64,000 bases of DNA from Thermoplasmata archaeon (GCA_020348445.1 CP070751.1:5049187-5113186), one strand, 5' to 3'; positions 1 to 64,000 are shown, numbered from the stretch's first letter. Notes: generated by a model not told the origin, from the sequence alone. Program-made: numbers and translations.

Positions 1-177
1 AGCCACATCGGCTCCCTCAGAGGCCAGTGCAATTGCAATTTCCCTTCCTATTCCTTTGGAGGCTCCCGTTACAAGGGCACGCCTTCCTTTCAACCTGCCC
101 TCTTGGCCATTTGTTTTCGATGTGGCCCGATCTGAATTTTCATTATCTACTTCTAAATCACGATTAGTAATTGACAT
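1..177 (-). CDS. SDR-family NAD(P)-dependent oxidoreductase, N-terminal part (runs off the window start)
   Basis: Hand translation from ATG at 177: MSITNRDLEVDNENSDRATSKTNGQEGRLKGRRALVTGASKGIGREIAIALASEGADVA, with the TGxxxGIG Rossmann motif; SD GGTGAGG upstream. Not in the ORF track because it is truncated. Confidence 0.8.
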   Translation of the reverse strand, partial: MSITNRDLEVDNENSDRATSKTNGQEGRLKGRRALVTGASKGIGREIAIALASEGADVA

Positions 178-527
178 ACTTCCTCACCCCCCCTTTTATA
201 CGTGTTTGGAATGGGAGTACCAATATGTATAGTATCGAGTAAAAACTTATGAATAGGTATAAGCTAATTGTGGTGTCGTTATCTTTTTTGATAACCTGAA
301 TCAACCTTGAAATCATTTTTGAAGTCACCGTCCTGCGCATCAACGCTTAGATTGGGGGGAAAGGCCTTTTGGTATTTATATGTTTCGTTTTACGAAATTA
401 TTTTATTGTTTTATTTATTTTTCATAAATATATCATAAAAAAGGCTAATAAATAATAAATAGAATTGGGGATTTGCTTAGGAAAGGAAAGATTTATATAC
501 GGATACTGACCTAAAGGACATGAAAAT

Positions 528-983
528 ATGACTGATTTTAAGTTGGATGGAACAGATAAAAAAATAATTAAGATGCTTCAAAACAACAGTCGCGTGCATG
601 TTTCGGAGATCGCCCGTAAGATAGGTAACATGACAGAGAACGCAATCAGGTATCGAATCGACAAATTAGAATCTGAAGGTTTTATTTCTACCTATACAAT
701 TCGTCTCAATCGAAAAAAGTTTGGAAAGGATATTACGGCAATTTTCAACCTGAATGTCTTGCCCGAGAACATCAATCGTGCAGTGGACCTTCTAAAAACC
801 ATGGATAGCCTAACAGAGATTTACTTAACTACTGGAACTTATTCAATAACAGCCATAGGATATTTCCAGGACAGAAACGAGTTAACTAAGTTCATAACAC
901 AGAATCTAAAGAAAATAAAAATGATCGATTATGATGTAATTACTGTCCTTGACAGAATCAAGCACGAGCTGTATGCTATTTGA
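528..983 (+). CDS. Lrp/AsnC family transcriptional regulator
   Basis: N-terminal HTH LDGTDKKIIKMLQNNSRVHVSEIARKIG...IRYRIDKLESEGFI plus RAM domain (TTGTYS); divergent from the SDR gene; TATA-like TTTATATA near 491-498. Confidence 0.9.
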   Translation: MTDFKLDGTDKKIIKMLQNNSRVHVSEIARKIGNMTENAIRYRIDKLESEGFISTYTIRLNRKKFGKDITAIFNLNVLPENINRAVDLLKTMDSLTEIYLTTGTYSITAIGYFQDRNELTKFITQNLKKIKMIDYDVITVLDRIKHELYAI

Positions 984-1021
984 GATCAGTGAGCTCTGAA
1001 TGCAATCTTGTGATCCAATTA

Positions 1022-4000
1022 TTAATATTGATCCTGTAGTTCCTCCAACAAATCCCCCATATCCTCTTCATTTGTTTCCTCACTTGGTTCTTCGGATGTC
1101 TCTTCAAATACCTCAGTTGGTTCCTCTTGATCAACTTTTTTAGGTTTAGATTTAACTCGTTCCTCTGGGATATTTTTCACATTACTTGCTTTTCCCCTTC
1201 CACCCATGAGCATCATAATTAGGTTGATGATCAAAAGAACTAAAACAATAATCAACAACAACTCAGTAAGTCCGAATCCCTCCTCCTCAGCCTTCTCCTC
1301 CTTAGGTATGTTATCGATTGAGGTCTTGAGTTCGTCCACTGCGTTTTGCAATTCTGTGTCTAAATTCCTAAGGTCAGTTAAGATTTGCTCAAGCTTTGCA
1401 AGATCATCCAGTGTACTGTTGATCGCAGCCAGTTTATGGCTCGCGTTCTTTTCAAAATATCCAATACCCTGTATTACCTGCCAAATGTCCTCTGCAATTG
1501 ATTCATTGAAGTAAGAGACATTCTGCGCAAGATTTGATAGCTTCGACTTCAATTCTCCAAGCTCCAACTCTCCAAGGTCCTGCAAAATTTCATCGAGCTG
1601 GCTCTGAAGATCAGAGTGGTCCTGCCCTGTGTTCTGATCATGTGTAGTAAGGGCATCTAAAATACCAAAAATGTCATTTTTAATGCTGTCATTGAAGCCT
1701 GCCATATATGCATCCAAATCACTTAATTGGGTGTGAAGTGTGTTGTTCGTGGCAGTTAGATTGGCATCGATCGCTTCTAAAACAAGGTCAAGCCAAGCCC
1801 TAAATGCTCCGTCATCACTTGTGATGTTATCCAAGAGGCTAGCAAGCTGATCTGAAACTGAAGCGTCCATGGCGATGATGTCATCTGTTATGCTCACAAG
1901 CTGATTCTGGATATCTGAAAATAATGTATCGTTCAGGTACTCCAGATAGCTAATTATGTTGGTGTCGTTCAAGCTAGATATATTTTCCATTATAATGGTC
2001 TCGGCATCAACTATCCTTGAAAGAATAGAATTGTTTGCATCTGCAAGTTGTTGGGTAAGGTCGTTGATTTCATTCAACAGGGTTTGATTGAGATCATACA
2101 TGGAATCATGGAGGTTATCCAGGCTTGCGTTCATGCCTATTATATCCAGCTGGATGTTAGTTACTCTGTTTTGGATGTCATTTATGGTGTTGTTGATGAG
2201 ATCTAATGCGGGATTCATCCATTTGGACGAATCATACGGGAAAAAGTCTACATGATCGGGTACCCCATCGTCATCATCGTCTGTGTCGTAAAAATCATAT
2301 ACCATATCACCATCGAAGTCCGGTGGAACCGATGAAATATCTTTTGGATCACTACCGCACAGTATCTCCACATCATCATTTACATTGTCACCATCGTCAT
2401 CATTATCAAAAATGTCGGGAGTGCTGTCACCATCTGTGTCTATCGGCATAGACAACACATTTAAAGGCTCGGTTCCGCATTGAATTTCCATATCATCGCT
2501 CCATCCGTCATTGTCATCATCTAAATCGAGGTTGTCGCCTATGGTGTCACCGTCGGTATCAACGTCTGCGACGATACTTTGAAGAACAGAAAGCGGGCTC
2601 TCTCCTCCAAGAGGGCCGATAGCTACAACTGCGTAATAGTACGTTACCCCAGGTGTGACATTAATATCTGTATAGGTCGAAGCATTGGTATCAATCAACC
2701 TGTAAAGCAGGTTCGGTTCAGTGCCGCGATAAATACCAAAGAAATAGGGTTCATCATAGGTATCGTCCCAAGATATGTGGATACCGGTCATACCTGTTGT
2801 TAAGTTTAATGAGACGTTCTGAACCTGTGTTTCGGAACTGCGAATAATCAGATATGTCTGGCCTGCAAGGTCCCCCCCGAACTCATCCTGATATGCACCA
2901 ATTAATATGTTGTCACTGCCATCGCCGTTTACATCACCTGCTCCTGCTACCTGATTACCTGACTGATCATCATTATCCTCTCCAATGAACGAGGCGTCTG
3001 CATCTGATAGATCGTTGTCCATCACCCACCCTGCCGCCTTACCAAAGACAAGATATGTTTTGCCTGCACCATTTCCACCGTCATCATTATGAGGGGCACC
3101 TATTATTATGTCGTCATAACCGTCACCATTCACATCACCAGCTGATGATACAGATTTCCCTGAGGTATCCCCACCTCTCTCGCCCCAGAAAGAGGCGTCC
3201 ACGCTTGAAAGGTTGATATCCATTGTCCAGCCCGAGGCTTTGCCTAGAATTAGGTATGTCTGGCCTGAGCTTCCCCCACCATCATCGTTCCCAACTGCAC
3301 CAATAAGTATGTCATCGTAACCATCACCGTTTACATCACCTGCAATGGATATTGATCCGGCACTTCCGGAATAATCCATCACATCCTCACCATAGAACGA
3401 GGCATCAGAATTGGACACATTGACGTCATTTGCCCAGCCCGATGCTTTACCAAGAATAAGATAGGTCTGGCCTGCGTCCAAACCGCCTTCATCATTAAAA
3501 AATGCGCCAATCAATATATCATCAAAGCCATCACCATTTACATCACCTCCCCCGGCCAATGCAGAACCTGCTCGATCTTGTACAGCTTCTCCCCAGAAAG
3601 ATGCGTTTGCAGTTGAAAGAGAAGTACCCATTGACCAACCAGAAGCATTACCAAAAACAAGATAGGTCTGACCTGCATCATCGCCTCCTTCATTGTTCTT
3701 ATACGCCCCAATCAGTATATCATCGAAACCGTCACCATTAACATCGCCTGCCCCCGCCACAAAATCTCCTGCCAAATCAGCATTACCTTCACCAATAAAA
3801 GATGCGTCAGCTAATGAAAGATCAGTATCCATAGACCAGCCAGACGCCTTCCCATAAATTACATAAGTTTGACCCCTATTGCCCCCATGATATGGTGCAC
3901 CAATTAGAAAGTCGTCATATCCATCGCCATTTACATCACCTGCTCCTGCTATCGATGATCCTGATCTGTCACCTCCGCTCTCGCCAATAAATGATGCATC

Positions 4001-5842
4001 TGCATCTGAGAGATTAATCTTTGTTGGCCAGGTTGAGCCTTTACCAAAAATTAAGAAGGTCTGGCCAGCCTCTCCACCGCCTTCATCGTTATTGTATGCG
4101 CCAATAAGAATATCATCATAGCCGTCACCATTTACATCGCCTGCACCTGCAATAGAAATTCCAGATCTGTCCCCTGCGACCTCACCATAAAATCCGATGC
4201 CATAATCACCCAAATCCACATTGGACTTGCTCCAGAGTATATCGTCCTGTGCCAATGAACTTGCATCGTAATCGTCAGGGATACCATCGTTATCATCGTC
4301 TGTATCTAGTATGTCAGGTATGGTATCTTCATCAGTATCTATAGGCCTCGAACTGAAATCAAGTGGATCACTTCCGCATACCACCTCCAAATCATCACTC
4401 CAACCATCGTTATCATCATCTAAATCGAGATTATTGCCTATATCATCGGAATCTGTGTCCACCCACTCGTTCGGATTCATTGGGAACGCATCCATTGTAT
4501 TTTCTGCACCATCACCATCGATGTCCATATCAGTGTTATCACCTGTTCCATCTGAGTCTGTGTCCATCCATTCATTTGGATCAAGGGGGAAGGCATCCAC
4601 TGTATCATAGACACCATCATTGTCATCATCTGAATCTATTGCATCAGGAAATGGATCTCCGTCGAAGTTAGATGGTAACGATAAGTTGTCTTTTGGGTCG
4701 GATGCACATTGCACCTCTATATCATCATCCCAACCGTCGTTATCGGCATCGGGATCTAGATTATCGCCCATACCGTCGGAATCGGTATCTAAATATTCTC
4801 CAGGATTTTCAGGAAACGCATCATCCCAATCATAAACTCCATCCTCATCCTGGTCTATATGAGTCATGTATATGTTTTTGTCACTAAGTCTTTCGTCTTG
4901 CCATACAATTATATCATCATAAATGACTGGATAAAACTGCCATGATAAATTTGTCGTGACCTGGGTTTCGGTACCCTTGCTAATGTCATACATGTAGATG
5001 TCGTAGTTGCCGTTTCTAAAATCATGGTACACCACCCTATCCTTGTAAATATCTGCAAATCGCTGCTCTCCTGGATCCGTGGTAACCGGAGAGATAATAC
5101 CTGTGCTTATTTCATACATGTAGATGTCCCAGTTACCGTTTCTGTTGTCATGCCAGACGATCCTGTCTCCGTAAATTGCAGGGTACCACTGCCAATCTGC
5201 ATCATTGGTTATCGCAATCTCCGTGAACGTTGTCAGGTTGTACATATAGAGGTCATAGTTACCGGTCCTTTGATCATGCCACACGATCTTGTCCCCATAA
5301 ACCACAGGATAACTCTGGTCTAATCCATCTGTTGTAATCTGCATTTCTGTTCCATTAATTAGGTTGAACATATAGATGTCAAGATTGCCATTTCTATCGT
5401 CGTGCCATACTATTATATCTCCGTATATGTCAGGGTATCCCTGATATCCACCGTCTGAGGTGATCCGCATCTCCGTCTCGTTGCTGAAATCGTACAAGTA
5501 GATATCGTCATTGAAATTCCTTTGATCCTGCCATACGATCCTGTCACCGTGGATCCGAGCAGACCACTGAGTTTCCGGCTCATTTGTTAACTGGATTTCC
5601 GTATCAGTTTCAAGATCGTACACAAAGATATCTTCCCCAGGGCTTCCCCCGTTATGCCATGCAATCCTGTCTCCGTATATTGCCGGTCTTTCATTACCTA
5701 TCGTACTCCACGAAATCCGAACCTCATTGTCGGATGCTTCAACATCTTCAATAAAATTCAGCATTCCCACAAAACAAGCGCACATCATCATCCATACAAT
5801 CAGAATGGATATTACACTTACTTTTTCTCCATCTTTTTCCAT
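1022..5842 (-). CDS. Large membrane-anchored surface protein: signal peptide, TolB-like beta-propeller repeats, Ca-binding TSP3-like DxDxDG repeats, seven FG-GAP/integrin-alpha-like repeats, FN3-like domain, coiled-coil stalk, C-terminal TM helix and acidic tail
   Basis: Repeats PxIYGDxIVWxDxRNGNxDIYMY; DxDxDGxxDxxD; AGDVNGDGYDDILIGA x7; TM LLLIIVLVLLIINLIMMLM. Start moved to ATG 5842 (MEKDGEK) because GGGGAGGT lies just upstream. Confidence 0.85.
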   Translation of the reverse strand: MEKDGEKVSVISILIVWMMMCACFVGMLNFIEDVEASDNEVRISWSTIGNERPAIYGDRIAWHNGGSPGEDIFVYDLETDTEIQLTNEPETQWSARIHGDRIVWQDQRNFNDDIYLYDFSNETEMRITSDGGYQGYPDIYGDIIVWHDDRNGNLDIYMFNLINGTEMQITTDGLDQSYPVVYGDKIVWHDQRTGNYDLYMYNLTTFTEIAITNDADWQWYPAIYGDRIVWHDNRNGNWDIYMYEISTGIISPVTTDPGEQRFADIYKDRVVYHDFRNGNYDIYMYDISKGTETQVTTNLSWQFYPVIYDDIIVWQDERLSDKNIYMTHIDQDEDGVYDWDDAFPENPGEYLDTDSDGMGDNLDPDADNDGWDDDIEVQCASDPKDNLSLPSNFDGDPFPDAIDSDDDNDGVYDTVDAFPLDPNEWMDTDSDGTGDNTDMDIDGDGAENTMDAFPMNPNEWVDTDSDDIGNNLDLDDDNDGWSDDLEVVCGSDPLDFSSRPIDTDEDTIPDILDTDDDNDGIPDDYDASSLAQDDILWSKSNVDLGDYGIGFYGEVAGDRSGISIAGAGDVNGDGYDDILIGAYNNDEGGGEAGQTFLIFGKGSTWPTKINLSDADASFIGESGGDRSGSSIAGAGDVNGDGYDDFLIGAPYHGGNRGQTYVIYGKASGWSMDTDLSLADASFIGEGNADLAGDFVAGAGDVNGDGFDDILIGAYKNNEGGDDAGQTYLVFGNASGWSMGTSLSTANASFWGEAVQDRAGSALAGGGDVNGDGFDDILIGAFFNDEGGLDAGQTYLILGKASGWANDVNVSNSDASFYGEDVMDYSGSAGSISIAGDVNGDGYDDILIGAVGNDDGGGSSGQTYLILGKASGWTMDINLSSVDASFWGERGGDTSGKSVSSAGDVNGDGYDDIIIGAPHNDDGGNGAGKTYLVFGKAAGWVMDNDLSDADASFIGEDNDDQSGNQVAGAGDVNGDGSDNILIGAYQDEFGGDLAGQTYLIIRSSETQVQNVSLNLTTGMTGIHISWDDTYDEPYFFGIYRGTEPNLLYRLIDTNASTYTDINVTPGVTYYYAVVAIGPLGGESPLSVLQSIVADVDTDGDTIGDNLDLDDDNDGWSDDMEIQCGTEPLNVLSMPIDTDGDSTPDIFDNDDDGDNVNDDVEILCGSDPKDISSVPPDFDGDMVYDFYDTDDDDDGVPDHVDFFPYDSSKWMNPALDLINNTINDIQNRVTNIQLDIIGMNASLDNLHDSMYDLNQTLLNEINDLTQQLADANNSILSRIVDAETIIMENISSLNDTNIISYLEYLNDTLFSDIQNQLVSITDDIIAMDASVSDQLASLLDNITSDDGAFRAWLDLVLEAIDANLTATNNTLHTQLSDLDAYMAGFNDSIKNDIFGILDALTTHDQNTGQDHSDLQSQLDEILQDLGELELGELKSKLSNLAQNVSYFNESIAEDIWQVIQGIGYFEKNASHKLAAINSTLDDLAKLEQILTDLRNLDTELQNAVDELKTSIDNIPKEEKAEEEGFGLTELLLIIVLVLLIINLIMMLMGGRGKASNVKNIPEERVKSKPKKVDQEEPTEVFEETSEEPSEETNEEDMGDLLEELQDQY

Positions 5843-5968
5843 AATTACCTCCCCCTTGCGAAGATAATAGAAGGATAATTGAACTTCTAATTTAAATACA
5901 TATTGGATGATAATATAAAATATTGCCAGTTTGTATAACACATATTACTCAACTGGAATAAAATCAAC

Positions 5969-6283
5969 CTACATCTCAATCTCCATATCCACCAACTTAA
6001 AGCTCAAGGTCTTCCCGTGCCTGTCAACTCTCAATGACTGCGTAATCCCTCCATCCAATGCATTATGGAACACAAAATTGAATGCTTTAATATTGTCCAT
6101 GTCGTAGCGTTTTACTTCCCCTTTTACAAGACTCCCAAATTGCTCTTTAACCTTCTCAGGAGTTACTTTCTCCCTCAGAACTTCATAATCCTTCTCTTCA
6201 TAAGGAATAAGGGAAATATTGAGAATATCTCCTTTGTCTCCGCTTCTTGCATGGGCGATTTCTCTCAATTTAATCTTGGCCAT
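5969..6283 (-). CDS. Small AtuA-associated ferredoxin-fold protein
   Basis: MAKIKLREIAHARSGDKGD...LDGG...SLRVDRHGKTLS is the typical small partner of DUF1446; ATG 6283 with GGGGAGGAG SD, overlapping the stop of the upstream gene. Confidence 0.8.
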   Translation of the reverse strand: MAKIKLREIAHARSGDKGDILNISLIPYEEKDYEVLREKVTPEKVKEQFGSLVKGEVKRYDMDNIKAFNFVFHNALDGGITQSLRVDRHGKTLSFKLVDMEIEM

Positions 6284-7619
6284 TCTCCTCCCCCAGGATT
6301 TTTGTTTGGACAGTAACAATTTCTCTTGGGATGAAAGCAGACGTAATTGCAATGTTCTCTTCTATGCTCCTTGTCACACCCCCGCCTCCTGCTGGGCCGT
6401 TTGTGTAAAGCGCTTCAACTTCGTTGCAGAGCTTTTCGACATCCTTTCGTATCCGAGCTCTACCAATTACACGGAGCCTTATCTCGTTCGATATAGAGGG
6501 AGAACCACCTGGCCAAAGTGAACCTGAACCAATAAAATCGAACCTCAGGGCCTCAAAATCCAGTTTAAGATCTGCAAACCTTTTCATCAATATCTGGGCA
6601 GCAAGTTGGGCTCGATTTTTCGCTCCATATCCCCCGTAAGAAATTTGTGCCTCTCCGAGAAAACCATTTCTAAAACCGATGTTCACCTTGAGATAAGCAG
6701 GTCGTGCTCTCCCTCCTCCTCCTGAAATCTTCACCATATCCTGTCCTTTCTCCTCTAGTTTGATCTTCGTAAAATCTGCTATACCGTCAGCTGTTTTATA
6801 AGAACTTGGATCATGGACCTCATAAAGCAGCTGCTCCTTAACAGTTCTTAGGCTCACCTCTCCACCTGTATCTGGTAATTTCGTGATTACGGCCTCCTGA
6901 TTAGCAAAAATCTCTGCAATGGGAAAACTCAGATTTGCTAGTCCTTCGACGTTCTTATATCCAGGATCTGCAAAATAGCCACCAGTGACCTGAGCCCCGC
7001 ATTCCATTAGATGAGCAACTGTAATACCGAATCCAATTTTGTCCCAATCATCATCCTTCCATCCATGCTCATGCATCATGGGTGCCAAAAACAGGGAAGG
7101 ATCGCAGGTTCTTCCAGTAATTATTATGTCTGCTTTCGATTTTAATAATTCAATAATTGGTGAGGCCCCTAGATATGTATTTGCTGAAATGATCTTGTCT
7201 CTAATCTCGTGAATCTTGTCAGGTTCTTTCAACACAGAAAAATCGGAGTCCACCATGGCATCCAGAATGTCATCCTCCAAAACAATCCCAACCTTGAGAC
7301 AAGCATGGCCCATTTCATTAAGGAGGCTCCGTGTCTTCTTCCCTGCTGCAAGGGGATTGGCTGCTCCCATATTTGTTATGATTTTTATTTTATTATCAAC
7401 ACAGGGGGATAGAACTAGCCTCAGTCTTTCCTCGAGTAAGGGATCGTATCCTGAATCAGGATCGGAGAGCCTGCGTAAATGGGCAAGTGCCATGGTTCTT
7501 TCAGCCAGGCATTCGAAGACAAGATAGTCCAAGTCTCCGGACTTGGCAATTGAAGCAGCTGGCTCGATTCTGTCACCAGAATAGCCAGCCCCTGTCCCTA
7601 TCCTGAGTGTATCTACCAT
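6270..7619 (-). CDS. Acyclic terpene utilization AtuA family protein (DUF1446)
   Basis: LRIGTGAGYSGDR, DYLVFECLAERT, ADIIITGRTCDPSLFL, HLMECGAQVTGG, EQLLYEVHDP motifs. Confidence 0.9.
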   Translation of the reverse strand: MVDTLRIGTGAGYSGDRIEPAASIAKSGDLDYLVFECLAERTMALAHLRRLSDPDSGYDPLLEERLRLVLSPCVDNKIKIITNMGAANPLAAGKKTRSLLNEMGHACLKVGIVLEDDILDAMVDSDFSVLKEPDKIHEIRDKIISANTYLGASPIIELLKSKADIIITGRTCDPSLFLAPMMHEHGWKDDDWDKIGFGITVAHLMECGAQVTGGYFADPGYKNVEGLANLSFPIAEIFANQEAVITKLPDTGGEVSLRTVKEQLLYEVHDPSSYKTADGIADFTKIKLEEKGQDMVKISGGGGRARPAYLKVNIGFRNGFLGEAQISYGGYGAKNRAQLAAQILMKRFADLKLDFEALRFDFIGSGSLWPGGSPSISNEIRLRVIGRARIRKDVEKLCNEVEALYTNGPAGGGGVTRSIEENIAITSAFIPREIVTVQTKILGEENGQD

Positions 7620-7807
7620 AAGAATGACCTGTTCTTACATAATACCAGCATTAAAGATAAAGATTTTTCAAATATCGAATTGCCATGTAAGTCATTGCCT
7701 CCTTGCTTTTACAATGATAGATGATTTACATAAAAGGATTATCGATAACGAACAATGACCCAGATAGATAAGCCTTGCCATGACAATTAAAAAACAAAAA
7801 TGCGAGC

Positions 7808-9898
7808 CTAGCCTATCCTGCCCCGAGTATAACAAAAAGGACACTGCACCCAGGCAGCATTAGAAGGTACAAACAAAAATTGATAACAACTTGGACATTT
7901 CACCTGCATCTGTGGGATCACGGGTTGAGTGAGCTGTACAATCTGCGTGACTTGTGGAGGAGGTGGCGAAATAGGCGCATTTACCTGGACGGGGTACGCT
8001 CCTTGTATTTGGGGTGTCATTTGCGGTTGGGATTGATATGGATGGCTGGGATAGGTTGACGGGTAACTGGAGGTATATGGTCGTGAAACTGGAATGGGTG
8101 GTGAGACATGGGCGGTTTGGGCAGGATAGCCTTGTCCCGATCCCAATTCATATGTCGGCCTTTGCCTTCTCGTTGCCACGAGTACTGAGACAAGAATAAT
8201 TATTACCATTATCGGAATCAGAAACAAATAAATCGGTAGGTCTGAGTCTTGCGAAGATGAGATAGGGTTTGAACTCCGCCCCCCTTTGTAGGAGACAAGT
8301 TCCATTGTCACCTGTAACTCCCTGCTATCGGAGTAGGCTTCGGTCTTAACTGGGAATCCTAGCTCAGGTGAATAATAAACCAGCGTATATCCTGAGCCTG
8401 TACCAAAAAGTGGCAAATCACCCCCAAAATATTCCCCTCCTTCCATACTCCAAATCACAAAGGTCTCAAATGTTCCAGCTCCGACTGTAACTTCCTTCAC
8501 ATGTAGAGCTTCGTACTCTGTTATCGAAGAGGAAGAATCGGTTTCTTGATACTCCTCTTCAATCTCCCCATCTATTATGACTGTTACATCAGTAATGGTT
8601 GATACCGTACTTGTCGATGTCCAGGTTTCAGCGATGCTAATAGGGAAATCGTGATTGTCCAAGGGGGGATCATAAGTTACAGTAGATTCTTCAACTCTTG
8701 TTTCTGTTGAATCAAAGGCTGAATAGGTCATTTCAGTTTTCATATCTCCTTTTATGGTAGCTAAATCAGATACTCTTAACCACTGTTTACCTTCCCCTGT
8801 TGCTGAGGAAGACATGGTTTCTCCATCAAAGGTGAGGGTAAAGCTCAAGGTCATGCTCATATCGATGGCGTAAGCATCGTATTTCTCCCCATCAATATCT
8901 ATTGTCTCAATTTTGGTAACTTCCATGCTAATATCAGCACTGAAATCCATGTATTCGACAATGTCCTCTAGTTCATTAAACTCGGCGAACTCAATCTCAT
9001 AAATCAGTTCTGTCCCGATCTTCAATTCAGGAACATCCGTTGTTCTGGGAGAGTTCGTGTTACTCTGATCCACAAAGACTGTTATTGAATCTTCGTAATA
9101 TTCTCTGCCGTCGTAACCCCTGGCATAAATGGTGTGCTCATCATCCGAGACCGAGGTGGTGTCCCATTCAAACCTCCAGGTTTCCCAGTCATTTGAGGTG
9201 GATGCCAATTCCCATCCAGAGTCAGATGTGGAATCGATCTGGATTTCCACAGATATTAACTCCCCATAACAGTTTGTCTCGCCTTTTATGATCTTGGTTT
9301 TGCTTACAGTTGAACCCGGTCTTGGATCTGTAATCATCACAGGTAATCCGTAATAATATTCCTCCCAGTAAGGCTCTTCGTCAGGTGCTCTATCGTAGCA
9401 GTATATGTCATTGACATAATCCTCTTCATAAGCCTCACCGTAAAAGTTAAATTCAATTATTTCTCCAATATCGTTCATTTGAATCCTTACTTCCAAAGTG
9501 TCGGTTCCAGAACCAGTGGCCTGAAGGACGTCCGAACTTCCATCTTCCATATTAATTCCATTGCATACTCCGTTTGAGTATGAGACCATGTATGACCATT
9601 CATCTCCATCCATTAGAGTGAATGAATAGAATATTTTGTCGGAATCCATAATCACATCTTCAACCGTCATCGTGAGGATGAGCTGAACCCCCATCGTGGA
9701 CTCAGATGAGGAAATCTCTATGATATCGAGGTACTGATACCCCCGTACAAAATCATCGTACAAATCCTTGACGTCACCCTCAGAATCATAATATATAATG
9801 TCATAGCCATCAGCCAGGGTTAATCCCGGAAAAAGCATGACTACCAGACATAGGAACAATGGCAATATCCTTGTGATTTTTAGGGTTTTTGTGTTCAT
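7808..9898 (-). CDS. Secreted, membrane-anchored acidic protein with an Ig-like domain, a TM helix, a Pro/Tyr/Gln-rich cytoplasmic linker and a C-terminal zinc finger
   Basis: Signal peptide; Ig-like VMITDPRPGSTVS...WDTTSVSDDEHTIYARGYDG; TM IYLFLIPIMVIIILVSVLVAT-RRQR; terminal CPSC-x14-CPFC. Confidence 0.75.
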   Translation of the reverse strand: MNTKTLKITRILPLFLCLVVMLFPGLTLADGYDIIYYDSEGDVKDLYDDFVRGYQYLDIIEISSSESTMGVQLILTMTVEDVIMDSDKIFYSFTLMDGDEWSYMVSYSNGVCNGINMEDGSSDVLQATGSGTDTLEVRIQMNDIGEIIEFNFYGEAYEEDYVNDIYCYDRAPDEEPYWEEYYYGLPVMITDPRPGSTVSKTKIIKGETNCYGELISVEIQIDSTSDSGWELASTSNDWETWRFEWDTTSVSDDEHTIYARGYDGREYYEDSITVFVDQSNTNSPRTTDVPELKIGTELIYEIEFAEFNELEDIVEYMDFSADISMEVTKIETIDIDGEKYDAYAIDMSMTLSFTLTFDGETMSSSATGEGKQWLRVSDLATIKGDMKTEMTYSAFDSTETRVEESTVTYDPPLDNHDFPISIAETWTSTSTVSTITDVTVIIDGEIEEEYQETDSSSSITEYEALHVKEVTVGAGTFETFVIWSMEGGEYFGGDLPLFGTGSGYTLVYYSPELGFPVKTEAYSDSRELQVTMELVSYKGGRSSNPISSSQDSDLPIYLFLIPIMVIIILVSVLVATRRQRPTYELGSGQGYPAQTAHVSPPIPVSRPYTSSYPSTYPSHPYQSQPQMTPQIQGAYPVQVNAPISPPPPQVTQIVQLTQPVIPQMQVKCPSCYQFLFVPSNAAWVQCPFCYTRGRIG

Positions 9899-10063
9899 AA
9901 TTTACCCTTCTCTTTCCCCGGACATCTATTGTTTTTCCTGCTTAATACCTTTTTGGTGCAATATTACCTTAAAAACCGAGTAAAATAGCTATCACTTGTT
10001 TGGCAAAATATAAGTAGCTTAAGTGGTATGTACTCTTAGTTAATACGGTAATTAGGTGAATTT

Positions 10064-12460
10064 ATGACCCCAGGGGTCGGACGATCAGATATTCCTGAGC
10101 TTAGGGAATTCCTTGACAAACTTCCAAAAAAACCATGCCCGTCCAAGCTTCCGGAAGAATACTGCAAGATGTGCAGAAGATTGAACAGTGAGGTGGCCAA
10201 ATACTGTGAAACCAAAATACTGCCTCCAAAACCTCCCGAGGAGCCTCTAGAACTAAGAATCGAGCCCGAAGAGGAGGAAGAGGAATTATTGGAACCAAGA
10301 CAAACTGGTAGAACCTCACCCATCTTGGAGAGACCCAAATTCAGGGAAGGGGAAACCTCTTTGGAGTTCGCTACATCGGAAAAGAGCATCGAGGAACTTA
10401 GAAGATCCCTTCCGAGATTCATACCTGTGCAAAAAGGACCAAGGGCTTTTAAACCACTTGAGGAACCAGGTGAGGAGGAATTTGAAACCTTTGCTCTGGA
10501 AAAACCATCCATCTTCAGAAGTCCACAATCGCTCACCGAGGCTGAGGAGGAAATGTTCTTCACCCTGGCTGCCGAGGAGGGGGCAGTGGAGGTGGTACCT
10601 CTGGAAATTGGAAGTGAAGCCACCATTGCCTCGGAGACCATCTATGACGACACAGATGGTGTTGTTGAGATTGTGGAGATCTCAGATGAATCTGGGGCCA
10701 TGGAATTCGAGGAGGAACCTGCATTTTTCCAGTTCATAGAGGATGAGGATGAAGGGGAGATAGTGGAGGCTGAGATCGTTGAAGCTGAGGTAGTGGAAGA
10801 GGGGGACATATCCCCTGAACTCTCCATCGGGGATGGTTTTGAAGAGACCGAAAAAAGCATCGAGGCTCTGGCAGACGAGATTTCGGGATTAACCGAGGGT
10901 TTGGAAGCAGATGAAGAAAAATTCGCATTCAAAACTGAACCAGGACTCGAGGAGGAGGCTCCTCCTGCTGCTGAGATCTTAGGACCTGTCGAGGAGGTTC
11001 AGGTCGAGGCTCCAGTTGCCGAATTCATTGGCCCAGTAAAGGGAATACAAGATGTGACCCCTCCAGTCGCTGAACAAGTAGAACCCTCAGAGGACATTCT
11101 TGATGAAATTCCTCCAACTGCTGAGCCAGTAGAACCTTCAGAGGGCGCTCTTGATGAGGTTCCTCCTGCTGCTGAATCCATAGAATCCACCGAGGAAATT
11201 TATGATGAAGCTCCTCCTGTTGCTGAGCCAGTAGAACCTGCTGAGGAATTCCAAGACGAAGTTCCCCCTGCTGCCGAACCTGTAAGTCCACCCCCGACAA
11301 TTCAACCACTCCCCACTGCAGCTCCCGTCGAACCTCCTAAAAAGAAGAAAAGCAAATTTAAATTGAAGCTAAAGAAGAAAAAGAAGGGTAAAAAGCTTAA
11401 AGAACCAGAACCAGCAGAGATAGCTCCTGTACCATATGCTGAGCCTTCAGAACCAGAGCCCGCTGATTTCGCCAAGGAACCAGAACAAGATACTATCCCC
11501 ACGCCACAAGAGGAGCAACTCCCAGAGGAAGACTTGGGATTCAAGATGGAAGCTGATACAGAGTTTAAACCTGCAGGAATTACTACACTTGAGGATCAAG
11601 AAGAAGAACCTCTATCGGAGTTACCAGAAGAGGTAGCAATAGCTCCTGAAGAGGAAATCACCCCCGAAAAGGAAACAAGCGATCTTTTCATGTGTCCCTC
11701 CTGTGGTGCTTTCATTAGTTCTACTGCAACCGTATGTCCCACATGTGGTTTTGATTTCGAGGCTGAAGAGGGGGCTGAAGAGCCGTCGCAAGAACCTACT
11801 ATCGAGGATATAGATCTTCTCCCAGAGGAAGAGATTGAGCCACAAGAAGAAATACAACCTCAGGAAGAGGTCCCCACTGAAGAATCATATGAAGAGGAAG
11901 CGGAGTTAAGATTAGAAGAAGAAATACAACAAATAGTAGAAACCTTCACAGAGGAACCACCACTTGAGGAGACTGAGCCTGAACCACCAGAGGAAGTTCT
12001 TGAGTCTGAAATGGAGCCTGAGCTTGCTGAAGAGGTACAACCACAACAGGAAATATTCACAGAGGAGCAACTTGTTGAGGAAACCGAACTTCAACCTGAT
12101 GAGGAATTAAAACCGCAAGAGGAAGCTTTAGAATTTGAGATGGAGCCCGAGCCTATCGAGGAAATACCCACAGAAGAACCTTTTGAGTCTGAGATGGAAC
12201 CTGAGCCCACCGAAGAAATACAGCCACAAGAGGAATTACCTGCTGAGGAGCCATCGGTCGAGGAAGAGGCTGAGCTTAAACACGATGAGGAACTAATGCC
12301 GGAAGGGGAAGCTTTCGAATTTGAAATGGAGCCTGAGCCTGGTGAAGAACTAAAACCATCTGAGGAACCTTCTGAAGAAGATGTTAAAAAGCCAAAAACA
12401 AAGAAGATAAAGCTCAAGAAAAAGAAGAAAATGAAGATGAAGAAGCTCAAGAAAAAATAG
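10064..12460 (+). CDS. Very acidic Glu/Pro-rich low-complexity protein with an N-terminal Cys cluster, a central zinc ribbon and two Lys-rich patches
   Basis: CPSK..EYCKMC..YC at the N-terminus; CPSCG..ISSTATVCPTCG; KKKKSKFKLKLKKKKK and C-terminal KKIKLKKKKKMKMKKLKKK; long uninterrupted frame. Confidence 0.75.
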   Translation: MTPGVGRSDIPELREFLDKLPKKPCPSKLPEEYCKMCRRLNSEVAKYCETKILPPKPPEEPLELRIEPEEEEEELLEPRQTGRTSPILERPKFREGETSLEFATSEKSIEELRRSLPRFIPVQKGPRAFKPLEEPGEEEFETFALEKPSIFRSPQSLTEAEEEMFFTLAAEEGAVEVVPLEIGSEATIASETIYDDTDGVVEIVEISDESGAMEFEEEPAFFQFIEDEDEGEIVEAEIVEAEVVEEGDISPELSIGDGFEETEKSIEALADEISGLTEGLEADEEKFAFKTEPGLEEEAPPAAEILGPVEEVQVEAPVAEFIGPVKGIQDVTPPVAEQVEPSEDILDEIPPTAEPVEPSEGALDEVPPAAESIESTEEIYDEAPPVAEPVEPAEEFQDEVPPAAEPVSPPPTIQPLPTAAPVEPPKKKKSKFKLKLKKKKKGKKLKEPEPAEIAPVPYAEPSEPEPADFAKEPEQDTIPTPQEEQLPEEDLGFKMEADTEFKPAGITTLEDQEEEPLSELPEEVAIAPEEEITPEKETSDLFMCPSCGAFISSTATVCPTCGFDFEAEEGAEEPSQEPTIEDIDLLPEEEIEPQEEIQPQEEVPTEESYEEEAELRLEEEIQQIVETFTEEPPLEETEPEPPEEVLESEMEPELAEEVQPQQEIFTEEQLVEETELQPDEELKPQEEALEFEMEPEPIEEIPTEEPFESEMEPEPTEEIQPQEELPAEEPSVEEEAELKHDEELMPEGEAFEFEMEPEPGEELKPSEEPSEEDVKKPKTKKIKLKKKKKMKMKKLKKK
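10955..11285 (+). repeat. Coding tandem repeat, about six or seven units of about 17 aa (51 bp): PPxAExxEPxExxxDEx
   Basis: PPVAEQVEPSEDILDEI / PPTAEPVEPSEGALDEV / PPAAESIESTEEIYDEA / PPVAEPVEPAEEFQDEV read directly from the translation. Confidence 0.8.
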
Positions 12461-12662
12461 GCTCAAATTCGATAAGTGGCATTTGGATCAATTTTTGAAT
12501 ATCACTACGATTTTCTGGTTATAATCATAGTTTCTTGATTTCGTAATTGTTCAGGTTGTGGTCTTCAATCCAGTGCATGGACATGTAAATGAGCTCCTTA
12601 ATCCCCTTTGTACAAACAATAATTTACATAAACACCTAATTCATTCCCTACTCCAATAGAAC

Positions 12663-12766
12663 GCCCGAGTGATGTAGCTTGGATATCATAGAAGCCTGCG
12701 GAGCTTCCTACCCGGGTTCAAATGTTCCTCTCTAACGGAGGGAGCCTGAAAATCCCGGCTCGGGCG
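12663..12766 (+). tRNA. tRNA-Arg(GCG) with a 30-nt intron in the T-loop (59/60; 12723-12752)
   Basis: Acceptor GCCCGAG/CTCGGGC; anticodon arm GAAGC-CT GCG GA-GCTTC; T stem CCGGG/CCCGG. Removing 12723-12752 restores TTCAAAT. The junction forms a TTCA/TGAA 4-bp helix with an AAT bulge and an AAT/C internal loop (relaxed BHB). Confidence 0.9.
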
Positions 12767-12960
12767 CTTCTTATATTATAATACCATTGATTTGAATACG
12801 TGGAACCTTACGGTTCCACTGGCGCGAAAAATCATTACTTTTCGCATCCCGGCTCGGGCGCTTCTTAATTTCTAATTCCATTGGCCTGAATACGTGGAAC
12901 CTTACGGTTCCACTGGCGCGAAAAATCATTACTTTTCGCATCCCGGCTCGGGCGCTTCTT
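12752..12960 (+). repeat. tRNA-Arg 3'-end-linked tandem repeat, 94-bp period (three copies of ATCCCGGCTCGGGCGCTTCTT)
   Basis: 12793-12866 and 12887-12960 are identical 74-mers, each with hairpins GTGGAACC/GGTTCCAC and GCGAAAA/TTTTCGC. Confidence 0.9.
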
Positions 12961-14903
12961 TATATTTTTCCTTCAGGTACACCCACTGTTCTTACAACCT
13001 TAACGTCCCCAGGTGGAAGAATTCTCTGCACTTCCTCCTGGTCCACCTGGAAAATCTCGCACAGCTTCCGTATGAAGGTGCTTTTCTTCATATCGCCAGG
13101 TTCAAAGATCACGAAAATCTTACACTGCGATTCTATTGCTGAGACAGGTGCGCACATGACCTTTTCCGAGCCTTCGTAATGCACCTTCCCTATCCCCAGT
13201 CTCATTTCGATATCTGTTATAAGATTTCTTTTACCCCTCACCATGAAGGCCCCTCTGGCAAGGAATTCACCAGAAGGGGGAGTCTTACTTACCTGATCGG
13301 GAAGGACCCAATAGGCTGTCCCTGAACCGATTTTGGCGTTCCACGCCTTGGAGTGACTGAACGCAAATTCACAGGCCTCCTTGAGAGTCTGCTCAGAAAT
13401 CTCCCCTTCCTTGTTCTTGACAACAACGCTGGGTGCCCCATGGATTTCTGCATGCGCGTATCTGTCCTTGTCTGAAAGATATTTCTTCACGACCTTATCG
13501 TTGGTCTTGGCATCCCTTCCAGCAATTACGATGTTGCCGTCGCTTGAGATGAACCATTTGTACTTTTCGAACCAAATAGGCTTCGTCTGTCTTTTGGCCT
13601 TCTTCTTTTTCTTTTCTTTTTCCACGTCCATTCTCGCCAATTTTTTCTTGGTATCCTCAAGCGATTTTTTTGCCCCTTCCAGTTTTTCCTTGGCTTTTTT
13701 GGCTCTGTCGTAATAAATGCCTGCATTCTCCTCGATGGATTTTTTAAAATTTAATGTGATCTCTATTTCCTTTCCTTTTTCGTCGCAAAGGCTCAGGATT
13801 ACCTCATTTTTTTCAGGATCCATTGCTTTAAATGGGCTCGTCTTTTTAAGGTGGTTGGTCAATTCTGTAATGTCCTTATCCTTAATTCCTTCTCTTAAAA
13901 CGTCAAAAACTTTTTCGCACTCAGAATAGTTGCTGTAGATCAGCTCAGCTATTTTTTTATACTGCTTTTTCTTTTCTTTCTGATTTGATACTGCTTTTTT
14001 TTGCTGGGCCAATTGTCGTTCTAACTTACCTTTGAAATCCTCGTAATCCACGTCCTCAGGTTCCTCTTCTTTTTTGATCGTAAAATATTTTTCAATGGTC
14101 ATACTAAGGTTTTCAAATTTCTCAGACTTATTATCTTTGTAGCCTTCCAGTTCAAATGGCATGATGTCCTTTGGGATATCCCCCTCAAAAATCATAAGGC
14201 CCCCTATTGAACTGCTAAGGGAATCCACAAGTTTCTTTGTTGCCTCATAAGTTTTTTCTACCTCTTCACGGGTTAAATCTGCGGCTTTCTTTTCCTTTTC
14301 AATTCCAGATAAAAGGCAAACCTCTTCGGCATATTTACCTCCAAGATTGACATCCATTGCCAAGGTCCTAACTACGTCCTTCTTTGATGTATCCAATATT
14401 TTCTCAAAGCCGTCCAAATCCAGTTTTCTTACATCCTGCCTTAAAGGAGGGAAAACATACTCCCTTTTCGCTCTTACTTCCCTGTGGCTCCAGGATTTTG
14501 GAATTAAGGGCTGTATTATCCTGCCATCTTGGACCAATACAACATTTCCCTCCCCAAACAACTCACATATAAGCTGGTAACTCTCGGCTCTCTCGATATG
14601 GAAGATGATTATCCTGTCAAATCCATGCTGCTCTATCTTCGAAATCTTTCCGTTGCTGAGATGCTTTCTTAAGAGCATGGCAAAGGAAGAGGGGGTTTTC
14701 GGAGTTTCCTGGGATTGGGAGGCAAGAAAAAGCCATTTCCCCAAAACGATTACGAGGTCTTTTTTTCCCTCCTCTGGAACGCGGATGCGCAAAAGTAGTC
14801 TATCCCTGGCTGGCTGATAGGCCTTGTCAATGCGGCCTCCGACTAAGCACTGCAGTTCATTGACCATTGCAGCTATATCGAAACTTGACATTCCATTTTT
14901 CAT
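12960..14903 (-). CDS. rqcH: Ribosome rescue protein RqcH (NFACT/Rqc2/NEMF homolog)
   Basis: MSSFDI..MVNELQ..GGRIDKAYQ, FAMLLRKHL, FDRII, ELFGEGNVVL; NFACT-R domain WFEKYKWFISSDG...GRDAKTND...HAEIHGAP...GAFMVRGKRN. Confidence 0.95.
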   Translation of the reverse strand: MKNGMSSFDIAAMVNELQCLVGGRIDKAYQPARDRLLLRIRVPEEGKKDLVIVLGKWLFLASQSQETPKTPSSFAMLLRKHLSNGKISKIEQHGFDRIIIFHIERAESYQLICELFGEGNVVLVQDGRIIQPLIPKSWSHREVRAKREYVFPPLRQDVRKLDLDGFEKILDTSKKDVVRTLAMDVNLGGKYAEEVCLLSGIEKEKKAADLTREEVEKTYEATKKLVDSLSSSIGGLMIFEGDIPKDIMPFELEGYKDNKSEKFENLSMTIEKYFTIKKEEEPEDVDYEDFKGKLERQLAQQKKAVSNQKEKKKQYKKIAELIYSNYSECEKVFDVLREGIKDKDITELTNHLKKTSPFKAMDPEKNEVILSLCDEKGKEIEITLNFKKSIEENAGIYYDRAKKAKEKLEGAKKSLEDTKKKLARMDVEKEKKKKKAKRQTKPIWFEKYKWFISSDGNIVIAGRDAKTNDKVVKKYLSDKDRYAHAEIHGAPSVVVKNKEGEISEQTLKEACEFAFSHSKAWNAKIGSGTAYWVLPDQVSKTPPSGEFLARGAFMVRGKRNLITDIEMRLGIGKVHYEGSEKVMCAPVSAIESQCKIFVIFEPGDMKKSTFIRKLCEIFQVDQEEVQRILPPGDVKVVRTVGVPEGKI

Positions 14904-15011
14904 TGGGAGGGTTATAGGACTTGCTCATATAAAAATCAATTACATAGATGCGGAAATCTTAAGTAATTCGAGTGACATATATATTTTAACGCGAATCTAG
15001 GGGGGTAATAA

Positions 15012-16823
15012 ATGAAACCAAGAAATGCAAAAATATTGTGCATTTTGATATTCATAATAATGGTGGTTCCCACATTTGTATCAAATATACCATCGATACA
15101 AAAAACAGTAGCAATTGAATTGGACAGTTACCCCATAAAAGAGGATGAGACATTTGTCAACCCACAAGCACAAGATCATAGAACAAAAGCAGAATCCGGG
15201 AATGGAACCATTTTCAATAATGCAATGCCCACAGATATCATAAACATGTCTGGATATTATACAATAGGCGTAACATTTGAGGTGAACCAAGACTGCTTGA
15301 TCTATGAACTTGGGATCTTCTATTCATCTTGGTATAACGATGTTTACAATATCCGTTTATGGGAGGGAAACTTCCTTAAATATCAAAAAAATTACCCACT
15401 TCATTTAGGTTATGATAAATGGGGATGGTACAATACTTCAGCCCCAATTTCTCTTTACCCAGGAAATACATATACAATAAGTGCATATCTTAATTCTACA
15501 GGTTTTATTCCACTTATAAAAAATCCAGGTCCAACTCCAGATGGAGTGGTAGATCCTGGTGATTTTGTATGGAGTAAAACTAATAGCCGCCCTACAATAA
15601 ATAATGGAAGCTCACCTCTTCCTATGGTAGATTTAAAATATTCATTCATGGTTTATCCAAGTCCTGATATTATAGTCCCAGATGATTATACAACAATCCA
15701 AGAAGCTATTGACGCTGCCAATCCCGGGGATGAAATCTATGTTCGTGAAAATCCCATCCCTTATAATGAGGAACTGATCATTAACAAAACAGTAACCTTG
15801 GTTGGACAGGATATGTATACCACCATTATCAATGCCAGTGGAATTGTGGATGGGAGTGGTACCGTTATTCATATAACTGCTAATGACGTGTTAATCCAAG
15901 GATTTACTGTAACAGGGGGAGATTGTGGCATTTATTGCGACAACACAAATTGGACTAAAATTGGATACTGCACGATATCAAAAAACAATGATTATGGAAT
16001 CTATATGGATACTACTAATAACGACATCATTGAATCAAACATCATTTCTAATAACAACCTCGACTCAGATTCTGAGGGATTTGGTATTTATGCCTTAGAT
16101 TCCAGTGCAAAGGGTGTCTGGGGCAACACTATATCATACAACGAGGTAGGTGTGAAAATAATAGATTCGTGGCTTTGGGCCTGTTTGAATTGGAATACGT
16201 TTGTGGGTAATAACATAGCTGTTGATTACGACCCAGAGCCATTGGAGATAGATAGCAATGTTTTTATCGATAATACTATCGCAATAAAGATTTCAGGTGA
16301 TGACTCCCTCTTGATAATAACAAACAACTCTATATCTGGCAGTGAAATCGGAATTTTTATAGAAACCGGCTCCCCGGTAATCGAAGGCAACATATTTACT
16401 GACAACGAGTATGGAATCTACTATTTAGGGGGATCGACTCCCATAATCTCCAATAATACGTTTTCGAATAACGTTATTGACATCTACAGCATTATTTTAG
16501 CGGATCTGGATGTGGACCCAGACACCCTCAACCTCAAGTCAAATGGCAGGTGGGTTACGGCCTATATTATACTACCTGAAGGTATGGATGCGAGTGATAT
16601 CGATTTCGACACCATATCCTTGGGGGATGGTACATTTGAGGTGGGTGGAGAATACGGAGAATTTAATAGCAATGTATGTATGGCAAAATTCGACAGAAGC
16701 GAGTTGGAGGATCAGATAGGGTCTCCAAACGAAGCTCTTGAGCTTATAGTCACTGGAGAATTAAAAGATGGAACCCCACTTAGGGGGAGTGATACAATTA
16801 GGGTGATTTGCCCAGGACGTTAA
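15012..16823 (+). CDS. Secreted right-handed beta-helix (NosD/pectin-lyase-like) protein with an N-terminal beta-sandwich and a C-terminal Ig-like domain
   Basis: Signal peptide; IIVPDDYTTIQEAIDAANPGDEIYV...YNEELIINKTVTLVG followed by Asn-ladder repeats; C-terminal DVDPDTLNLKSNGRWVTAYI domain. Confidence 0.8.
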   Translation: MKPRNAKILCILIFIIMVVPTFVSNIPSIQKTVAIELDSYPIKEDETFVNPQAQDHRTKAESGNGTIFNNAMPTDIINMSGYYTIGVTFEVNQDCLIYELGIFYSSWYNDVYNIRLWEGNFLKYQKNYPLHLGYDKWGWYNTSAPISLYPGNTYTISAYLNSTGFIPLIKNPGPTPDGVVDPGDFVWSKTNSRPTINNGSSPLPMVDLKYSFMVYPSPDIIVPDDYTTIQEAIDAANPGDEIYVRENPIPYNEELIINKTVTLVGQDMYTTIINASGIVDGSGTVIHITANDVLIQGFTVTGGDCGIYCDNTNWTKIGYCTISKNNDYGIYMDTTNNDIIESNIISNNNLDSDSEGFGIYALDSSAKGVWGNTISYNEVGVKIIDSWLWACLNWNTFVGNNIAVDYDPEPLEIDSNVFIDNTIAIKISGDDSLLIITNNSISGSEIGIFIETGSPVIEGNIFTDNEYGIYYLGGSTPIISNNTFSNNVIDIYSIILADLDVDPDTLNLKSNGRWVTAYIILPEGMDASDIDFDTISLGDGTFEVGGEYGEFNSNVCMAKFDRSELEDQIGSPNEALELIVTGELKDGTPLRGSDTIRVICPGR

Positions 16824-17569
16824 TAGATGTCACATACCGGGATTTTTTCAATGTAGTTTACGATCCCATCTCTATAAAGAAATTTTATGGGATGAACCTC
16901 AACTTTTGCATCCAAAGCAGAATAAAAAGTTCTTGAAAATTCTGGGTCTGTCTCAGCATGTGGAGCAAAACATTTTGCATCTGGCCTGAACACTAGGATC
17001 ACAATTGCGGATTCTGCACCCTTTTCTTTGGCTTCAATTAAATGCTGTAAGTGTCTAGCTCCCCGTTTTGTAGGTGCATCAGGAAACAAAGCGACTCCAT
17101 CCACAGCCAGTGTACAGCCCTTCACCTCCACCCAAATCTTTTTCCCGTTTTTTCTGGTCAACAGGAAGTCCAGCCTGCTTTCTCCAAATTTAACCTCAAG
17201 TTCAATATTTTTGATCTTTCCGAAGGGACTCACAGTTTTGTTCTTGATGACCCACTGTGCAATATCACTATGATAACTGGAATGAACAAGAATCCATTCA
17301 TTTTCATATGAGGCGGCTATGATATCCCATGCTGTCTTGCGGTTCGGGTTGGTGGCCTTTTTTAGAAGCACCTGATTACCAGGGTAAAGCAGCTCTTTTA
17401 GTCTTCCAGGATCATGCACATGAACCTTTACAGCCTTGCCTTTATCTTTTTTAGGACCCGTTATATCCACTATTCCCAGGAACCTGTTGGGCCGTAATCT
17501 GAACGATCCTTTGGCATCCCAGGCTATCTCCATGACTGGAATAGCCATCTTGTTGTTCTCCTTTTTCAT
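16820..17569 (-). CDS. sfsA: DNA/RNA nuclease SfsA
   Basis: RPNRFL, VHVHDPGRLKELL, GESRLDFLL, VEVKGCTL, FPDAPTKRGARHLQHL. The start could be the second Met (MAIPVME). Confidence 0.93.
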   Translation of the reverse strand: MKKENNKMAIPVMEIAWDAKGSFRLRPNRFLGIVDITGPKKDKGKAVKVHVHDPGRLKELLYPGNQVLLKKATNPNRKTAWDIIAASYENEWILVHSSYHSDIAQWVIKNKTVSPFGKIKNIELEVKFGESRLDFLLTRKNGKKIWVEVKGCTLAVDGVALFPDAPTKRGARHLQHLIEAKEKGAESAIVILVFRPDAKCFAPHAETDPEFSRTFYSALDAKVEVHPIKFLYRDGIVNYIEKIPVCDIY

Positions 17570-17632
17570 ACATAACCGCTTCCCCTATAAAAACCTATAA
17601 GAACAAAGAGGAATATTGCGGATAACACACAT

Positions 17633-17736
17633 GCCACTGTGGCTTAGAGGTACACAAGGAGTCTTTTGAATCCTGTGCTCTAAATAGCGATTCCTTGGTA
17701 AGGAATAGGTCGGGGGTTCAATTCCCCCCAGTGGCT
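17633..17736 (+). tRNA. tRNA-Thr(GGU) with a 32-nt intron in the D-loop (20/21; 17652-17683)
   Basis: Acceptor GCCACTG/CAGTGGC, U73; anticodon arm ATTCC-TT GGT AA-GGAAT; T arm GGGGG TTCAATT CCCCC. BHB: AGAG/CTCT helix, GTA and AAA bulges, intron stem CAC(A)AGGA/TCCTGTG. Confidence 0.92.
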
Positions 17737-17925
17737 TAAATTTCAATCGCTTACATACGCCACTGTGTGTTTCGTCAATTTATGCTTTGATATAAATGAG
17801 GTCTTAAATTTGACGATTCCCCCCAGTGGCTTAAATTTCAATCGCTTACATACGCCACTGTATGTCTTGCCAAGTTATTTTCTTACATTGCTTGGGTCTT
17901 AAGCTTGGCAATTCCCCCCAATAGC
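17721..17925 (+). repeat. tRNA-Thr 3'-end-linked tandem repeat, 95-bp period
   Basis: ATTCCCCCCAGTGGC ends at 17735 and 17830, and a degenerate ATTCCCCCCAATAGC ends at 17925; each unit also carries GCCACTG (17759, 17854) and an internal stem. Confidence 0.88.
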
Positions 17926-17995
17926 TTTTTAGCAATTATTTTAATAAAGATGTTCGGATTAAGGGTAATCCCAAAAGTATAGATGAGGAACAATC

Positions 17996-18673
17996 ATGAG
18001 TGAAAAAGTGTTGCTTACTTGGAGTGGGGGTAAGGACAGTGCCCTTGCTCTGTATGAACTTCGGAATTATGATGATTATGAAGTAGCTGCCCTCCTCACA
18101 ACAATAACCAAAGATTACGACAGAATCAGCATGCACGGTATACGAAGCGAGCTTTTAGAAAGACAGGTTAATTCCTTAGGCCTTCCTTTAGAAAAGGTAT
18201 TCATAACAAAGAACACCACCAACGAGGAATATGAATCCATTATGAAGGAGGTTTTGCTAAAATATCATAAATTGGGTGTGAACGAAGTGGTGTTTGGCGA
18301 TATATTTCTTGAGGATATTAAAAGATACAGGGATGAAAACCTTTCAAGAATCGGTATGAAGGGAGTGTATCCGATATGGGGGAGGGACACTAAAGAACTT
18401 GCACATAATTTCATAGATTTGGGATTTTCCGCTATTGTCACATGCGTGGACTCAGAACTTCTTGCAGGGGATTTTGTGGGACGACAATATGACAGGGAAT
18501 TTCTTTCTGATCTTCCTGATTCAGTGGATCCATGCGGTGAGAATGGAGAGTTCCATACATTTGTTTATAAGGGCCCCGTATTCAAGGAGCCCATATCAAT
18601 TGAAAAAGGAGACACAGTTATAAGAGAGAATCGTTTTTACTTCTGTGAGTTATTACCAAAAAAAAGAGCTTAA
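17996..18673 (+). CDS. Diphthine--ammonia ligase (Dph6/MJ0570)-like PP-loop ATPase
   Basis: WSGGKDS PP-loop, SMHG, VVFGDIFLED, YPIWG, DPCGENGEFHTFV. Confidence 0.85.
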   Translation: MSEKVLLTWSGGKDSALALYELRNYDDYEVAALLTTITKDYDRISMHGIRSELLERQVNSLGLPLEKVFITKNTTNEEYESIMKEVLLKYHKLGVNEVVFGDIFLEDIKRYRDENLSRIGMKGVYPIWGRDTKELAHNFIDLGFSAIVTCVDSELLAGDFVGRQYDREFLSDLPDSVDPCGENGEFHTFVYKGPVFKEPISIEKGDTVIRENRFYFCELLPKKRA

Positions 18674-18694
18674 AGGATTGAGAAGGTGAAATGC

Positions 18695-20455
18695 ATGGCC
18701 GGTATTGAAAATTTGAAAAGAACACTCTCCCGTATCGATGGCAGAGGCTACAAGGCCTACAAGGATATCGAAGGCTCTTACGAGTTTGACAAGTTCACTC
18801 TGTATATCGATCACGTGCAAGGAGATCCTTTTGCATCACCCTCGAAAATCAGGGTACGAATGATGCAGACAAAAGCAGAACTGCCTCCAATATTGTTCTC
18901 TAATGCTGTGCGGCGCATGGCTTTGGAGGATTTGCTTGCAAGGGAGATTAAAAAAGTTATTCTTCGAACCACACAAAAAAGGCGAGGGACAGGAAAAAGC
19001 GGCCTGATCACAATTGATTCGGGTGGGCAGGAGGTCTTAAAGCGCACAGCTTTGATAATAACAGAAGATTGGGTGGAGGCAAGACTTCATATAGGTTTAC
19101 CTGCCAGGGGAAGGACTGTTCTGGGAAGACAGGCTGAAGAGATGCTTTGCAAGGAGATACCTAAGATAGTGGAACTTGGACTTCAATGGCAGAACCTTCC
19201 ACAACAAGAAGGGGAAAAATTTGTCGAATGCATCGAAAATCAGGAGCATATTCGCAGCCAATTGGACTCGTTGGGGCTCGTTGGCTTCATAGGTGATGGA
19301 GCTATTTTACCAAGGGAGAGTGGAGCAAGTGATCGTCCACTTTCAGGCAATGATGCTGTACCCTTTAAATCAGCTGACTCCCTGAATATTACCCTGGATC
19401 TTCCCAATCCTGTTCATGGCACAAAAGATAAGGCAAATACAATTACCGGGATGGGCATCCCAAAGGGCGTAGCCCTCATCGTAGGTGGGGGTTATCATGG
19501 CAAATCCACAATGCTCAGGGCATTGGAGCGGGGAGTGTATCCACATATTCCAGATGATGGAAGGGAGTATGTCGTCACTTCTTATGATGCAGTAAAAATT
19601 CGGGCCGAGGATGGACGGCGGGTGGAACAGGTGGATATCAGTTGCTTCATAAGCGACTTGCCCTACGGTCGCAGCACAAAAGCCTTTTCAACTGACGATG
19701 CAAGTGGAAGCACAAGTCAGGCCGCTAATATCATTGAGGCGCTGGAAGTAGGTGCAAAGGTATTGCTTTTAGACGAGGACACGTCAGCAACGAACTTCAT
19801 GGTAAGGGACGCCAGGATGCAAGCTTTGGTGCACAAGGAGTATGAGCCTATAACTCCCTTTCTTGAGAGAGTGCGGGAGCTTTATGAATCCTTGGGTGTT
19901 TCCACTATCCTGGTCATGGGAGGATGCGGCGACTACTTCGATTCTGCAGACACTGTGATTATGATGCGCAATTACTTGCCCCAAGACGTCACTTCTGAGG
20001 CAAAAAAAGTGGCAACCACCCACAAAACCCTTCGAAAAGTCGAGACAACCTCTCCCTTCACCCAAACAAGTCAGCGCATCCCACTTGCCGAGAGCTTCGA
20101 TCCCTCGAAAGGGAAGAAAAACGTAAAAATCGATGCAAAGGCCAAGGATCTCATACTATTTGGAAGGGATCCCATCGACCTTCGTTACGTGGAACAGTTG
20201 GTGGATATTTCCCAGACCAGAGCTGTAGGAAATACGATTCACCTGGCAACCCAGCGTTTTATGGATGGAAAAGCAACTCTGAGCGAGGTTATGGAATCAA
20301 TTGAGAATTTTTTCGATGAATATGGTCTGGATGCTTTAGATCCGTTTCATCGAAAGGAAAGGCATCCTGGCAACTTTGCCCGCCCTCGAAAATACGAAAT
20401 CGCAGCTGCGATAAACAGGCTGCGCACTGTGAATATGCGACAGAAGACGAGTTAA
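18695..20455 (+). CDS. ABC-class ATPase domain-containing protein (PF09818/MRB1590-like)
   Basis: IDGRGYKAYKDI, DHVQGDPFASPS, GGGYHGKST Walker A, STDDASGSTSQAANIIEALE, LLLDEDTSATNFM, RPRKYEIAAAINRLR; ATG 18695 follows AAGGTGA. Confidence 0.88.
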   Translation: MAGIENLKRTLSRIDGRGYKAYKDIEGSYEFDKFTLYIDHVQGDPFASPSKIRVRMMQTKAELPPILFSNAVRRMALEDLLAREIKKVILRTTQKRRGTGKSGLITIDSGGQEVLKRTALIITEDWVEARLHIGLPARGRTVLGRQAEEMLCKEIPKIVELGLQWQNLPQQEGEKFVECIENQEHIRSQLDSLGLVGFIGDGAILPRESGASDRPLSGNDAVPFKSADSLNITLDLPNPVHGTKDKANTITGMGIPKGVALIVGGGYHGKSTMLRALERGVYPHIPDDGREYVVTSYDAVKIRAEDGRRVEQVDISCFISDLPYGRSTKAFSTDDASGSTSQAANIIEALEVGAKVLLLDEDTSATNFMVRDARMQALVHKEYEPITPFLERVRELYESLGVSTILVMGGCGDYFDSADTVIMMRNYLPQDVTSEAKKVATTHKTLRKVETTSPFTQTSQRIPLAESFDPSKGKKNVKIDAKAKDLILFGRDPIDLRYVEQLVDISQTRAVGNTIHLATQRFMDGKATLSEVMESIENFFDEYGLDALDPFHRKERHPGNFARPRKYEIAAAINRLRTVNMRQKTS

Positions 20456-20465
20456 TAAGAACAAC

Positions 20466-21506
20466 TCACATGTAATCCAGAAACTCTATTGGGAACAAGG
20501 TGAAAATGGACTCGCATATCCCTTTGTTGTTATCGCACACATAAAACGAATCTAAAAAGAGGTCCCCCAATCTCTGTCCAGTGGCCTTGTGGGTGATGTT
20601 ACCTATATCGAGCCACATGCCTACTTTAAGGGGATCACCCTTCCGCTTATTGTCACATACTGGGCAGAAGCGGTTCTGATAAACCCTGGGAACGGGCTTT
20701 GTGACAAGTGCTGACTTGTAACGATTGACATCATGCTCCCCCTGCTCATTTCTTGCAGTTGGTAAGAGAACCCTGCATTTAGGACAGACAACAGCCCAGT
20801 CGTACCTTATGTCCATCTCATCTGTGGGTAGATCACCCATATCTTTTCCTTTTACGAATTTCTCGTCCCAAATAAAATTTCCAACATTCGTCATTGGGTA
20901 CTGGTCAAAGTTCCCGAAAAATCCGCAGAATGGGCATGTTCCCTCGAAATCTGTCTTTACCGAGTCCTTTAAAAACCGCTGTTTTTCCAGGGCCTGCTTG
21001 TCATCAGTATCCCTGAAGAATATAGGAAACAGTGCCCCGCATTCTGTGTTCGTGCATCTGTAAAAGAGATTGTAAGTCAACCAGGCGATTATGGTATTGG
21101 GATCATTTTTTGGAGTCACAAACGCAATTACCATGCCCTTATCCACCTCCACCTCGCCTATAACGCTCCTTCCTGCCAATATTTCCATTCTCTCCCCTGA
21201 AGAACATGGGTCACAGCACGGACAGTAAACCGGCATTTTTAGCCCCAGTTCATCTATCAATGACTTGGCTGCCTTCTCAGACACCTGTAAATCCTTTGAA
21301 ACTTTTCCCTCTTCATCATTGGCCGAGGGAAATATGGCCTCGTCAGTTTGACTTATGAGACCAAATATATATCGAAGGTCCAAACGGCCGTTTTCTCCCA
21401 GAAAATTTCCTAGGTCTCCAACATGGAGGCCTTCAATAAAGCCAACATCTGCGAAGTCTGCATGCTTCACTCCTATCGGGTGACATAAACTTACTAGTCT
21501 GCTCAC
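20466..21506 (-). CDS. Cys-rich hypothetical protein (multiple CxxC pairs), paralog 1
   Basis: GTG start after GGGGGA; CPCCDPC, CTNTEC, CPFC, CPKC, CPVC, CDNNKGIC; collinear paralog of the next gene. Confidence 0.8.
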   Translation of the reverse strand: MSRLVSLCHPIGVKHADFADVGFIEGLHVGDLGNFLGENGRLDLRYIFGLISQTDEAIFPSANDEEGKVSKDLQVSEKAAKSLIDELGLKMPVYCPCCDPCSSGERMEILAGRSVIGEVEVDKGMVIAFVTPKNDPNTIIAWLTYNLFYRCTNTECGALFPIFFRDTDDKQALEKQRFLKDSVKTDFEGTCPFCGFFGNFDQYPMTNVGNFIWDEKFVKGKDMGDLPTDEMDIRYDWAVVCPKCRVLLPTARNEQGEHDVNRYKSALVTKPVPRVYQNRFCPVCDNKRKGDPLKVGMWLDIGNITHKATGQRLGDLFLDSFYVCDNNKGICESIFTLFPIEFLDYM

Positions 21507-21658
21507 GAAATATCCCCCTTTTTTCTACATGATGGATTTCTTTAGTTTTAAATCTTTCCTTAATTTCTGTGTATAACAGCTCGAATTGACAGTATCAGTA
21601 TATCCATGGGCTCATAATTATTATGCATTTTAGGTATAAAATATCGGATTTAAGAAAA

Positions 21659-22699
21659 TCAGCGATAATCCAGGAACTTGATGGGATACAATGTGAAAAT
21701 GGATTCGCAAGAGCCTGGTTTATTGTCACAGATGTAGAATGAATCCAAATACAACTGGGCCAACCTACGCCCAGTGCTCTTGTGGGTGATGTTACCAATG
21801 TCCAAGGCCATGCCAACCTTTAATGGTGCGCCTGTGCGTTTGTTATCGCATACTGGACAAAATCGGCTCTGATAGACCCGGGGAACAGGTGCTGTTACCA
21901 ATGCTTTTTGATAACGAACTACATCATGGGTGCCCTGCTCATTCCTTGTTGTGGGTAAAAGAACCAGACATTTGGGGCAGACAATAGCCCAATCGTATCT
22001 AATGTCCATCTCATCCCTTGGTAAATCGCCTATGTCTTTTTCTTCTATAAAATTCTTCTCCCAAATCAGATTCCCTATATTTGCCATGGGATACTGGTCA
22101 AATTGTCCATAATACCCGCAGAATGTGCATGTCCCATCAAAATCCGTTTTCTTTGAATCCTTTAAAAAGCCGATTCTTCTGAGAGCTTCCTGATCATCGG
22201 GGTCTCTGTAGAAAATGGGGAAAATCGCCCCGCATTCGGAATTTGGACACCTGTAGAATAGGTTATATGTTACCCAGGCTATGGTTGTGGCAGGGTCGTT
22301 TTTAGAAGCAGCGCGACCTATCACCATCCCCATGTCAACCTCCACCTCCCCCAAAACGCTCCTTCCTGCCATAATCTCCAAGATTTCCCCTTCCTTACAG
22401 GGATCACAGCTGGGACAATAGACAGGCCATTTCAAACCCAGCTCCTCAATGAACTCCCCGCCTGCCTTTAAAGATACCTGCAGATCCTTTGACCAATTTC
22501 CCAATCTATCCTTTGCTGATGGGAATATGGCCTCATCTGTCTGGCTTACAAGGCCAAATATGAATCTGATATCCAGGCGCCTTTCTTTCCCGACGAAGCT
22601 CTCCAGCTCCCCGATGTTGATGTCCCTGATAAAACCTATATCTGCAAAATCACCGTCTGTAACTCCTATCGGATGACACAGGCTCAGAAGTCTTCCCAA
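21659..22699 (-). CDS. Cys-rich hypothetical protein (multiple CxxC pairs), paralog 2
   Basis: TTG start after GGAGG; same length (346 aa) and same Cys pattern as 20466-21506. Confidence 0.8.
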   Translation of the reverse strand: MGRLLSLCHPIGVTDGDFADIGFIRDINIGELESFVGKERRLDIRFIFGLVSQTDEAIFPSAKDRLGNWSKDLQVSLKAGGEFIEELGLKWPVYCPSCDPCKEGEILEIMAGRSVLGEVEVDMGMVIGRAASKNDPATTIAWVTYNLFYRCPNSECGAIFPIFYRDPDDQEALRRIGFLKDSKKTDFDGTCTFCGYYGQFDQYPMANIGNLIWEKNFIEEKDIGDLPRDEMDIRYDWAIVCPKCLVLLPTTRNEQGTHDVVRYQKALVTAPVPRVYQSRFCPVCDNKRTGAPLKVGMALDIGNITHKSTGRRLAQLYLDSFYICDNKPGSCESIFTLYPIKFLDYR

Positions 22700-22880
22700 G
22701 TGAATCCTCCATGCTATGGGCTGATGTATTTTGTCGGTTTTAAATCTTTCCTCTCAAATCTCATAAATCGTATCGGCATATGATCATAATATGGGATATT
22801 TATGGTGTACTTCAATCAATGCTCTCTAAAGGGAAAGTATTTTTATTTTAAACATATATTGCGGATGTTGACTTCAATGG

Positions 22881-22989
22881 GCGGGGATGGCCCAGCCCGG
22901 TAAGGTGTCAAAAGCACCCTGGATAGGCGTAGGATTGCTAATCCTATGTTCGCAAGAACTCAGGGGTTCAAATCCCCTTCCCCGCGCCA
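22881..22989 (+). tRNA. tRNA-Ser(GCU) with a 22-nt intron at the D-loop/D-stem boundary (21/22; 22903-22924); CCA encoded
   Basis: Acceptor GCGGGGA/TCCCCGC, G73, CCA; anticodon arm TAGGA-TT GCT AA-TCCTA; long variable arm GTTC-GCAA-GAAC. CCGG/CTGG helix with TAA and ATA bulges and GGTGT/GCACC intron stem; splicing restores GCCCAGCCCGGTAAGGCG. Confidence 0.92.
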
Positions 22990-23170
22990 TCTTCTTCTCT
23001 TTTATATAAGATTAATCGAAGATGGCGCTCTGTTTTCGAAATACACTAAATGAAGCTGGGGACTTTTTTCGAAAACCCCGCGCCGCTTTAAAGGGATGTA
23101 TTCAAAAGCACTGCGTTCGGCCTTCGAAATACACCATAAAATGCCTAAGACTTATTTCGAAGACTCCGCT
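22980..23170 (+). repeat. Degenerate tRNA-Ser 3'-linked repeats and hairpins
   Basis: Inverted copy GCGCCATCTTC/GAAGATGGCGC; CCCCGCGCC recurs 96 bp downstream (23076); TTCGAAATACAC...TTTCGAA hairpin units at about 23035 and 23123. Confidence 0.65.
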
Positions 23171-23260
23171 TCACTTTGAGGACTTATTTTAAAAACTCGA
23201 TATTTGATGGATAAAATTAATAACGATAAAGATATAAAGGGGTTCTGGAGAAATAGAATC

Positions 23261-24100
23261 ATGACCCAGGCCCCAACAACTTATTCATTTAATATCGGTA
23301 ATTTCGAATGTGTTGTAATCAACGATTTCTCAAGAAAAGTGCCTCTCAGTGCACTGGTCATAAATGCAGAAGAGGAAAACGTTGAGCGGGTAATCCGTGA
23401 AAACAAATATATGCGGGATACAATCGATTACAATAACCTGCTCGTCAAAACAGAAAATAATATTGTACTGGTGGACACGGGATTAGGAAACAGGACCGAG
23501 ATCAAGGGTAAATTACTTCTGGGACTGTCATCCATTGGAATCGAGCCAAAGGATATTGATTCAGTTGTCATCACACACGGGGATGGCGATCACATCGGCG
23601 GGATTCTCAACGACCAGAATGATGTGGTCTTTCCCAATGCGCGCTACTTCATGTGGAAAGAAGGGTGGGATTCCTGGACCAAGGCTGAAAATCATCCCGA
23701 GCGCTCAATGGAGATTATTTCGTTTTTCCGAGATACGTTTTCAATGATAAGTGATAGGCTAGAACTCGTGGGAAGTGGCGAGGAATTTCTGCCTGGCTTT
23801 ACAATGATCCCAGCAGTTGGGCATAAACGGGACCACACCGCTTTATCCATCTCTTCAAATAAAGAGAAATTGCTCCACATCGCAGATACTGTGATTCACC
23901 CCTTTTTCATGGCATATTACCATTGGAATTCGGTTTTGGACTCCCTTTTGGACCAAGCATTGAAATCAAAAACGAAGTTACTCGACAGGGCTTCATCAAA
24001 GAACGAATTGGTATTTGGGGCACATTTTCCTTTTCCGGGACTGGGACATGTTGTTAAAAATGGGGACGTGGGCTGGCTGTGGCAACCATTTAAAGAATAG
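23261..24100 (+). CDS. MBL-fold metallo-hydrolase (methyl-parathion hydrolase/AHL-lactonase-like subfamily)
   Basis: VLVDTG, THGDGDHIGG, GHKRDH, HIADTVIHP, FGAHFPFPGLG; ATG 23261 follows GGAG. Confidence 0.85.
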   Translation: MTQAPTTYSFNIGNFECVVINDFSRKVPLSALVINAEEENVERVIRENKYMRDTIDYNNLLVKTENNIVLVDTGLGNRTEIKGKLLLGLSSIGIEPKDIDSVVITHGDGDHIGGILNDQNDVVFPNARYFMWKEGWDSWTKAENHPERSMEIISFFRDTFSMISDRLELVGSGEEFLPGFTMIPAVGHKRDHTALSISSNKEKLLHIADTVIHPFFMAYYHWNSVLDSLLDQALKSKTKLLDRASSKNELVFGAHFPFPGLGHVVKNGDVGWLWQPFKE

Positions 24101-24314
24101 GACCGCAGGCTGCGATTTGAACCACCCAAAAACCATAAGATGTCCAGATTTTTATAATGTTTTATCGGAAAATCATGTGCATTATTACCCTACAATTTCA
24201 AGATCCACATTTAAATTATAAATATGGATAATTGTAAAGAAATATCTATATATATCAACCGTAATTTTATAACGGGTTTATGACGGGGAACAGATTTCAT
24301 AAGTTGGTGATAAA

Positions 24315-25223
24315 ATGGATTACAAGAAAAAAGTGGTTATGCTGGGAGACAGCTCGGTTGGAAAGACCAGTTTGGTAAGACGATTCGTCTTGGACCAGTT
24401 CGAGGATTCCTATATTTCCACCATCGGTAGCAAGTCCACTGTAAAGAAAATAATCATTAAAAAGGGGGGAAAGGACGTCAGCCTCACACTGGTGATATGG
24501 GACGTAATGGGCAGGGTGGGATACACCGGGGCCCATGCTAGGATGTTCAAGGGCGCAGATGGAGCTATCCTGGTTACCGATTTGACGAGAAGGGCAACTC
24601 TGGAGAGCCTCGAAAGATACTGGATCCCATTACTATTGGGAGTTGTTGAAAGCATACCATTGATATTCATAGCCAACAAATCGGATCTGATCCATGAAAT
24701 TGCCTTTGATCCAAATGAAATGGAGTATATTGCCTCCAAGTATAACATAGGGATTTCCAATTCACTCCCCTCAAGCCTTGCCACAGGTTATTTGACCAGT
24801 GCAAAGACCGGGGAGAATGTGGAGTGTGCATTTGAGAGCATTGGTCATTTGCTACTTGCTAAGAAGGCTCCTTGGGATCCAGTCAAGGAATTGTACAAGA
24901 ATCTTTTGGCCAAGGGACCATACAGGGAAAGGGATACGAGGACAACAATCGGTGCTGCAGATGCGATCATCGTAGATTTCTGTAAGGGATATGAGGATGA
25001 GAATCTTGCCATGTTGATGCTGCGTCAGGAGATCATCAGGGCGGGTATGGATATCAACCACCCTTCAAAGGAGAGCCTGGTTAGGCTAGTTGAATTTCTA
25101 GCAGATGCTGAAACTGAATACAAGGACAATAAAACCGTGATTCTGAATAGAAATAAAAGGTTGCTCCTGGCAAGGGGTGCAGTGAAAATGGGAACAAAGA
25201 GAAGGGTGAGAAAAGCTAGATGA
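24315..25223 (+). CDS. Rab/Ras-like small GTPase with a C-terminal helical domain (copy 1)
   Basis: G1 GDSSVGKTS, G2 YISTIG, G3 WDVMGR, G4 NKSD, G5 TSAKTG, plus an extension of about 110 aa. Confidence 0.9.
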   Translation: MDYKKKVVMLGDSSVGKTSLVRRFVLDQFEDSYISTIGSKSTVKKIIIKKGGKDVSLTLVIWDVMGRVGYTGAHARMFKGADGAILVTDLTRRATLESLERYWIPLLLGVVESIPLIFIANKSDLIHEIAFDPNEMEYIASKYNIGISNSLPSSLATGYLTSAKTGENVECAFESIGHLLLAKKAPWDPVKELYKNLLAKGPYRERDTRTTIGAADAIIVDFCKGYEDENLAMLMLRQEIIRAGMDINHPSKESLVRLVEFLADAETEYKDNKTVILNRNKRLLLARGAVKMGTKRRVRKAR

Positions 25224-25349
25224 GGTTTTCTTCGATACGGCATGAGTGCAAGAGCTGATTTCTGTCTATAATCAAAGAAATTACTAAATATAGTAATGGA
25301 GATACATATTCGGACGGATAAATATTATATTCGTTAGGAGGGTACGAAA

Positions 25350-26279
25350 ATGGCTATTAAAAAGAAGATAGTCATGATTGGGGACAGCTGTGTGGGTAAG
25401 ACAAGTATGATAAGGCGTTTTGTATTCAACCATTTTAAGGATTCCTATAGGACCACCATCGGAAGCAAGATAATGAGAAAGGAACTAAATGTTCATAGGC
25501 CTAACAGGACAGAGAATCTCACATTCGTAATTTGGGACCTTATTGGGAGGAAAGGGTACCATGCTTTACATGCCAGGACTTTTGTGGGCGTACATGGAGC
25601 AATTTGTGTTTCTGACCAGACCAAAATGGAGACTCTAGTAAGTTTGGAGGATTACTGGGTTCCTTCCTTGTTCAATGTCGTTGAGCACGTACCCTTGGTC
25701 TTCGTCTGCAATAAATCCGACCTAAAAGGGGAGGTCGAATTTGAATATGAGGACTTAGTGAATGTGGCCAGAGAATATAACGGAAATTTTGATGAATTTC
25801 TTCCTACAGGGCTTAAATCTAGCTATACCACGAGTGCAAAAGATGGAAGCAACGTCGAAAGGGCATTCGAGAGCTTGGGACACCTTGTGCTATCCAGTGA
25901 AGAACTTCATAATCCAGTAAAAGAGCTCTATGAAAGCCTTGTGGCCATAGGTATCAGTAGATCCAAGGAAAAGACAACACCCCTCGGCGCATTAGATGCC
26001 CTAATAGTAGATTTCTGCGAGGAGTTCGAGGATTCGAGGCTGGCCATGTTAATTCTACGCCAAGAAATAGAAAGGGCTGAAATAAATATAAACAATCCTA
26101 CAAAAGCAAGAATTCTTAAATTTGTAGAATATCTTGCAGAGGCTGAGATTGAGTTTCTCGATGAAAAAACGGTACACTCCAATTTGGAAAAGAGGTTGAG
26201 CTGGGCAAAACGTATTGTGGATCGAGGATATCTTTACTATACTGAGAATGCTTTTGAGACTCTAAGGCCATCAATATAA
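25350..26279 (+). CDS. Rab/Ras-like small GTPase with a C-terminal helical domain (copy 2)
   Basis: GDSCVGKTS, YRTTIG, WDLIGR, NKSD, TSAKDG; same C-terminal domain. Confidence 0.9.
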   Translation: MAIKKKIVMIGDSCVGKTSMIRRFVFNHFKDSYRTTIGSKIMRKELNVHRPNRTENLTFVIWDLIGRKGYHALHARTFVGVHGAICVSDQTKMETLVSLEDYWVPSLFNVVEHVPLVFVCNKSDLKGEVEFEYEDLVNVAREYNGNFDEFLPTGLKSSYTTSAKDGSNVERAFESLGHLVLSSEELHNPVKELYESLVAIGISRSKEKTTPLGALDALIVDFCEEFEDSRLAMLILRQEIERAEININNPTKARILKFVEYLAEAEIEFLDEKTVHSNLEKRLSWAKRIVDRGYLYYTENAFETLRPSI

Positions 26280-26393
26280 AAAATATACTACTTTTACATT
26301 TCAGCAGACCTTTTAGCTCAGAACCAATGAGTTTGATACAGATAAAGTATCATAGTTTTCTTTTTTCATATTAGGAATGTTCCATGCTCCTTT

Positions 26394-26519
26394 TGTAACC
26401 ACGTGTGGTTACAAGGTATTATAATAGAATATAACTTTTTTTTCAGAAGTAGGAGGAAATATATGAAAAAAAAGCATAAAAAAGCCCTTTTTCTCAGAGG
26501 GAGGAGGTGATTTGAAATG
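26394..26519 (+). promoter_or_regulatory. Palindromic operator, TATA box and double-SD leader (copy A)
   Basis: TGTAACCAC-GT-GTGGTTACA (26394-26413), TTATAA box, AGGAGG, short uORF, GGAGGTGA; nearly identical to 28081-28206. Confidence 0.8.
26463..26510 (+). CDS. Putative 15-aa leader peptide MKKKHKKALFLRGRR
   Basis: Own AGGAGG SD at 26451-26456; stop overlaps the SD of the subtilase; the same peptide is encoded at 28150-28197 (TTG start, one synonymous change). Confidence 0.45.
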   Translation: MKKKHKKALFLRGRR

Positions 26520-27938
26520 AGAAAAAAGATGGCAATTGGAATGGTTTTGACACTAATCGTGGTGGCTTTTGTTGGGATACCAATTAATGTGGGTGCCGAG
26601 GAAAATGAGGCAGTAACTCCCCAATTAACGCGCAGCCCATTTAATGGACCAGGATGTGGCATGTCGTTATTAACAACCTTACAAAGTAGCAGTAGCAATT
26701 CGCTTATGGAAATTGTTCCTTCTTGGGTGGACATTGTGGATGCAGAAGTCGTATCAAACGACGGTGAAGGTGTCTATATAGCTGTAATAGACACAGGGCT
26801 TATAGAAGCTTGGCCATACTTCTTCTCAGAGGCGAATATCGCCTGGGAATTGGGCAAGGGTTTCAGCTATGATATAACGTGGGATCCCACTATTGAGGAT
26901 CCTGTATATGGTGAACTTCTTGACCAGCGGGTATTGGGTCCACTTCGTGACGACCGTGGATTTGTGACCAATGAATATGGATATGGACACGGTACCTTTA
27001 CGACAAGCTTGATAACTGGCTACAGACTCGGAGACTTCTGGGTAAGAGGTGTTGCACCAAAAGCAACGATAATTCCAGTGCTCATATATGACACTTGGTT
27101 GGTTGATTGCCCAGATCCTACCTATCCAGGCTGTTATGGCGGAAAAATCAAACATCAGGGCTTCACATACGAATCGATGGCTGCGGGTATCAACTATATT
27201 GCAGACCTCGCAGAAATTCTAGATGGAAAAGTCATTATAAGCCTGAGTATGGGCTGGTTCTGGCCATCAGAAATTTTAGAAGATGCAGTTAACAATGCAA
27301 TTGACAAGGGTGTAATCTTCATTGCATGCGCAGGTAATGAAGGCTACACTGGAATGCGTTGGCCAGCTGCATATCCACAAGTAATTTCCGTTGGTGCTGC
27401 AGGTTGGACTGAGAATTGGGTCCCAGGATTCAATCCAGATTACTGGCTAAATGATGTGCCTGAAAAACTCAATACAAAGGATGTCTGGGGAAACAATTGG
27501 CAAATTTATCTTACGGAGTACAGCTCCCGACCTAATAAAGATCTTGGACAAAAGCCTAATGATCTAGACCTCACTACAATAGCTTCCTGGGTTTTCACCC
27601 CATGGCAAATGGATGTTTATTGGGATGGTATCGAGTGGATTACTTCAGAGCCAACTTATGGTTTTGGAGGAGGTACAAGTGCTGCCACACCTATTGTGGC
27701 CTCGATCGCAGCACTAGTCTTGCAAGACCATCCAGAACTAAATCAACCTGAAATGGAAAAGATTCTAAAGAACGCAGCGAGAGGTCTACCCTTGGCATGC
27801 AATGGAGCTTGGCTTTTTGAATTTCATTGGTTCGAAGGAGCTTTCCGCTATGGATACTTTGAATGGCAAGGAACAGACTATGGCGCAGGATTTCTTCAGG
27901 CAGATGCGGCATTGAAAGCTGCTAAGACACATGCATGA
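26517..27938 (+). CDS. Secreted S8 (subtilisin-like) serine peptidase
   Basis: Signal peptide; catalytic VIDTG, GHGT, AGNEG oxyanion, GTSAATP. Confidence 0.92.
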   Translation: MRKKMAIGMVLTLIVVAFVGIPINVGAEENEAVTPQLTRSPFNGPGCGMSLLTTLQSSSSNSLMEIVPSWVDIVDAEVVSNDGEGVYIAVIDTGLIEAWPYFFSEANIAWELGKGFSYDITWDPTIEDPVYGELLDQRVLGPLRDDRGFVTNEYGYGHGTFTTSLITGYRLGDFWVRGVAPKATIIPVLIYDTWLVDCPDPTYPGCYGGKIKHQGFTYESMAAGINYIADLAEILDGKVIISLSMGWFWPSEILEDAVNNAIDKGVIFIACAGNEGYTGMRWPAAYPQVISVGAAGWTENWVPGFNPDYWLNDVPEKLNTKDVWGNNWQIYLTEYSSRPNKDLGQKPNDLDLTTIASWVFTPWQMDVYWDGIEWITSEPTYGFGGGTSAATPIVASIAALVLQDHPELNQPEMEKILKNAARGLPLACNGAWLFEFHWFEGAFRYGYFEWQGTDYGAGFLQADAALKAAKTHA

Positions 27939-27971
27939 AAATAATCATAGAAGTGACCTTATTGCCAACTT

Positions 27972-27988
27972 AAACCTTCTTTCTTTTT
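27972..27988 (+). terminator. Pyrimidine/oligo-T terminator-like motif shared by the three secreted-protein cassettes
   Basis: AAACCTTCTT(T/C)CTT followed by a T-rich tract after the stops at 27938, 29433 (29484-29502) and 38709 (38745-38765). Confidence 0.55.
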
Positions 27989-28080
27989 ATTAATTTTTTT
28001 TAAATTTTAATGCGTTATATTACGAAACTTTGAAAGTAGAACCTTTCTTTTAACACGGTTAATAATTTCTCAGCAATTTG

Positions 28081-28206
28081 TGTAACCACATGTGGTCACA
28101 AGGTATTATTATAGAATATAACTTTTTTCTCAGAAATAGGAGGAAATATTTGAAAAAAAAGCATAAAAAAGCCCTTTTTCTCAGGGGGAGGAGGTGATAT
28201 GAAATG
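28081..28206 (+). promoter_or_regulatory. Palindromic operator, TATA box and double-SD leader (copy B)
   Basis: TGTAACCAC-AT-GTGGTCACA (28081-28100); the 126-bp block differs from copy A by only a few bases. Confidence 0.8.
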
Positions 28207-29433
28207 AGAAGAAAGATAGCCTATTTGATGGTCGTGGCTTTGGTTGCAATGGTGTTTTCTGCTGTGCCCATGTCCGTGAGCGCAACCTGGACTGGAGATG
28301 TCACAATCCTTTCAGACGGAACCGTTGTTCCAGCAGACGCGCCAATTCATGTTAATGGAATGAAATACACACTAACTGACGACATTCTCGGAAGTATTAC
28401 AATCCAGATGTCTAGCATAACATTGGATGGCGCCGGTCATACTCTAGAGGGTACTGGACTCGGTTATGGAATTTTCTTGTTTGGTTTGTCAGGTATAACA
28501 ATCAAGGATTTTATAGTCAAGAATTATGACATTGGCATCATCACGGTGTTTTGTGACACCAGCACCATAAAAGAAAACGAGGTCTCGGACTGTTATAACG
28601 CTGGCATCCACCTTTACGGTTCTAATGATAATACAATAAAGGAAAACAAATTGCATAACAACTTTTGGGAAGGTATCTGGCTTGAGGAGTCCAGCAATAA
28701 CATCATAAAAGATAACGAGGCCTGGAAAAACGGTGAAGCGGGTATTTGGCTTTGGTATTGGTGTGATAACAATGTCATAAAAGATAACAACCTTCATGAG
28801 AACGGTGATCCAACCTGGGGAGCTGGTGTCTTTCTGATGTACTATTGCGACAATAACCTAATAAGAGATAACGATGCTTCAAACAAAAACGGTGTCGGCA
28901 TCGCTCTATGGGGATCCGACGAAAACACTGTGAGCGAAAACACTATCTCACGCAATTTGGTGGGTGGTGTCTACGTATACTTCTGTACCGGTGGAAATAT
29001 AATAACAAAAAATACTATCAGTAACAATTATGCATTCGGACAAAATGGCATTCGTTTGTGGTCTTCCAGTGGAACTATCGTAAGCCAGAACACCATTTCG
29101 GGCAGCTATGGAGGTCTCCTTATCTACAAAAACCCCGAAGGAACAAGCAACTTGATCACAGAGAACACGATTCGTAACAATTACAAAGGCATTCAATTAA
29201 GTTACGATTCTTACGACAATCAAATCCACCACAATAATTTCATGAACAACGATATCCAAGCACAAGACCATGGGATAGGGAACCTATTTGACGATGGTTC
29301 AGAGGGCAACTTCTGGAGCGACTACAAGGGCAAGGACAATGATAAAGACGGCATTGGAGACACGCCCTATTTGACTGAAGGTGCAGCAGGTTCGCAGGAC
29401 AACTGTCCACTTATGAAACCCTGGAACTGGTAG
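28204..29433 (+). CDS. Secreted NosD-like right-handed parallel beta-helix protein (copy 1)
   Basis: Signal peptide; ITLDGAGHTLEG; GIxLxxSxxNxIxxN repeats; C-terminal GNFWSDYKGKDNDKDGIGDTPY...DNCPLMKPW. Confidence 0.88.
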   Translation: MRRKIAYLMVVALVAMVFSAVPMSVSATWTGDVTILSDGTVVPADAPIHVNGMKYTLTDDILGSITIQMSSITLDGAGHTLEGTGLGYGIFLFGLSGITIKDFIVKNYDIGIITVFCDTSTIKENEVSDCYNAGIHLYGSNDNTIKENKLHNNFWEGIWLEESSNNIIKDNEAWKNGEAGIWLWYWCDNNVIKDNNLHENGDPTWGAGVFLMYYCDNNLIRDNDASNKNGVGIALWGSDENTVSENTISRNLVGGVYVYFCTGGNIITKNTISNNYAFGQNGIRLWSSSGTIVSQNTISGSYGGLLIYKNPEGTSNLITENTIRNNYKGIQLSYDSYDNQIHHNNFMNNDIQAQDHGIGNLFDDGSEGNFWSDYKGKDNDKDGIGDTPYLTEGAAGSQDNCPLMKPWNW

Positions 29434-29586
29434 ATAGAATAAATACAAGACAACACAGAATATCGTTTACAGACCTATAATCCAAACCTTCTTCCTTTTT
29501 TTATTATGTCTTCGTATTTTCAATATCCTTCTTTCAACATTGAAAATTAAGTTGCATGATTGGGTTTCGGATGCAGAGATAAGACC

Positions 29587-29712
29587 ATGGAAACAGTGGA
29601 CCTTTCAGAGGAATACGAACAATTGTACCTCCTCTGCCTCGAAGACGGGCCAGATGAAATCAAAGAGGCAGGAGTCAACAAGGAACTTTAGTACAACAGG
29701 ATGAAGGATAAG
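29587..29712 (+). pseudogene. Decayed 5' fragment of the GNAT gene (38853) at a duplication junction
   Basis: METVDLSEEYEQLYLLCLEDGPDEIKEAGVNKEL*YNRMKDKG vs MEIVDLSEEHEQLYFLCLEDWSDEIKEAGEHKKLWYNRMKDKG; TGG->TAG at 29689-29691; the upstream intergenic DNA also matches 38745-38852. Confidence 0.85.
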
Positions 29713-30021
29713 GGCCCATACAGGCAAAGGGATACGAGGACCACAATTGGTGCAGCAGATGCGATCATAGTAGATTTCTGTAAGGGATATGAAGATGAGA
29801 ATCTTGCCATGTTGATGCTGCGGCAGGAGATCATAAGGGCGGGTATGGATATCAACCACCCTTCAAAGGAGAGCCTGGTCAGGCTAGTTGAATTTCTAGC
29901 AGATGCCGAAACTGAATATAAGGATAATAAAACCGTGATTCTGAATAGAAATAAAAGGTTGCTCCTGGCAAGGGGTGCCGTAAAAATGGGAACAAAAAGA
30001 AGAGTGAGAAGGGCTAGATGA
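29701..30021 (+). CDS. Stand-alone copy of the GTPase-1 C-terminal helical domain (106 aa)
   Basis: Matches the 3' part of GTPase 1 (about 24910-25223) with only two amino-acid changes; starts at a GNAT-derived Met codon. Confidence 0.65.
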   Translation: MKDKGPYRQRDTRTTIGAADAIIVDFCKGYEDENLAMLMLRQEIIRAGMDINHPSKESLVRLVEFLADAETEYKDNKTVILNRNKRLLLARGAVKMGTKRRVRRAR

Positions 30022-30230
30022 ACCTGCCTGTGATATAACAACCCTGCAAGAGCTAGTTTTTGTTCTAATCAAAGAAATATCTAAATATAATGTTGTTGAT
30101 TCATTTTATGATAGGAATATAGAGAATTTCATAGGAAGAGCAGGAAAATTGCGGTATATTTGAAAAATCATTAAATTAGAATATAATGGTGGGGGTAGAG
30201 GGATATTGGCGATGAGGAAGGTTTAATTAA

Positions 30231-33044
30231 ATGACAGCCATAGACTCACAAATTCCACTGGTAGATAGAATCCGTGAGCTTGGAGAACTCAAAGATCATT
30301 TACATAACGCGATGCAAGGCCAAGGGAACCTTTTATTCATCGCAGGCGAGGCTGGAGTGGGTAAAACCAGACTAGTTGAAGAGTTAAAGACTTATGCTCA
30401 ATCCCAGGGCGTCCAGATATTACAGGGCGGGTCCTTATATGAATCCCTCACTCCCTATATGCCATTTATCGAAGCTTTAAGATCAGCAAACCTAGATCAT
30501 TTATTTGCACGGGAAGACCCTCCAAAAGTAGAGTGCGTTTATCTGATAACAGATACGGGTCTATTGATTAAGGATGTGGCGCGTGAGGAATCCAAACTCG
30601 ATTCGACTATTTTCGCAGGTATGCTTACTGCCGTGGGGGACTTTGTGAAAGATTCTCTTAGCATGCTCAGCGGGGAGGAAAGGAAAGAGATGCTCGACAC
30701 TCTTGGTTATGAGAAATATCGTATTCTGATTGAGAGAGGAGCAAACACCAACCTCGCAATAATCTTAACCGGTAGAGAGAACGAGTTTTTAGTCAACGAT
30801 ATGAAGGAGGTTCTCGCCAACATTGACCAAGACTATGGTAATGTGCTAAAAGTTTGGGATGGTGATGACAACAGTGTCAAAGGAATCGAGAATGAATTAA
30901 AACCATTAATCACCTCTGGAAAATACGATGGTATTGATTACGCCAAAGACAATCCTCAAATCAAAAGGAATTTGTTATTCGAGAACATTTTACTGGGAAT
31001 TGAACGACATGCCAAAACCAATCCATCAATCCTCTGTATCGAGGATATGCAATGGGCAGATCCCTCTTCATTGGCACTAATGCATTATATTGCTAGGAAT
31101 ACAAGAAAATGCAACTTATTGATACTCGGAACCTATAGACCTGAGGATGTGAGTATTACAAGGGAAGAAAAGGTCCATCATTTAGTCGAAGCAATGCAGT
31201 TGATGAGCCGAGAGGATCTATATTCCAAGATTGAACTGGAAAGGTTGGAAGAGGTATATATTGATGAAATGCTTTCTTCACTATTGACGAAAACTGATTT
31301 TACTGATGAATTCATGAAACAAATGTATAAAGACACAGAGGGCAACCCGTTTTTCATAGTGGAACTTATTAGGATGTTGGTAGAGGAGGGAACAATTGAA
31401 AAGAAGGGTGATATCTGGATACTGACTAAAGATTTAAAAGACGTGCATATACCTTCGAAAGTAAACGTTGCCGTCAATCGGAGACTGAATCGGGTGAAAG
31501 AAGAGGGGAGAGAAATTTTAGATATTGCAGCGGTGATCGGTGAAGAGTTCACATCAGCAATATTGGCAAAAGCGGCAAATCTTGAAAAAGTTCACTTATT
31601 GAAGCAATTAAGGATTTTGGAACAAAATCACAAACTGATCCGCTCTGTCGATACAAAATATAAATTTGACCATGCAAAGATCAAAGAAGTTACTTACAGT
31701 AAAATCCCCTTAGAATTGAAAATGGAATACCATGCATTAATTGCAAACGCTATCGAAATATTGAACGAGGACGATCTTGATAATGTAATCGGAGATCTGG
31801 CATTCCACTACTATCATTGCAAGAACAGGGAAAAGGCACTTCTCTATCTCATCAAAGCAGCAGAGAGGGCCAAGAAGGATTACTCAAATGAAGAGGCAAT
31901 ATTGTTCTATACCCAAGCTCAGGAACTCGAAGAGAATGCGCAGAAAAGAATGGAAATATTCGAGAGACTGGGAGAGGTTTATAATCTGATTGGAGATTAT
32001 GATAAGAGCTTGGAATCGTTCAATAGTGCCTTAGAATTGACTAAAGGAAATAAGAATAAGATAGCGGAGATTAAGGCAAATATTGGGAGAATCTACCGGA
32101 AAAAGGGAGAATATAATGAATCCATAAGGAAGTTAACAGAAGCCTTGGATTTAGTCAAAAATGAAGGAGGCAAAGAGGAAGCACTTGTCCTCGAAAAAAT
32201 CGGCATGACTTATCTTAGGAGAGGAGATTACAAAAGAGCCTTTGAGTACTTAGAGAAGAGCCTAGAGATAGGGGAAATAATCGGTGACCAGAAAGATATA
32301 GCAACTTGTCTCAAGAACATCGGTTGTATGTATTGGTCAAGAGGTGAACACGAAAAAGCTCTCAAGAACTTCGAGAAAAGCCTGAAGATACATGATAAGA
32401 TCGGCGACCAGCCAGGTATTCATGCCTGCCTCAACAACATCGGCGAAGTGCATCGTATTAAAGGAGAATACGAAAGAGCCCTAGAGTGGTTGGAGAAAAG
32501 CCTGAGGATAGGGGAGAAGATCGGCAACCAAATTGGTATTGGATTTAACCTCATCAACATCGGCAATGCGTACACCCAAATAGGAGAATATGATAAGGCA
32601 CTTAAGCACTTAGAGAAAGGCCTTAAGATAGGTAAGAAGATCGGTGCACAAACTGTCATTGCCGATGGCTACTGGGTTACGGCTGAAACATATCTGAAGA
32701 AAAGTGACATGAAAGGAGCATTAGATTTCTGCGATCGGGTATTCGATTTATCCAAAAAGACGGGTTCTAAGGAACATATCGCACACTCAAGGAGAATCTT
32801 TGGTGGTATCTATTGCGAGCAAAAGAAGTGGGAAGAATCAATTGAGAATTTCCAGGAGAGCTTAAAAATTTTTAATGAAATTGGAATGAAGAATGAATTA
32901 GGCAATGCCTACTATGAGTTCGGATTGATGTGGAAAGAAAAAGGAAACACCGAGAAGGCAAAAGAACATCTGAACAGTGCTCTTGATATTTTCGAGAAAT
33001 TGAATTTGGAGAAGCAAGCGGAAAAAGTAAGAAAGGAGTTATAA
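30231..33044 (+). CDS. STAND-class (AAA_16-like) ATPase with an inserted longin-like domain, winged helix and TPR array (copy 1)
   Basis: Walker A GEAGVGKT; Walker B ILCIEDMQWAD; GNPFF; LDIAAVIGEEF; KFDH; about ten TPRs; insert of about 135 aa at 30519-30920. Confidence 0.88.
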   Translation: MTAIDSQIPLVDRIRELGELKDHLHNAMQGQGNLLFIAGEAGVGKTRLVEELKTYAQSQGVQILQGGSLYESLTPYMPFIEALRSANLDHLFAREDPPKVECVYLITDTGLLIKDVAREESKLDSTIFAGMLTAVGDFVKDSLSMLSGEERKEMLDTLGYEKYRILIERGANTNLAIILTGRENEFLVNDMKEVLANIDQDYGNVLKVWDGDDNSVKGIENELKPLITSGKYDGIDYAKDNPQIKRNLLFENILLGIERHAKTNPSILCIEDMQWADPSSLALMHYIARNTRKCNLLILGTYRPEDVSITREEKVHHLVEAMQLMSREDLYSKIELERLEEVYIDEMLSSLLTKTDFTDEFMKQMYKDTEGNPFFIVELIRMLVEEGTIEKKGDIWILTKDLKDVHIPSKVNVAVNRRLNRVKEEGREILDIAAVIGEEFTSAILAKAANLEKVHLLKQLRILEQNHKLIRSVDTKYKFDHAKIKEVTYSKIPLELKMEYHALIANAIEILNEDDLDNVIGDLAFHYYHCKNREKALLYLIKAAERAKKDYSNEEAILFYTQAQELEENAQKRMEIFERLGEVYNLIGDYDKSLESFNSALELTKGNKNKIAEIKANIGRIYRKKGEYNESIRKLTEALDLVKNEGGKEEALVLEKIGMTYLRRGDYKRAFEYLEKSLEIGEIIGDQKDIATCLKNIGCMYWSRGEHEKALKNFEKSLKIHDKIGDQPGIHACLNNIGEVHRIKGEYERALEWLEKSLRIGEKIGNQIGIGFNLINIGNAYTQIGEYDKALKHLEKGLKIGKKIGAQTVIADGYWVTAETYLKKSDMKGALDFCDRVFDLSKKTGSKEHIAHSRRIFGGIYCEQKKWEESIENFQESLKIFNEIGMKNELGNAYYEFGLMWKEKGNTEKAKEHLNSALDIFEKLNLEKQAEKVRKEL

Positions 33045-33045
33045 A

Positions 33046-35856
33046 ATGGCAATCATTGATTCACATATACCATTAGTGGACAGAGTACTGGAGCTCGAAG
33101 AGCTGAAGACCCACCTCCACAACGCAACCAAGGGCCAAGGCAATCTTGTCTTCATCGCAGGCGAGGCTGGAGTGGGTAAAACCAGGTTGGTTGACGAGTT
33201 GAAAACCTATGCCCAATCTCAAGGTATCCAGATATTGCAGGGCTGGTCCTTATATGAATCCCTAACTCCCTACATGCCCTTTGTAGAAGCCTTGAGATCT
33301 GCAAATTTGGAACATCTGTTCTCACGGGAGGACCCTCCAAAAGTGGAGTGTGTATATCTTATAACGGACACTGGGTTATTGATAAAGGAAGTGCTGCGGG
33401 AGGAAACCAAACTAGATTCTACAATATTCGCAGGCATGCTTACAGCGGTCGGAGACTTCGTGAAGGATTCACTGACAATGCTCAGCGGGGAGGAAAAGAA
33501 TGAGGCACTCAATTCTCTTGGATATGAAAATTATCGGATTCTAATTGAAGTCGGTACGAATACAAATCTAGTTGTTATACTCACAGGAAAGGAAAACGAG
33601 TTTTTGATCAATGATATGAAAGAGGTTCTTGCTAACGTTGACCAGGAGTATGGAAATGTGCTAAAAGCCTGGGATGGTGATGACAATAGCGTTAGAGGAA
33701 TCGAGAATGTGTTAAAGCCACTAATCACCTCTGGAAAATATGACGGTATAGATTATGCAAAGGATGACCCAAAGATCAAGAGGAATAGATTATTTGAGAA
33801 CATCTCGTTAGGAATTGAAAGATACGCTAAAGTCAATCCTTCTATACTCTGCATTGAAGATTTGCAGTGGGCTGATCCTTCATCAATGGCACTCATGCAT
33901 TATGTAGCTCGAAATACACGAAAGTGCAATTTACTGATTCTTGGAACTTACAGACCTGAAGATGTTACTGCAATTAAGGAAGGGAAAGCACATCATTTGA
34001 TCGACGCAATGCAATTAATGAGCCGTGAGGATTTATATCAAATGATTGAATTGGAAAGGTTGGAAGAAGATCATATGGATGAGATGCTTACATCGCTTTT
34101 GGGCAAGACTGATTTCACAGATGAATTTAAGAAACAACTTTATAAAGAAACAGAAGGCAACCCATTTTTCATGGTATCACTCATCAGGATGTTGATTGAA
34201 GAAAAAACTATCGAGATGAAAGATGATGTTTGCACTCTCACGAAAGACTTAAAAGAAGTGCATATACCTTCGAAGGTGCACGATGTAATCATACGGAGAC
34301 TGAGTCGAGTGAAGGAAGAGAGGAGAGAAGTTTTAGATATTGCGGCGGTGATAGGTGAAGAGTTCACATCGACCTTATTGGCAAACACGACAAAACTCGA
34401 AAAAGTTCACTTGTTGAAGCAATTAAGAACCTTGGAACAAAGCCATAAACTGATTCGTTCATTCGGGCAAAAATACAAATTCGATCACGCAAAGATAAAA
34501 GAGATATTGTACCTCAAAATTCCCGAAGAATTGAGAATGGAATACCATACAATAATTGCAGATTCTATTGAAACCCTAAACAAGGACAATTTGGATGATA
34601 TGGTTGAAGACTTAGCATTTCACTACTATCATTGCAGGAACAGGGAAAAAGCCCTTCCATATCTCCTCAAAGCAGCGGAGAAGGCGAAAAAGGATTATTC
34701 AAATGAAGAGGCAATAAGGTTCTACAATGAAGCCCTGGAATTAGAAGAAGATGAACAGAAGAGGAGGGAAATATTCGAGGAAATAGGTGATATTTATGGG
34801 TTGATTGGAGATTATAATAAGAGCATAGAATCTTTAGAATGTGGACTGGAATTAGCTAGACAAAAGAATATAATAGCAGAAATCAAAGTGAAGATTGGTA
34901 GAATTTGTCAAAAAAAAGGAGAATACGACGATTCCATAAGAATAAGCACTGAGGCACTTGATTTGGTAAAAGGTGATGAATGCAAGGAGGAAGCGGAGGC
35001 TCTCGCTGCAATCGGTAATGTTTACCAATTCAAAGGAGAAAACGACAGAGCTCTCGAATATTTCAATAAGAGCTTGATGATAAGGGAGAAGATTGGAGAT
35101 CAAAAGGGAATTGCACGCATATTCAATGGTTTTGGTATATTACACGCAGATAAAGGGGAATACGACAACGCCCTTAAGGAATTCGAAAAGAGCTTAGAGA
35201 TAAAGAAAAAGATTGGTGACATACGGGAAATTGCCAAATCCTTCAACAATATCGGCCTTATGTACAATCTTACGGGAGACCTCGATAGAGCTCTGGGATA
35301 TTTCGAAAGGGGCTTAAAGATGCTTAAGAAGATTGGCGACTTGCGTTTAATTGGGGTCACCTTAAATAGTATTGGTGAAATGCATCTTATTAAAGAACAA
35401 TATGACGAAGCTATTAAAAATTATGAAAAGAGTATGGAGATTTGCGATAAGAATCAGATTAGAAGACCGGCAACTTACAATTATTGCGGACTTGCGGAGG
35501 CATATTATAAAAAAGGGAATCTTAAGAAAGCCTTTCATTTCTGTAATATGGCCTACGATTCATCCAAAGAGATTGGTGTCATGGAGAATGTTGCACACTC
35601 AAAGAGAATCTACGGCATGATCTATCGAGAGCAGAAGAAATGGGAGGAATCTATTGAGAATTTCGAGGATAGCATCAGAATTTTCAACGATATTAAAATG
35701 GAGAGGGGGTTGGGAAAATTGTATTACGAATATGGGTTGATGTGGAAGACTAAAGGGGATTCTGAGAAGGCAAAGGAGCATCTGAATAAAGCACTTAATA
35801 TCTACATGAAATTGAAGTTGGAAAAGCACGCGGAGAAGGTAAGAAAGGAGTTATAA
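33046..35856 (+). CDS. STAND-class ATPase with an inserted longin-like domain and TPR array (copy 2)
   Basis: Collinear paralog; GEAGVGKT, ILCIEDLQWAD, GNPFF; insert at about 33334-33735; 1-bp gap to both neighbours. Confidence 0.88.
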   Translation: MAIIDSHIPLVDRVLELEELKTHLHNATKGQGNLVFIAGEAGVGKTRLVDELKTYAQSQGIQILQGWSLYESLTPYMPFVEALRSANLEHLFSREDPPKVECVYLITDTGLLIKEVLREETKLDSTIFAGMLTAVGDFVKDSLTMLSGEEKNEALNSLGYENYRILIEVGTNTNLVVILTGKENEFLINDMKEVLANVDQEYGNVLKAWDGDDNSVRGIENVLKPLITSGKYDGIDYAKDDPKIKRNRLFENISLGIERYAKVNPSILCIEDLQWADPSSMALMHYVARNTRKCNLLILGTYRPEDVTAIKEGKAHHLIDAMQLMSREDLYQMIELERLEEDHMDEMLTSLLGKTDFTDEFKKQLYKETEGNPFFMVSLIRMLIEEKTIEMKDDVCTLTKDLKEVHIPSKVHDVIIRRLSRVKEERREVLDIAAVIGEEFTSTLLANTTKLEKVHLLKQLRTLEQSHKLIRSFGQKYKFDHAKIKEILYLKIPEELRMEYHTIIADSIETLNKDNLDDMVEDLAFHYYHCRNREKALPYLLKAAEKAKKDYSNEEAIRFYNEALELEEDEQKRREIFEEIGDIYGLIGDYNKSIESLECGLELARQKNIIAEIKVKIGRICQKKGEYDDSIRISTEALDLVKGDECKEEAEALAAIGNVYQFKGENDRALEYFNKSLMIREKIGDQKGIARIFNGFGILHADKGEYDNALKEFEKSLEIKKKIGDIREIAKSFNNIGLMYNLTGDLDRALGYFERGLKMLKKIGDLRLIGVTLNSIGEMHLIKEQYDEAIKNYEKSMEICDKNQIRRPATYNYCGLAEAYYKKGNLKKAFHFCNMAYDSSKEIGVMENVAHSKRIYGMIYREQKKWEESIENFEDSIRIFNDIKMERGLGKLYYEYGLMWKTKGDSEKAKEHLNKALNIYMKLKLEKHAEKVRKEL

Positions 35857-35857
35857 A

Positions 35858-36733
35858 ATGGCAATTAAAAAGAAAATCGTCCTTTTGGGCGATAGCGCTG
35901 TCGGCAAGACCAGTCTCATCCGAAGATACGTTTTCAACCAGTTCAAAGACTCCTACATCGCCACAATAGGAACCAAGATAACAAGAAAAGAGCTAAAAAT
36001 CCAAAGACCTCACCATTCTGTGGACCTCACCTTCGTGATATGGGATGTAATCGGTAGAGAAGGCTACCATGGCTTGCATGCCAGGACCTTTGCCGGAATA
36101 TCCGGTGCCATTCTGGTTGCTGACTTGACACGGAAGGAAACCTTAGAGAACCTGGAGCGATATTGGATTCCTCTTCTTCTCAAAGTCGTGGATAATGTCC
36201 CTTTAATTTTTGCTTGTAACAAATCCGATTTGGTAGGTGAGTACGAGTTTGAGCCAGAGGACATTACCAAGATGGCAGAAAGATACAACGGACGCATTGC
36301 ACGCATCCTCCCAAAAGGACTGTCTATCTCATATTCCACAAGTGCTAAGACAGGGAGCAATGTGGAACACACATTCGAAAGCCTTGGACACCTTCTGGTT
36401 TCCAGCTTCGATCTACAGGACCCCGTAAAGGAGCTTTACCAGAACGTGATTGCAATGGGCATTCACAGATCATCTGATAAGACAACGCCTATAGGAGCCC
36501 TTGATTCAATTATAATCGATTTCTGCGAGGGTTTTAAGGATTCCAGGATATCCATGATGATCCTGCGCCAGGAAATCGCAAGATCGGGTCTTGACATCAA
36601 CAATCCCACCAAAGCGGGAATTCTTACTGTGGTGGAATACCTAGCTGAAGCAGAGAACGAATTCAAGGATGAGAAGGAAGTTATTGATAACATGGAAAGA
36701 AGACTACAATGGGCTCAGGGTATAATTGAATGA
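35858..36733 (+). CDS. Rab/Ras-like small GTPase with a C-terminal helical domain (copy 3)
   Basis: GDSAVGKTS, YIATIG, WDVIGR, NKSD, TSAKTG; coupled to STAND copy 2 by TAA-A-ATG. Confidence 0.9.
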   Translation: MAIKKKIVLLGDSAVGKTSLIRRYVFNQFKDSYIATIGTKITRKELKIQRPHHSVDLTFVIWDVIGREGYHGLHARTFAGISGAILVADLTRKETLENLERYWIPLLLKVVDNVPLIFACNKSDLVGEYEFEPEDITKMAERYNGRIARILPKGLSISYSTSAKTGSNVEHTFESLGHLLVSSFDLQDPVKELYQNVIAMGIHRSSDKTTPIGALDSIIIDFCEGFKDSRISMMILRQEIARSGLDINNPTKAGILTVVEYLAEAENEFKDEKEVIDNMERRLQWAQGIIE

Positions 36734-36806
36734 ATCAGAAATGAGAATTTCGTGTGGATCTTTGCGGAGTTCATTCTGACTTTTTATCGTGGAATTTTTC
36801 GTAAAC

Positions 36807-36826
36807 CTGGGGTACATGTGGTCACA
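36807..36826 (+). promoter_or_regulatory. Degenerate copy of the palindromic operator upstream of the RHH gene
   Basis: CTGGGGTAC-AT-GTGGTCACA followed by AATAATTATAAG. Confidence 0.55.
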
Positions 36827-36936
36827 AATAATTATAAGAGTGCGGCACCAATTGATGGTTGTAAGAGAAATATTCTCGTTAATTTAGGTTCACATTATTA
36901 CCACCTTATAGAATTGGCGGTTTCGGAGAAGAACGA

Positions 36937-37128
36937 ATGACCCTAAAAGAGAGAAAGATAAAAACCCTTAAGATCAGGATCGAAACAGAGCTTCTGGAGC
37001 GTATCAAAGAGGAAGCTCAGAAACAGGATACAGATTTATCCACCTATGTAAGGTGGTGTCTTAGGACAGGGTTGTATCTGGAGGATCTGAGCCAATTTCT
37101 TCAATCGAGAATCGATGAGAACAGGTGA
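36937..37128 (+). CDS. Ribbon-helix-helix (CopG/Arc-like) DNA-binding protein
   Basis: KTLKIRI strand + ETELLERIKEEAQKQ helix + DLSTYVRWCL helix. Confidence 0.8.
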   Translation: MTLKERKIKTLKIRIETELLERIKEEAQKQDTDLSTYVRWCLRTGLYLEDLSQFLQSRIDENR

Positions 37129-37217
37129 AGGTTATTTGATTATAATTGTACCCTCTATAAGAATTTATAAGTTTTAATCGAGGCAATTTGGAAATTAAGG
37201 AAACTCTTTTTTTTAGC

Positions 37218-37410
37218 TGTGGCCACATGTGGGCACAGGAGATTATATATAATTATCGGATGGCGTGGCCACAAGGGTTTATTTCAGTTTATTTCAATTC
37301 ATTTTTCAGATGGAGGAAAAGACTTTGGAAAACAAAATAAAAAGTCAGAGCGTTTTTCTGAAGTTTGGATATAGCCCCTTATTCTCAGAGGGAGGAGGTG
37401 ATTCGAAATG
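37218..37410 (+). promoter_or_regulatory. Operator, TATA box and double-SD leader (copy C)
   Basis: TGTGGCCAC-AT-GTGGGCACA (37218-37237), TTATATAT, extra half-site GTGGCCACA (37265-37273); ends in TTCTCAGAGGGAGGAGGTGATTCGAAATG like copies A and B. Confidence 0.7.
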
Positions 37411-38709
37411 AGAAAAGCCGTAGCATATTTGATAGTGTTTGCCTTGGCTGCAATGGTATTGGCCACAGTTCCTATGTCCACTTCTGCTGGGTATGTTGGG
37501 GATGTTACGATCCTTAAGAATGGAAAAGTGGATCCGGCAAATGCGCCTATTTACGTTTCAGGATCCATATATACAATGACGGATGATATCACAGGGACCA
37601 TAACCATCGAAAAGTCCGGAATCACACTGGATGGTGCAGGTTTCACAGTAGGAGGTTCGGGAACAGGCAATGGAATATATCTTGAAGATGTGAACGGAGT
37701 AACCCTCATGAACCTGAATATCCATGGATTTTTGGATGGAATCATGATGATATCTTCCAACCACAATACAATAAAACAAAATACAGTGTCGCAATGTGTT
37801 GATGATTGTATTGATCTGAAAGGCAGCGATGGCAACACTATCAAAGAAAACATGATAACAAACAGTGGCCAAGTTAATATTGGCGATACCACCGATGAAT
37901 TATATGCAAATGGTATATTCCTTGAAGATTGTGATGATAACACCATAAAGGAAAATACAGTTTCCTATATCATAGATGACGCAATCTATCTGATATATTC
38001 AAGCGATAACACGGTAAAAACGAACATAGTTACAGATAGTACCTGGGGTATTGTCGCAGAAATGTCAAGCCATAACAATATAATAAAGGAAAACACAGTT
38101 ACAGATATGAGCTCAAATAGCATTGTCGTAGCCCTTAATTGTTTTAACAACAATATATGCCATAATGTAGTCTCCAATGCTGTATGGGGTGGTATTGCGG
38201 TAGCTAGCAATGCCAACAACAATATGGTAAAGGAGAACACCCTTTACAACACGAGAATTGGTGTTATGGTTTTCATGTCCAGTGGAAATTGCATTTGGGC
38301 CAATTCGGTTTCTGGTTGTATTTGGGAGGGAATCCGACTGCAATTTTCAAACGGAAACACGATTAAGGGAAACACATTGGAGCACAACTATCGAGGTATC
38401 CTGCTTATCAGGAATCCAGCAGGTGGAAGTAACCTTATAAAAGAGAATTCTATAAGGGAAAATGATGTTGGGATGATCCTCAGTTATAATTCATACGACA
38501 ATGTTGTTTACCACAACAATTTTGTGGCAAATGGAAACCAAGCAATTGACAATGGCATAGGAAATTGTTGGGACAATGGCGCTGAGGGCAACTACTGGAG
38601 CGATTATTCAGGGATGGATATGGATGATGACGGAATTGGGGATACCCCTTACTATATCAATGGTGTGGCAGGTTCCGCAGATAATTATCCATTAATGAAT
38701 CCTTGGTAG
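37408..38709 (+). CDS. Secreted NosD-like beta-helix protein (copy 2)
   Basis: Paralog of 28204-29433; GNYWSDYSGMDMDDDGIGDTPY...DNYPLMNPW. Confidence 0.88.
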   Translation: MRKAVAYLIVFALAAMVLATVPMSTSAGYVGDVTILKNGKVDPANAPIYVSGSIYTMTDDITGTITIEKSGITLDGAGFTVGGSGTGNGIYLEDVNGVTLMNLNIHGFLDGIMMISSNHNTIKQNTVSQCVDDCIDLKGSDGNTIKENMITNSGQVNIGDTTDELYANGIFLEDCDDNTIKENTVSYIIDDAIYLIYSSDNTVKTNIVTDSTWGIVAEMSSHNNIIKENTVTDMSSNSIVVALNCFNNNICHNVVSNAVWGGIAVASNANNNMVKENTLYNTRIGVMVFMSSGNCIWANSVSGCIWEGIRLQFSNGNTIKGNTLEHNYRGILLIRNPAGGSNLIKENSIRENDVGMILSYNSYDNVVYHNNFVANGNQAIDNGIGNCWDNGAEGNYWSDYSGMDMDDDGIGDTPYYINGVAGSADNYPLMNPW

Positions 38710-38852
38710 TGGCAGATAAATCATCAAGCTTAAATGCGAAACTCAAACCTTCTTCCTTATTTTTATAATTTTTATCTTCGTATTTTATATATCCTTCTTT
38801 TAACAATAAAAATTAAGTTAAATGATTCAGTTTCGGGAATGGAGATAAGATC

Positions 38853-39641
38853 ATGGAAATAGTGGACCTTTCAGAGGAACACGAACAATTGTACTTCCTC
38901 TGCCTCGAAGATTGGTCAGATGAAATCAAAGAAGCAGGAGAACACAAAAAGCTCTGGTACAACAGAATGAAGGACAAGGGTCTTCGGGTAAAGCTCGCCA
39001 CGGACGACAAGGGTGAGATCGGAGGGATGATACAATACCTACCCATCGAGGAATCCTTTGTTGAAGGCAAGGACCTTCTTTTTATAAACTGCATATGGGT
39101 GCACGGATACAAACAGGGAAGGGGGAACTTCCAGAAGAAGGGAATGGGCAAGGCTCTAATAAAAGCAGCCGAAGAAGATGCTAAAGAGCAAGGTGCCAAG
39201 GGAATCGTGGCCTGGGGTGTTTCCCTGCCTTTCTGGATGAAGGCCTCGTGGTTCAAAAAACAAGGGTACGAAAGAGTGGACAAGATGGACATCTCGATTC
39301 TTCTATGGAAACCTTTTTCTAATGATGCTGAGCCTCCAAAGTGGATCAAGGTAAAGAAAAAACCCAAGAAACTCCCTGGCAAGGTGACTGTGTATGGCTT
39401 CATAAATGGATGGTGCCCTGCACAGAATTTGGTATTTGAAAGGGCAAAGCGGGCAGCCTCCGAATTTCCAGACAAGGTGGAATTCATTAGGATAGACACC
39501 TCAAACAGAGATGTCTTTTTGGCCTGGGGAATGGTTGATGCACTGTTCATTGACGACGTCCAGATAACAACTGGTCCGCCTCCGTCCTACAAGAAGATAA
39601 GAAAAATAATCAAGAAAAAGGTGAAGAGACTAAAGAAATAA
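38853..39641 (+). CDS. GNAT-family N-acetyltransferase with a C-terminal YoaP/thioredoxin-like domain
   Basis: GMIQYLPIE, INCIWV...GNFQKKGMGKALIKAA acetyl-CoA motif, INGWCPAQ, ALFIDD..ITTGPP. Confidence 0.85.
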   Translation: MEIVDLSEEHEQLYFLCLEDWSDEIKEAGEHKKLWYNRMKDKGLRVKLATDDKGEIGGMIQYLPIEESFVEGKDLLFINCIWVHGYKQGRGNFQKKGMGKALIKAAEEDAKEQGAKGIVAWGVSLPFWMKASWFKKQGYERVDKMDISILLWKPFSNDAEPPKWIKVKKKPKKLPGKVTVYGFINGWCPAQNLVFERAKRAASEFPDKVEFIRIDTSNRDVFLAWGMVDALFIDDVQITTGPPPSYKKIRKIIKKKVKRLKK

Positions 39642-39666
39642 ATATGATGCTAAAATAATGTGATCA

Positions 39667-42021
39667 TTATTTGGATACGTCCTTCACTTTTGCCCTATTC
39701 TCCTTTTCCACCCTCCCAATCTTCTTAATCTTCTTTACGAACATATCGATCATCTTGGGCATGACCTTGAACGTGGGAAGCAACATGGGCATGAACTGCA
39801 GCCTGTCCTTTTCTATCCCCAGTTCCTCCATCTTACTCCCGTACTCTTCGAGTCTCTTTTCAATTACCTCAGAAAGCTCCCCCCCTTCCTCATCAGACAA
39901 CAATATACCATCTGCGCCTTTTGAAAATGCGAACATAATATGTGCAATACTTATTCGTGCCGCAGAAGGCACCCTGATTATACGAATCTCGGGTGAATAG
40001 GACATCCTGGCCGTACCTGTAGAGTCTGCAGCCGTGTACGAGAGCCTGTCACCAAAGAATCCAAGTATCACTGGCTCTTTTTCTTCCTCCTTGTCCGCTA
40101 GAATGCCAGATATCTCGGCTAAAATCTGGGAATCTTTGTAATGATGCATGTCCAATGCATTATCATCGCATTCAGGAATACAGGCACCGCAGCCTGTGCA
40201 TGCAAAGGAGTCAAGAATGATCTCGGGCTCTATTGATATTGCAGAAACAGGGCATACAGGTACACATTTTCCGCATTTGGTACAGTTCTCTGGGATGATA
40301 AAGGCCTTTATCGGGTCCATCACCATCATGCCGTCACCAATAAACTCAATTGCCTTGGCTGCTGCACTGTTTGCATCTGTTACACATTCATGAATATCCT
40401 TGGGACCCAAAGCGCAGCCTGCAGAAAATATACCCACATGATGCGTGCTAACTGGATCCAGCTTGGGATGTTTTTCTGCAATAAAACCATCAGGACCAAG
40501 GGGGATTTTCAGAATCTTTGCCAAATTTTCGCTGTCCTTGGCAGGAAGTAAGGCAGGGCACAGAACCACCATATCAAATTCATTGTCAAAAATCTCACCT
40601 GCTGCCACATCCTCAGCCCGAACCACAAGGCCATTTTCTGAGGGGACAACCTCTGCACCTCGACTTTTTACAAAATTTACCTTGTACTCATCCTGGGCCC
40701 TCAAGTAGAACTCCTCGCAACCCCTGGTAGAAGCGCGGATATCAAGGTAGTACACCCATACTTCCATGTATCTAAAATATTCCCGTAATTGAACAGAGTG
40801 CTTGATTGCATATGTACAACCTACCTTGCAACAGTGGGCAACTCCCTTATTCACATCCCTTGAGCCAACACAAAGAAGATAACCGATCTTCTTCACCCTT
40901 TTTCCATCACTCAACCTCTTCAGCACCTTTCCCTCTGCCGCTTCATTGATAAACAATCTCTCCATTTGCATGGCAGATATGACATCTGGATGCTCAAAAT
41001 TGTACTCGGCTAGAGACATGGAATCAAATAGCTCAAATCCTGTGGCTGTGATAATTACCCCCACATCCAGCTCCAGTATCTTTTGCTCATCCTCTAAATT
41101 CACAGCAGCAACAGGGCATGCATCCACACAAGCTCCACACTCAGTACAGTTTTCAAAGTCTATGACATAAGAGGGCGGGACAGCCTGGGGAAATGGTTTG
41201 TAAATCGCTTTTCTCTGATACAGACCCTCATCAAACTCATGCACTACCTCAACAGGACATCCTTCAGAGCATTCACCGCAACACAGGCAAAGCTCTGTAT
41301 CCACACCCCTTGGTTTTTGGGTTATCTTGACGTTAAAATTACCTGGTGAACCTTCAACCCCTACAACCTCTGAACAAGTGAGTAGGGTGATATTTGGTTG
41401 AATGCTTAAGTCCGCCATTTTCGGAGCCAGGATGCAAGGCGAGCAGTCAAGTGTGGGATAGGTTTTACTGAGCTGTGCCATGTGACCACCTATTGAGGGA
41501 TTTCTTTCCAATAAAGTCACATGGTATCCGCTTTGGGCAAGCTGCAATGAAGAGGTAATACCGGCGATCCCACCGCCTATTACCAGCACATTCTTATTGA
41601 TATCCACTTTCTTGGATTCCAATGCTTCCAACTCCCTTGCCCGAAGAACTCCTGCGCGAACCAGATCAAGTGCTTTTTGCGTACCCAGTTGTTTGTCATC
41701 GTGAATCCATGAGCACTGCTCCCTTAGATTCACTTGAACAACAAGATACGGATTTAGACCTGCCTCCTCTGCAACATTCTTAAAAAGAATCTCGTGCATA
41801 TGTGGGGAGCATGCAGAAACAACCATCCCATCAAGCTCTTTTTCCTTGATTGCATTTTTTATTGACTCCAGATTCAGCTTAGAGCAAGTGAACTGTGTAA
41901 CTTCAACAAATGCAACACCCTCGATATTTTTCACTTTTTCTCCAAGTGATTCCACATCCACGGTTTTTGAGATGTTGCCACCGCAGCCGCATATGAACAC
42001 ACCTATTTTTTTTTCCGGCAT
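39667..42021 (-). CDS. hdrA: Heterodisulfide reductase subunit A-like flavoprotein with a fused C-terminal MvhD-like domain
   Basis: GVFICGCG, SACSP, NLREQCSW, VIGGGIAG, KTYPTLDCSPCIL, CVGSRD..CCKVGC, four CxxCxxCxxxC(P) ferredoxin motifs; tail YTAADSTG..RIIRVPSAARI..AFSKGADG. Confidence 0.92.
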   Translation of the reverse strand: MPEKKIGVFICGCGGNISKTVDVESLGEKVKNIEGVAFVEVTQFTCSKLNLESIKNAIKEKELDGMVVSACSPHMHEILFKNVAEEAGLNPYLVVQVNLREQCSWIHDDKQLGTQKALDLVRAGVLRARELEALESKKVDINKNVLVIGGGIAGITSSLQLAQSGYHVTLLERNPSIGGHMAQLSKTYPTLDCSPCILAPKMADLSIQPNITLLTCSEVVGVEGSPGNFNVKITQKPRGVDTELCLCCGECSEGCPVEVVHEFDEGLYQRKAIYKPFPQAVPPSYVIDFENCTECGACVDACPVAAVNLEDEQKILELDVGVIITATGFELFDSMSLAEYNFEHPDVISAMQMERLFINEAAEGKVLKRLSDGKRVKKIGYLLCVGSRDVNKGVAHCCKVGCTYAIKHSVQLREYFRYMEVWVYYLDIRASTRGCEEFYLRAQDEYKVNFVKSRGAEVVPSENGLVVRAEDVAAGEIFDNEFDMVVLCPALLPAKDSENLAKILKIPLGPDGFIAEKHPKLDPVSTHHVGIFSAGCALGPKDIHECVTDANSAAAKAIEFIGDGMMVMDPIKAFIIPENCTKCGKCVPVCPVSAISIEPEIILDSFACTGCGACIPECDDNALDMHHYKDSQILAEISGILADKEEEKEPVILGFFGDRLSYTAADSTGTARMSYSPEIRIIRVPSAARISIAHIMFAFSKGADGILLSDEEGGELSEVIEKRLEEYGSKMEELGIEKDRLQFMPMLLPTFKVMPKMIDMFVKKIKKIGRVEKENRAKVKDVSK

Positions 42022-42043
42022 ATTATCCCTTCCTGGGAAATAT

Positions 42044-45000
42044 TCACACCTTACTAGGGGTATCTTGAGGCTCCATTTCCATCATAAATCTTGGTAATAT
42101 CTCGGCGACCTCGTAATCCTTGCCTTTCTCCATTTTTCCTTCGACATCCTTTGCTTTTTCAGGCGAAATAAGAGAGATATTTATCCTTCCTCCTTCCTCT
42201 GAATATTTCTTGTCTATTATGGCCAATCCATGTTGTAGGCCCTCCACAAGAACGCAGCTTGTCACTGTCCCAATTTCCTTTTCCTCCAAATTGTATACAG
42301 GGTAGCCTGGTCTTATTGCACGGATGCCCCGAGATTCCATCCTGTACCTTACAATTGATCTATTCCACCCAAGGAACCTTGAAAACTGTCCTTCCCTGCC
42401 TATGAAAAAAGGCTTGTGAAACTTCACAAAGGAGCCGTACCCTGCTTCAATGGGGTCTATGTCATGATCCCCGGCAAGCTCATGACCGTACAACGGAAAT
42501 CCTGCCTCAGTTCTTGTTGAATCCCTTGCTCCGAGACCACAGGGCTTGATTCCAAAAGGCTCGCCTTTTTCCAAAAGAAGATTCCAAATATTCGGGGCAT
42601 CGTCTGGATGAAGATAAAGCTCAAATCCGATCTCTTCACCCGTGTAACCAGTTCTTGAAATCATAACATCAATTCCTTGTAGCTTTGCAAAAATAAATTC
42701 CAATTTTTTTAGCCTGGCCAATTCTAAGCCCGTGGAATCATCAGCACATTCTTGAAGGATTTTTAGGGAATTGGGACCCTGGAGGCTGAGGTCGATTTTT
42801 CTATCGGGTCCACAGGATTCGTCCTTTAAATCACGAATAGTTAAAGAACCCTCGATCTCTATCTCTGGATTGTTATTATCAATCATATATTGTTTTGTAG
42901 CTACAGCCTCAAGCCAGGCCTTGATCTTGTCCATGTTCACAGCATTTACCACCATCATGTATTTCTCATAATCCAGACGATAGATAAAGACATCATCAAG
43001 GACATTACCCCCAGGATCAAGAATATATGAATAATGGGACTGTCCAGGTCTTAGCCAGGGAACGTAGTTAGTCGTCACAAAATCCAAAAACCGAGTGGCG
43101 TGCTCCCCCGAAAATTCCAAAATACCCATATGGGAGACATCGAACAATCCAGCTGTTTCCCTGACTGCCTCATGCTCATCACTTGTCTTGGTGTACCAAA
43201 GCGGCATTTCCCAGCCAGCGAAGGACGCCATCTTCTTTGTAAGTTTTATATGTTCATCATTTAGGCAACTTTTTTTAAGGGATTTTTCTTCAGGAACATA
43301 ATCGTATTTCTTTTTAATGGAGTCTTTCTTTTGTATTCCTTTTACTATCTGTTTTTGGCCAACAAAGTACGACTTGTTCAAATCAAAGAATGATTCATGG
43401 TTCTGATAAAGGGTAATCCCATCTGATTTCTGCATTTCATCAAGATTTGGCAGCCCTGATTCTTTTTGTATTCTTTGCCTAGCATTTAATCCAGCGGCTT
43501 TGATTCCCAAAGCCTTCCCAGTAAGTAATATTTTATCCCAGATTTTTTGTACACTGGATGGGGAAATAAACATATCATATCCTAAAAAGTCTCCATGAGA
43601 CTCGCATGAGACTAATATATCGACATCATCTATCTTTCCCTTTGAAAAGTATGAAGGTTCAAGAGACCCCACCTCAGGAACCAACTTAGTCATTATCTCT
43701 TTAGCCATCGGGCCTATCAGAGCCAAGGCAGTCATTTGATTCTTATCTTCCACCTCCTTCAAGTCCCTAACCACGCAGGGACCCTCCACCTTCATAAAAA
43801 CGTCATCATCAAAAAGGACGTAACCATCTGAAAGAGCGCGTAACCAGGTTTTGATCCTCTCACAACTTGCTGAGCTTGTTACAAGAATGCACCTGCTTCT
43901 TTCCTTTCTATCATGCTCCATCCTGAGAATATGAACATCACCCATGGGCTTAGAATCCTTATACAGGAAGAAACCCCAGGCTCCCATGCCAGGTGGAAGG
44001 CTGCCTACATCCTTTGTTACAGTCTGCTGCAAAAAGGGCATCACCCGATCTGTATCTCCAGATATCTCGAGAATCCCCAGATCCCACATGTCAAATAAAG
44101 CAGCACCCTCCTTTGCTGCCAAAAATTCAGATTCAGAATCTCCATAATGTATGGGAACAACAGGACCACTTGTATCCTCAAACTTCCCATTTAACAACTC
44201 ATGTTGAGCTTTCAGAGGAGTATCCTTGGCTTTCATCTCATCAATTGAGTAATAATGGGGATACCCACTTGACAAACTCACCTTATCCCTGGCAAGGCTC
44301 TTTTCCAGCTCTGCAACCTCGGCTTTAATCTCTTCCATTAGATCGAAATCGATTTTTCCACGGCCAGTTTCTCTCACACCGCCAAGATAATAAAATGGAT
44401 GTATGTTGGTTAAAACCTTGTGAACCAGATATGCTATCTTCTCCATCTCCTTTTTACCCATACCTCTTTGGGTTGCCCATGTGGTTCCAAGTCTTATTGC
44501 AGAGGGATGCACAGGATTTTCATCACCTACAATGGCGTTCTTGTTGCACGTAAGACCGCACAGATCAAGTATCCTGGATACGGCCTCACCACTCATCTGA
44601 TAACCTGTCTTAGATTTTATGCCCTTTAGGTCAATTAAAACCATATGAGTATTTGTGCCCCCGTAGGCAAGTTTAAGACCCAGGGCTTCAAGGGACTTGC
44701 CAAGATGCTCTGCATTCTTAACTATTTGTTTGGATAGCTCCTTGAACTCTTGCGTCTGCGCTATCTTGAAACAAACGGCCTTAGCAGCTATATTGCAGAT
44801 GTGTGGCCCCCCCTGCTCACCTGGAAACACGGCAGTTTCAATTAACCTTGCCTTTTCCTCGTCAGTTGTTATAATCACAGCACCTCTTGGACCGCACATG
44901 GTCTTGTGGGTTGTAAATGCCGCAATGTCGGCGATTCCCACGGGATTGGAAACAACGCATGCAGAAACCAAGCCTGCAGTATGTGCAATATCAGCATGCA

Positions 45001-45721
45001 GTATGCAACCTCCTTCAACTGAATCTGCAATGTCCCTCATTTTTTTCCAGTCAATATCCCAGGGATATGCACTGTATCCTGCTATAATCATCTTGGGTTG
45101 ATGCTCCTTGGCAAGTATTTTAATTGCCTCATAATCAAGCCTTCCAGTGGACAAGTTTACAGTGTAGGGGATGATATTGTAGAACTTGCCCGAACGGTTG
45201 GCTTCGCTTCCATGCGTGAGATGACCACCAGAATCCAGAGCCATACCCATTACCGTGTCTCCAGGCTCCAAGAAAGCCTCGTACACAGCGTTGTTTGCAG
45301 CTGCACCAGACAGGGGCTGGACGTTGACAAAAATCCTCTCTACAGAAACCTCCTTTGATACAAAGAGCTCTGCACAGCGTTTCTGAGCCAGGGCTTCAAT
45401 AAAATTAACATAATCAACGCCTTTGTAGTACCTCCTGTCAGCGTATCTTCTCTGAAATGTAAGCTGCCTGTCAAAATCCAGAAGCTCGTCTCTTTCGTCG
45501 CGGATGTACCTCATATGTGGATAACCCTCAGCATAAAGGTTGGTAAAAACAGAGGCCAGAGCTTCCTTAACAGGCGCAGGGCATATACTCTCAGATGCTA
45601 TGAGCATTATCTTTCTGGCTTGCCTTTCCTCTTCTAGGTTGATCAGGTAGTCGGTCTCGGGATCCACTGTTGACAGCTCATCTTCAAAGAAGAAATTAGA
45701 AGGCGCTTTTGAATTGGTCAT
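42044..45721 (-). CDS. glyA-gcvT: Fusion of serine hydroxymethyltransferase with two glycine-cleavage T-protein-like domains
   Basis: SHMT: YAEGYP, NVQPLSG, GGHLTHG, TTHKTMCGPRG. Last domain is an intact GcvT: FAGWEMP, FDVSHMG, SRTGYTGE, GLGARDSTRTEAG. The middle domain is GcvT-like but degenerate. ATG 45721 follows GGGGTG. Confidence 0.9.
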   Translation of the reverse strand: MTNSKAPSNFFFEDELSTVDPETDYLINLEEERQARKIMLIASESICPAPVKEALASVFTNLYAEGYPHMRYIRDERDELLDFDRQLTFQRRYADRRYYKGVDYVNFIEALAQKRCAELFVSKEVSVERIFVNVQPLSGAAANNAVYEAFLEPGDTVMGMALDSGGHLTHGSEANRSGKFYNIIPYTVNLSTGRLDYEAIKILAKEHQPKMIIAGYSAYPWDIDWKKMRDIADSVEGGCILHADIAHTAGLVSACVVSNPVGIADIAAFTTHKTMCGPRGAVIITTDEEKARLIETAVFPGEQGGPHICNIAAKAVCFKIAQTQEFKELSKQIVKNAEHLGKSLEALGLKLAYGGTNTHMVLIDLKGIKSKTGYQMSGEAVSRILDLCGLTCNKNAIVGDENPVHPSAIRLGTTWATQRGMGKKEMEKIAYLVHKVLTNIHPFYYLGGVRETGRGKIDFDLMEEIKAEVAELEKSLARDKVSLSSGYPHYYSIDEMKAKDTPLKAQHELLNGKFEDTSGPVVPIHYGDSESEFLAAKEGAALFDMWDLGILEISGDTDRVMPFLQQTVTKDVGSLPPGMGAWGFFLYKDSKPMGDVHILRMEHDRKERSRCILVTSSASCERIKTWLRALSDGYVLFDDDVFMKVEGPCVVRDLKEVEDKNQMTALALIGPMAKEIMTKLVPEVGSLEPSYFSKGKIDDVDILVSCESHGDFLGYDMFISPSSVQKIWDKILLTGKALGIKAAGLNARQRIQKESGLPNLDEMQKSDGITLYQNHESFFDLNKSYFVGQKQIVKGIQKKDSIKKKYDYVPEEKSLKKSCLNDEHIKLTKKMASFAGWEMPLWYTKTSDEHEAVRETAGLFDVSHMGILEFSGEHATRFLDFVTTNYVPWLRPGQSHYSYILDPGGNVLDDVFIYRLDYEKYMMVVNAVNMDKIKAWLEAVATKQYMIDNNNPEIEIEGSLTIRDLKDESCGPDRKIDLSLQGPNSLKILQECADDSTGLELARLKKLEFIFAKLQGIDVMISRTGYTGEEIGFELYLHPDDAPNIWNLLLEKGEPFGIKPCGLGARDSTRTEAGFPLYGHELAGDHDIDPIEAGYGSFVKFHKPFFIGREGQFSRFLGWNRSIVRYRMESRGIRAIRPGYPVYNLEEKEIGTVTSCVLVEGLQHGLAIIDKKYSEEGGRINISLISPEKAKDVEGKMEKGKDYEVAEILPRFMMEMEPQDTPSKV

Positions 45722-45887
45722 CACAACACCCCAATTATGCAAAATCTCAGGTGATTTTGCATTCGCCACCATACCAAATTCCAGGTACAAATAGTTTTTT
45801 ACAAAGACCTTGAGCATAGAAATTACAAAATCCTTTTAAGCAATAAAACAATCACACAAACCAAAGAATCCAAAGGTGGAAATGTAA

Positions 45888-46427
45888 TTGAAAATACTTA
45901 TTCATGTTTGCTGCGCTCCTTGCTTCACCTATCCCCACAAACGCCTGCGCAAAGAGAATCATGAGGTTGTGGGTTTCTTTTACAACCCAAATATTCATCC
46001 ATATACAGAATACAAGGCCAGGCTTCACGCCTTGCAAAGGTATACATCCTTAAAACCTGTTGAAATTATTTACAATAATGAATATCCCTTGAAGGAATTT
46101 GTAAGCGGTCAATTGAAAGCTATGGATGAAGGAAAAAAAAGATGTGAGTTCTGCATCAAAACGAGACTCAAAAAAACGGCCCAAACAGCCAAGGATAAAG
46201 GATTTGACGCCTTTACAACTACGCTTTTGGAATCCAAATACCAGCCACATGATTTGATAAGGGAAATAGGAGAGGACTGCGCTAAAGAATTTGATTGCGG
46301 TTTCTATTACGAGGATTTCAGGGTAGGATGGAAGGAATCGGTGAGCTTGTCAAAAGAATTAGAATTGTATAGACAAAAATATTGCGGATGCATATTCAGC
46401 GAGAAAGAAAGATATTTAGACAAATAA
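45888..46427 (+). CDS. queH: Epoxyqueuosine reductase QueH-like (DUF208) protein
   Basis: HVCCAPC, FYNPNIHP..EY..R, CEFC..RL, FTTTL, LYRQKYCGCIFS. Confidence 0.85.
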   Translation: MKILIHVCCAPCFTYPHKRLRKENHEVVGFFYNPNIHPYTEYKARLHALQRYTSLKPVEIIYNNEYPLKEFVSGQLKAMDEGKKRCEFCIKTRLKKTAQTAKDKGFDAFTTTLLESKYQPHDLIREIGEDCAKEFDCGFYYEDFRVGWKESVSLSKELELYRQKYCGCIFSEKERYLDK

Positions 46428-46503
46428 TTGTTTTTTAAAATATAGTAGAAAAAAAGATAGGCCAGGCTAGTAATTTGTAATCCTCATTCAGATATGAGAC
46501 AAT

Positions 46504-47097
46504 CTACTGTGTAAATGTCTCGCCCTTCTCGTAGGTATCCTTCAGATGCTTTATCAAGTTCTCCCTGTTTCGCCTGATATGGGACTCAAACCAAATCTTG
46601 ACCACATCCCCCAGAATCTTGTGCAACTTGTCAAAAGATAAGGAGTTTAAGGTGGAATCGTAAAGTACACGCTGAGTGAAAATTCTCTTCCATCCAGAGT
46701 ACTTGTAATAATGTTCTCCCTCGCAGTATTCGAATACCATCCGAAGATGTGTGGCTTTGGCTGTGTTGTAATACCAGGCTTTCAGCGAATCACCTACCCT
46801 GCCCTGATCCTGGGTTCTGTCTATGAGCTGAACTGTACTTACACCTGAAAAATTGAATTTTGGTTTGAACTTCCATGGTTCAGGGAAATCCTCGAATTGG
46901 GCAAACGCACTGTGTGAAGGCTCCATTGTAAAGTGCACACCCTCCTTGTTGAATCTTATCCAAATCCTCCAAAAGTCCTGGATCAATGTCTTGTTTATAT
47001 CCTCTTTTTGGGCGTTCTGCTCATCTACATCCAACAGAATTTCCTCTGTCCTTTTTTCCAATTCCTTATCGAGAGCTGCAAACCAATCATCTGCCAT
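46504..47097 (-). CDS. Hypothetical protein
   Basis: 197-aa ORF with GGAGGT SD and globular composition; no motif recognised. Confidence 0.75.
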   Translation of the reverse strand: MADDWFAALDKELEKRTEEILLDVDEQNAQKEDINKTLIQDFWRIWIRFNKEGVHFTMEPSHSAFAQFEDFPEPWKFKPKFNFSGVSTVQLIDRTQDQGRVGDSLKAWYYNTAKATHLRMVFEYCEGEHYYKYSGWKRIFTQRVLYDSTLNSLSFDKLHKILGDVVKIWFESHIRRNRENLIKHLKDTYEKGETFTQ

Positions 47098-47294
47098 GGT
47101 ATCACTTCGGGAGGTATATGAATTACAAATTTAAAAAGGTTGTTATCGAAAGGGCATACCCAAAATCTAATTTATCCATTTTTTACATTTTTTCAACATG
47201 ATTTGCCATTTCCTAGAATGAGAATAAATCTACCTAAAAGTATAAATATTATATCAACATTATACAATTGTATATAACATACATGGGAATTTCA

Positions 47295-47819
47295 ATGACA
47301 GTTGCAAACGAATTGATGGATAGTATCTTGGAATCAGATGATGCATTCAGGGTAACATTAAGAAGAATCCTAAAAACGGATTTGGGTATGAGCATTCCAG
47401 AGTTCAGTAAAGTCTCTGGTATTTCGCAAAGTACGATTTACAAGATAATATCTGAAAAAAGAGAGCCAAATCTAAGAACAATAAGACAGATAATCGAAGC
47501 AATAAGGAAAATCGAAGGCCTCAAGAAGGAGCCTTTCATAGCAATTATCGTGGCAAGGTCGGTTTTGAACAAGATAGAGGAAAGGAGGATGAAGATCGCA
47601 GGCAAGGAACTAACGATTCGGGAGTATCCTGCAAATTCCATGGAGGAAACCATAATCTCGGCAATTAAAGCGGAAAGGGATGGTGCCGTTGCTGTTGTTT
47701 GTGCGCCAATTGTGAGCACGACAATCGAAAAGGTTCTAAGAATTCCTGTTGCCACGATCATGCCAAAGGAAAGCATGAAAGAGGCCATAAAACTGGCTGC
47801 AAAAAAGACTGGGATTTAA
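47295..47819 (+). CDS. XRE-type HTH transcriptional regulator with a C-terminal ligand-binding (PrpR-N-like) domain
   Basis: LGMSIPEFSKVSGISQSTIYKII..REPNLRT; AERDGAVAVVCAPI. Start is uncertain (47268 or 47295). Confidence 0.8.
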   Translation: MTVANELMDSILESDDAFRVTLRRILKTDLGMSIPEFSKVSGISQSTIYKIISEKREPNLRTIRQIIEAIRKIEGLKKEPFIAIIVARSVLNKIEERRMKIAGKELTIREYPANSMEETIISAIKAERDGAVAVVCAPIVSTTIEKVLRIPVATIMPKESMKEAIKLAAKKTGI

Positions 47820-48613
47820 CTCTCTTCTTTCTTACGTTCAGAGGCAATGGCCTTGGTGACTTCCTCTTCCACCTCACCTAAAATCTCATGTCTTAACTTT
47901 GCAAATTCTTTGCCAGCCCTATCCCTTGGTCTCAAGAGATCGATTGAGATTTCCTTTTTTATTGTAGCAGGTCTTGATGTGAGAACCACGACTCGATCCG
48001 AAAGATAAAGAGCTTCATCAACTGAGTGAGTTACAAAAACAATGGTCTTATTTGTTTTTTGCCAGATCCCCAACAATTCCCTTTGCATTATATTTCTGGT
48101 TTGAGCATCCAAGGATCCAAATGGCTCGTCCATTAGAAGGACATCGGGCTCATTTGCCAATGCCCTTGCAATACCCACCCGTTGTTTCATTCCACCCGAT
48201 AATTCATTTGGATGGGCGTTTTCAAATCCTTCCAAGTTCACAAGGTCAATGTAATGCATGGCAATTTCACGTCTTTTTTCTTTGGGCATTCCTTGGATCT
48301 CCAGGCCGAATTCGATGTTTTTAATCACAGTGCGCCACGGGAACAAAGCAAATTCCTGGAACACCATTCCGCGATTCGGACCCGGCCCTTCCACCTTTTC
48401 TCCTCTCTCATAAATGATACCTTCTGAAGGAATTTCTAGGCCTGCAATCAATCTAAGGATAGTGGTCTTTCCGCAACCTGACGGTCCTAGAAGAGTAATG
48501 AACTCCCCCTCTTCGATGGTGAGATTCAAATTCGAAATTGCGCTGACACTCTTATCATCAGAATCAAATATTTTTGTCAGATGTTCGATTTTAATCAGCG
48601 CATTCCCATCCAC
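47816..48613 (-). CDS. ABC transporter ATP-binding subunit (SsuB/TauB/NrtD-like)
   Basis: GPSGCGKT, VFQEFALFPW, LSGGMKQR, LLMDEPFGSLD, FVTH. Confidence 0.93.
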   Translation of the reverse strand: MDGNALIKIEHLTKIFDSDDKSVSAISNLNLTIEEGEFITLLGPSGCGKTTILRLIAGLEIPSEGIIYERGEKVEGPGPNRGMVFQEFALFPWRTVIKNIEFGLEIQGMPKEKRREIAMHYIDLVNLEGFENAHPNELSGGMKQRVGIARALANEPDVLLMDEPFGSLDAQTRNIMQRELLGIWQKTNKTIVFVTHSVDEALYLSDRVVVLTSRPATIKKEISIDLLRPRDRAGKEFAKLRHEILGEVEEEVTKAIASERKKEES

Positions 48614-49437
48614 CTGGACACTCTCCTTTCTATATAACTGGCTCCACCTACTGTGATAAAGCCCAGAATACCTATTACGATCATTCCCGCGAACATATCG
48701 TCATATCGTCCCACATCAGCCATAGCAGATATATAAAATCCCACGCCACCGCCTGTAACTCCAACCATCTCTGCGGCAACGATACACATCCAACCTATAC
48801 CCAATCCGATCCTAATACCTGTCATGAGGGTGGGAATTACCGCTGGAAAAATCACCTTTTGCAGCATGTTTCGCTTTGTTACACCAAGGGTCTTTGCTGC
48901 ATCGATAATAATGGGATCTATTCTTTTTACACCGAAGATGGTGTTTATTAAAACCGGAAAGAAAATTCCTAAAAACACAATAAAGGCTGTATCAAAGGGC
49001 TCATCGAAAAACACAATTGCAAAAGGTATCCATGCTATTGGAGGTATCGGCCGAATCAATTCCACTATGGGATTACCAGCATTGTGCACATGTTTTGACC
49101 AGCCCATCAACAAACCCAAGGGAACTGCTAAAATAAATGCGATTATAAATCCATATAAAATCCTAACCATGGAGGCTAGAATATGTTCTCCCATGTAGCG
49201 CTGTGAAAATGGATCTCGGTTAAAAAATGAGGCTATTAGGGCGTCAAATACCATATGCGGTCTAGGAAGATACGGCTTATTTTGTAACTGGGCATATAAA
49301 TCCCATGCAAGAATAAATATGATTACAGCGAGGATACTTATTCCCAAGTGAATTAACCTATCTCTGTTTTTCTTTACCTTGAAAAATGAGAGAAAAAAAG
49401 TCCTGTTCTTTTGGGCCTTCGAAGCCTTTTTGTTCAT
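48595..49437 (-). CDS. ABC transporter permease (SsuC/TauC-like)
   Basis: LIRPIPPIAWIP, EAA-like IIDAAKTLG, LGIGWMCIVAAEM. Confidence 0.93.
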   Translation of the reverse strand: MNKKASKAQKNRTFFLSFFKVKKNRDRLIHLGISILAVIIFILAWDLYAQLQNKPYLPRPHMVFDALIASFFNRDPFSQRYMGEHILASMVRILYGFIIAFILAVPLGLLMGWSKHVHNAGNPIVELIRPIPPIAWIPFAIVFFDEPFDTAFIVFLGIFFPVLINTIFGVKRIDPIIIDAAKTLGVTKRNMLQKVIFPAVIPTLMTGIRIGLGIGWMCIVAAEMVGVTGGGVGFYISAMADVGRYDDMFAGMIVIGILGFITVGGASYIERRVSRWMGMR

Positions 49438-49521
49438 CGGTCAGTCTCCTTGGCGCTAATGAGCAAACCGATATTTGGCTCTTATCTCCTTTAGATCATA
49501 TTTATTGTAGAGGGATTGTCT

Positions 49522-50619
49522 TCATGTAGAGACCTTAATATTCTCCTCTTCTGCTATCATCCTTAAAAGGAAATACTGGACTGTTGAAAACCCGGGTATT
49601 CCAAATTTCTTGCCCCTTAGATCCTTTAAGGAATCGATGCTCTCAGCGACGATTATAGCTGAGCCTTCGTTGTTAACCTGGGCTAAAATCATAGTATTTA
49701 TTCCGGCATTCAAATGCTTAAGAACAGCAGGAGCGCTGCCTAAATATCCCATATCAACATCCCCTGCTTCAAAATGATCCATTTCATCTCCGCCGTTTGA
49801 GTAAGGAGCACCAGATGCATCGGTAACAGTCACTCCGTATTTTTCAAATAGGCTTTTTCCACCGCCTACATCAGAATTCTTGGCCACAGGATACGCGAGC
49901 TGATGAAGATCACCTAGAAGGTAGCCCACTCGAACGGTACCTAAGGAAGTGGATGTAGGGGTTACGGTAGCAGCATCCTGAAGATATGTTTCATCAACAT
50001 ATTTATCAACAAAATCCTCGGTATCCTCGTATCCTCGCTCAGATATTTTATCATCAGTTACGATTTCAAATTCTATAAGTTTGTCAGTATATTCTTTAAG
50101 ACCATCATAGAAATCCTCGGTAAGTAGATAAACGTATGTCATGTGGCTTAATGCTTCCTTTACGACAGCTTCATCCCGTGCAGTAAAATCTACGGCTATG
50201 TCAACTAGTAAGGAATATTCCATTGATGTGTTGTCCGCTAATGCGTTTACCATCCAAGTGGTTGCCTCCATATGCGCTTTCAAGAAATGTTTTACCAGAT
50301 CAGGATTCGAACTTGCAAAGTTCTTTTCTACGGCCACGACGCAGCATGGATGACCAGGCCAAATCTCCCCGGATAAATGCAATGTCTTACCTACCCCACC
50401 GACAACAGAATCTGAGCAGTACGGTTCCCAAGCGACATATCCAGCGATATCTCCGCTATCAAGGCTAGCTTTCATGTCTTTTGGCGCAATTTTAACGGCC
50501 TTAATCGATTTTTCCCCATCTTCCTCGAAACAGCCTGCTAATAACAGAACCGACACGATTATTACGATTCCGATTATACTCATGAGTTTGTTTTTGCTCA
50601 CCTTCTTCATATGAAGCAC
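49522..50619 (-). CDS. ABC transporter substrate-binding lipoprotein (SsuA/NrtA-like), circularly permuted
   Basis: Lipobox LLAGC; AWEPY and WPGHPCC precede VRVGYL, GDVDMGYLGSAP and DLRGKKFGIP. Confidence 0.85.
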   Translation of the reverse strand: MLHMKKVSKNKLMSIIGIVIIVSVLLLAGCFEEDGEKSIKAVKIAPKDMKASLDSGDIAGYVAWEPYCSDSVVGGVGKTLHLSGEIWPGHPCCVVAVEKNFASSNPDLVKHFLKAHMEATTWMVNALADNTSMEYSLLVDIAVDFTARDEAVVKEALSHMTYVYLLTEDFYDGLKEYTDKLIEFEIVTDDKISERGYEDTEDFVDKYVDETYLQDAATVTPTSTSLGTVRVGYLLGDLHQLAYPVAKNSDVGGGKSLFEKYGVTVTDASGAPYSNGGDEMDHFEAGDVDMGYLGSAPAVLKHLNAGINTMILAQVNNEGSAIIVAESIDSLKDLRGKKFGIPGFSTVQYFLLRMIAEEENIKVST

Positions 50620-50846
50620 CAGTGCCTATATTATGGTTCTAATAGATAAATATTTTTCCTTTTCAGATATAAATTTGTCCTCATTGTATAAGATACTAAG
50701 CTTCTTTATAATTTTGTATATTCAATGTCTTTGGACCATCAATTCTTATTAATGCATAAAAACTGAGTTATTAAAGAAGATACAGTCAAGTGAAGAATTT
50801 ATATACCCTTTTAGCTTTCCCTCGGATAGAATTGAATAAATCAAAT

Positions 50847-50959
50847 GCAGGTGTAGTCTAGTCTGGTTTAGGACGTTGGCCTTCCATGATCTTCTCCTTC
50901 TCAATTTACGGGGATATCAAAGAAAGCCAACAACTCGGGTTCGAATCCCGGCACCTGCA
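50847..50959 (+). tRNA. tRNA-Gly(UCC) with a 38-nt canonical intron (37/38; 50887-50924)
   Basis: Acceptor GCAGGTG/CACCTGC, A73; anticodon stem TTGGC/GCCAA with CT TCC A^A; T arm TCGGG TTCGAAT CCCGG. Confidence 0.9.
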
Positions 50960-51241
50960 TCCTTTATTTTCTAATTATTATCACATTGATGTAAGGGATT
51001 CGAACCTTAGAGGAAAGGAGATTATAAGCATATTAAATTACCTTTCCTCGCTAGGGACGAATCCCGGCACCTGCATCCATTATTTTCTAATTGCTATTAA
51101 ATTAATTTAAGGGATTCGAACCTCAGAGGAAAGGAGATTATAAGCATATTAAATTACCTTTCCTCGCTAGGGACGAATGCCCGTGGCGGGAAACCCACCA
51201 CTTCATTTCCTCGCCTGGCTCGGAAATCCCGGCACCTGCAT
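50945..51241 (+). repeat. tRNA-Gly 3'-end-linked repeats (ATCCCGGCACCTGCAT at 50945, 51061, 51226) with long hairpins
   Basis: Units start with GGGATTCGAACC (50995, 51111), the reverse complement of the tRNA T arm; internal GAGGAAAGG/CCTTTCCTC stem; spacing 116 bp and 165 bp. Confidence 0.88.
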
Positions 51242-51556
51242 CTATTGTTTTCTTGATTTTTTTATGGATGAGCCTTATGTTCGAATTATTTTGGTATAAC
51301 AATTATTTCTTAGGCTCAAACATCCAGCATTTGTAAAAACCTTTAAAGATCTGTATTAATAATTATTAAACATAAATATATATATATTAGATGTAATTCT
51401 GGATAAAAAATATGCATTTTGGATATAGAAAATATATAAGGGTGATAGAATAGTACCCCTATTTGACAGCATCATGTGGCACTATGGATGGTAAGGGAGT
51501 AAACAGAGTTACGGAAAGTTTCAGGGACGCTGTCACAATATAGAAAGGGGACATGC

Positions 51557-54500
51557 ATGCCTGAAAAGAAAATGTTCAGGGAGATGTACGAGAGATGGAA
51601 AGAACTCGACCTACCTGAAGAACAAAAAGATGTTTTGGATAAAATAGAACACGATATCGAGGATTTAGACCAGGAAGATACAATAAAGGAGATTACAGAA
51701 AGTTTACGAACCGATTTAAACGACTCAGATTTATGGTTTAAACTGGGAGCAACTTTACTTGCATCAAAGAAATACGATTTTGCACTGGCGGCACTGGATA
51801 TCACAGTAAAGGTGGAACCAGAAAAGTCATATGTATATGGGGTAAAAGGTTTTGTTCTCACGAAGTTAGGCAGGTACGAGGAAGCAGTGGAAGCCCTTGA
51901 GAAAACTGTTGAGCAAACAGGTCCTATAGAAGGTTACGAGGGTATCGATGATCTTATAAAGGGTATCGAATCAGGAGATGTGAAGATCAAGGCCCTCACT
52001 GCCCCCGGAGTTGAGGAAATACCCTATGATGAATTATTAGAAATCGAAAGAGGATTGGAGAAACTCCTTATTGAGGAGGAAGAGGCTCCATCCAGTTTGG
52101 AACTGCAGGACGAACTTGAGGCACTCTCGGAAGAAATTGAGCAGATTTTAGCAGAGCCCGAGGGTGGAGAAGAGATGTATAAATGTCCAAGCTGTGGTAC
52201 CGAGATAGATTCAAAAGATGAGGTTTGCCCAACATGTGGCATTGAATTCGTTGAAATGGAGGAAGTGCCTGAGGAATTAAAGGGTGAGGAGGTAATCGAA
52301 AAGTTCGAATGCCCCGACTGCGGGGCAATCTTAGATTACGAAATCCAAAAATGCCCTGACTGTGGCCTTGTCTTTGTTGAGGAGGAAGGTGAATTATTTG
52401 CATGTCCCTCATGCGGGGAGGAAGTGGATTCTTCAGCCAGTATTTGCTCCAGTTGCGGAGCTGAGTTTCTGTCTGAGGAGGAGGAACTGGAGGCCGCTTT
52501 GGACGAGATTTTGGCTGTTGAAAGCCTGGAAAGAGAAAAAACCGAGGAAGCGAAAGCCAAATTAGAGGCCCAATACGGTCTCACCAATGGTTTGACCAAT
52601 GGTTTAACCAACGGCATCACCAATGGACTTAAAAAAGCCAAACGGGGCCTGACCAACGGTATTACAAATGGTCTTACCAACGGTTTAACCAATGGACTTC
52701 GGGCTTTAAAAGTGGGTATAACCAATGGTTTGACCAATGGCAACGGTATTACCAACGGCCTAGGTCCAAAACGCCCCGTAATCGACCCGAAACGTAGTAA
52801 ACTAAAACTTATCGGAATTCCTGTTATATTATTTATTCTGATATTTACCCCATATATCCTCGTGAATATAATGAAACCCGAGGAAAAAATAGATATCGAT
52901 GGCAGTTTTGGAGATTGGAAGAATGTACAAACAACTTCAGATGAAATCGAAGCTGCAGAATTCAATCCCAACGTTGACATAATCGACTATCGGGTGGATG
53001 ATAGCCAGATGGAACTTTCGTTCTATTTAGAGGTTGCAGGTTTCATGTTGGCTGGTGAGCCCAATGAGCCTGATGGCAGACAACTTGTGGATACGGCATA
53101 CATTTTCGTGGATACAGATCAGGATCCCGACTCAGGCTATTTGATAAAGGGCATTGGTGCAGATTATATGTTGGAGATTTATGGTTGGAATGAAACCATC
53201 TTTGGTAATTTTCTTTACAATTACCCTGAAGTGGAGCAGGACTGGAATCATTGGGAAACTGTTGAATACGTATCAGCAGCAGTAAGTGGCTCGATGTTGG
53301 AGGCACAGGTAAACCACGAATCAATTCACCTTAGTAACCATGAACCCTTGGATATTCTGTTTTATATGCAGGGATGGAACGGATCTGAAGATTTTTCAGA
53401 CACCATAATATCCAATGAAGATGGTGTTTTAGCTGTAACTCAACAAGGTGAGGGTGAAGGTAAGATCAGTGGTGACGGCAATAAACTGCTTAGGTTGGAA
53501 ATCAAGGCTATAAACAACGATATAACCATCAATGAGATCAAGGCCGAAAGAACAGGCTCTGGAACAGATGACGACGTCTCTGAGATAAGGCTTGAGGATG
53601 AGAACCGCAAATCATTTGGATTGGGCACTTTAAGGGAGGGCATTTTAACATTTCAACCGGCATTGACCCTTACGCAAGAGCAAACCGCAACCACTGTCTA
53701 CATTGTAGTAGATATCAGTGAAAGTGCACAGGAAGGGGACAGCATTGGATTTAAAATAATGAAAAACCATGATATAATAACTGATTCAGGAACAGTGTCT
53801 TTAAAACAAATGGCCCCCGAAGATGAGAACCCCGAGGATGAGAAATACGAAACCAGCTATCTGGTGGACATACCTGACGACGTTATAATAGACGGTGCAT
53901 TTGCAGATTGGGACACAAAATTCGTTCGTAACGACACAAGCGGTGATGTAAGCCGCGTTGAATTGGATATACTTAAATACGGTGTTTCCACCACCGATTC
54001 CCAAGCAGCGTTCTTTTTAAAAGTGGATAAAAGTATGTGCTCTGGAACGGCTGTTCCCTATCGGAATACTGCATCTGCAAAAATATTCGTGCCGTCGGAG
54101 CAAGTGGATTCAGATGGAGATGGAATATTAGATTTAAATGATAACCATGATGTGAACATCGAGTTTTTATTTAGCCTGAACCTGAATTTCAGACAGTATC
54201 TAAAGGAGGGGGCACCAGATGATCTTCTAATAGAGGCATTTGAAAATAACTCACAACCATTGACTTCTAATGCTGGATTGATTAAAATATTGGACAGATA
54301 CTGGAAGGTCGAAGATGGCGATGCGATATATATCATCATAGATTACGGGATAGAGCTAAAGATATATGATTCCGATGGTGTGCTGGAGGATACCAGGTTT
54401 GACTTCGATAATGATGGTATACCTGATGAAGAGGATACCGATGATGACGACGATGGTATAGAGGATTTCGATGTCGGAGGTACGGATGTTCTTCTTAAAC

Positions 54501-56989
54501 AGATTGTAACAGGTGCAACAAAATACATAGGCCCTCCTGAACCTCCAATACCTATTTATCCAAAAACAGGAGAGGATTTGGTTTACATTTTCATAGATAC
54601 GAATCCTGGGATAGGTTATAGGGAAGGCCTTCCAATTGCCGCTGATTATATGATAGAGGTGAAGGGGAGGTACAATATCGTGCAAAGCAGCGTAATCTAC
54701 AAATGGTCTGGAGCTTCTCCTTTTGATTGGAATTGGACTGAGCACCGCTCTCCAGAGGTGGAACTGGACATGCTGCGGATGGAGGTGGGCATAACCTGGG
54801 ATGACATAGAATTAAATCCCGCAGATGATCACTTCGATGTATACTTTTTAACGACAGATTGGAGAAAGAAAGATAGAGATTATTCAAATACAGAGGGTGT
54901 GATTACAGGACCCACAAGAGCCTACATCGGAGATGGTAAAAGCAGAGGTTATGACGTGAAATATCACGGCAGCTACGATGTGTACTTCGATGAGAATGAA
55001 GGTGAGGTGCTCTTTGAGACAAAGAAAGGTTACTTTTTGTCCTGGAACGTGCCTTCTGAGCTGAAGATCACCTCTTTGGATGAAGTTGTTTATACTTTTG
55101 ATGAACCTGAAAACTCGGGCTTTGAAATCAGCGAGTCTCATGCTGATTACTATTACTCCTTTGATGATCTTGCTGTCACAACTCACTACATGTTTGGGGG
55201 GAGTATGTTAAAAGAGGATATCATCCTCGCCGAGAACCCCATAGAGGATATCATGGATTCTGGTTTTCTTTTGGTCACGACGCCTTTGAGCTACTCTCCA
55301 GAATTAGCAATGTACGTGGATAATTATCCACAGAAGGACGGTTTTGTGACAACAAGTGATATTGAATTCCGCAACACCTTCTATTCTGAAAACGTCTACA
55401 CGTTGATGAGCCCTGTTGCTTACGATGCAAATGGAGACGATGTAAAATGCGAATATGTGGTGGATTTCATAGATCCTGAGGATTCAACAGCTACACTTAC
55501 CTTACGGTGCTCTATGGACTGGCTTGCCACGGCAGAATATCCTGTTAGAATAGATCCCACGATATTGAAAAATGATCAATATGAAGGCGGCGGGGATGAC
55601 AGCGAATATTTGGGTTATTCCCTTGCAGTTGGGGATTTTAATGACGATGGCAACGAGTATGATATCGTAACTGGTGCACCGTACTGGGATCATACCTCAA
55701 CTAGTTGGGGTGCCGCATACATTTTCTATGGTCCTGTAATGACCAACGATTTCACACCAGATGCAATTATCAATCTCACTGAGGAACCTGATAGAAGTAA
55801 TAATGATCAACTAGGAAGATGTGTCGCAGCAGCAGATTTTGACAACGACGGCGTGCGTGATGATGTGGTGCTCACCACCTCAGGGGATGAGGCGTATGTG
55901 GTTTACGGAGAAGGTGGCATCTCAGGCGCTGTCACAACTGCAGATGTGATCATTTATCCACCTGGGGCCGGGGCGCCTGGGTTTGGAAGGTACGGCCTTG
56001 CTGTGGGTAATTTCGATGGAAACGACGGAGATGATGTGGCAATTGGCGCCAACTCCAACAACAGCCTATACATATATTTCAACTCAACAGATTGGGACGA
56101 TGGACTGGTGTACGATCCCAGTGTCACGATTGGATACACTACAGGTAATTTGGGAGTATCTATAGCCAGAGGTAATCTCAGAAACAACGGTGCGACGGAT
56201 TATGATGATATAGCCGTAGGTGCTTATGGTTACCTCGTTGGTAGTACCAGTGCAGCCGGAGCCGTTTTCGTGTTTTACGGGGACGGTACCTACGGTGATG
56301 GAGCACAATTAGCCGGTGCAGATGTTATAATAGAATCCGGTGCAAATTACCCGACAGAAAATGGCGAATCAGAGAGATTTGGATGGAGTATCGCAATCGG
56401 TGATTTCAATAAATCTGCCACAACAAATGACTTTGATGATCTCCTTATAGGTGCACCGTACTACAACTCCGAGGAGGGAAAAGCTTATATCTACTTTACA
56501 GAGGATGATTCCGATGGAGGCTTCGGCTCAGCCACTGGGGAAGATGACGATTTGATTTTACATGAGATTGGTGCAAATAGGTTCGGTTATTCTGTTGCGA
56601 TAGGTAACTTCTGGGGTGATGGCTACCTTGATGCTTTTGTGGGAGCATACAGAACCAGTTCATCTGATGGTATCGCATATGCATACGACTTCGATGGAGC
56701 AAACTTGGATAATACCAGCGATTGGAGTTTAAGTGGAACAATCGGTGAGGGATTAGGATTGGCTGTTTTCGCGGCAGATGTAAACGGAAGCGGTTACGAT
56801 AATTTCATCATGGGCTGCCCATATTTCGATGATCCCGATGATTCTCCAGCTAACGACAATGCAGGTAGAGTGAAGGTGGACGAGTACATCCCGGAGTTCT
56901 CCGATATCGCGGTCCCAATAGCATCGACAATAACATTCATAATATTCTGTTCTAGAAAAAGGAAAAGAAATCCAAAGAATGATAAATAA
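51557..56989 (+). CDS. Giant membrane-spanning protein: TPR, three double zinc ribbons and GLTN repeats (cytoplasmic); TM; extracellular beta domains, Ca-binding loops and FG-GAP repeats; PEF-CTERM sorting signal
   Basis: DLWFKLGATLL..YDFALAAL TPR; CPxCG-x8-CPxCG x3; TM LIGIPVILFILIFTPYILV; LGYSLAVGDFN repeats; terminal IPEFSDIAVPI-TM-RKRKR. Confidence 0.85.
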   Translation: MPEKKMFREMYERWKELDLPEEQKDVLDKIEHDIEDLDQEDTIKEITESLRTDLNDSDLWFKLGATLLASKKYDFALAALDITVKVEPEKSYVYGVKGFVLTKLGRYEEAVEALEKTVEQTGPIEGYEGIDDLIKGIESGDVKIKALTAPGVEEIPYDELLEIERGLEKLLIEEEEAPSSLELQDELEALSEEIEQILAEPEGGEEMYKCPSCGTEIDSKDEVCPTCGIEFVEMEEVPEELKGEEVIEKFECPDCGAILDYEIQKCPDCGLVFVEEEGELFACPSCGEEVDSSASICSSCGAEFLSEEEELEAALDEILAVESLEREKTEEAKAKLEAQYGLTNGLTNGLTNGITNGLKKAKRGLTNGITNGLTNGLTNGLRALKVGITNGLTNGNGITNGLGPKRPVIDPKRSKLKLIGIPVILFILIFTPYILVNIMKPEEKIDIDGSFGDWKNVQTTSDEIEAAEFNPNVDIIDYRVDDSQMELSFYLEVAGFMLAGEPNEPDGRQLVDTAYIFVDTDQDPDSGYLIKGIGADYMLEIYGWNETIFGNFLYNYPEVEQDWNHWETVEYVSAAVSGSMLEAQVNHESIHLSNHEPLDILFYMQGWNGSEDFSDTIISNEDGVLAVTQQGEGEGKISGDGNKLLRLEIKAINNDITINEIKAERTGSGTDDDVSEIRLEDENRKSFGLGTLREGILTFQPALTLTQEQTATTVYIVVDISESAQEGDSIGFKIMKNHDIITDSGTVSLKQMAPEDENPEDEKYETSYLVDIPDDVIIDGAFADWDTKFVRNDTSGDVSRVELDILKYGVSTTDSQAAFFLKVDKSMCSGTAVPYRNTASAKIFVPSEQVDSDGDGILDLNDNHDVNIEFLFSLNLNFRQYLKEGAPDDLLIEAFENNSQPLTSNAGLIKILDRYWKVEDGDAIYIIIDYGIELKIYDSDGVLEDTRFDFDNDGIPDEEDTDDDDDGIEDFDVGGTDVLLKQIVTGATKYIGPPEPPIPIYPKTGEDLVYIFIDTNPGIGYREGLPIAADYMIEVKGRYNIVQSSVIYKWSGASPFDWNWTEHRSPEVELDMLRMEVGITWDDIELNPADDHFDVYFLTTDWRKKDRDYSNTEGVITGPTRAYIGDGKSRGYDVKYHGSYDVYFDENEGEVLFETKKGYFLSWNVPSELKITSLDEVVYTFDEPENSGFEISESHADYYYSFDDLAVTTHYMFGGSMLKEDIILAENPIEDIMDSGFLLVTTPLSYSPELAMYVDNYPQKDGFVTTSDIEFRNTFYSENVYTLMSPVAYDANGDDVKCEYVVDFIDPEDSTATLTLRCSMDWLATAEYPVRIDPTILKNDQYEGGGDDSEYLGYSLAVGDFNDDGNEYDIVTGAPYWDHTSTSWGAAYIFYGPVMTNDFTPDAIINLTEEPDRSNNDQLGRCVAAADFDNDGVRDDVVLTTSGDEAYVVYGEGGISGAVTTADVIIYPPGAGAPGFGRYGLAVGNFDGNDGDDVAIGANSNNSLYIYFNSTDWDDGLVYDPSVTIGYTTGNLGVSIARGNLRNNGATDYDDIAVGAYGYLVGSTSAAGAVFVFYGDGTYGDGAQLAGADVIIESGANYPTENGESERFGWSIAIGDFNKSATTNDFDDLLIGAPYYNSEEGKAYIYFTEDDSDGGFGSATGEDDDLILHEIGANRFGYSVAIGNFWGDGYLDAFVGAYRTSSSDGIAYAYDFDGANLDNTSDWSLSGTIGEGLGLAVFAADVNGSGYDNFIMGCPYFDDPDDSPANDNAGRVKVDEYIPEFSDIAVPIASTITFIIFCSRKRKRNPKNDK
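52577..52759 (+). repeat. Coding tetrapeptide repeat G(L/I)TN (about 12-bp units)
   Basis: GLTNGLTNGLTNGITNGL..GLTNGITNGLTNGLTNGL..GITNGLTNGNGITNG. Confidence 0.9.
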
Positions 56990-56991
56990 AC

Positions 56992-59900
56992 TCAGCTGTC
57001 CACTCTCAAGGCCAATTTTTTCTTGGCCGAGGATTTTTTCTTAAAAAGTGTGCCGCACATGGGGCATTTTCCAATTCTCTCTCCGCAAGCCTCATGATAT
57101 GTGTTGCCGCAATTGCATTCTATTACCATGAATCCTGGTTTTATCTTGCCGTTGCAGGCATAGCATTTATAGCCTTTTTCCGCCTTGATTTTCTTGTATG
57201 GTGGTGCTTTTTCCGGCGATTTTCCCAGGGTGACTTCATGGGATAATTGAGCTTCACATACTTTGCCATCGAAGATTCTGGAAAATGTGGTGTTTAAATA
57301 GAAATTCAGATCGCCGGAGGCGACGGCCTTTATTTTTAGAGGAATCTCCAATTTATCCCTTGCTTTTAGAATTTTTATACCTTCAAGGCCCTGTATTTCG
57401 AAGTCCTCCCCCTTCTTGATAAATTGCACATCCTTTGCAACCGATTTGCCAGTGTTGGAAAGTACCAAAGTAATCTCATACCATTTATCCTTCTCCTCAA
57501 CATCACTTAAATCGATCTCAAGCGAGACATTCGGGCTGAAAGGTTCCAATTCGGTTTCCAAGGCTGTCTCTGCCTTTTTGAGGATCTCAAGGGCCAAATC
57601 GGGCTTGTTTTCGCTGAGCTCCTGTGCTTCCCTTAGTAATTTCTCAGCCGATTTCGTGTTCATTCCGCTTTTACTGATACGCATAAGTTTCCCTGCCAAC
57701 TCAGAAATCAAATCCTCCACATCTTTGTCGGGTTTTGGTATCTGTTTCTCTTCTTCCTCCAACTCCTTTTTCTTCTCCTCGATCTCTTCGGATAGGGGAG
57801 GCGCGGGAGGTTCCTCGGCGGCTATCTCAGAGGGTTCTTCCAATACCTCCTCGACAGCTGTCTCTTTGACCTTTGGAGCTCCTGGCTCTATTGTCTCCAT
57901 CTGGTCCATCAATTTTCGTATGTATTTAGCAGCATCGAGATATTCCTTGCTTTCAAGGTGGGATTCCCCGCTCTTTAATATCGCCATCACTTCGGTTAGG
58001 TCCATTCCCTTTTTCTTGGCCTTCGTCAATCTTGCCTTTGCGGAGGAAAGTTTTTCAAACAGGTTTTTAGTAATCTCTCTCTCAATGAGCCTCTTGCAGT
58101 TTTCCGTGAATACCGCCACCTGAGCGTATGACTCCTCCTCCAAGGCGGCCTTTGCCTCGTCTAACATGTTGTTGGCTCTCGTAACATTCACACCCAATTC
58201 CGAGGCGGTTTTTATAAGCTGCTCGCAATTCTCAATGGGTATTGAAAGATGTCCTACATAGGATCGCTTCGCCTCCCTGATGGTTTCTTTTGCGAACTTC
58301 ATAGAAGTTGTGAATTTCTTTTCCTCAAACGCCTTTTTGGCAACACCATAGAGCTCCCTAGCCTTTTTCACATCAACACCGACATCGTCACTCTCGTTCA
58401 CCCTTGCTAAAGCTGCATGAAGGGTCGTGGAGGCTCGTTCGTACTCCTCTGTGGTTTCCGAAAGCACTATTCCGCTTTCCAATGCAAACTCAAGGGCCTT
58501 CACATATTCAAGGTTCTTTAGGGCGGTGGCTGCCTTTATCAACAGCTTCCTCACATTGTCCGCTCCAATGCCCTTTTTCTCAGCCTCCTTCAATTTTGCA
58601 GCGGTAACGGCGATGATTTCAGCTGCCATCTTCTTTTGAAGATCTACCTTCTCAACCTCGCTTTCGCTCTGCATGGCGAGCCTCAATGCCTCATTGTAAT
58701 CTTCATCGGCAAGTGCGATTCTTGCCTCCTCCAGTAATTTCTCAGCTTTGGAAACATCCATTCCTTCGGATTTGGACTTGTTAATAATGGACTGAAACGA
58801 TGATATTGCCTCAGAAACCTTCAGCTCTTTAGCCTTTTTTGCCAGCCTTATGCATTTTTTACCCAATTCTATGGAAGCGAGATACTCGTTGTTCTTTAAC
58901 TCAGAAAATGCCTTTTCGAGCAATTTCCTTGCCTCGCTTACATCGGCCTTTAAACTCTCTGCCTCTTGGATATAATTACCTGCTAGATTGATGATATTCG
59001 CAGTTCTTTGGCTCTCGTCCCTGATCTCTTCGATCTCACCCAGGCTATGGGATGCGTATTTTGCCGCCTTTTCGTACCTATGCAGCTCCAAGGCCTCCTC
59101 GGCCTTTTGGTAAAGGACCTCTACAGTTAGAACATCCAGACCGATTTTCTTAGCCTCTATTATCATGGAGTATGCGTTTGATAACATATCTGAAATCTTT
59201 ACATTGCAAAGCTCCTCGGCCCTCTCGGCGGTTTTTTGAGCGGAGTTAAGGGCATTTTCGAATTGCTCGTTGTTCATATATATGACCGTCTTTTTGAGTT
59301 GGAGTTCTGCATCTGAAGTATCCATTTCAAGGTTTTTTGCGATTTCAATGCATTCCTTGCCAAATTCCATTTTTTCGTTAATGGAATGCACCAAGGTGAG
59401 CTGGGTTACCTCGTTTGTACACTCCTCTACCAGGTCAGAGACAGCTTTAAAACTACCTGCGGAAAGAGATTTTTCTGCCTCCACTAATTTCTTCATTGGG
59501 GACGACATATCTATGTCGTGTTTCGTAGCCTCCTCTATCTTGGATTTCAATGCAATTATCGTTGCTGTTAGCTCTTCATGTTCTCCAATAAATGAGAGTG
59601 TTTCCTCTTTACTCTTGGTCATGATATAATATGCTTCCCGGAAATTCCTCCTCGCTATAGCCTCATTTGCCCCTCTTAGCCTTTCATTCATCTCAGAAAC
59701 ATCCATTCCATATTCTTTTGCCCTGTTGATGTTTTCCAATATGCTCGAGGCTAAATCGGTAACTATGGTTTTCTGTTGGTCAATTACCATCTCTAAGATA
59801 TTATTGGATTGGGTCAAAGCTTCAGAGAATTTTTTTTCCTCGTATAGTGATTTCGCCTTACTCAGCATTTCTTCGACTTGTGGAATGTCACCTTTCATGT

Positions 59901-61713
59901 CTCTTAAAGACGCCATTGTGACTTCGGCCTTTTCAATTGAAGACTTTACATATTCATTGACAGCCTTCTTACATTCAATAACAAATCCATAGGCTTCATC
60001 GTAATTATCCTGATCCAACACTGCGCCAGCATTTGCTAGTAAATTCATACAATTGGTCTTTCCCTCTCCTTCTTCGAGAGAATTAACCACATATGTAAGA
60101 TCCACTATCTCCTTGGTGACACCTTTTTTTAATGCATCTCCTGCTTCTTCTTTGATTTTGTTGGCGAGTTCAATTGCCTTGTTGTAATCCTCAGCTTTTA
60201 GGGCAACATTTGCCTGATTCAGGTATTCCCTCACGTGCTTTACATTAGAATCCGTCTTTTCGCCCAATGATACTATTTCCTCAGATTTCTTGATTATATC
60301 AAATGTATGATCGTACATTCCCTGCTCTATTTTTTCCCTGCATTGGGATATGAGATTCATGGCTTTTTTATAGTCCTTGGAATCGAATGCTCCCTTTGCC
60401 TCCTTCATAAGATCTGTGATCCGTATGGTGTCCACTCCTATCTTCGCGGCTCTCGATATGGCCTGTGTTATGAGTTGCAGCTCTTCCTTCGCACCTTCAT
60501 AATTACTGATCAATTTATTTATTGTAGCTTCACCTTTTCTTGCATATTCCATTGCTTCGACGAATTTCTTCTCTTTTAAGGAACTTCTTGCCATGTCCAA
60601 ATATTTCACGGATTCCGAAAGGTTCGCGCCAATGTTTTTGGCGGTGATGAACTTCGGTCTGGAGAGAGAAATCGTTTTCAATACACATTGAAATTGAGCG
60701 TTCTCCACCTCTTCATATATCTGATTGGAATAATCATAAACTTCGTCAAAATTCTTCGATTTGAATGCATCCTTTGCTTTATTGAACAGAAGTTGGGCCT
60801 TTGTAACCTCAGCATTTATGGCCTTTCCCTCCCTGATGGTCTCTTCACACTGTCTTATGATCTTCGTGCTCGCCCTTCCCACGAGTTTATCTGCTTCACT
60901 TTGGCTCTTGTTAATCAGATTTATTGCCTGTTCAAAATCCTGGGAATCCAAGGCAGTTTGAGCGTTATCATAAAGCTCTTGGGCCTTCTTAACGTCCGCT
61001 TCCATTCTCCTTGCCAGTTCTATGGTTACCATGGCATTTTCTATGAGCTTTGATATTTCATCCTCTGCAAGCTTACCGGCCTGCTGCATTCCCTCGCTAA
61101 TGAATCTCCAGGCATGTTCATAATCGCTTTTATCTGTGTACTCCCTGGCTTTATTAAGATGTGTTTCCACCTCTGATGCGTCTTGTCCGATTTTCTTGAC
61201 CATGACGATAAGGGATTGAGCTTTTGTAAATGTTTTTGAAACCTGTTCATTAAGGAGTTTATCAACAACCTCCCATCCTTTTTCCGCATGTCCCAGAGCC
61301 TCTTCGTATTTTCCTTCTGTAACGGCTTCATTTGATTTTGCCAGTGGTTCATCCAGGTTTGGAGCTTCCACACCCATCTCCCTTGCCAATTTGATGAGGT
61401 TCTTTGTGGAATCAATTACCATTAAAACATGTTCTTTAAGGGCGTTTTCTGCTATTGACTTGCTCTCCTGAGCAAGTTCGGATGCTGACTTGAATTCCTT
61501 TTGCGCCAAAGCGCTGGTCGCTTCTGTTAGTTTTGCCTCGGCCTTAGCGACGTTGGCATCCATGTTTTTTGCGGCCTTAATCAGTTCCTCAGCCACTGCT
61601 ATCTCTTTTTCGGCCAACTTGCGGAACTTCGTGGCCTCTTGCGCTTTCTTCTCAAGTTGTTTTGTCAGTTGAAGCGCTTTTAGATAGTTGGATGCCAATA
61701 TTCGCGCCCCCAT
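56992..61713 (-). CDS. Giant alpha-helical repeat protein with a C-terminal Ig/CARDB-like domain and a C4HC3 zinc finger
   Basis: Repeats of GxDVxxAxxLLxxAxxAxxxxxYxxA; beta-rich ITLVLSNTGKSVAKDV domain; CYAC..CNC..H..C..CPMC. Confidence 0.82.
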   Translation of the reverse strand: MGARILASNYLKALQLTKQLEKKAQEATKFRKLAEKEIAVAEELIKAAKNMDANVAKAEAKLTEATSALAQKEFKSASELAQESKSIAENALKEHVLMVIDSTKNLIKLAREMGVEAPNLDEPLAKSNEAVTEGKYEEALGHAEKGWEVVDKLLNEQVSKTFTKAQSLIVMVKKIGQDASEVETHLNKAREYTDKSDYEHAWRFISEGMQQAGKLAEDEISKLIENAMVTIELARRMEADVKKAQELYDNAQTALDSQDFEQAINLINKSQSEADKLVGRASTKIIRQCEETIREGKAINAEVTKAQLLFNKAKDAFKSKNFDEVYDYSNQIYEEVENAQFQCVLKTISLSRPKFITAKNIGANLSESVKYLDMARSSLKEKKFVEAMEYARKGEATINKLISNYEGAKEELQLITQAISRAAKIGVDTIRITDLMKEAKGAFDSKDYKKAMNLISQCREKIEQGMYDHTFDIIKKSEEIVSLGEKTDSNVKHVREYLNQANVALKAEDYNKAIELANKIKEEAGDALKKGVTKEIVDLTYVVNSLEEGEGKTNCMNLLANAGAVLDQDNYDEAYGFVIECKKAVNEYVKSSIEKAEVTMASLRDMKGDIPQVEEMLSKAKSLYEEKKFSEALTQSNNILEMVIDQQKTIVTDLASSILENINRAKEYGMDVSEMNERLRGANEAIARRNFREAYYIMTKSKEETLSFIGEHEELTATIIALKSKIEEATKHDIDMSSPMKKLVEAEKSLSAGSFKAVSDLVEECTNEVTQLTLVHSINEKMEFGKECIEIAKNLEMDTSDAELQLKKTVIYMNNEQFENALNSAQKTAERAEELCNVKISDMLSNAYSMIIEAKKIGLDVLTVEVLYQKAEEALELHRYEKAAKYASHSLGEIEEIRDESQRTANIINLAGNYIQEAESLKADVSEARKLLEKAFSELKNNEYLASIELGKKCIRLAKKAKELKVSEAISSFQSIINKSKSEGMDVSKAEKLLEEARIALADEDYNEALRLAMQSESEVEKVDLQKKMAAEIIAVTAAKLKEAEKKGIGADNVRKLLIKAATALKNLEYVKALEFALESGIVLSETTEEYERASTTLHAALARVNESDDVGVDVKKARELYGVAKKAFEEKKFTTSMKFAKETIREAKRSYVGHLSIPIENCEQLIKTASELGVNVTRANNMLDEAKAALEEESYAQVAVFTENCKRLIEREITKNLFEKLSSAKARLTKAKKKGMDLTEVMAILKSGESHLESKEYLDAAKYIRKLMDQMETIEPGAPKVKETAVEEVLEEPSEIAAEEPPAPPLSEEIEEKKKELEEEEKQIPKPDKDVEDLISELAGKLMRISKSGMNTKSAEKLLREAQELSENKPDLALEILKKAETALETELEPFSPNVSLEIDLSDVEEKDKWYEITLVLSNTGKSVAKDVQFIKKGEDFEIQGLEGIKILKARDKLEIPLKIKAVASGDLNFYLNTTFSRIFDGKVCEAQLSHEVTLGKSPEKAPPYKKIKAEKGYKCYACNGKIKPGFMVIECNCGNTYHEACGERIGKCPMCGTLFKKKSSAKKKLALRVDS

Positions 61714-62025
61714 TTACCTATACGGGCTTTCCCTATATTACTCTATTTATTCATTGATATAAGGTTATTTTTATCTATATAAAGCATTTAGGCTCCTTAT
61801 TACACTCTTTGTTCAACATCGTTTTGTTTTTTCGGTTTTTTTCAACGAGCATTCAGCCCCTACCAGAATTCTCTGGCATCGAAGACAGCGAGATAACTGT
61901 CTCTCCAATACCCACCTTTTGCGTGTGTCATAATTTGTTTGGTTCTTCTACCATAATTAACATTATTTTAGTGGAATATAAATATTTTGGTTGGGAAAAA
62001 CCTCGATAAAACCCCGAAAAGCCCC

Positions 62026-62982
62026 TTAAAAACCACCTTTCAACCTCTCAATACAAATATTGAGCATCGCCTCGACATCACCTATTCCCGCAAGTCCTGC
62101 CGCCCCATCATGTCCACCTCCGTCACACCCATTTTCTTTTCCGATCTCATCCATCAGGTTACCGAGATGCAAACCTTCCTTAATAATGGCCGAAGTTGCC
62201 CTTGCGCTTATCCTGAATTCATTTTCCCTTTGTGAGCCGACAAATGCGCAATCGGCTCCCAATGAAAGCAATGTACCACATACACTGGATTCAAAAGATC
62301 CTACCTGGGATACTGCAACAATGTATCTACCCACCTTTGTATATCTCATTCTCTGTGCACCTTTTAATCTTGATATCCTTTTTGAGTAGTCTGTTTCGTG
62401 CTCCTCCTCAAATACAGAGAGGACATCATCCATACTGATTCCGCTTGCTTCCATTATCTTGGCAAATGTTGTTAATGTGCTTGCTTTCGCATAGCTGAAT
62501 TTCCCAGTATCTGTTAATATACCTGCAAGTAGAGCTAGTCCGATTTTTGAAGTTATCTTTTTTTCGGCGAGCTTTAGGATTTCGTAAACGATCTCTCCAC
62601 AGGATGCCACATTTTCATCGATATAACAGAGTTCGGTTTCCCAAGCATGGGTCTTGAGGTGATGGTCAATTACGATGAGATTACTTAGATTTTCTCCGTA
62701 CTCTCCCAATCTTTCAGGTGAGGGTGTATCAACCGCGATAATCGTGTTGAAAATCGATATATCCGGATGTTCAATAACCTCCACATCCAGGTTTTTTTGA
62801 AGGTTCTTGCCGTTCTTGCTCAAACCCCCTGCAGATCCGATGGTAATCTCAGGAAAAGCCAAGCTCAAAGCCACTGCGCAACCTAAGGCATCTGGGTCGG
62901 CATTCACATGCAAAAGGACGCATTTCTTTTCCTTGCTTGCTAGTTTCTTTATGATCTTCTCGAGAAGGGATTTTTGATCCAT
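62026..62982 (-). CDS. DHH-family phosphoesterase (DHHA1-containing)
   Basis: HVNADPDALG, VDT, IDHH, GILTDTG, GGGHDGAAG. Confidence 0.92.
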   Translation of the reverse strand: MDQKSLLEKIIKKLASKEKKCVLLHVNADPDALGCAVALSLAFPEITIGSAGGLSKNGKNLQKNLDVEVIEHPDISIFNTIIAVDTPSPERLGEYGENLSNLIVIDHHLKTHAWETELCYIDENVASCGEIVYEILKLAEKKITSKIGLALLAGILTDTGKFSYAKASTLTTFAKIMEASGISMDDVLSVFEEEHETDYSKRISRLKGAQRMRYTKVGRYIVAVSQVGSFESSVCGTLLSLGADCAFVGSQRENEFRISARATSAIIKEGLHLGNLMDEIGKENGCDGGGHDGAAGLAGIGDVEAMLNICIERLKGGF

Positions 62983-63059
62983 TTAAAATGGTACATACCT
63001 AGGTCTATTAAAAAGTGAGGTTTGCTATCGTATATCTATTCAACGGAGGATGAAGAAAC

Positions 63060-64000
63060 TCATAGTCGCTTCTTATGCCTTGTCTTCCTTGAAAATACTC
63101 TTGCAGATGGAATGCATATGGCACCTACAAATATCAAGGCTCCTGAGGCACAAAGTCCTCCTTCTTCCTCTTCTTCAGCAGGAGGTTCTCCAAAATAAGC
63201 GGTGTAAACAGGATCATGCTCGACCCTGTATCCTTGCCAGCCTGGGAAGGAGACGGCATACCACAATCTTGCAGTGTGTGCGTAATTGAGCCACCATTTC
63301 CCTCTGAGGTCCTTGGGACTGGAGTACTCGTCTTGAATGTTCTCACTCAAGGCATATGAGAGAAGAGAAAAAAGCCCGGCTGAAAAACCCAGTTGCCAAC
63401 CAACAAGTATCAAGTCACCCAATTTGGCCTGTAGAAGGATATTGTAGGCATCCTGGTCATCGCGGATATTCGTGTAAGGTGTTGTACTTTCATCTTTTAG
63501 GTCAAAGGTGCCCCTATATCCGATTTCAAATGCTCTATCATTCTCATCCCCCACCTGGATACTGATATTTTCAGCAGCAATTGGATCCATCCCTGTTTGG
63601 ATTTCATGACCTGTTTTGTTGGTAAACTCATACCAAGAAGCAAATACAGATACATAATGAACTGCACTGATTCCCCAATCCTCATTTAAAATTTCTCGGG
63701 GTTCATAATCTTTGCCAAATATTTTGATCAACTCCACCTGGCCAATGGTATAATATGTTTCAGTTTTAACTTCACCTGTATCTTCGTCGATCGTTACATC
63801 GTACATCACCGAAAATTCACTGAATCTGGCATGCAATAACGGTAGGGCAAAGGATGCCCAGAATGCAAAGTGATTGCTGTGGTTGGCCACGATAATCTTT
63901 GCAAACAAATTTGTGTACGTTATGCCAAACCTATAATGGCCTTCATCTACCTTTTCCACCTCATGCACGATGGTGTTTGGGGAATAACTTCCATTTGCAT
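63060..64000 (-). CDS. Membrane-anchored hypothetical protein, C-terminal part (start lies beyond the window end)
   Basis: The frame stays open from 63968 to the window edge (...ANGSYSPNTIVHEVEK); C-terminal acidic linker, hydrophobic segment and basic tail. Confidence 0.7.
   Translation of the reverse strand, partial: ANGSYSPNTIVHEVEKVDEGHYRFGITYTNLFAKIIVANHSNHFAFWASFALPLLHARFSEFSVMYDVTIDEDTGEVKTETYYTIGQVELIKIFGKDYEPREILNEDWGISAVHYVSVFASWYEFTNKTGHEIQTGMDPIAAENISIQVGDENDRAFEIGYRGTFDLKDESTTPYTNIRDDQDAYNILLQAKLGDLILVGWQLGFSAGLFSLLSYALSENIQDEYSSPKDLRGKWWLNYAHTARLWYAVSFPGWQGYRVEHDPVYTAYFGEPPAEEEEEGGLCASGALIFVGAICIPSARVFSRKTRHKKRL

Follow-up and report, generated by a model that had tools for sequence, protein, structure and literature searches.

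Pairs of a longin or roadblock platform and a Rab- or Rag-like GTPase tend to be treated as eukaryotic signatures with an Asgard archaeal origin. Longin and roadblock dimers serve small GTPases as platforms, GEFs or GAPs (PMC3747258; PMC10933270), and the Asgard roadblock/longin proteins are either stand-alone or fused directly to GTPases, generally not residing in GTPase operons (PMC10933270). In bacteria, Group 1 Rup GTPases, which like the GTPase considered below lack the catalytic Gln, adjoin a membrane protein in which an uncharacterised cytoplasmic domain is followed by a TM helix and OmpA (PMC4316618). Here we analyzed a locus of a Thermoplasmata archaeon, within a window of 64,000 nucleotides (the whole stretch of DNA studied, from whose first letter positions are counted), in which a longin-type domain (LD) is inserted in two STAND ATPases encoded next to a Rab-like GTPase. 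The literature searched yielded no published description of a STAND-inserted longin domain wired to a GTPase, in keeping with a preliminary description of the locus which knew of no account of this architecture, and none of LDs on the cytoplasmic tails of giant receptors.

Three ORFs, whose translations and coordinates show them to be real and separated by 1-nt spacers as initially described, encode STAND ATPase 1 (P0001, 937 aa; 30231..33044, +), its tandem paralog STAND ATPase 2 (P0002, 936 aa; 33046..35856, +) and the GTPase (P0003, 291 aa; 35858..36733, +). Each STAND ATPase comprises an AAA_16 P-loop domain with the inserted LD, a helical region and a TPR array, of ~9 TPRs in STAND 1. The STAND translations contain GEAGVGKT as Walker A (aa 38-45) and ILCIEDxQWAD as Walker B (aa 267-277) within an AAA_16 match of 1e-19 (72 bits against a cut-off of 32.6), as well as a C-terminal TPR array (TPR_12, 2.6e-59; TPR_MalT, 9e-17; TIGR03903 over residues 241-849), which together assign them to the AAA_16/MalT-like STAND NTPases. 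The two paralogs are 85% identical over the N-terminal 300 aa and only 32-46% identical across TPRs 650-850. Pfam searches revealed no nuclease, TIR or SIR2 domain in P0001-P0003, and PADLOC returned only generic TPR models, with no system-specific match at the locus and nothing for the GTPase or the tail ORF described below, so that the earlier claim of a locus devoid of such effectors stands. Most related loci have a single STAND beside the GTPase, and the two-STAND longin heterodimer formerly envisaged is therefore not a conserved feature; a fourth STAND-LD paralog of the same genome (C1:5143179) has no GTPase neighbor.

The additional residues between Walker A and Walker B, ~130-145 aa in both STANDs, were recovered from the Pfam AAA_16 alignment and from comparison with paralogs, as the preliminary description had it. 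Since residues 10-298 of P0002 align to profile positions 2-166 of 167, and the match on P0001 is split into two pieces, these residues lie inside the AAA_16 domain. In two insert-less AAA_16-TPR paralogs of the same genome (L059) both flanks align and a short linker takes the place of the LD, which is grafted into a variable surface loop between the two Walker motifs. The modeled domain spans 30525..30914 (+) in STAND 1 (aa 99-228, within the P-loop domain) and 33340..33729 (+) in STAND 2, the two copies being 84% identical; these limits agree with those first proposed (30519-30920 and 33334-33735), and all peptide strings then quoted occur in the translations. Over 150 codons the inserts of P0001 and P0002 differ by 61 synonymous and 22 non-synonymous changes, indicating purifying selection.

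An AlphaFold2 model of the insert (aa 89-242, from an alignment of 21 natural copies; pLDDT 82.3, pTM 0.79) has, according to DSSP, strands at residues 11-19, 24-29, 69-72, 75-81 and 85-92 and helices at 37-59, 97-119, 125-128 and 132-140, an E-E-H-E-E-E-H-h-H order that reproduces the beta-beta-alpha-beta-beta-beta-alpha-alpha pattern originally read from the sequence. The Foldseek comparison then proposed gave longin/roadblock proteins as all top matches, those in the PDB being MglB, Ragulator LAMTOR subunits, Mon1-Ccz1 and TRAPP (E ~1e-4, probability 1.0). The typical best-match Z in a structural search is 7-8, a range exceeded by the longin matches of the LD, for which fold matches reached Z 10-12. 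The best match in an exhaustive VIA search was TRAPP (3cue_A; Z 12.0, 127 residues, 2.9 A), with further matches to CPLANE (Z 11.9), the VAMP7 longin (4afi_B; Z 11.7, 122 residues, 3.5 A), Sec22 (3egd_C; Z 11.3, 123 residues, 2.8 A), Asgard Roadblock3 (Z 10.9), MglB (Z 10.3) and a Lokiarchaeota longin (8yqg_B; Z 10.2, 131 residues, 3.7 A). Alignments with longins cover ~120-135 residues, C-terminal helices included, and those with roadblocks ~100-108, reaching only model residues ~9-117. In membrane-tethered LD copies the TM helix stops ~20 residues before strand 1, leaving no space for an N-terminal helix. As modeled, then, a longin-type fold of the insert is supported.

Other assignments of the domain were also considered. 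A roadblock topology (alpha-beta-beta-alpha-beta-beta-beta, with an N-terminal helix) was rejected, as the model opens with strand 1 and closes with two extra helices. The Robl_LC7 profile did not match the LD, a genome scan with PF03259 having retrieved six classical genes elsewhere, none at the LD position or coinciding with any LD copy. In a profile-profile comparison, hhalign placed the LD alignment against these six roadblock proteins at a probability of 44% (E 2.3e-4, 102 columns in register). Neither insert matched longin, roadblock or any other Pfam family at E up to 10, and stand-alone LD copies matched none either. The one hint of a curated longin family is an Atlas cluster near the LD (cosine score 0.87), in which 22% of the members carry Fuz_longin_1; automatic JGI annotation already labels some LD homologs "Roadblock/LC7/MglB family" (COG2018).

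The LD is not special to STANDs. Its family, which has no Pfam model, comprises 6646 representative proteins and was present in 231 of 401 sampled Thermoplasmata genomes; the insertion itself is conserved, a contiguous STAND+LD match occurring in 84 of the 401 with a patchy distribution across families. Away from the STANDs, the LD is mostly found as a cytoplasmic tail on giant surface proteins that span the membrane once: in the same genome it ends ~11 of them, ~20 residues past the last TM helix and with 25-42% identity, and it is also found in 2 small TM-anchored proteins and in three copies in one protein of 2171 aa. Several families (f8, f22 and f26) have LD proteins and no detectable tailed GTPase, which indicates that LD roles independent of this GTPase type exist. 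As a lead only, an Atlas fold search (TM-score 0.84 by query) pointed to OmpA-family proteins of bacteria as possible carriers of LD-like domains.

P0003 is Rab-like, as initially proposed, with a Pfam Ras match of 1.2e-28 and Rab21, Rab11, a Thorarchaeota Rab, Rab5 and Ypt7 as best PDB sequence matches (E ~1e-18). Its G motifs are GDSAVGKT, T36, DVIG, NKSD and SAK; Arg replaces the catalytic Gln after DxxG in G3 (WDVIGR), and the C-terminus (...AQGIIE) has no Cys and no prenylation site. Because the catalytic Gln and the prenylated C-terminal Cys are both missing, we refer to the protein as Rab-like and not as a Rab. The C-terminal tail of ~104 aa (36419..36730, +), modeled as five helices (AF2 pLDDT 88.7), belongs to no known family, giving no Pfam match, no Foldseek match with an E of 0.001 or lower, and structural matches of Z 6.8 at best. 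At 24315-25223 and 25350-26279 (+), 4-5 kb upstream, lie the genes of two more tailed Rab-like GTPases of the Arg type (Pfam Ras 4e-27 and 1e-26; G3 WDVMGR and WDLIGR), which probably belong to the same neighborhood. A stand-alone tail copy of 106 aa (29701..30021, +), 210 nt upstream of STAND 1, duplicates the 3' end of the first of these genes with 89.5% DNA identity, and the 16 synonymous against 2 non-synonymous differences over 104 codons indicate that it is under purifying selection. Across the class the tail occurs in 153 of 401 sampled genomes, its count in every family being equal to or below that of the LD; in families f6 and f19 neither of the two was detected.

Tailed GTPases are closely associated with LD genes. 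In this genome 14 of 18 are within 6 kb of an LD gene, a distance within which only 6% of the genome falls; counted as independent clusters the figure is 6 of 10 (binomial P ~8e-6). All six Arg-type GTPases of the genome are tailed and five of them are within 5 kb of a STAND-LD gene, and Gln/Leu-type tailed GTPases adjoin the giant LD receptors. The conserved-neighborhood search suggested in the preliminary description showed the STAND-GTPase linkage to recur in genomes of at least two further families: all 8 STAND-adjacent GTPases retrieved from f15 and f20 are Arg-type and carry the helical tail. Across the three families gene order varies (RHH-STAND-GTPase-RHH in G066, RHH-STAND-GTPase in G083), the partners are constant, and the GTPase is always Arg-type. 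STAND-LD genes thus pair specifically with Arg-type GTPases. In a sample spread over the class a GTPase was within ~5 kb at only 5 of 20 loci, which places the adjacency mainly in a closer clade (at least 54% identity), where it was seen, by coordinates, at ~11 of 20.

A further gene, at 36937..37128 (+), encodes a putative ribbon-helix-helix (RHH) DNA-binding protein of 63 aa (Pfam CopG_antitoxin 1.9e-6, 29.0 bits against a cut-off of 28, residues 5-43). All three RHH paralogs of the genome are just downstream of Arg-type tailed GTPases, and an RHH gene also lies beside relatives in four other genomes (G029, G002, G066 and G083); none was found at 20 more distant loci. A 20-bp palindrome, TGTAACCACATGTGGTCACA (28081..28100), a candidate RHH operator, is located by a TATA-like element ~120 nt upstream of NosD-like gene 1 (28204..29433, +; 409 aa; Pfam NosD 4e-56, Beta_helix 5e-41). 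A second 20-bp palindrome, TGTGGCCACATGTGGGCACA (37218..37237), with a TATA-like element and the half-site repeat GTGGCCACA after it, is the candidate operator of NosD-like gene 2 (37408..38709, +; 433 aa; Pfam NosD 8e-38), whose product starts with a signal-like hydrophobic segment. Both genes encode secreted NosD/right-handed beta-helix proteins, have paralogous promoter regions and are candidate regulated targets. Matches to TGTGGCCACATGTGGCCACA with up to 3 mismatches number 4 in the 5.16-Mb genome against 0.15 expected; all 4 are in STAND/GTPase/RHH neighborhoods, and 2 precede the two NosD-like genes of the window. The RHH gene and the palindrome had been absent from the preliminary description, which took the GTPase for the likely output; with an RHH gene downstream and a rare palindrome before both flanking secreted-protein genes, the pathway probably does not end with the GTPase, and the final output is likely transcription.

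These observations can be accommodated in a sensor-switch-regulator cassette of Thermoplasmata, running from STAND-LD through the Arg-type GTPase and the RHH protein to the NosD-like promoters, a scheme that we hold to be about as probable as its failure. A ligand on the divergent TPR arrays would induce a nucleotide-dependent change or oligomerization, as is typical of STAND proteins, and the ATPase cycle would in this way alter the presentation of the LD. By analogy with MglB, Ragulator, Mon1-Ccz1 and TRAPP, the LD may be the docking or regulatory platform that contacts the co-encoded GTPase, whether in the GEF or the GAP direction, and its altered presentation would change the nucleotide state or availability of the GTPase, which probably needs a partner for hydrolysis because its catalytic Gln is missing. 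The GTPase could then act via its helical tail on the adjacent RHH protein, which would in turn bind the 20-bp palindrome at the promoter of each flanking NosD-like gene.

The wide occurrence of the LD also fits a mainly dimerizing or adaptor role, in which the LD of a STAND would associate with LD tails on giant surface proteins, or with a second STAND, recruiting a cytoplasmic sensor to membrane receptors, and the GTPase would be engaged elsewhere (e.g., by the TPRs) or be a parallel client of the platform. Longin and roadblock domains pair with one another, the solved proteins of both kinds being dimers (PMC10933270), and the giant, small TM-anchored and triple-LD proteins, together with the lineages that have LD proteins and no tailed GTPase, are what such a role would lead one to expect; however, STAND-LD goes strictly with Arg-type and giant LD with Gln-type GTPases, which speaks for dedicated LD-GTPase pairs and not for one shared pool, and the giant LD genes do not adjoin STAND operons, so that we consider this reading unlikely, at roughly one chance in five. 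That the insert decorates the ATPase neutrally or for structural reasons only, with a GTPase nearby by coincidence from GTPase-rich genomic islands, could be argued from the ~35 Ras-like GTPases of the genome and from the few distant loci with a GTPase in reach, but is highly improbable given the purifying selection on the insert, the own-genome association and a linkage that recurs in three families in variable order with constant partners.

A third reading takes the locus for an NLR-like anti-virus or conflict system whose diversifying TPR sensors recognize invader proteins, the response being executed or licensed by the GTPase/RHH arm or by a nearby protease. It draws on the STAND plus TPR architecture, on tandem paralogs with conserved N-termini and divergent TPR cores, on arrays of up to five such paralogs in G088, on the patchy distribution across families, and on an S8 subtilase gene 2.3 kb upstream. 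The generic character of the PADLOC matches and the lack of a recognized effector domain in P0001-P0003 speak against it, as do the same LD-GTPase pairing in adhesin-like receptors and the nature of the conserved partners: a GTPase plus a DNA-binding protein that has candidate operators in front of genes for secreted beta-helix proteins looks like gene regulation. We regard the defense reading as rather improbable.

Returning to the regulatory cassette, it is possible, if on balance somewhat doubtful, that a non-Asgard class runs a large dedicated longin-to-Rab-like-GTPase network in which giant adhesin-like receptors and cytoplasmic STAND sensors would offer one and the same longin-type platform to their cognate tailed GTPases (Gln-type and Arg-type, respectively), the STAND branch ending in an RHH repressor of secreted proteins. 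If true, the longin-Rab partnership, regarded as an Asgard-eukaryote hallmark, would be widespread in Thermoplasmata and used for both transmembrane and intracellular signal transduction. The operon compactly encodes a sensor, a platform, a GTPase, a DNA-binding protein and a candidate operator, which makes longin control of a small GTPase testable here with a handful of recombinant proteins. It also gives a name to two domain families without a Pfam model, the LD family and the GTPase tail.

Among described systems, MglA-MglB of Myxococcus xanthus and Thermus thermophilus shares with this locus a Ras-superfamily GTPase gene that adjoins the gene of its roadblock/longin-fold regulator, and MglB structures (6izw_C, 6hjm_A, 3t1r_A) are among the top matches of the insert. 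MglB, however, stands alone as a roadblock dimer and has an N-terminal helix, whereas the LD has longin topology, no Pfam Robl_LC7 match and a place inside a STAND ATPase, and the GTPase beside it is Rab-like, has the DxxGR motif and ends in a helical tail. The eukaryotic longin GEF platforms (TRAPP Bet5/Trs23, Mon1-Ccz1, CPLANE Fuzzy/Inturned and DENN) provide the best LD matches (Z 9.3-12.0 over 127-145 residues), have the same order of secondary structure and serve Rab GTPases, the best matches of P0003 among solved structures; yet their sequence identity to the LD is only 8-15%, and they are trafficking complexes, whereas the LD is set in a prokaryotic signaling ATPase beside a GTPase without a prenylation site. 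Asgard roadblock/longin proteins (PMC10933270) are likewise archaeal domains associated with Rab- or Rag-like GTPases, and the LD model matches the Lokiarchaeota longin and, at Z 9-10.9, Prometheoarchaeum roadblocks; unlike these, the Thermoplasmata LD lies within a STAND ATPase or is attached to giant receptors, and it is operon-linked to the GTPase. Actinobacterial conservons (CvnA-D) and Group 1 Rup (PMC4316618) are also multi-gene prokaryotic modules, in which a sensor is wired to a small GTPase together with a protein of roadblock type or of unknown domain, but the sensor here is a STAND-TPR ATPase and not a histidine kinase, it carries the regulator domain within its own chain, and an RHH protein is the candidate output. 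Finally, MalT/AfsR-type STAND-TPR regulators likewise have an AAA_16 P-loop domain and, after it, MalT-like TPRs, whereas STAND 1 and 2 have a longin-type domain inserted in the NTPase and no DNA-binding domain in the same polypeptide, the signal apparently being relayed through a separate GTPase and RHH protein.

The three open reading frames are as the preliminary description gave them, all on the forward strand with a single nucleotide between each pair: STAND ATPase 1 (P0001, 30231-33044, 937 aa), STAND ATPase 2 (P0002, 33046-35856, 936 aa) and the Rab-like GTPase (P0003, 35858-36733, 291 aa). Both ATPases matched the Pfam family AAA_16 at 72 bits (cut-off 32.6) together with many TPR models, the MalT-like TPR region among them. 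The AAA_16 match runs over residues 10-298 of P0002 for profile positions 2-166 of 167 and falls into two pieces on P0001, so the P-loop domain holds approximately 130-145 residues absent from the family model. Two AAA_16-TPR paralogs of the same genome (locus L059) can be aligned on either side of these extra residues, from PYxPFIEA to RxxLFE...LLxxEDxQWA, with only a short linker between them, which confirms that the insertion reported between Walker A and Walker B is real.

The two ATPases are 69% identical overall, with approximately 85% identity across the N-terminal 300 residues, including the insert, and 32-46% in the central TPRs. This pattern fits two sensors of different ligand specificity that would share one common signalling head, and it neither requires nor excludes the heterodimer proposed earlier. 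At most related loci a single STAND accompanies the GTPase, and other genomes have tandem arrays with as many as five STANDs. A fourth STAND paralog with the insert (G000:C1:5143179-5145995, L057/L060) is only ~40% identical at its N-terminus and has no GTPase or ribbon-helix-helix (RHH) neighbour.

The inserts of both STANDs matched no Pfam family even at E = 10, stand-alone proteins of the same domain gave nothing useful against Pfam, and a profile search of PDB sequences yielded nothing beyond designed proteins and noise. We refer to the insert by its predicted structure as a longin-type domain (LD). Folding of the P0001 copy, based on an alignment of the 21 natural LD copies from the genome in which the W-x-G inside the WDGD motif is invariant, gave a confident model (pLDDT 82.3, pTM 0.79) with the order strand-strand-helix-strand-strand-strand-helix-short helix-helix. 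Its leading fold matches all belong to the longin/roadblock superfamily; in the Foldseek comparison with the PDB that the preliminary description had proposed, MglB, Ragulator LAMTOR subunits, Mon1-Ccz1 and TRAPP subunits came top. Exhaustive VIA alignment against 48,161 chains ranked longins first (TRAPP 3cue_A, Z 12.0; CPLANE, 11.9; VAMP7 longin, 11.7; Sec22, 11.3), with roadblocks close behind (Asgard Roadblock3, 10.9; MglB, 10.3). Longins aligned over 120-135 residues, into the C-terminal helices, and roadblocks over ~100-108. The two kinds are told apart by C-terminal helices versus an N-terminal helix (PMC10933270); since the model has two C-terminal helices and no N-terminal helix, the longin order read from the sequence is borne out. 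A classical roadblock identity is disfavoured by this topology and the longer longin alignments, although the Z gap is only 1-2. At the sequence level there is a weak link to the six classical Robl_LC7 proteins of the genome (profile-profile probability 44%, E 2.3e-4, in register), and some LD homologs are labelled "Roadblock/LC7/MglB family" by JGI automatic annotation. One of the six Robl_LC7 genes (C1:3660256-3660420) adjoins a short GTPase, which is the MglB/MglA arrangement.

The LD is not confined to STAND ATPases. The genome carries 21 copies in 18 open reading frames, including four STAND-TPR proteins, approximately 11 giants of 1600-5200 aa whose LD lies ~20 residues after the last transmembrane helix, two small proteins anchored in the membrane, one of 2171 aa that has three copies, and two further proteins. 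Of the giants, one was scanned against Pfam, and it has Ig-like, lamin-tail and S-layer-like domains. The triple-LD protein (G000:C1:554290-560805, L054) has no predicted transmembrane helices and has CARDB/Ig-like segments between its LDs. Among 1.84 billion representative proteins searched with an LD profile, 6646 were family members at E <=0.001, in many architectures; those homologs that are named are from MAGs of Thermoplasmata and Methanomassiliicoccales, with one from Hermodarchaeota. Of 401 genomes sampled from the class, 231 encode the LD and 84 a STAND with the insert. The genome itself is a single contig of 5.16 Mb with an estimated completeness of 82%, where sampled relatives of the class have ~1-3.7 Mb.

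Proximity on the chromosome couples the LD to a particular kind of GTPase. Among ~35 Ras-like GTPases in the genome, 18 are long (277-310 aa) through a C-terminal helical tail of ~100 aa, and 14 of the 18 have an LD gene within 6 kb, a distance that takes in only 6% of the genome; with clusters taken as independent, the count is 6/10 (P ~8e-6). All six Arg-type GTPases, in which Arg replaces the catalytic Gln in G3 (WDxxGR), are tailed, and five of them have a STAND-LD gene at a distance of less than 5 kb. Where the type is Gln or Leu, the tailed GTPases adjoin giant LD receptors, three of them a 3605-aa receptor. The pairing is specific: STAND-LD with Arg-type, giant receptor with Gln- or Leu-type. 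Outside the window, at G000:C1:3131528-3153037, six tandem tailed Gln/Leu-type Rab-like GTPases adjoin a surface protein of 5179 aa, which is single-pass and has an LD as its cytoplasmic tail; another giant LD protein, of 2376 aa, follows.

How far the STAND-GTPase linkage holds in other genomes varies with their relatedness. A tailed GTPase lies directly upstream or downstream, by coordinates, in ~11 of the 20 closest relatives (identity >=54%), and the eight STAND-adjacent tailed GTPases retrieved from two other families are all of the Arg type; across a broad sample of 20 loci, however, only five have a GTPase neighbour, though it is the sole recurrent one besides more STAND paralogs. Tailed GTPases occur in 153 of the 401 genomes, never in more genomes of a family than the LD, and neither was matched in two large families of that sample; because the sampled genomes are mutually related, these family counts describe the pattern and are not a test of it.

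The tail was modelled confidently as five helices (pLDDT 88.7); it gave nothing useful against Pfam, and fold searches found no convincing relative (best Z 6.8; no Foldseek match at E <=0.001). A frame 210 nt ahead of STAND 1 (29701-30021) encodes a stand-alone copy of the tail, and its codon changes relative to the source gene (16 synonymous, only 2 non-synonymous) indicate that it is maintained by selection. At L036:480-1363 (G088:C19), where five STAND-LD genes form an array next to it, a GTPase is split into adjacent frames, first a 197-aa G domain and then a 92-aa tail; the tail thus behaves as an independent module. An apparent GTPase fusion in locus L030 (762-aa open frame) was set aside as probably an in-frame upstream extension with no extra Pfam domain.

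The cassette is wider than the three genes first described, which stand; an RHH gene, a palindrome and the tail-only frame had been missed. The 63-aa RHH protein (36937-37128) matched CopG_antitoxin at 29.0 bits (cut-off 28), and its only three paralogs in the genome each lie just downstream of an Arg-type GTPase. Homologs adjoin orthologous GTPases in two same-genus genomes and STAND-GTPase pairs in G066 (RHH-STAND-GTPase-RHH) and G083; none was found when 20 loci from more distantly related genomes were searched. With <=3 mismatches allowed, the genome contains four copies of the 20-bp palindrome TGTGGCCACATGTGGCCACA, where 0.15 would be expected: two in a paralogous cassette near 17 kb and two in the window, at 28081 and 37218, where both copies adjoin a TATA-like element upstream of secreted NosD-like beta-helix genes (28204 and 37408). 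Upstream, an S8 subtilase gene (26517-27938, +) separates a pair of Arg-type GTPases from the first of the NosD-like genes. The window also encodes an HdrA-like flavoprotein of 784 aa that contains several 4Fe-4S domains and a terminal MvhD/FlpD domain (39667-42021, -), an unusual 1257-aa fusion of serine hydroxymethyltransferase (SHMT, 3e-118) and glycine-cleavage T-protein (GCV_T, 6e-103) at 42044-45817 (-), and very long frames of 1639 aa (1022-5941, -), 1810 aa (51557-56989, +) and 1573 aa (56992-61713, -).

Taken together, the folds, linkages and operator statistics observed here are best read as a relay from sensor to transcription, all contacts and activities of which are putative. The TPRs would sense a ligand, the STAND nucleotide switch would answer, and the inserted longin platform would contact the Arg-type GTPase; having no catalytic Gln, this GTPase probably depends on a partner for hydrolysis. 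The GTPase would then govern the RHH protein via its tail, and the RHH protein would occupy the promoter palindromes of the secreted-protein genes that flank the cassette. In the main rival reading, the LD serves chiefly for pairing between LDs, for example of STAND proteins with receptor tails. A complex prediction for both STAND LDs with the full GTPase (score 0.04, mark 0.32) weighs neither for nor against binding. Less probably, the cassette may have a defence role of the NLR kind; against this, PADLOC matched generic TPR models and nothing specific, and no recognised effector domain was found, in agreement with the preliminary description.

That description also knew of no earlier account of the architecture, and in the literature searched we found neither a longin/roadblock domain within a STAND ATPase nor an LD-GTPase network of Thermoplasmata. 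Single Rab-like genes have been reported in a Thermoplasmatales archaeon and Aciduliprofundum (Surkont and Pereira-Leal, PMC4915359). Wuichet and Sogaard-Andersen (PMC4316618) reported Rup GTPases that also lack the catalytic Gln and adjoin membrane proteins bearing an uncharacterised cytoplasmic domain. This domain and the LD are perhaps one fold, as one Atlas structure match hints, and OmpA-family proteins with an LD-like domain, together with Rup Group 1 neighbourhoods, may provide a bacterial link.
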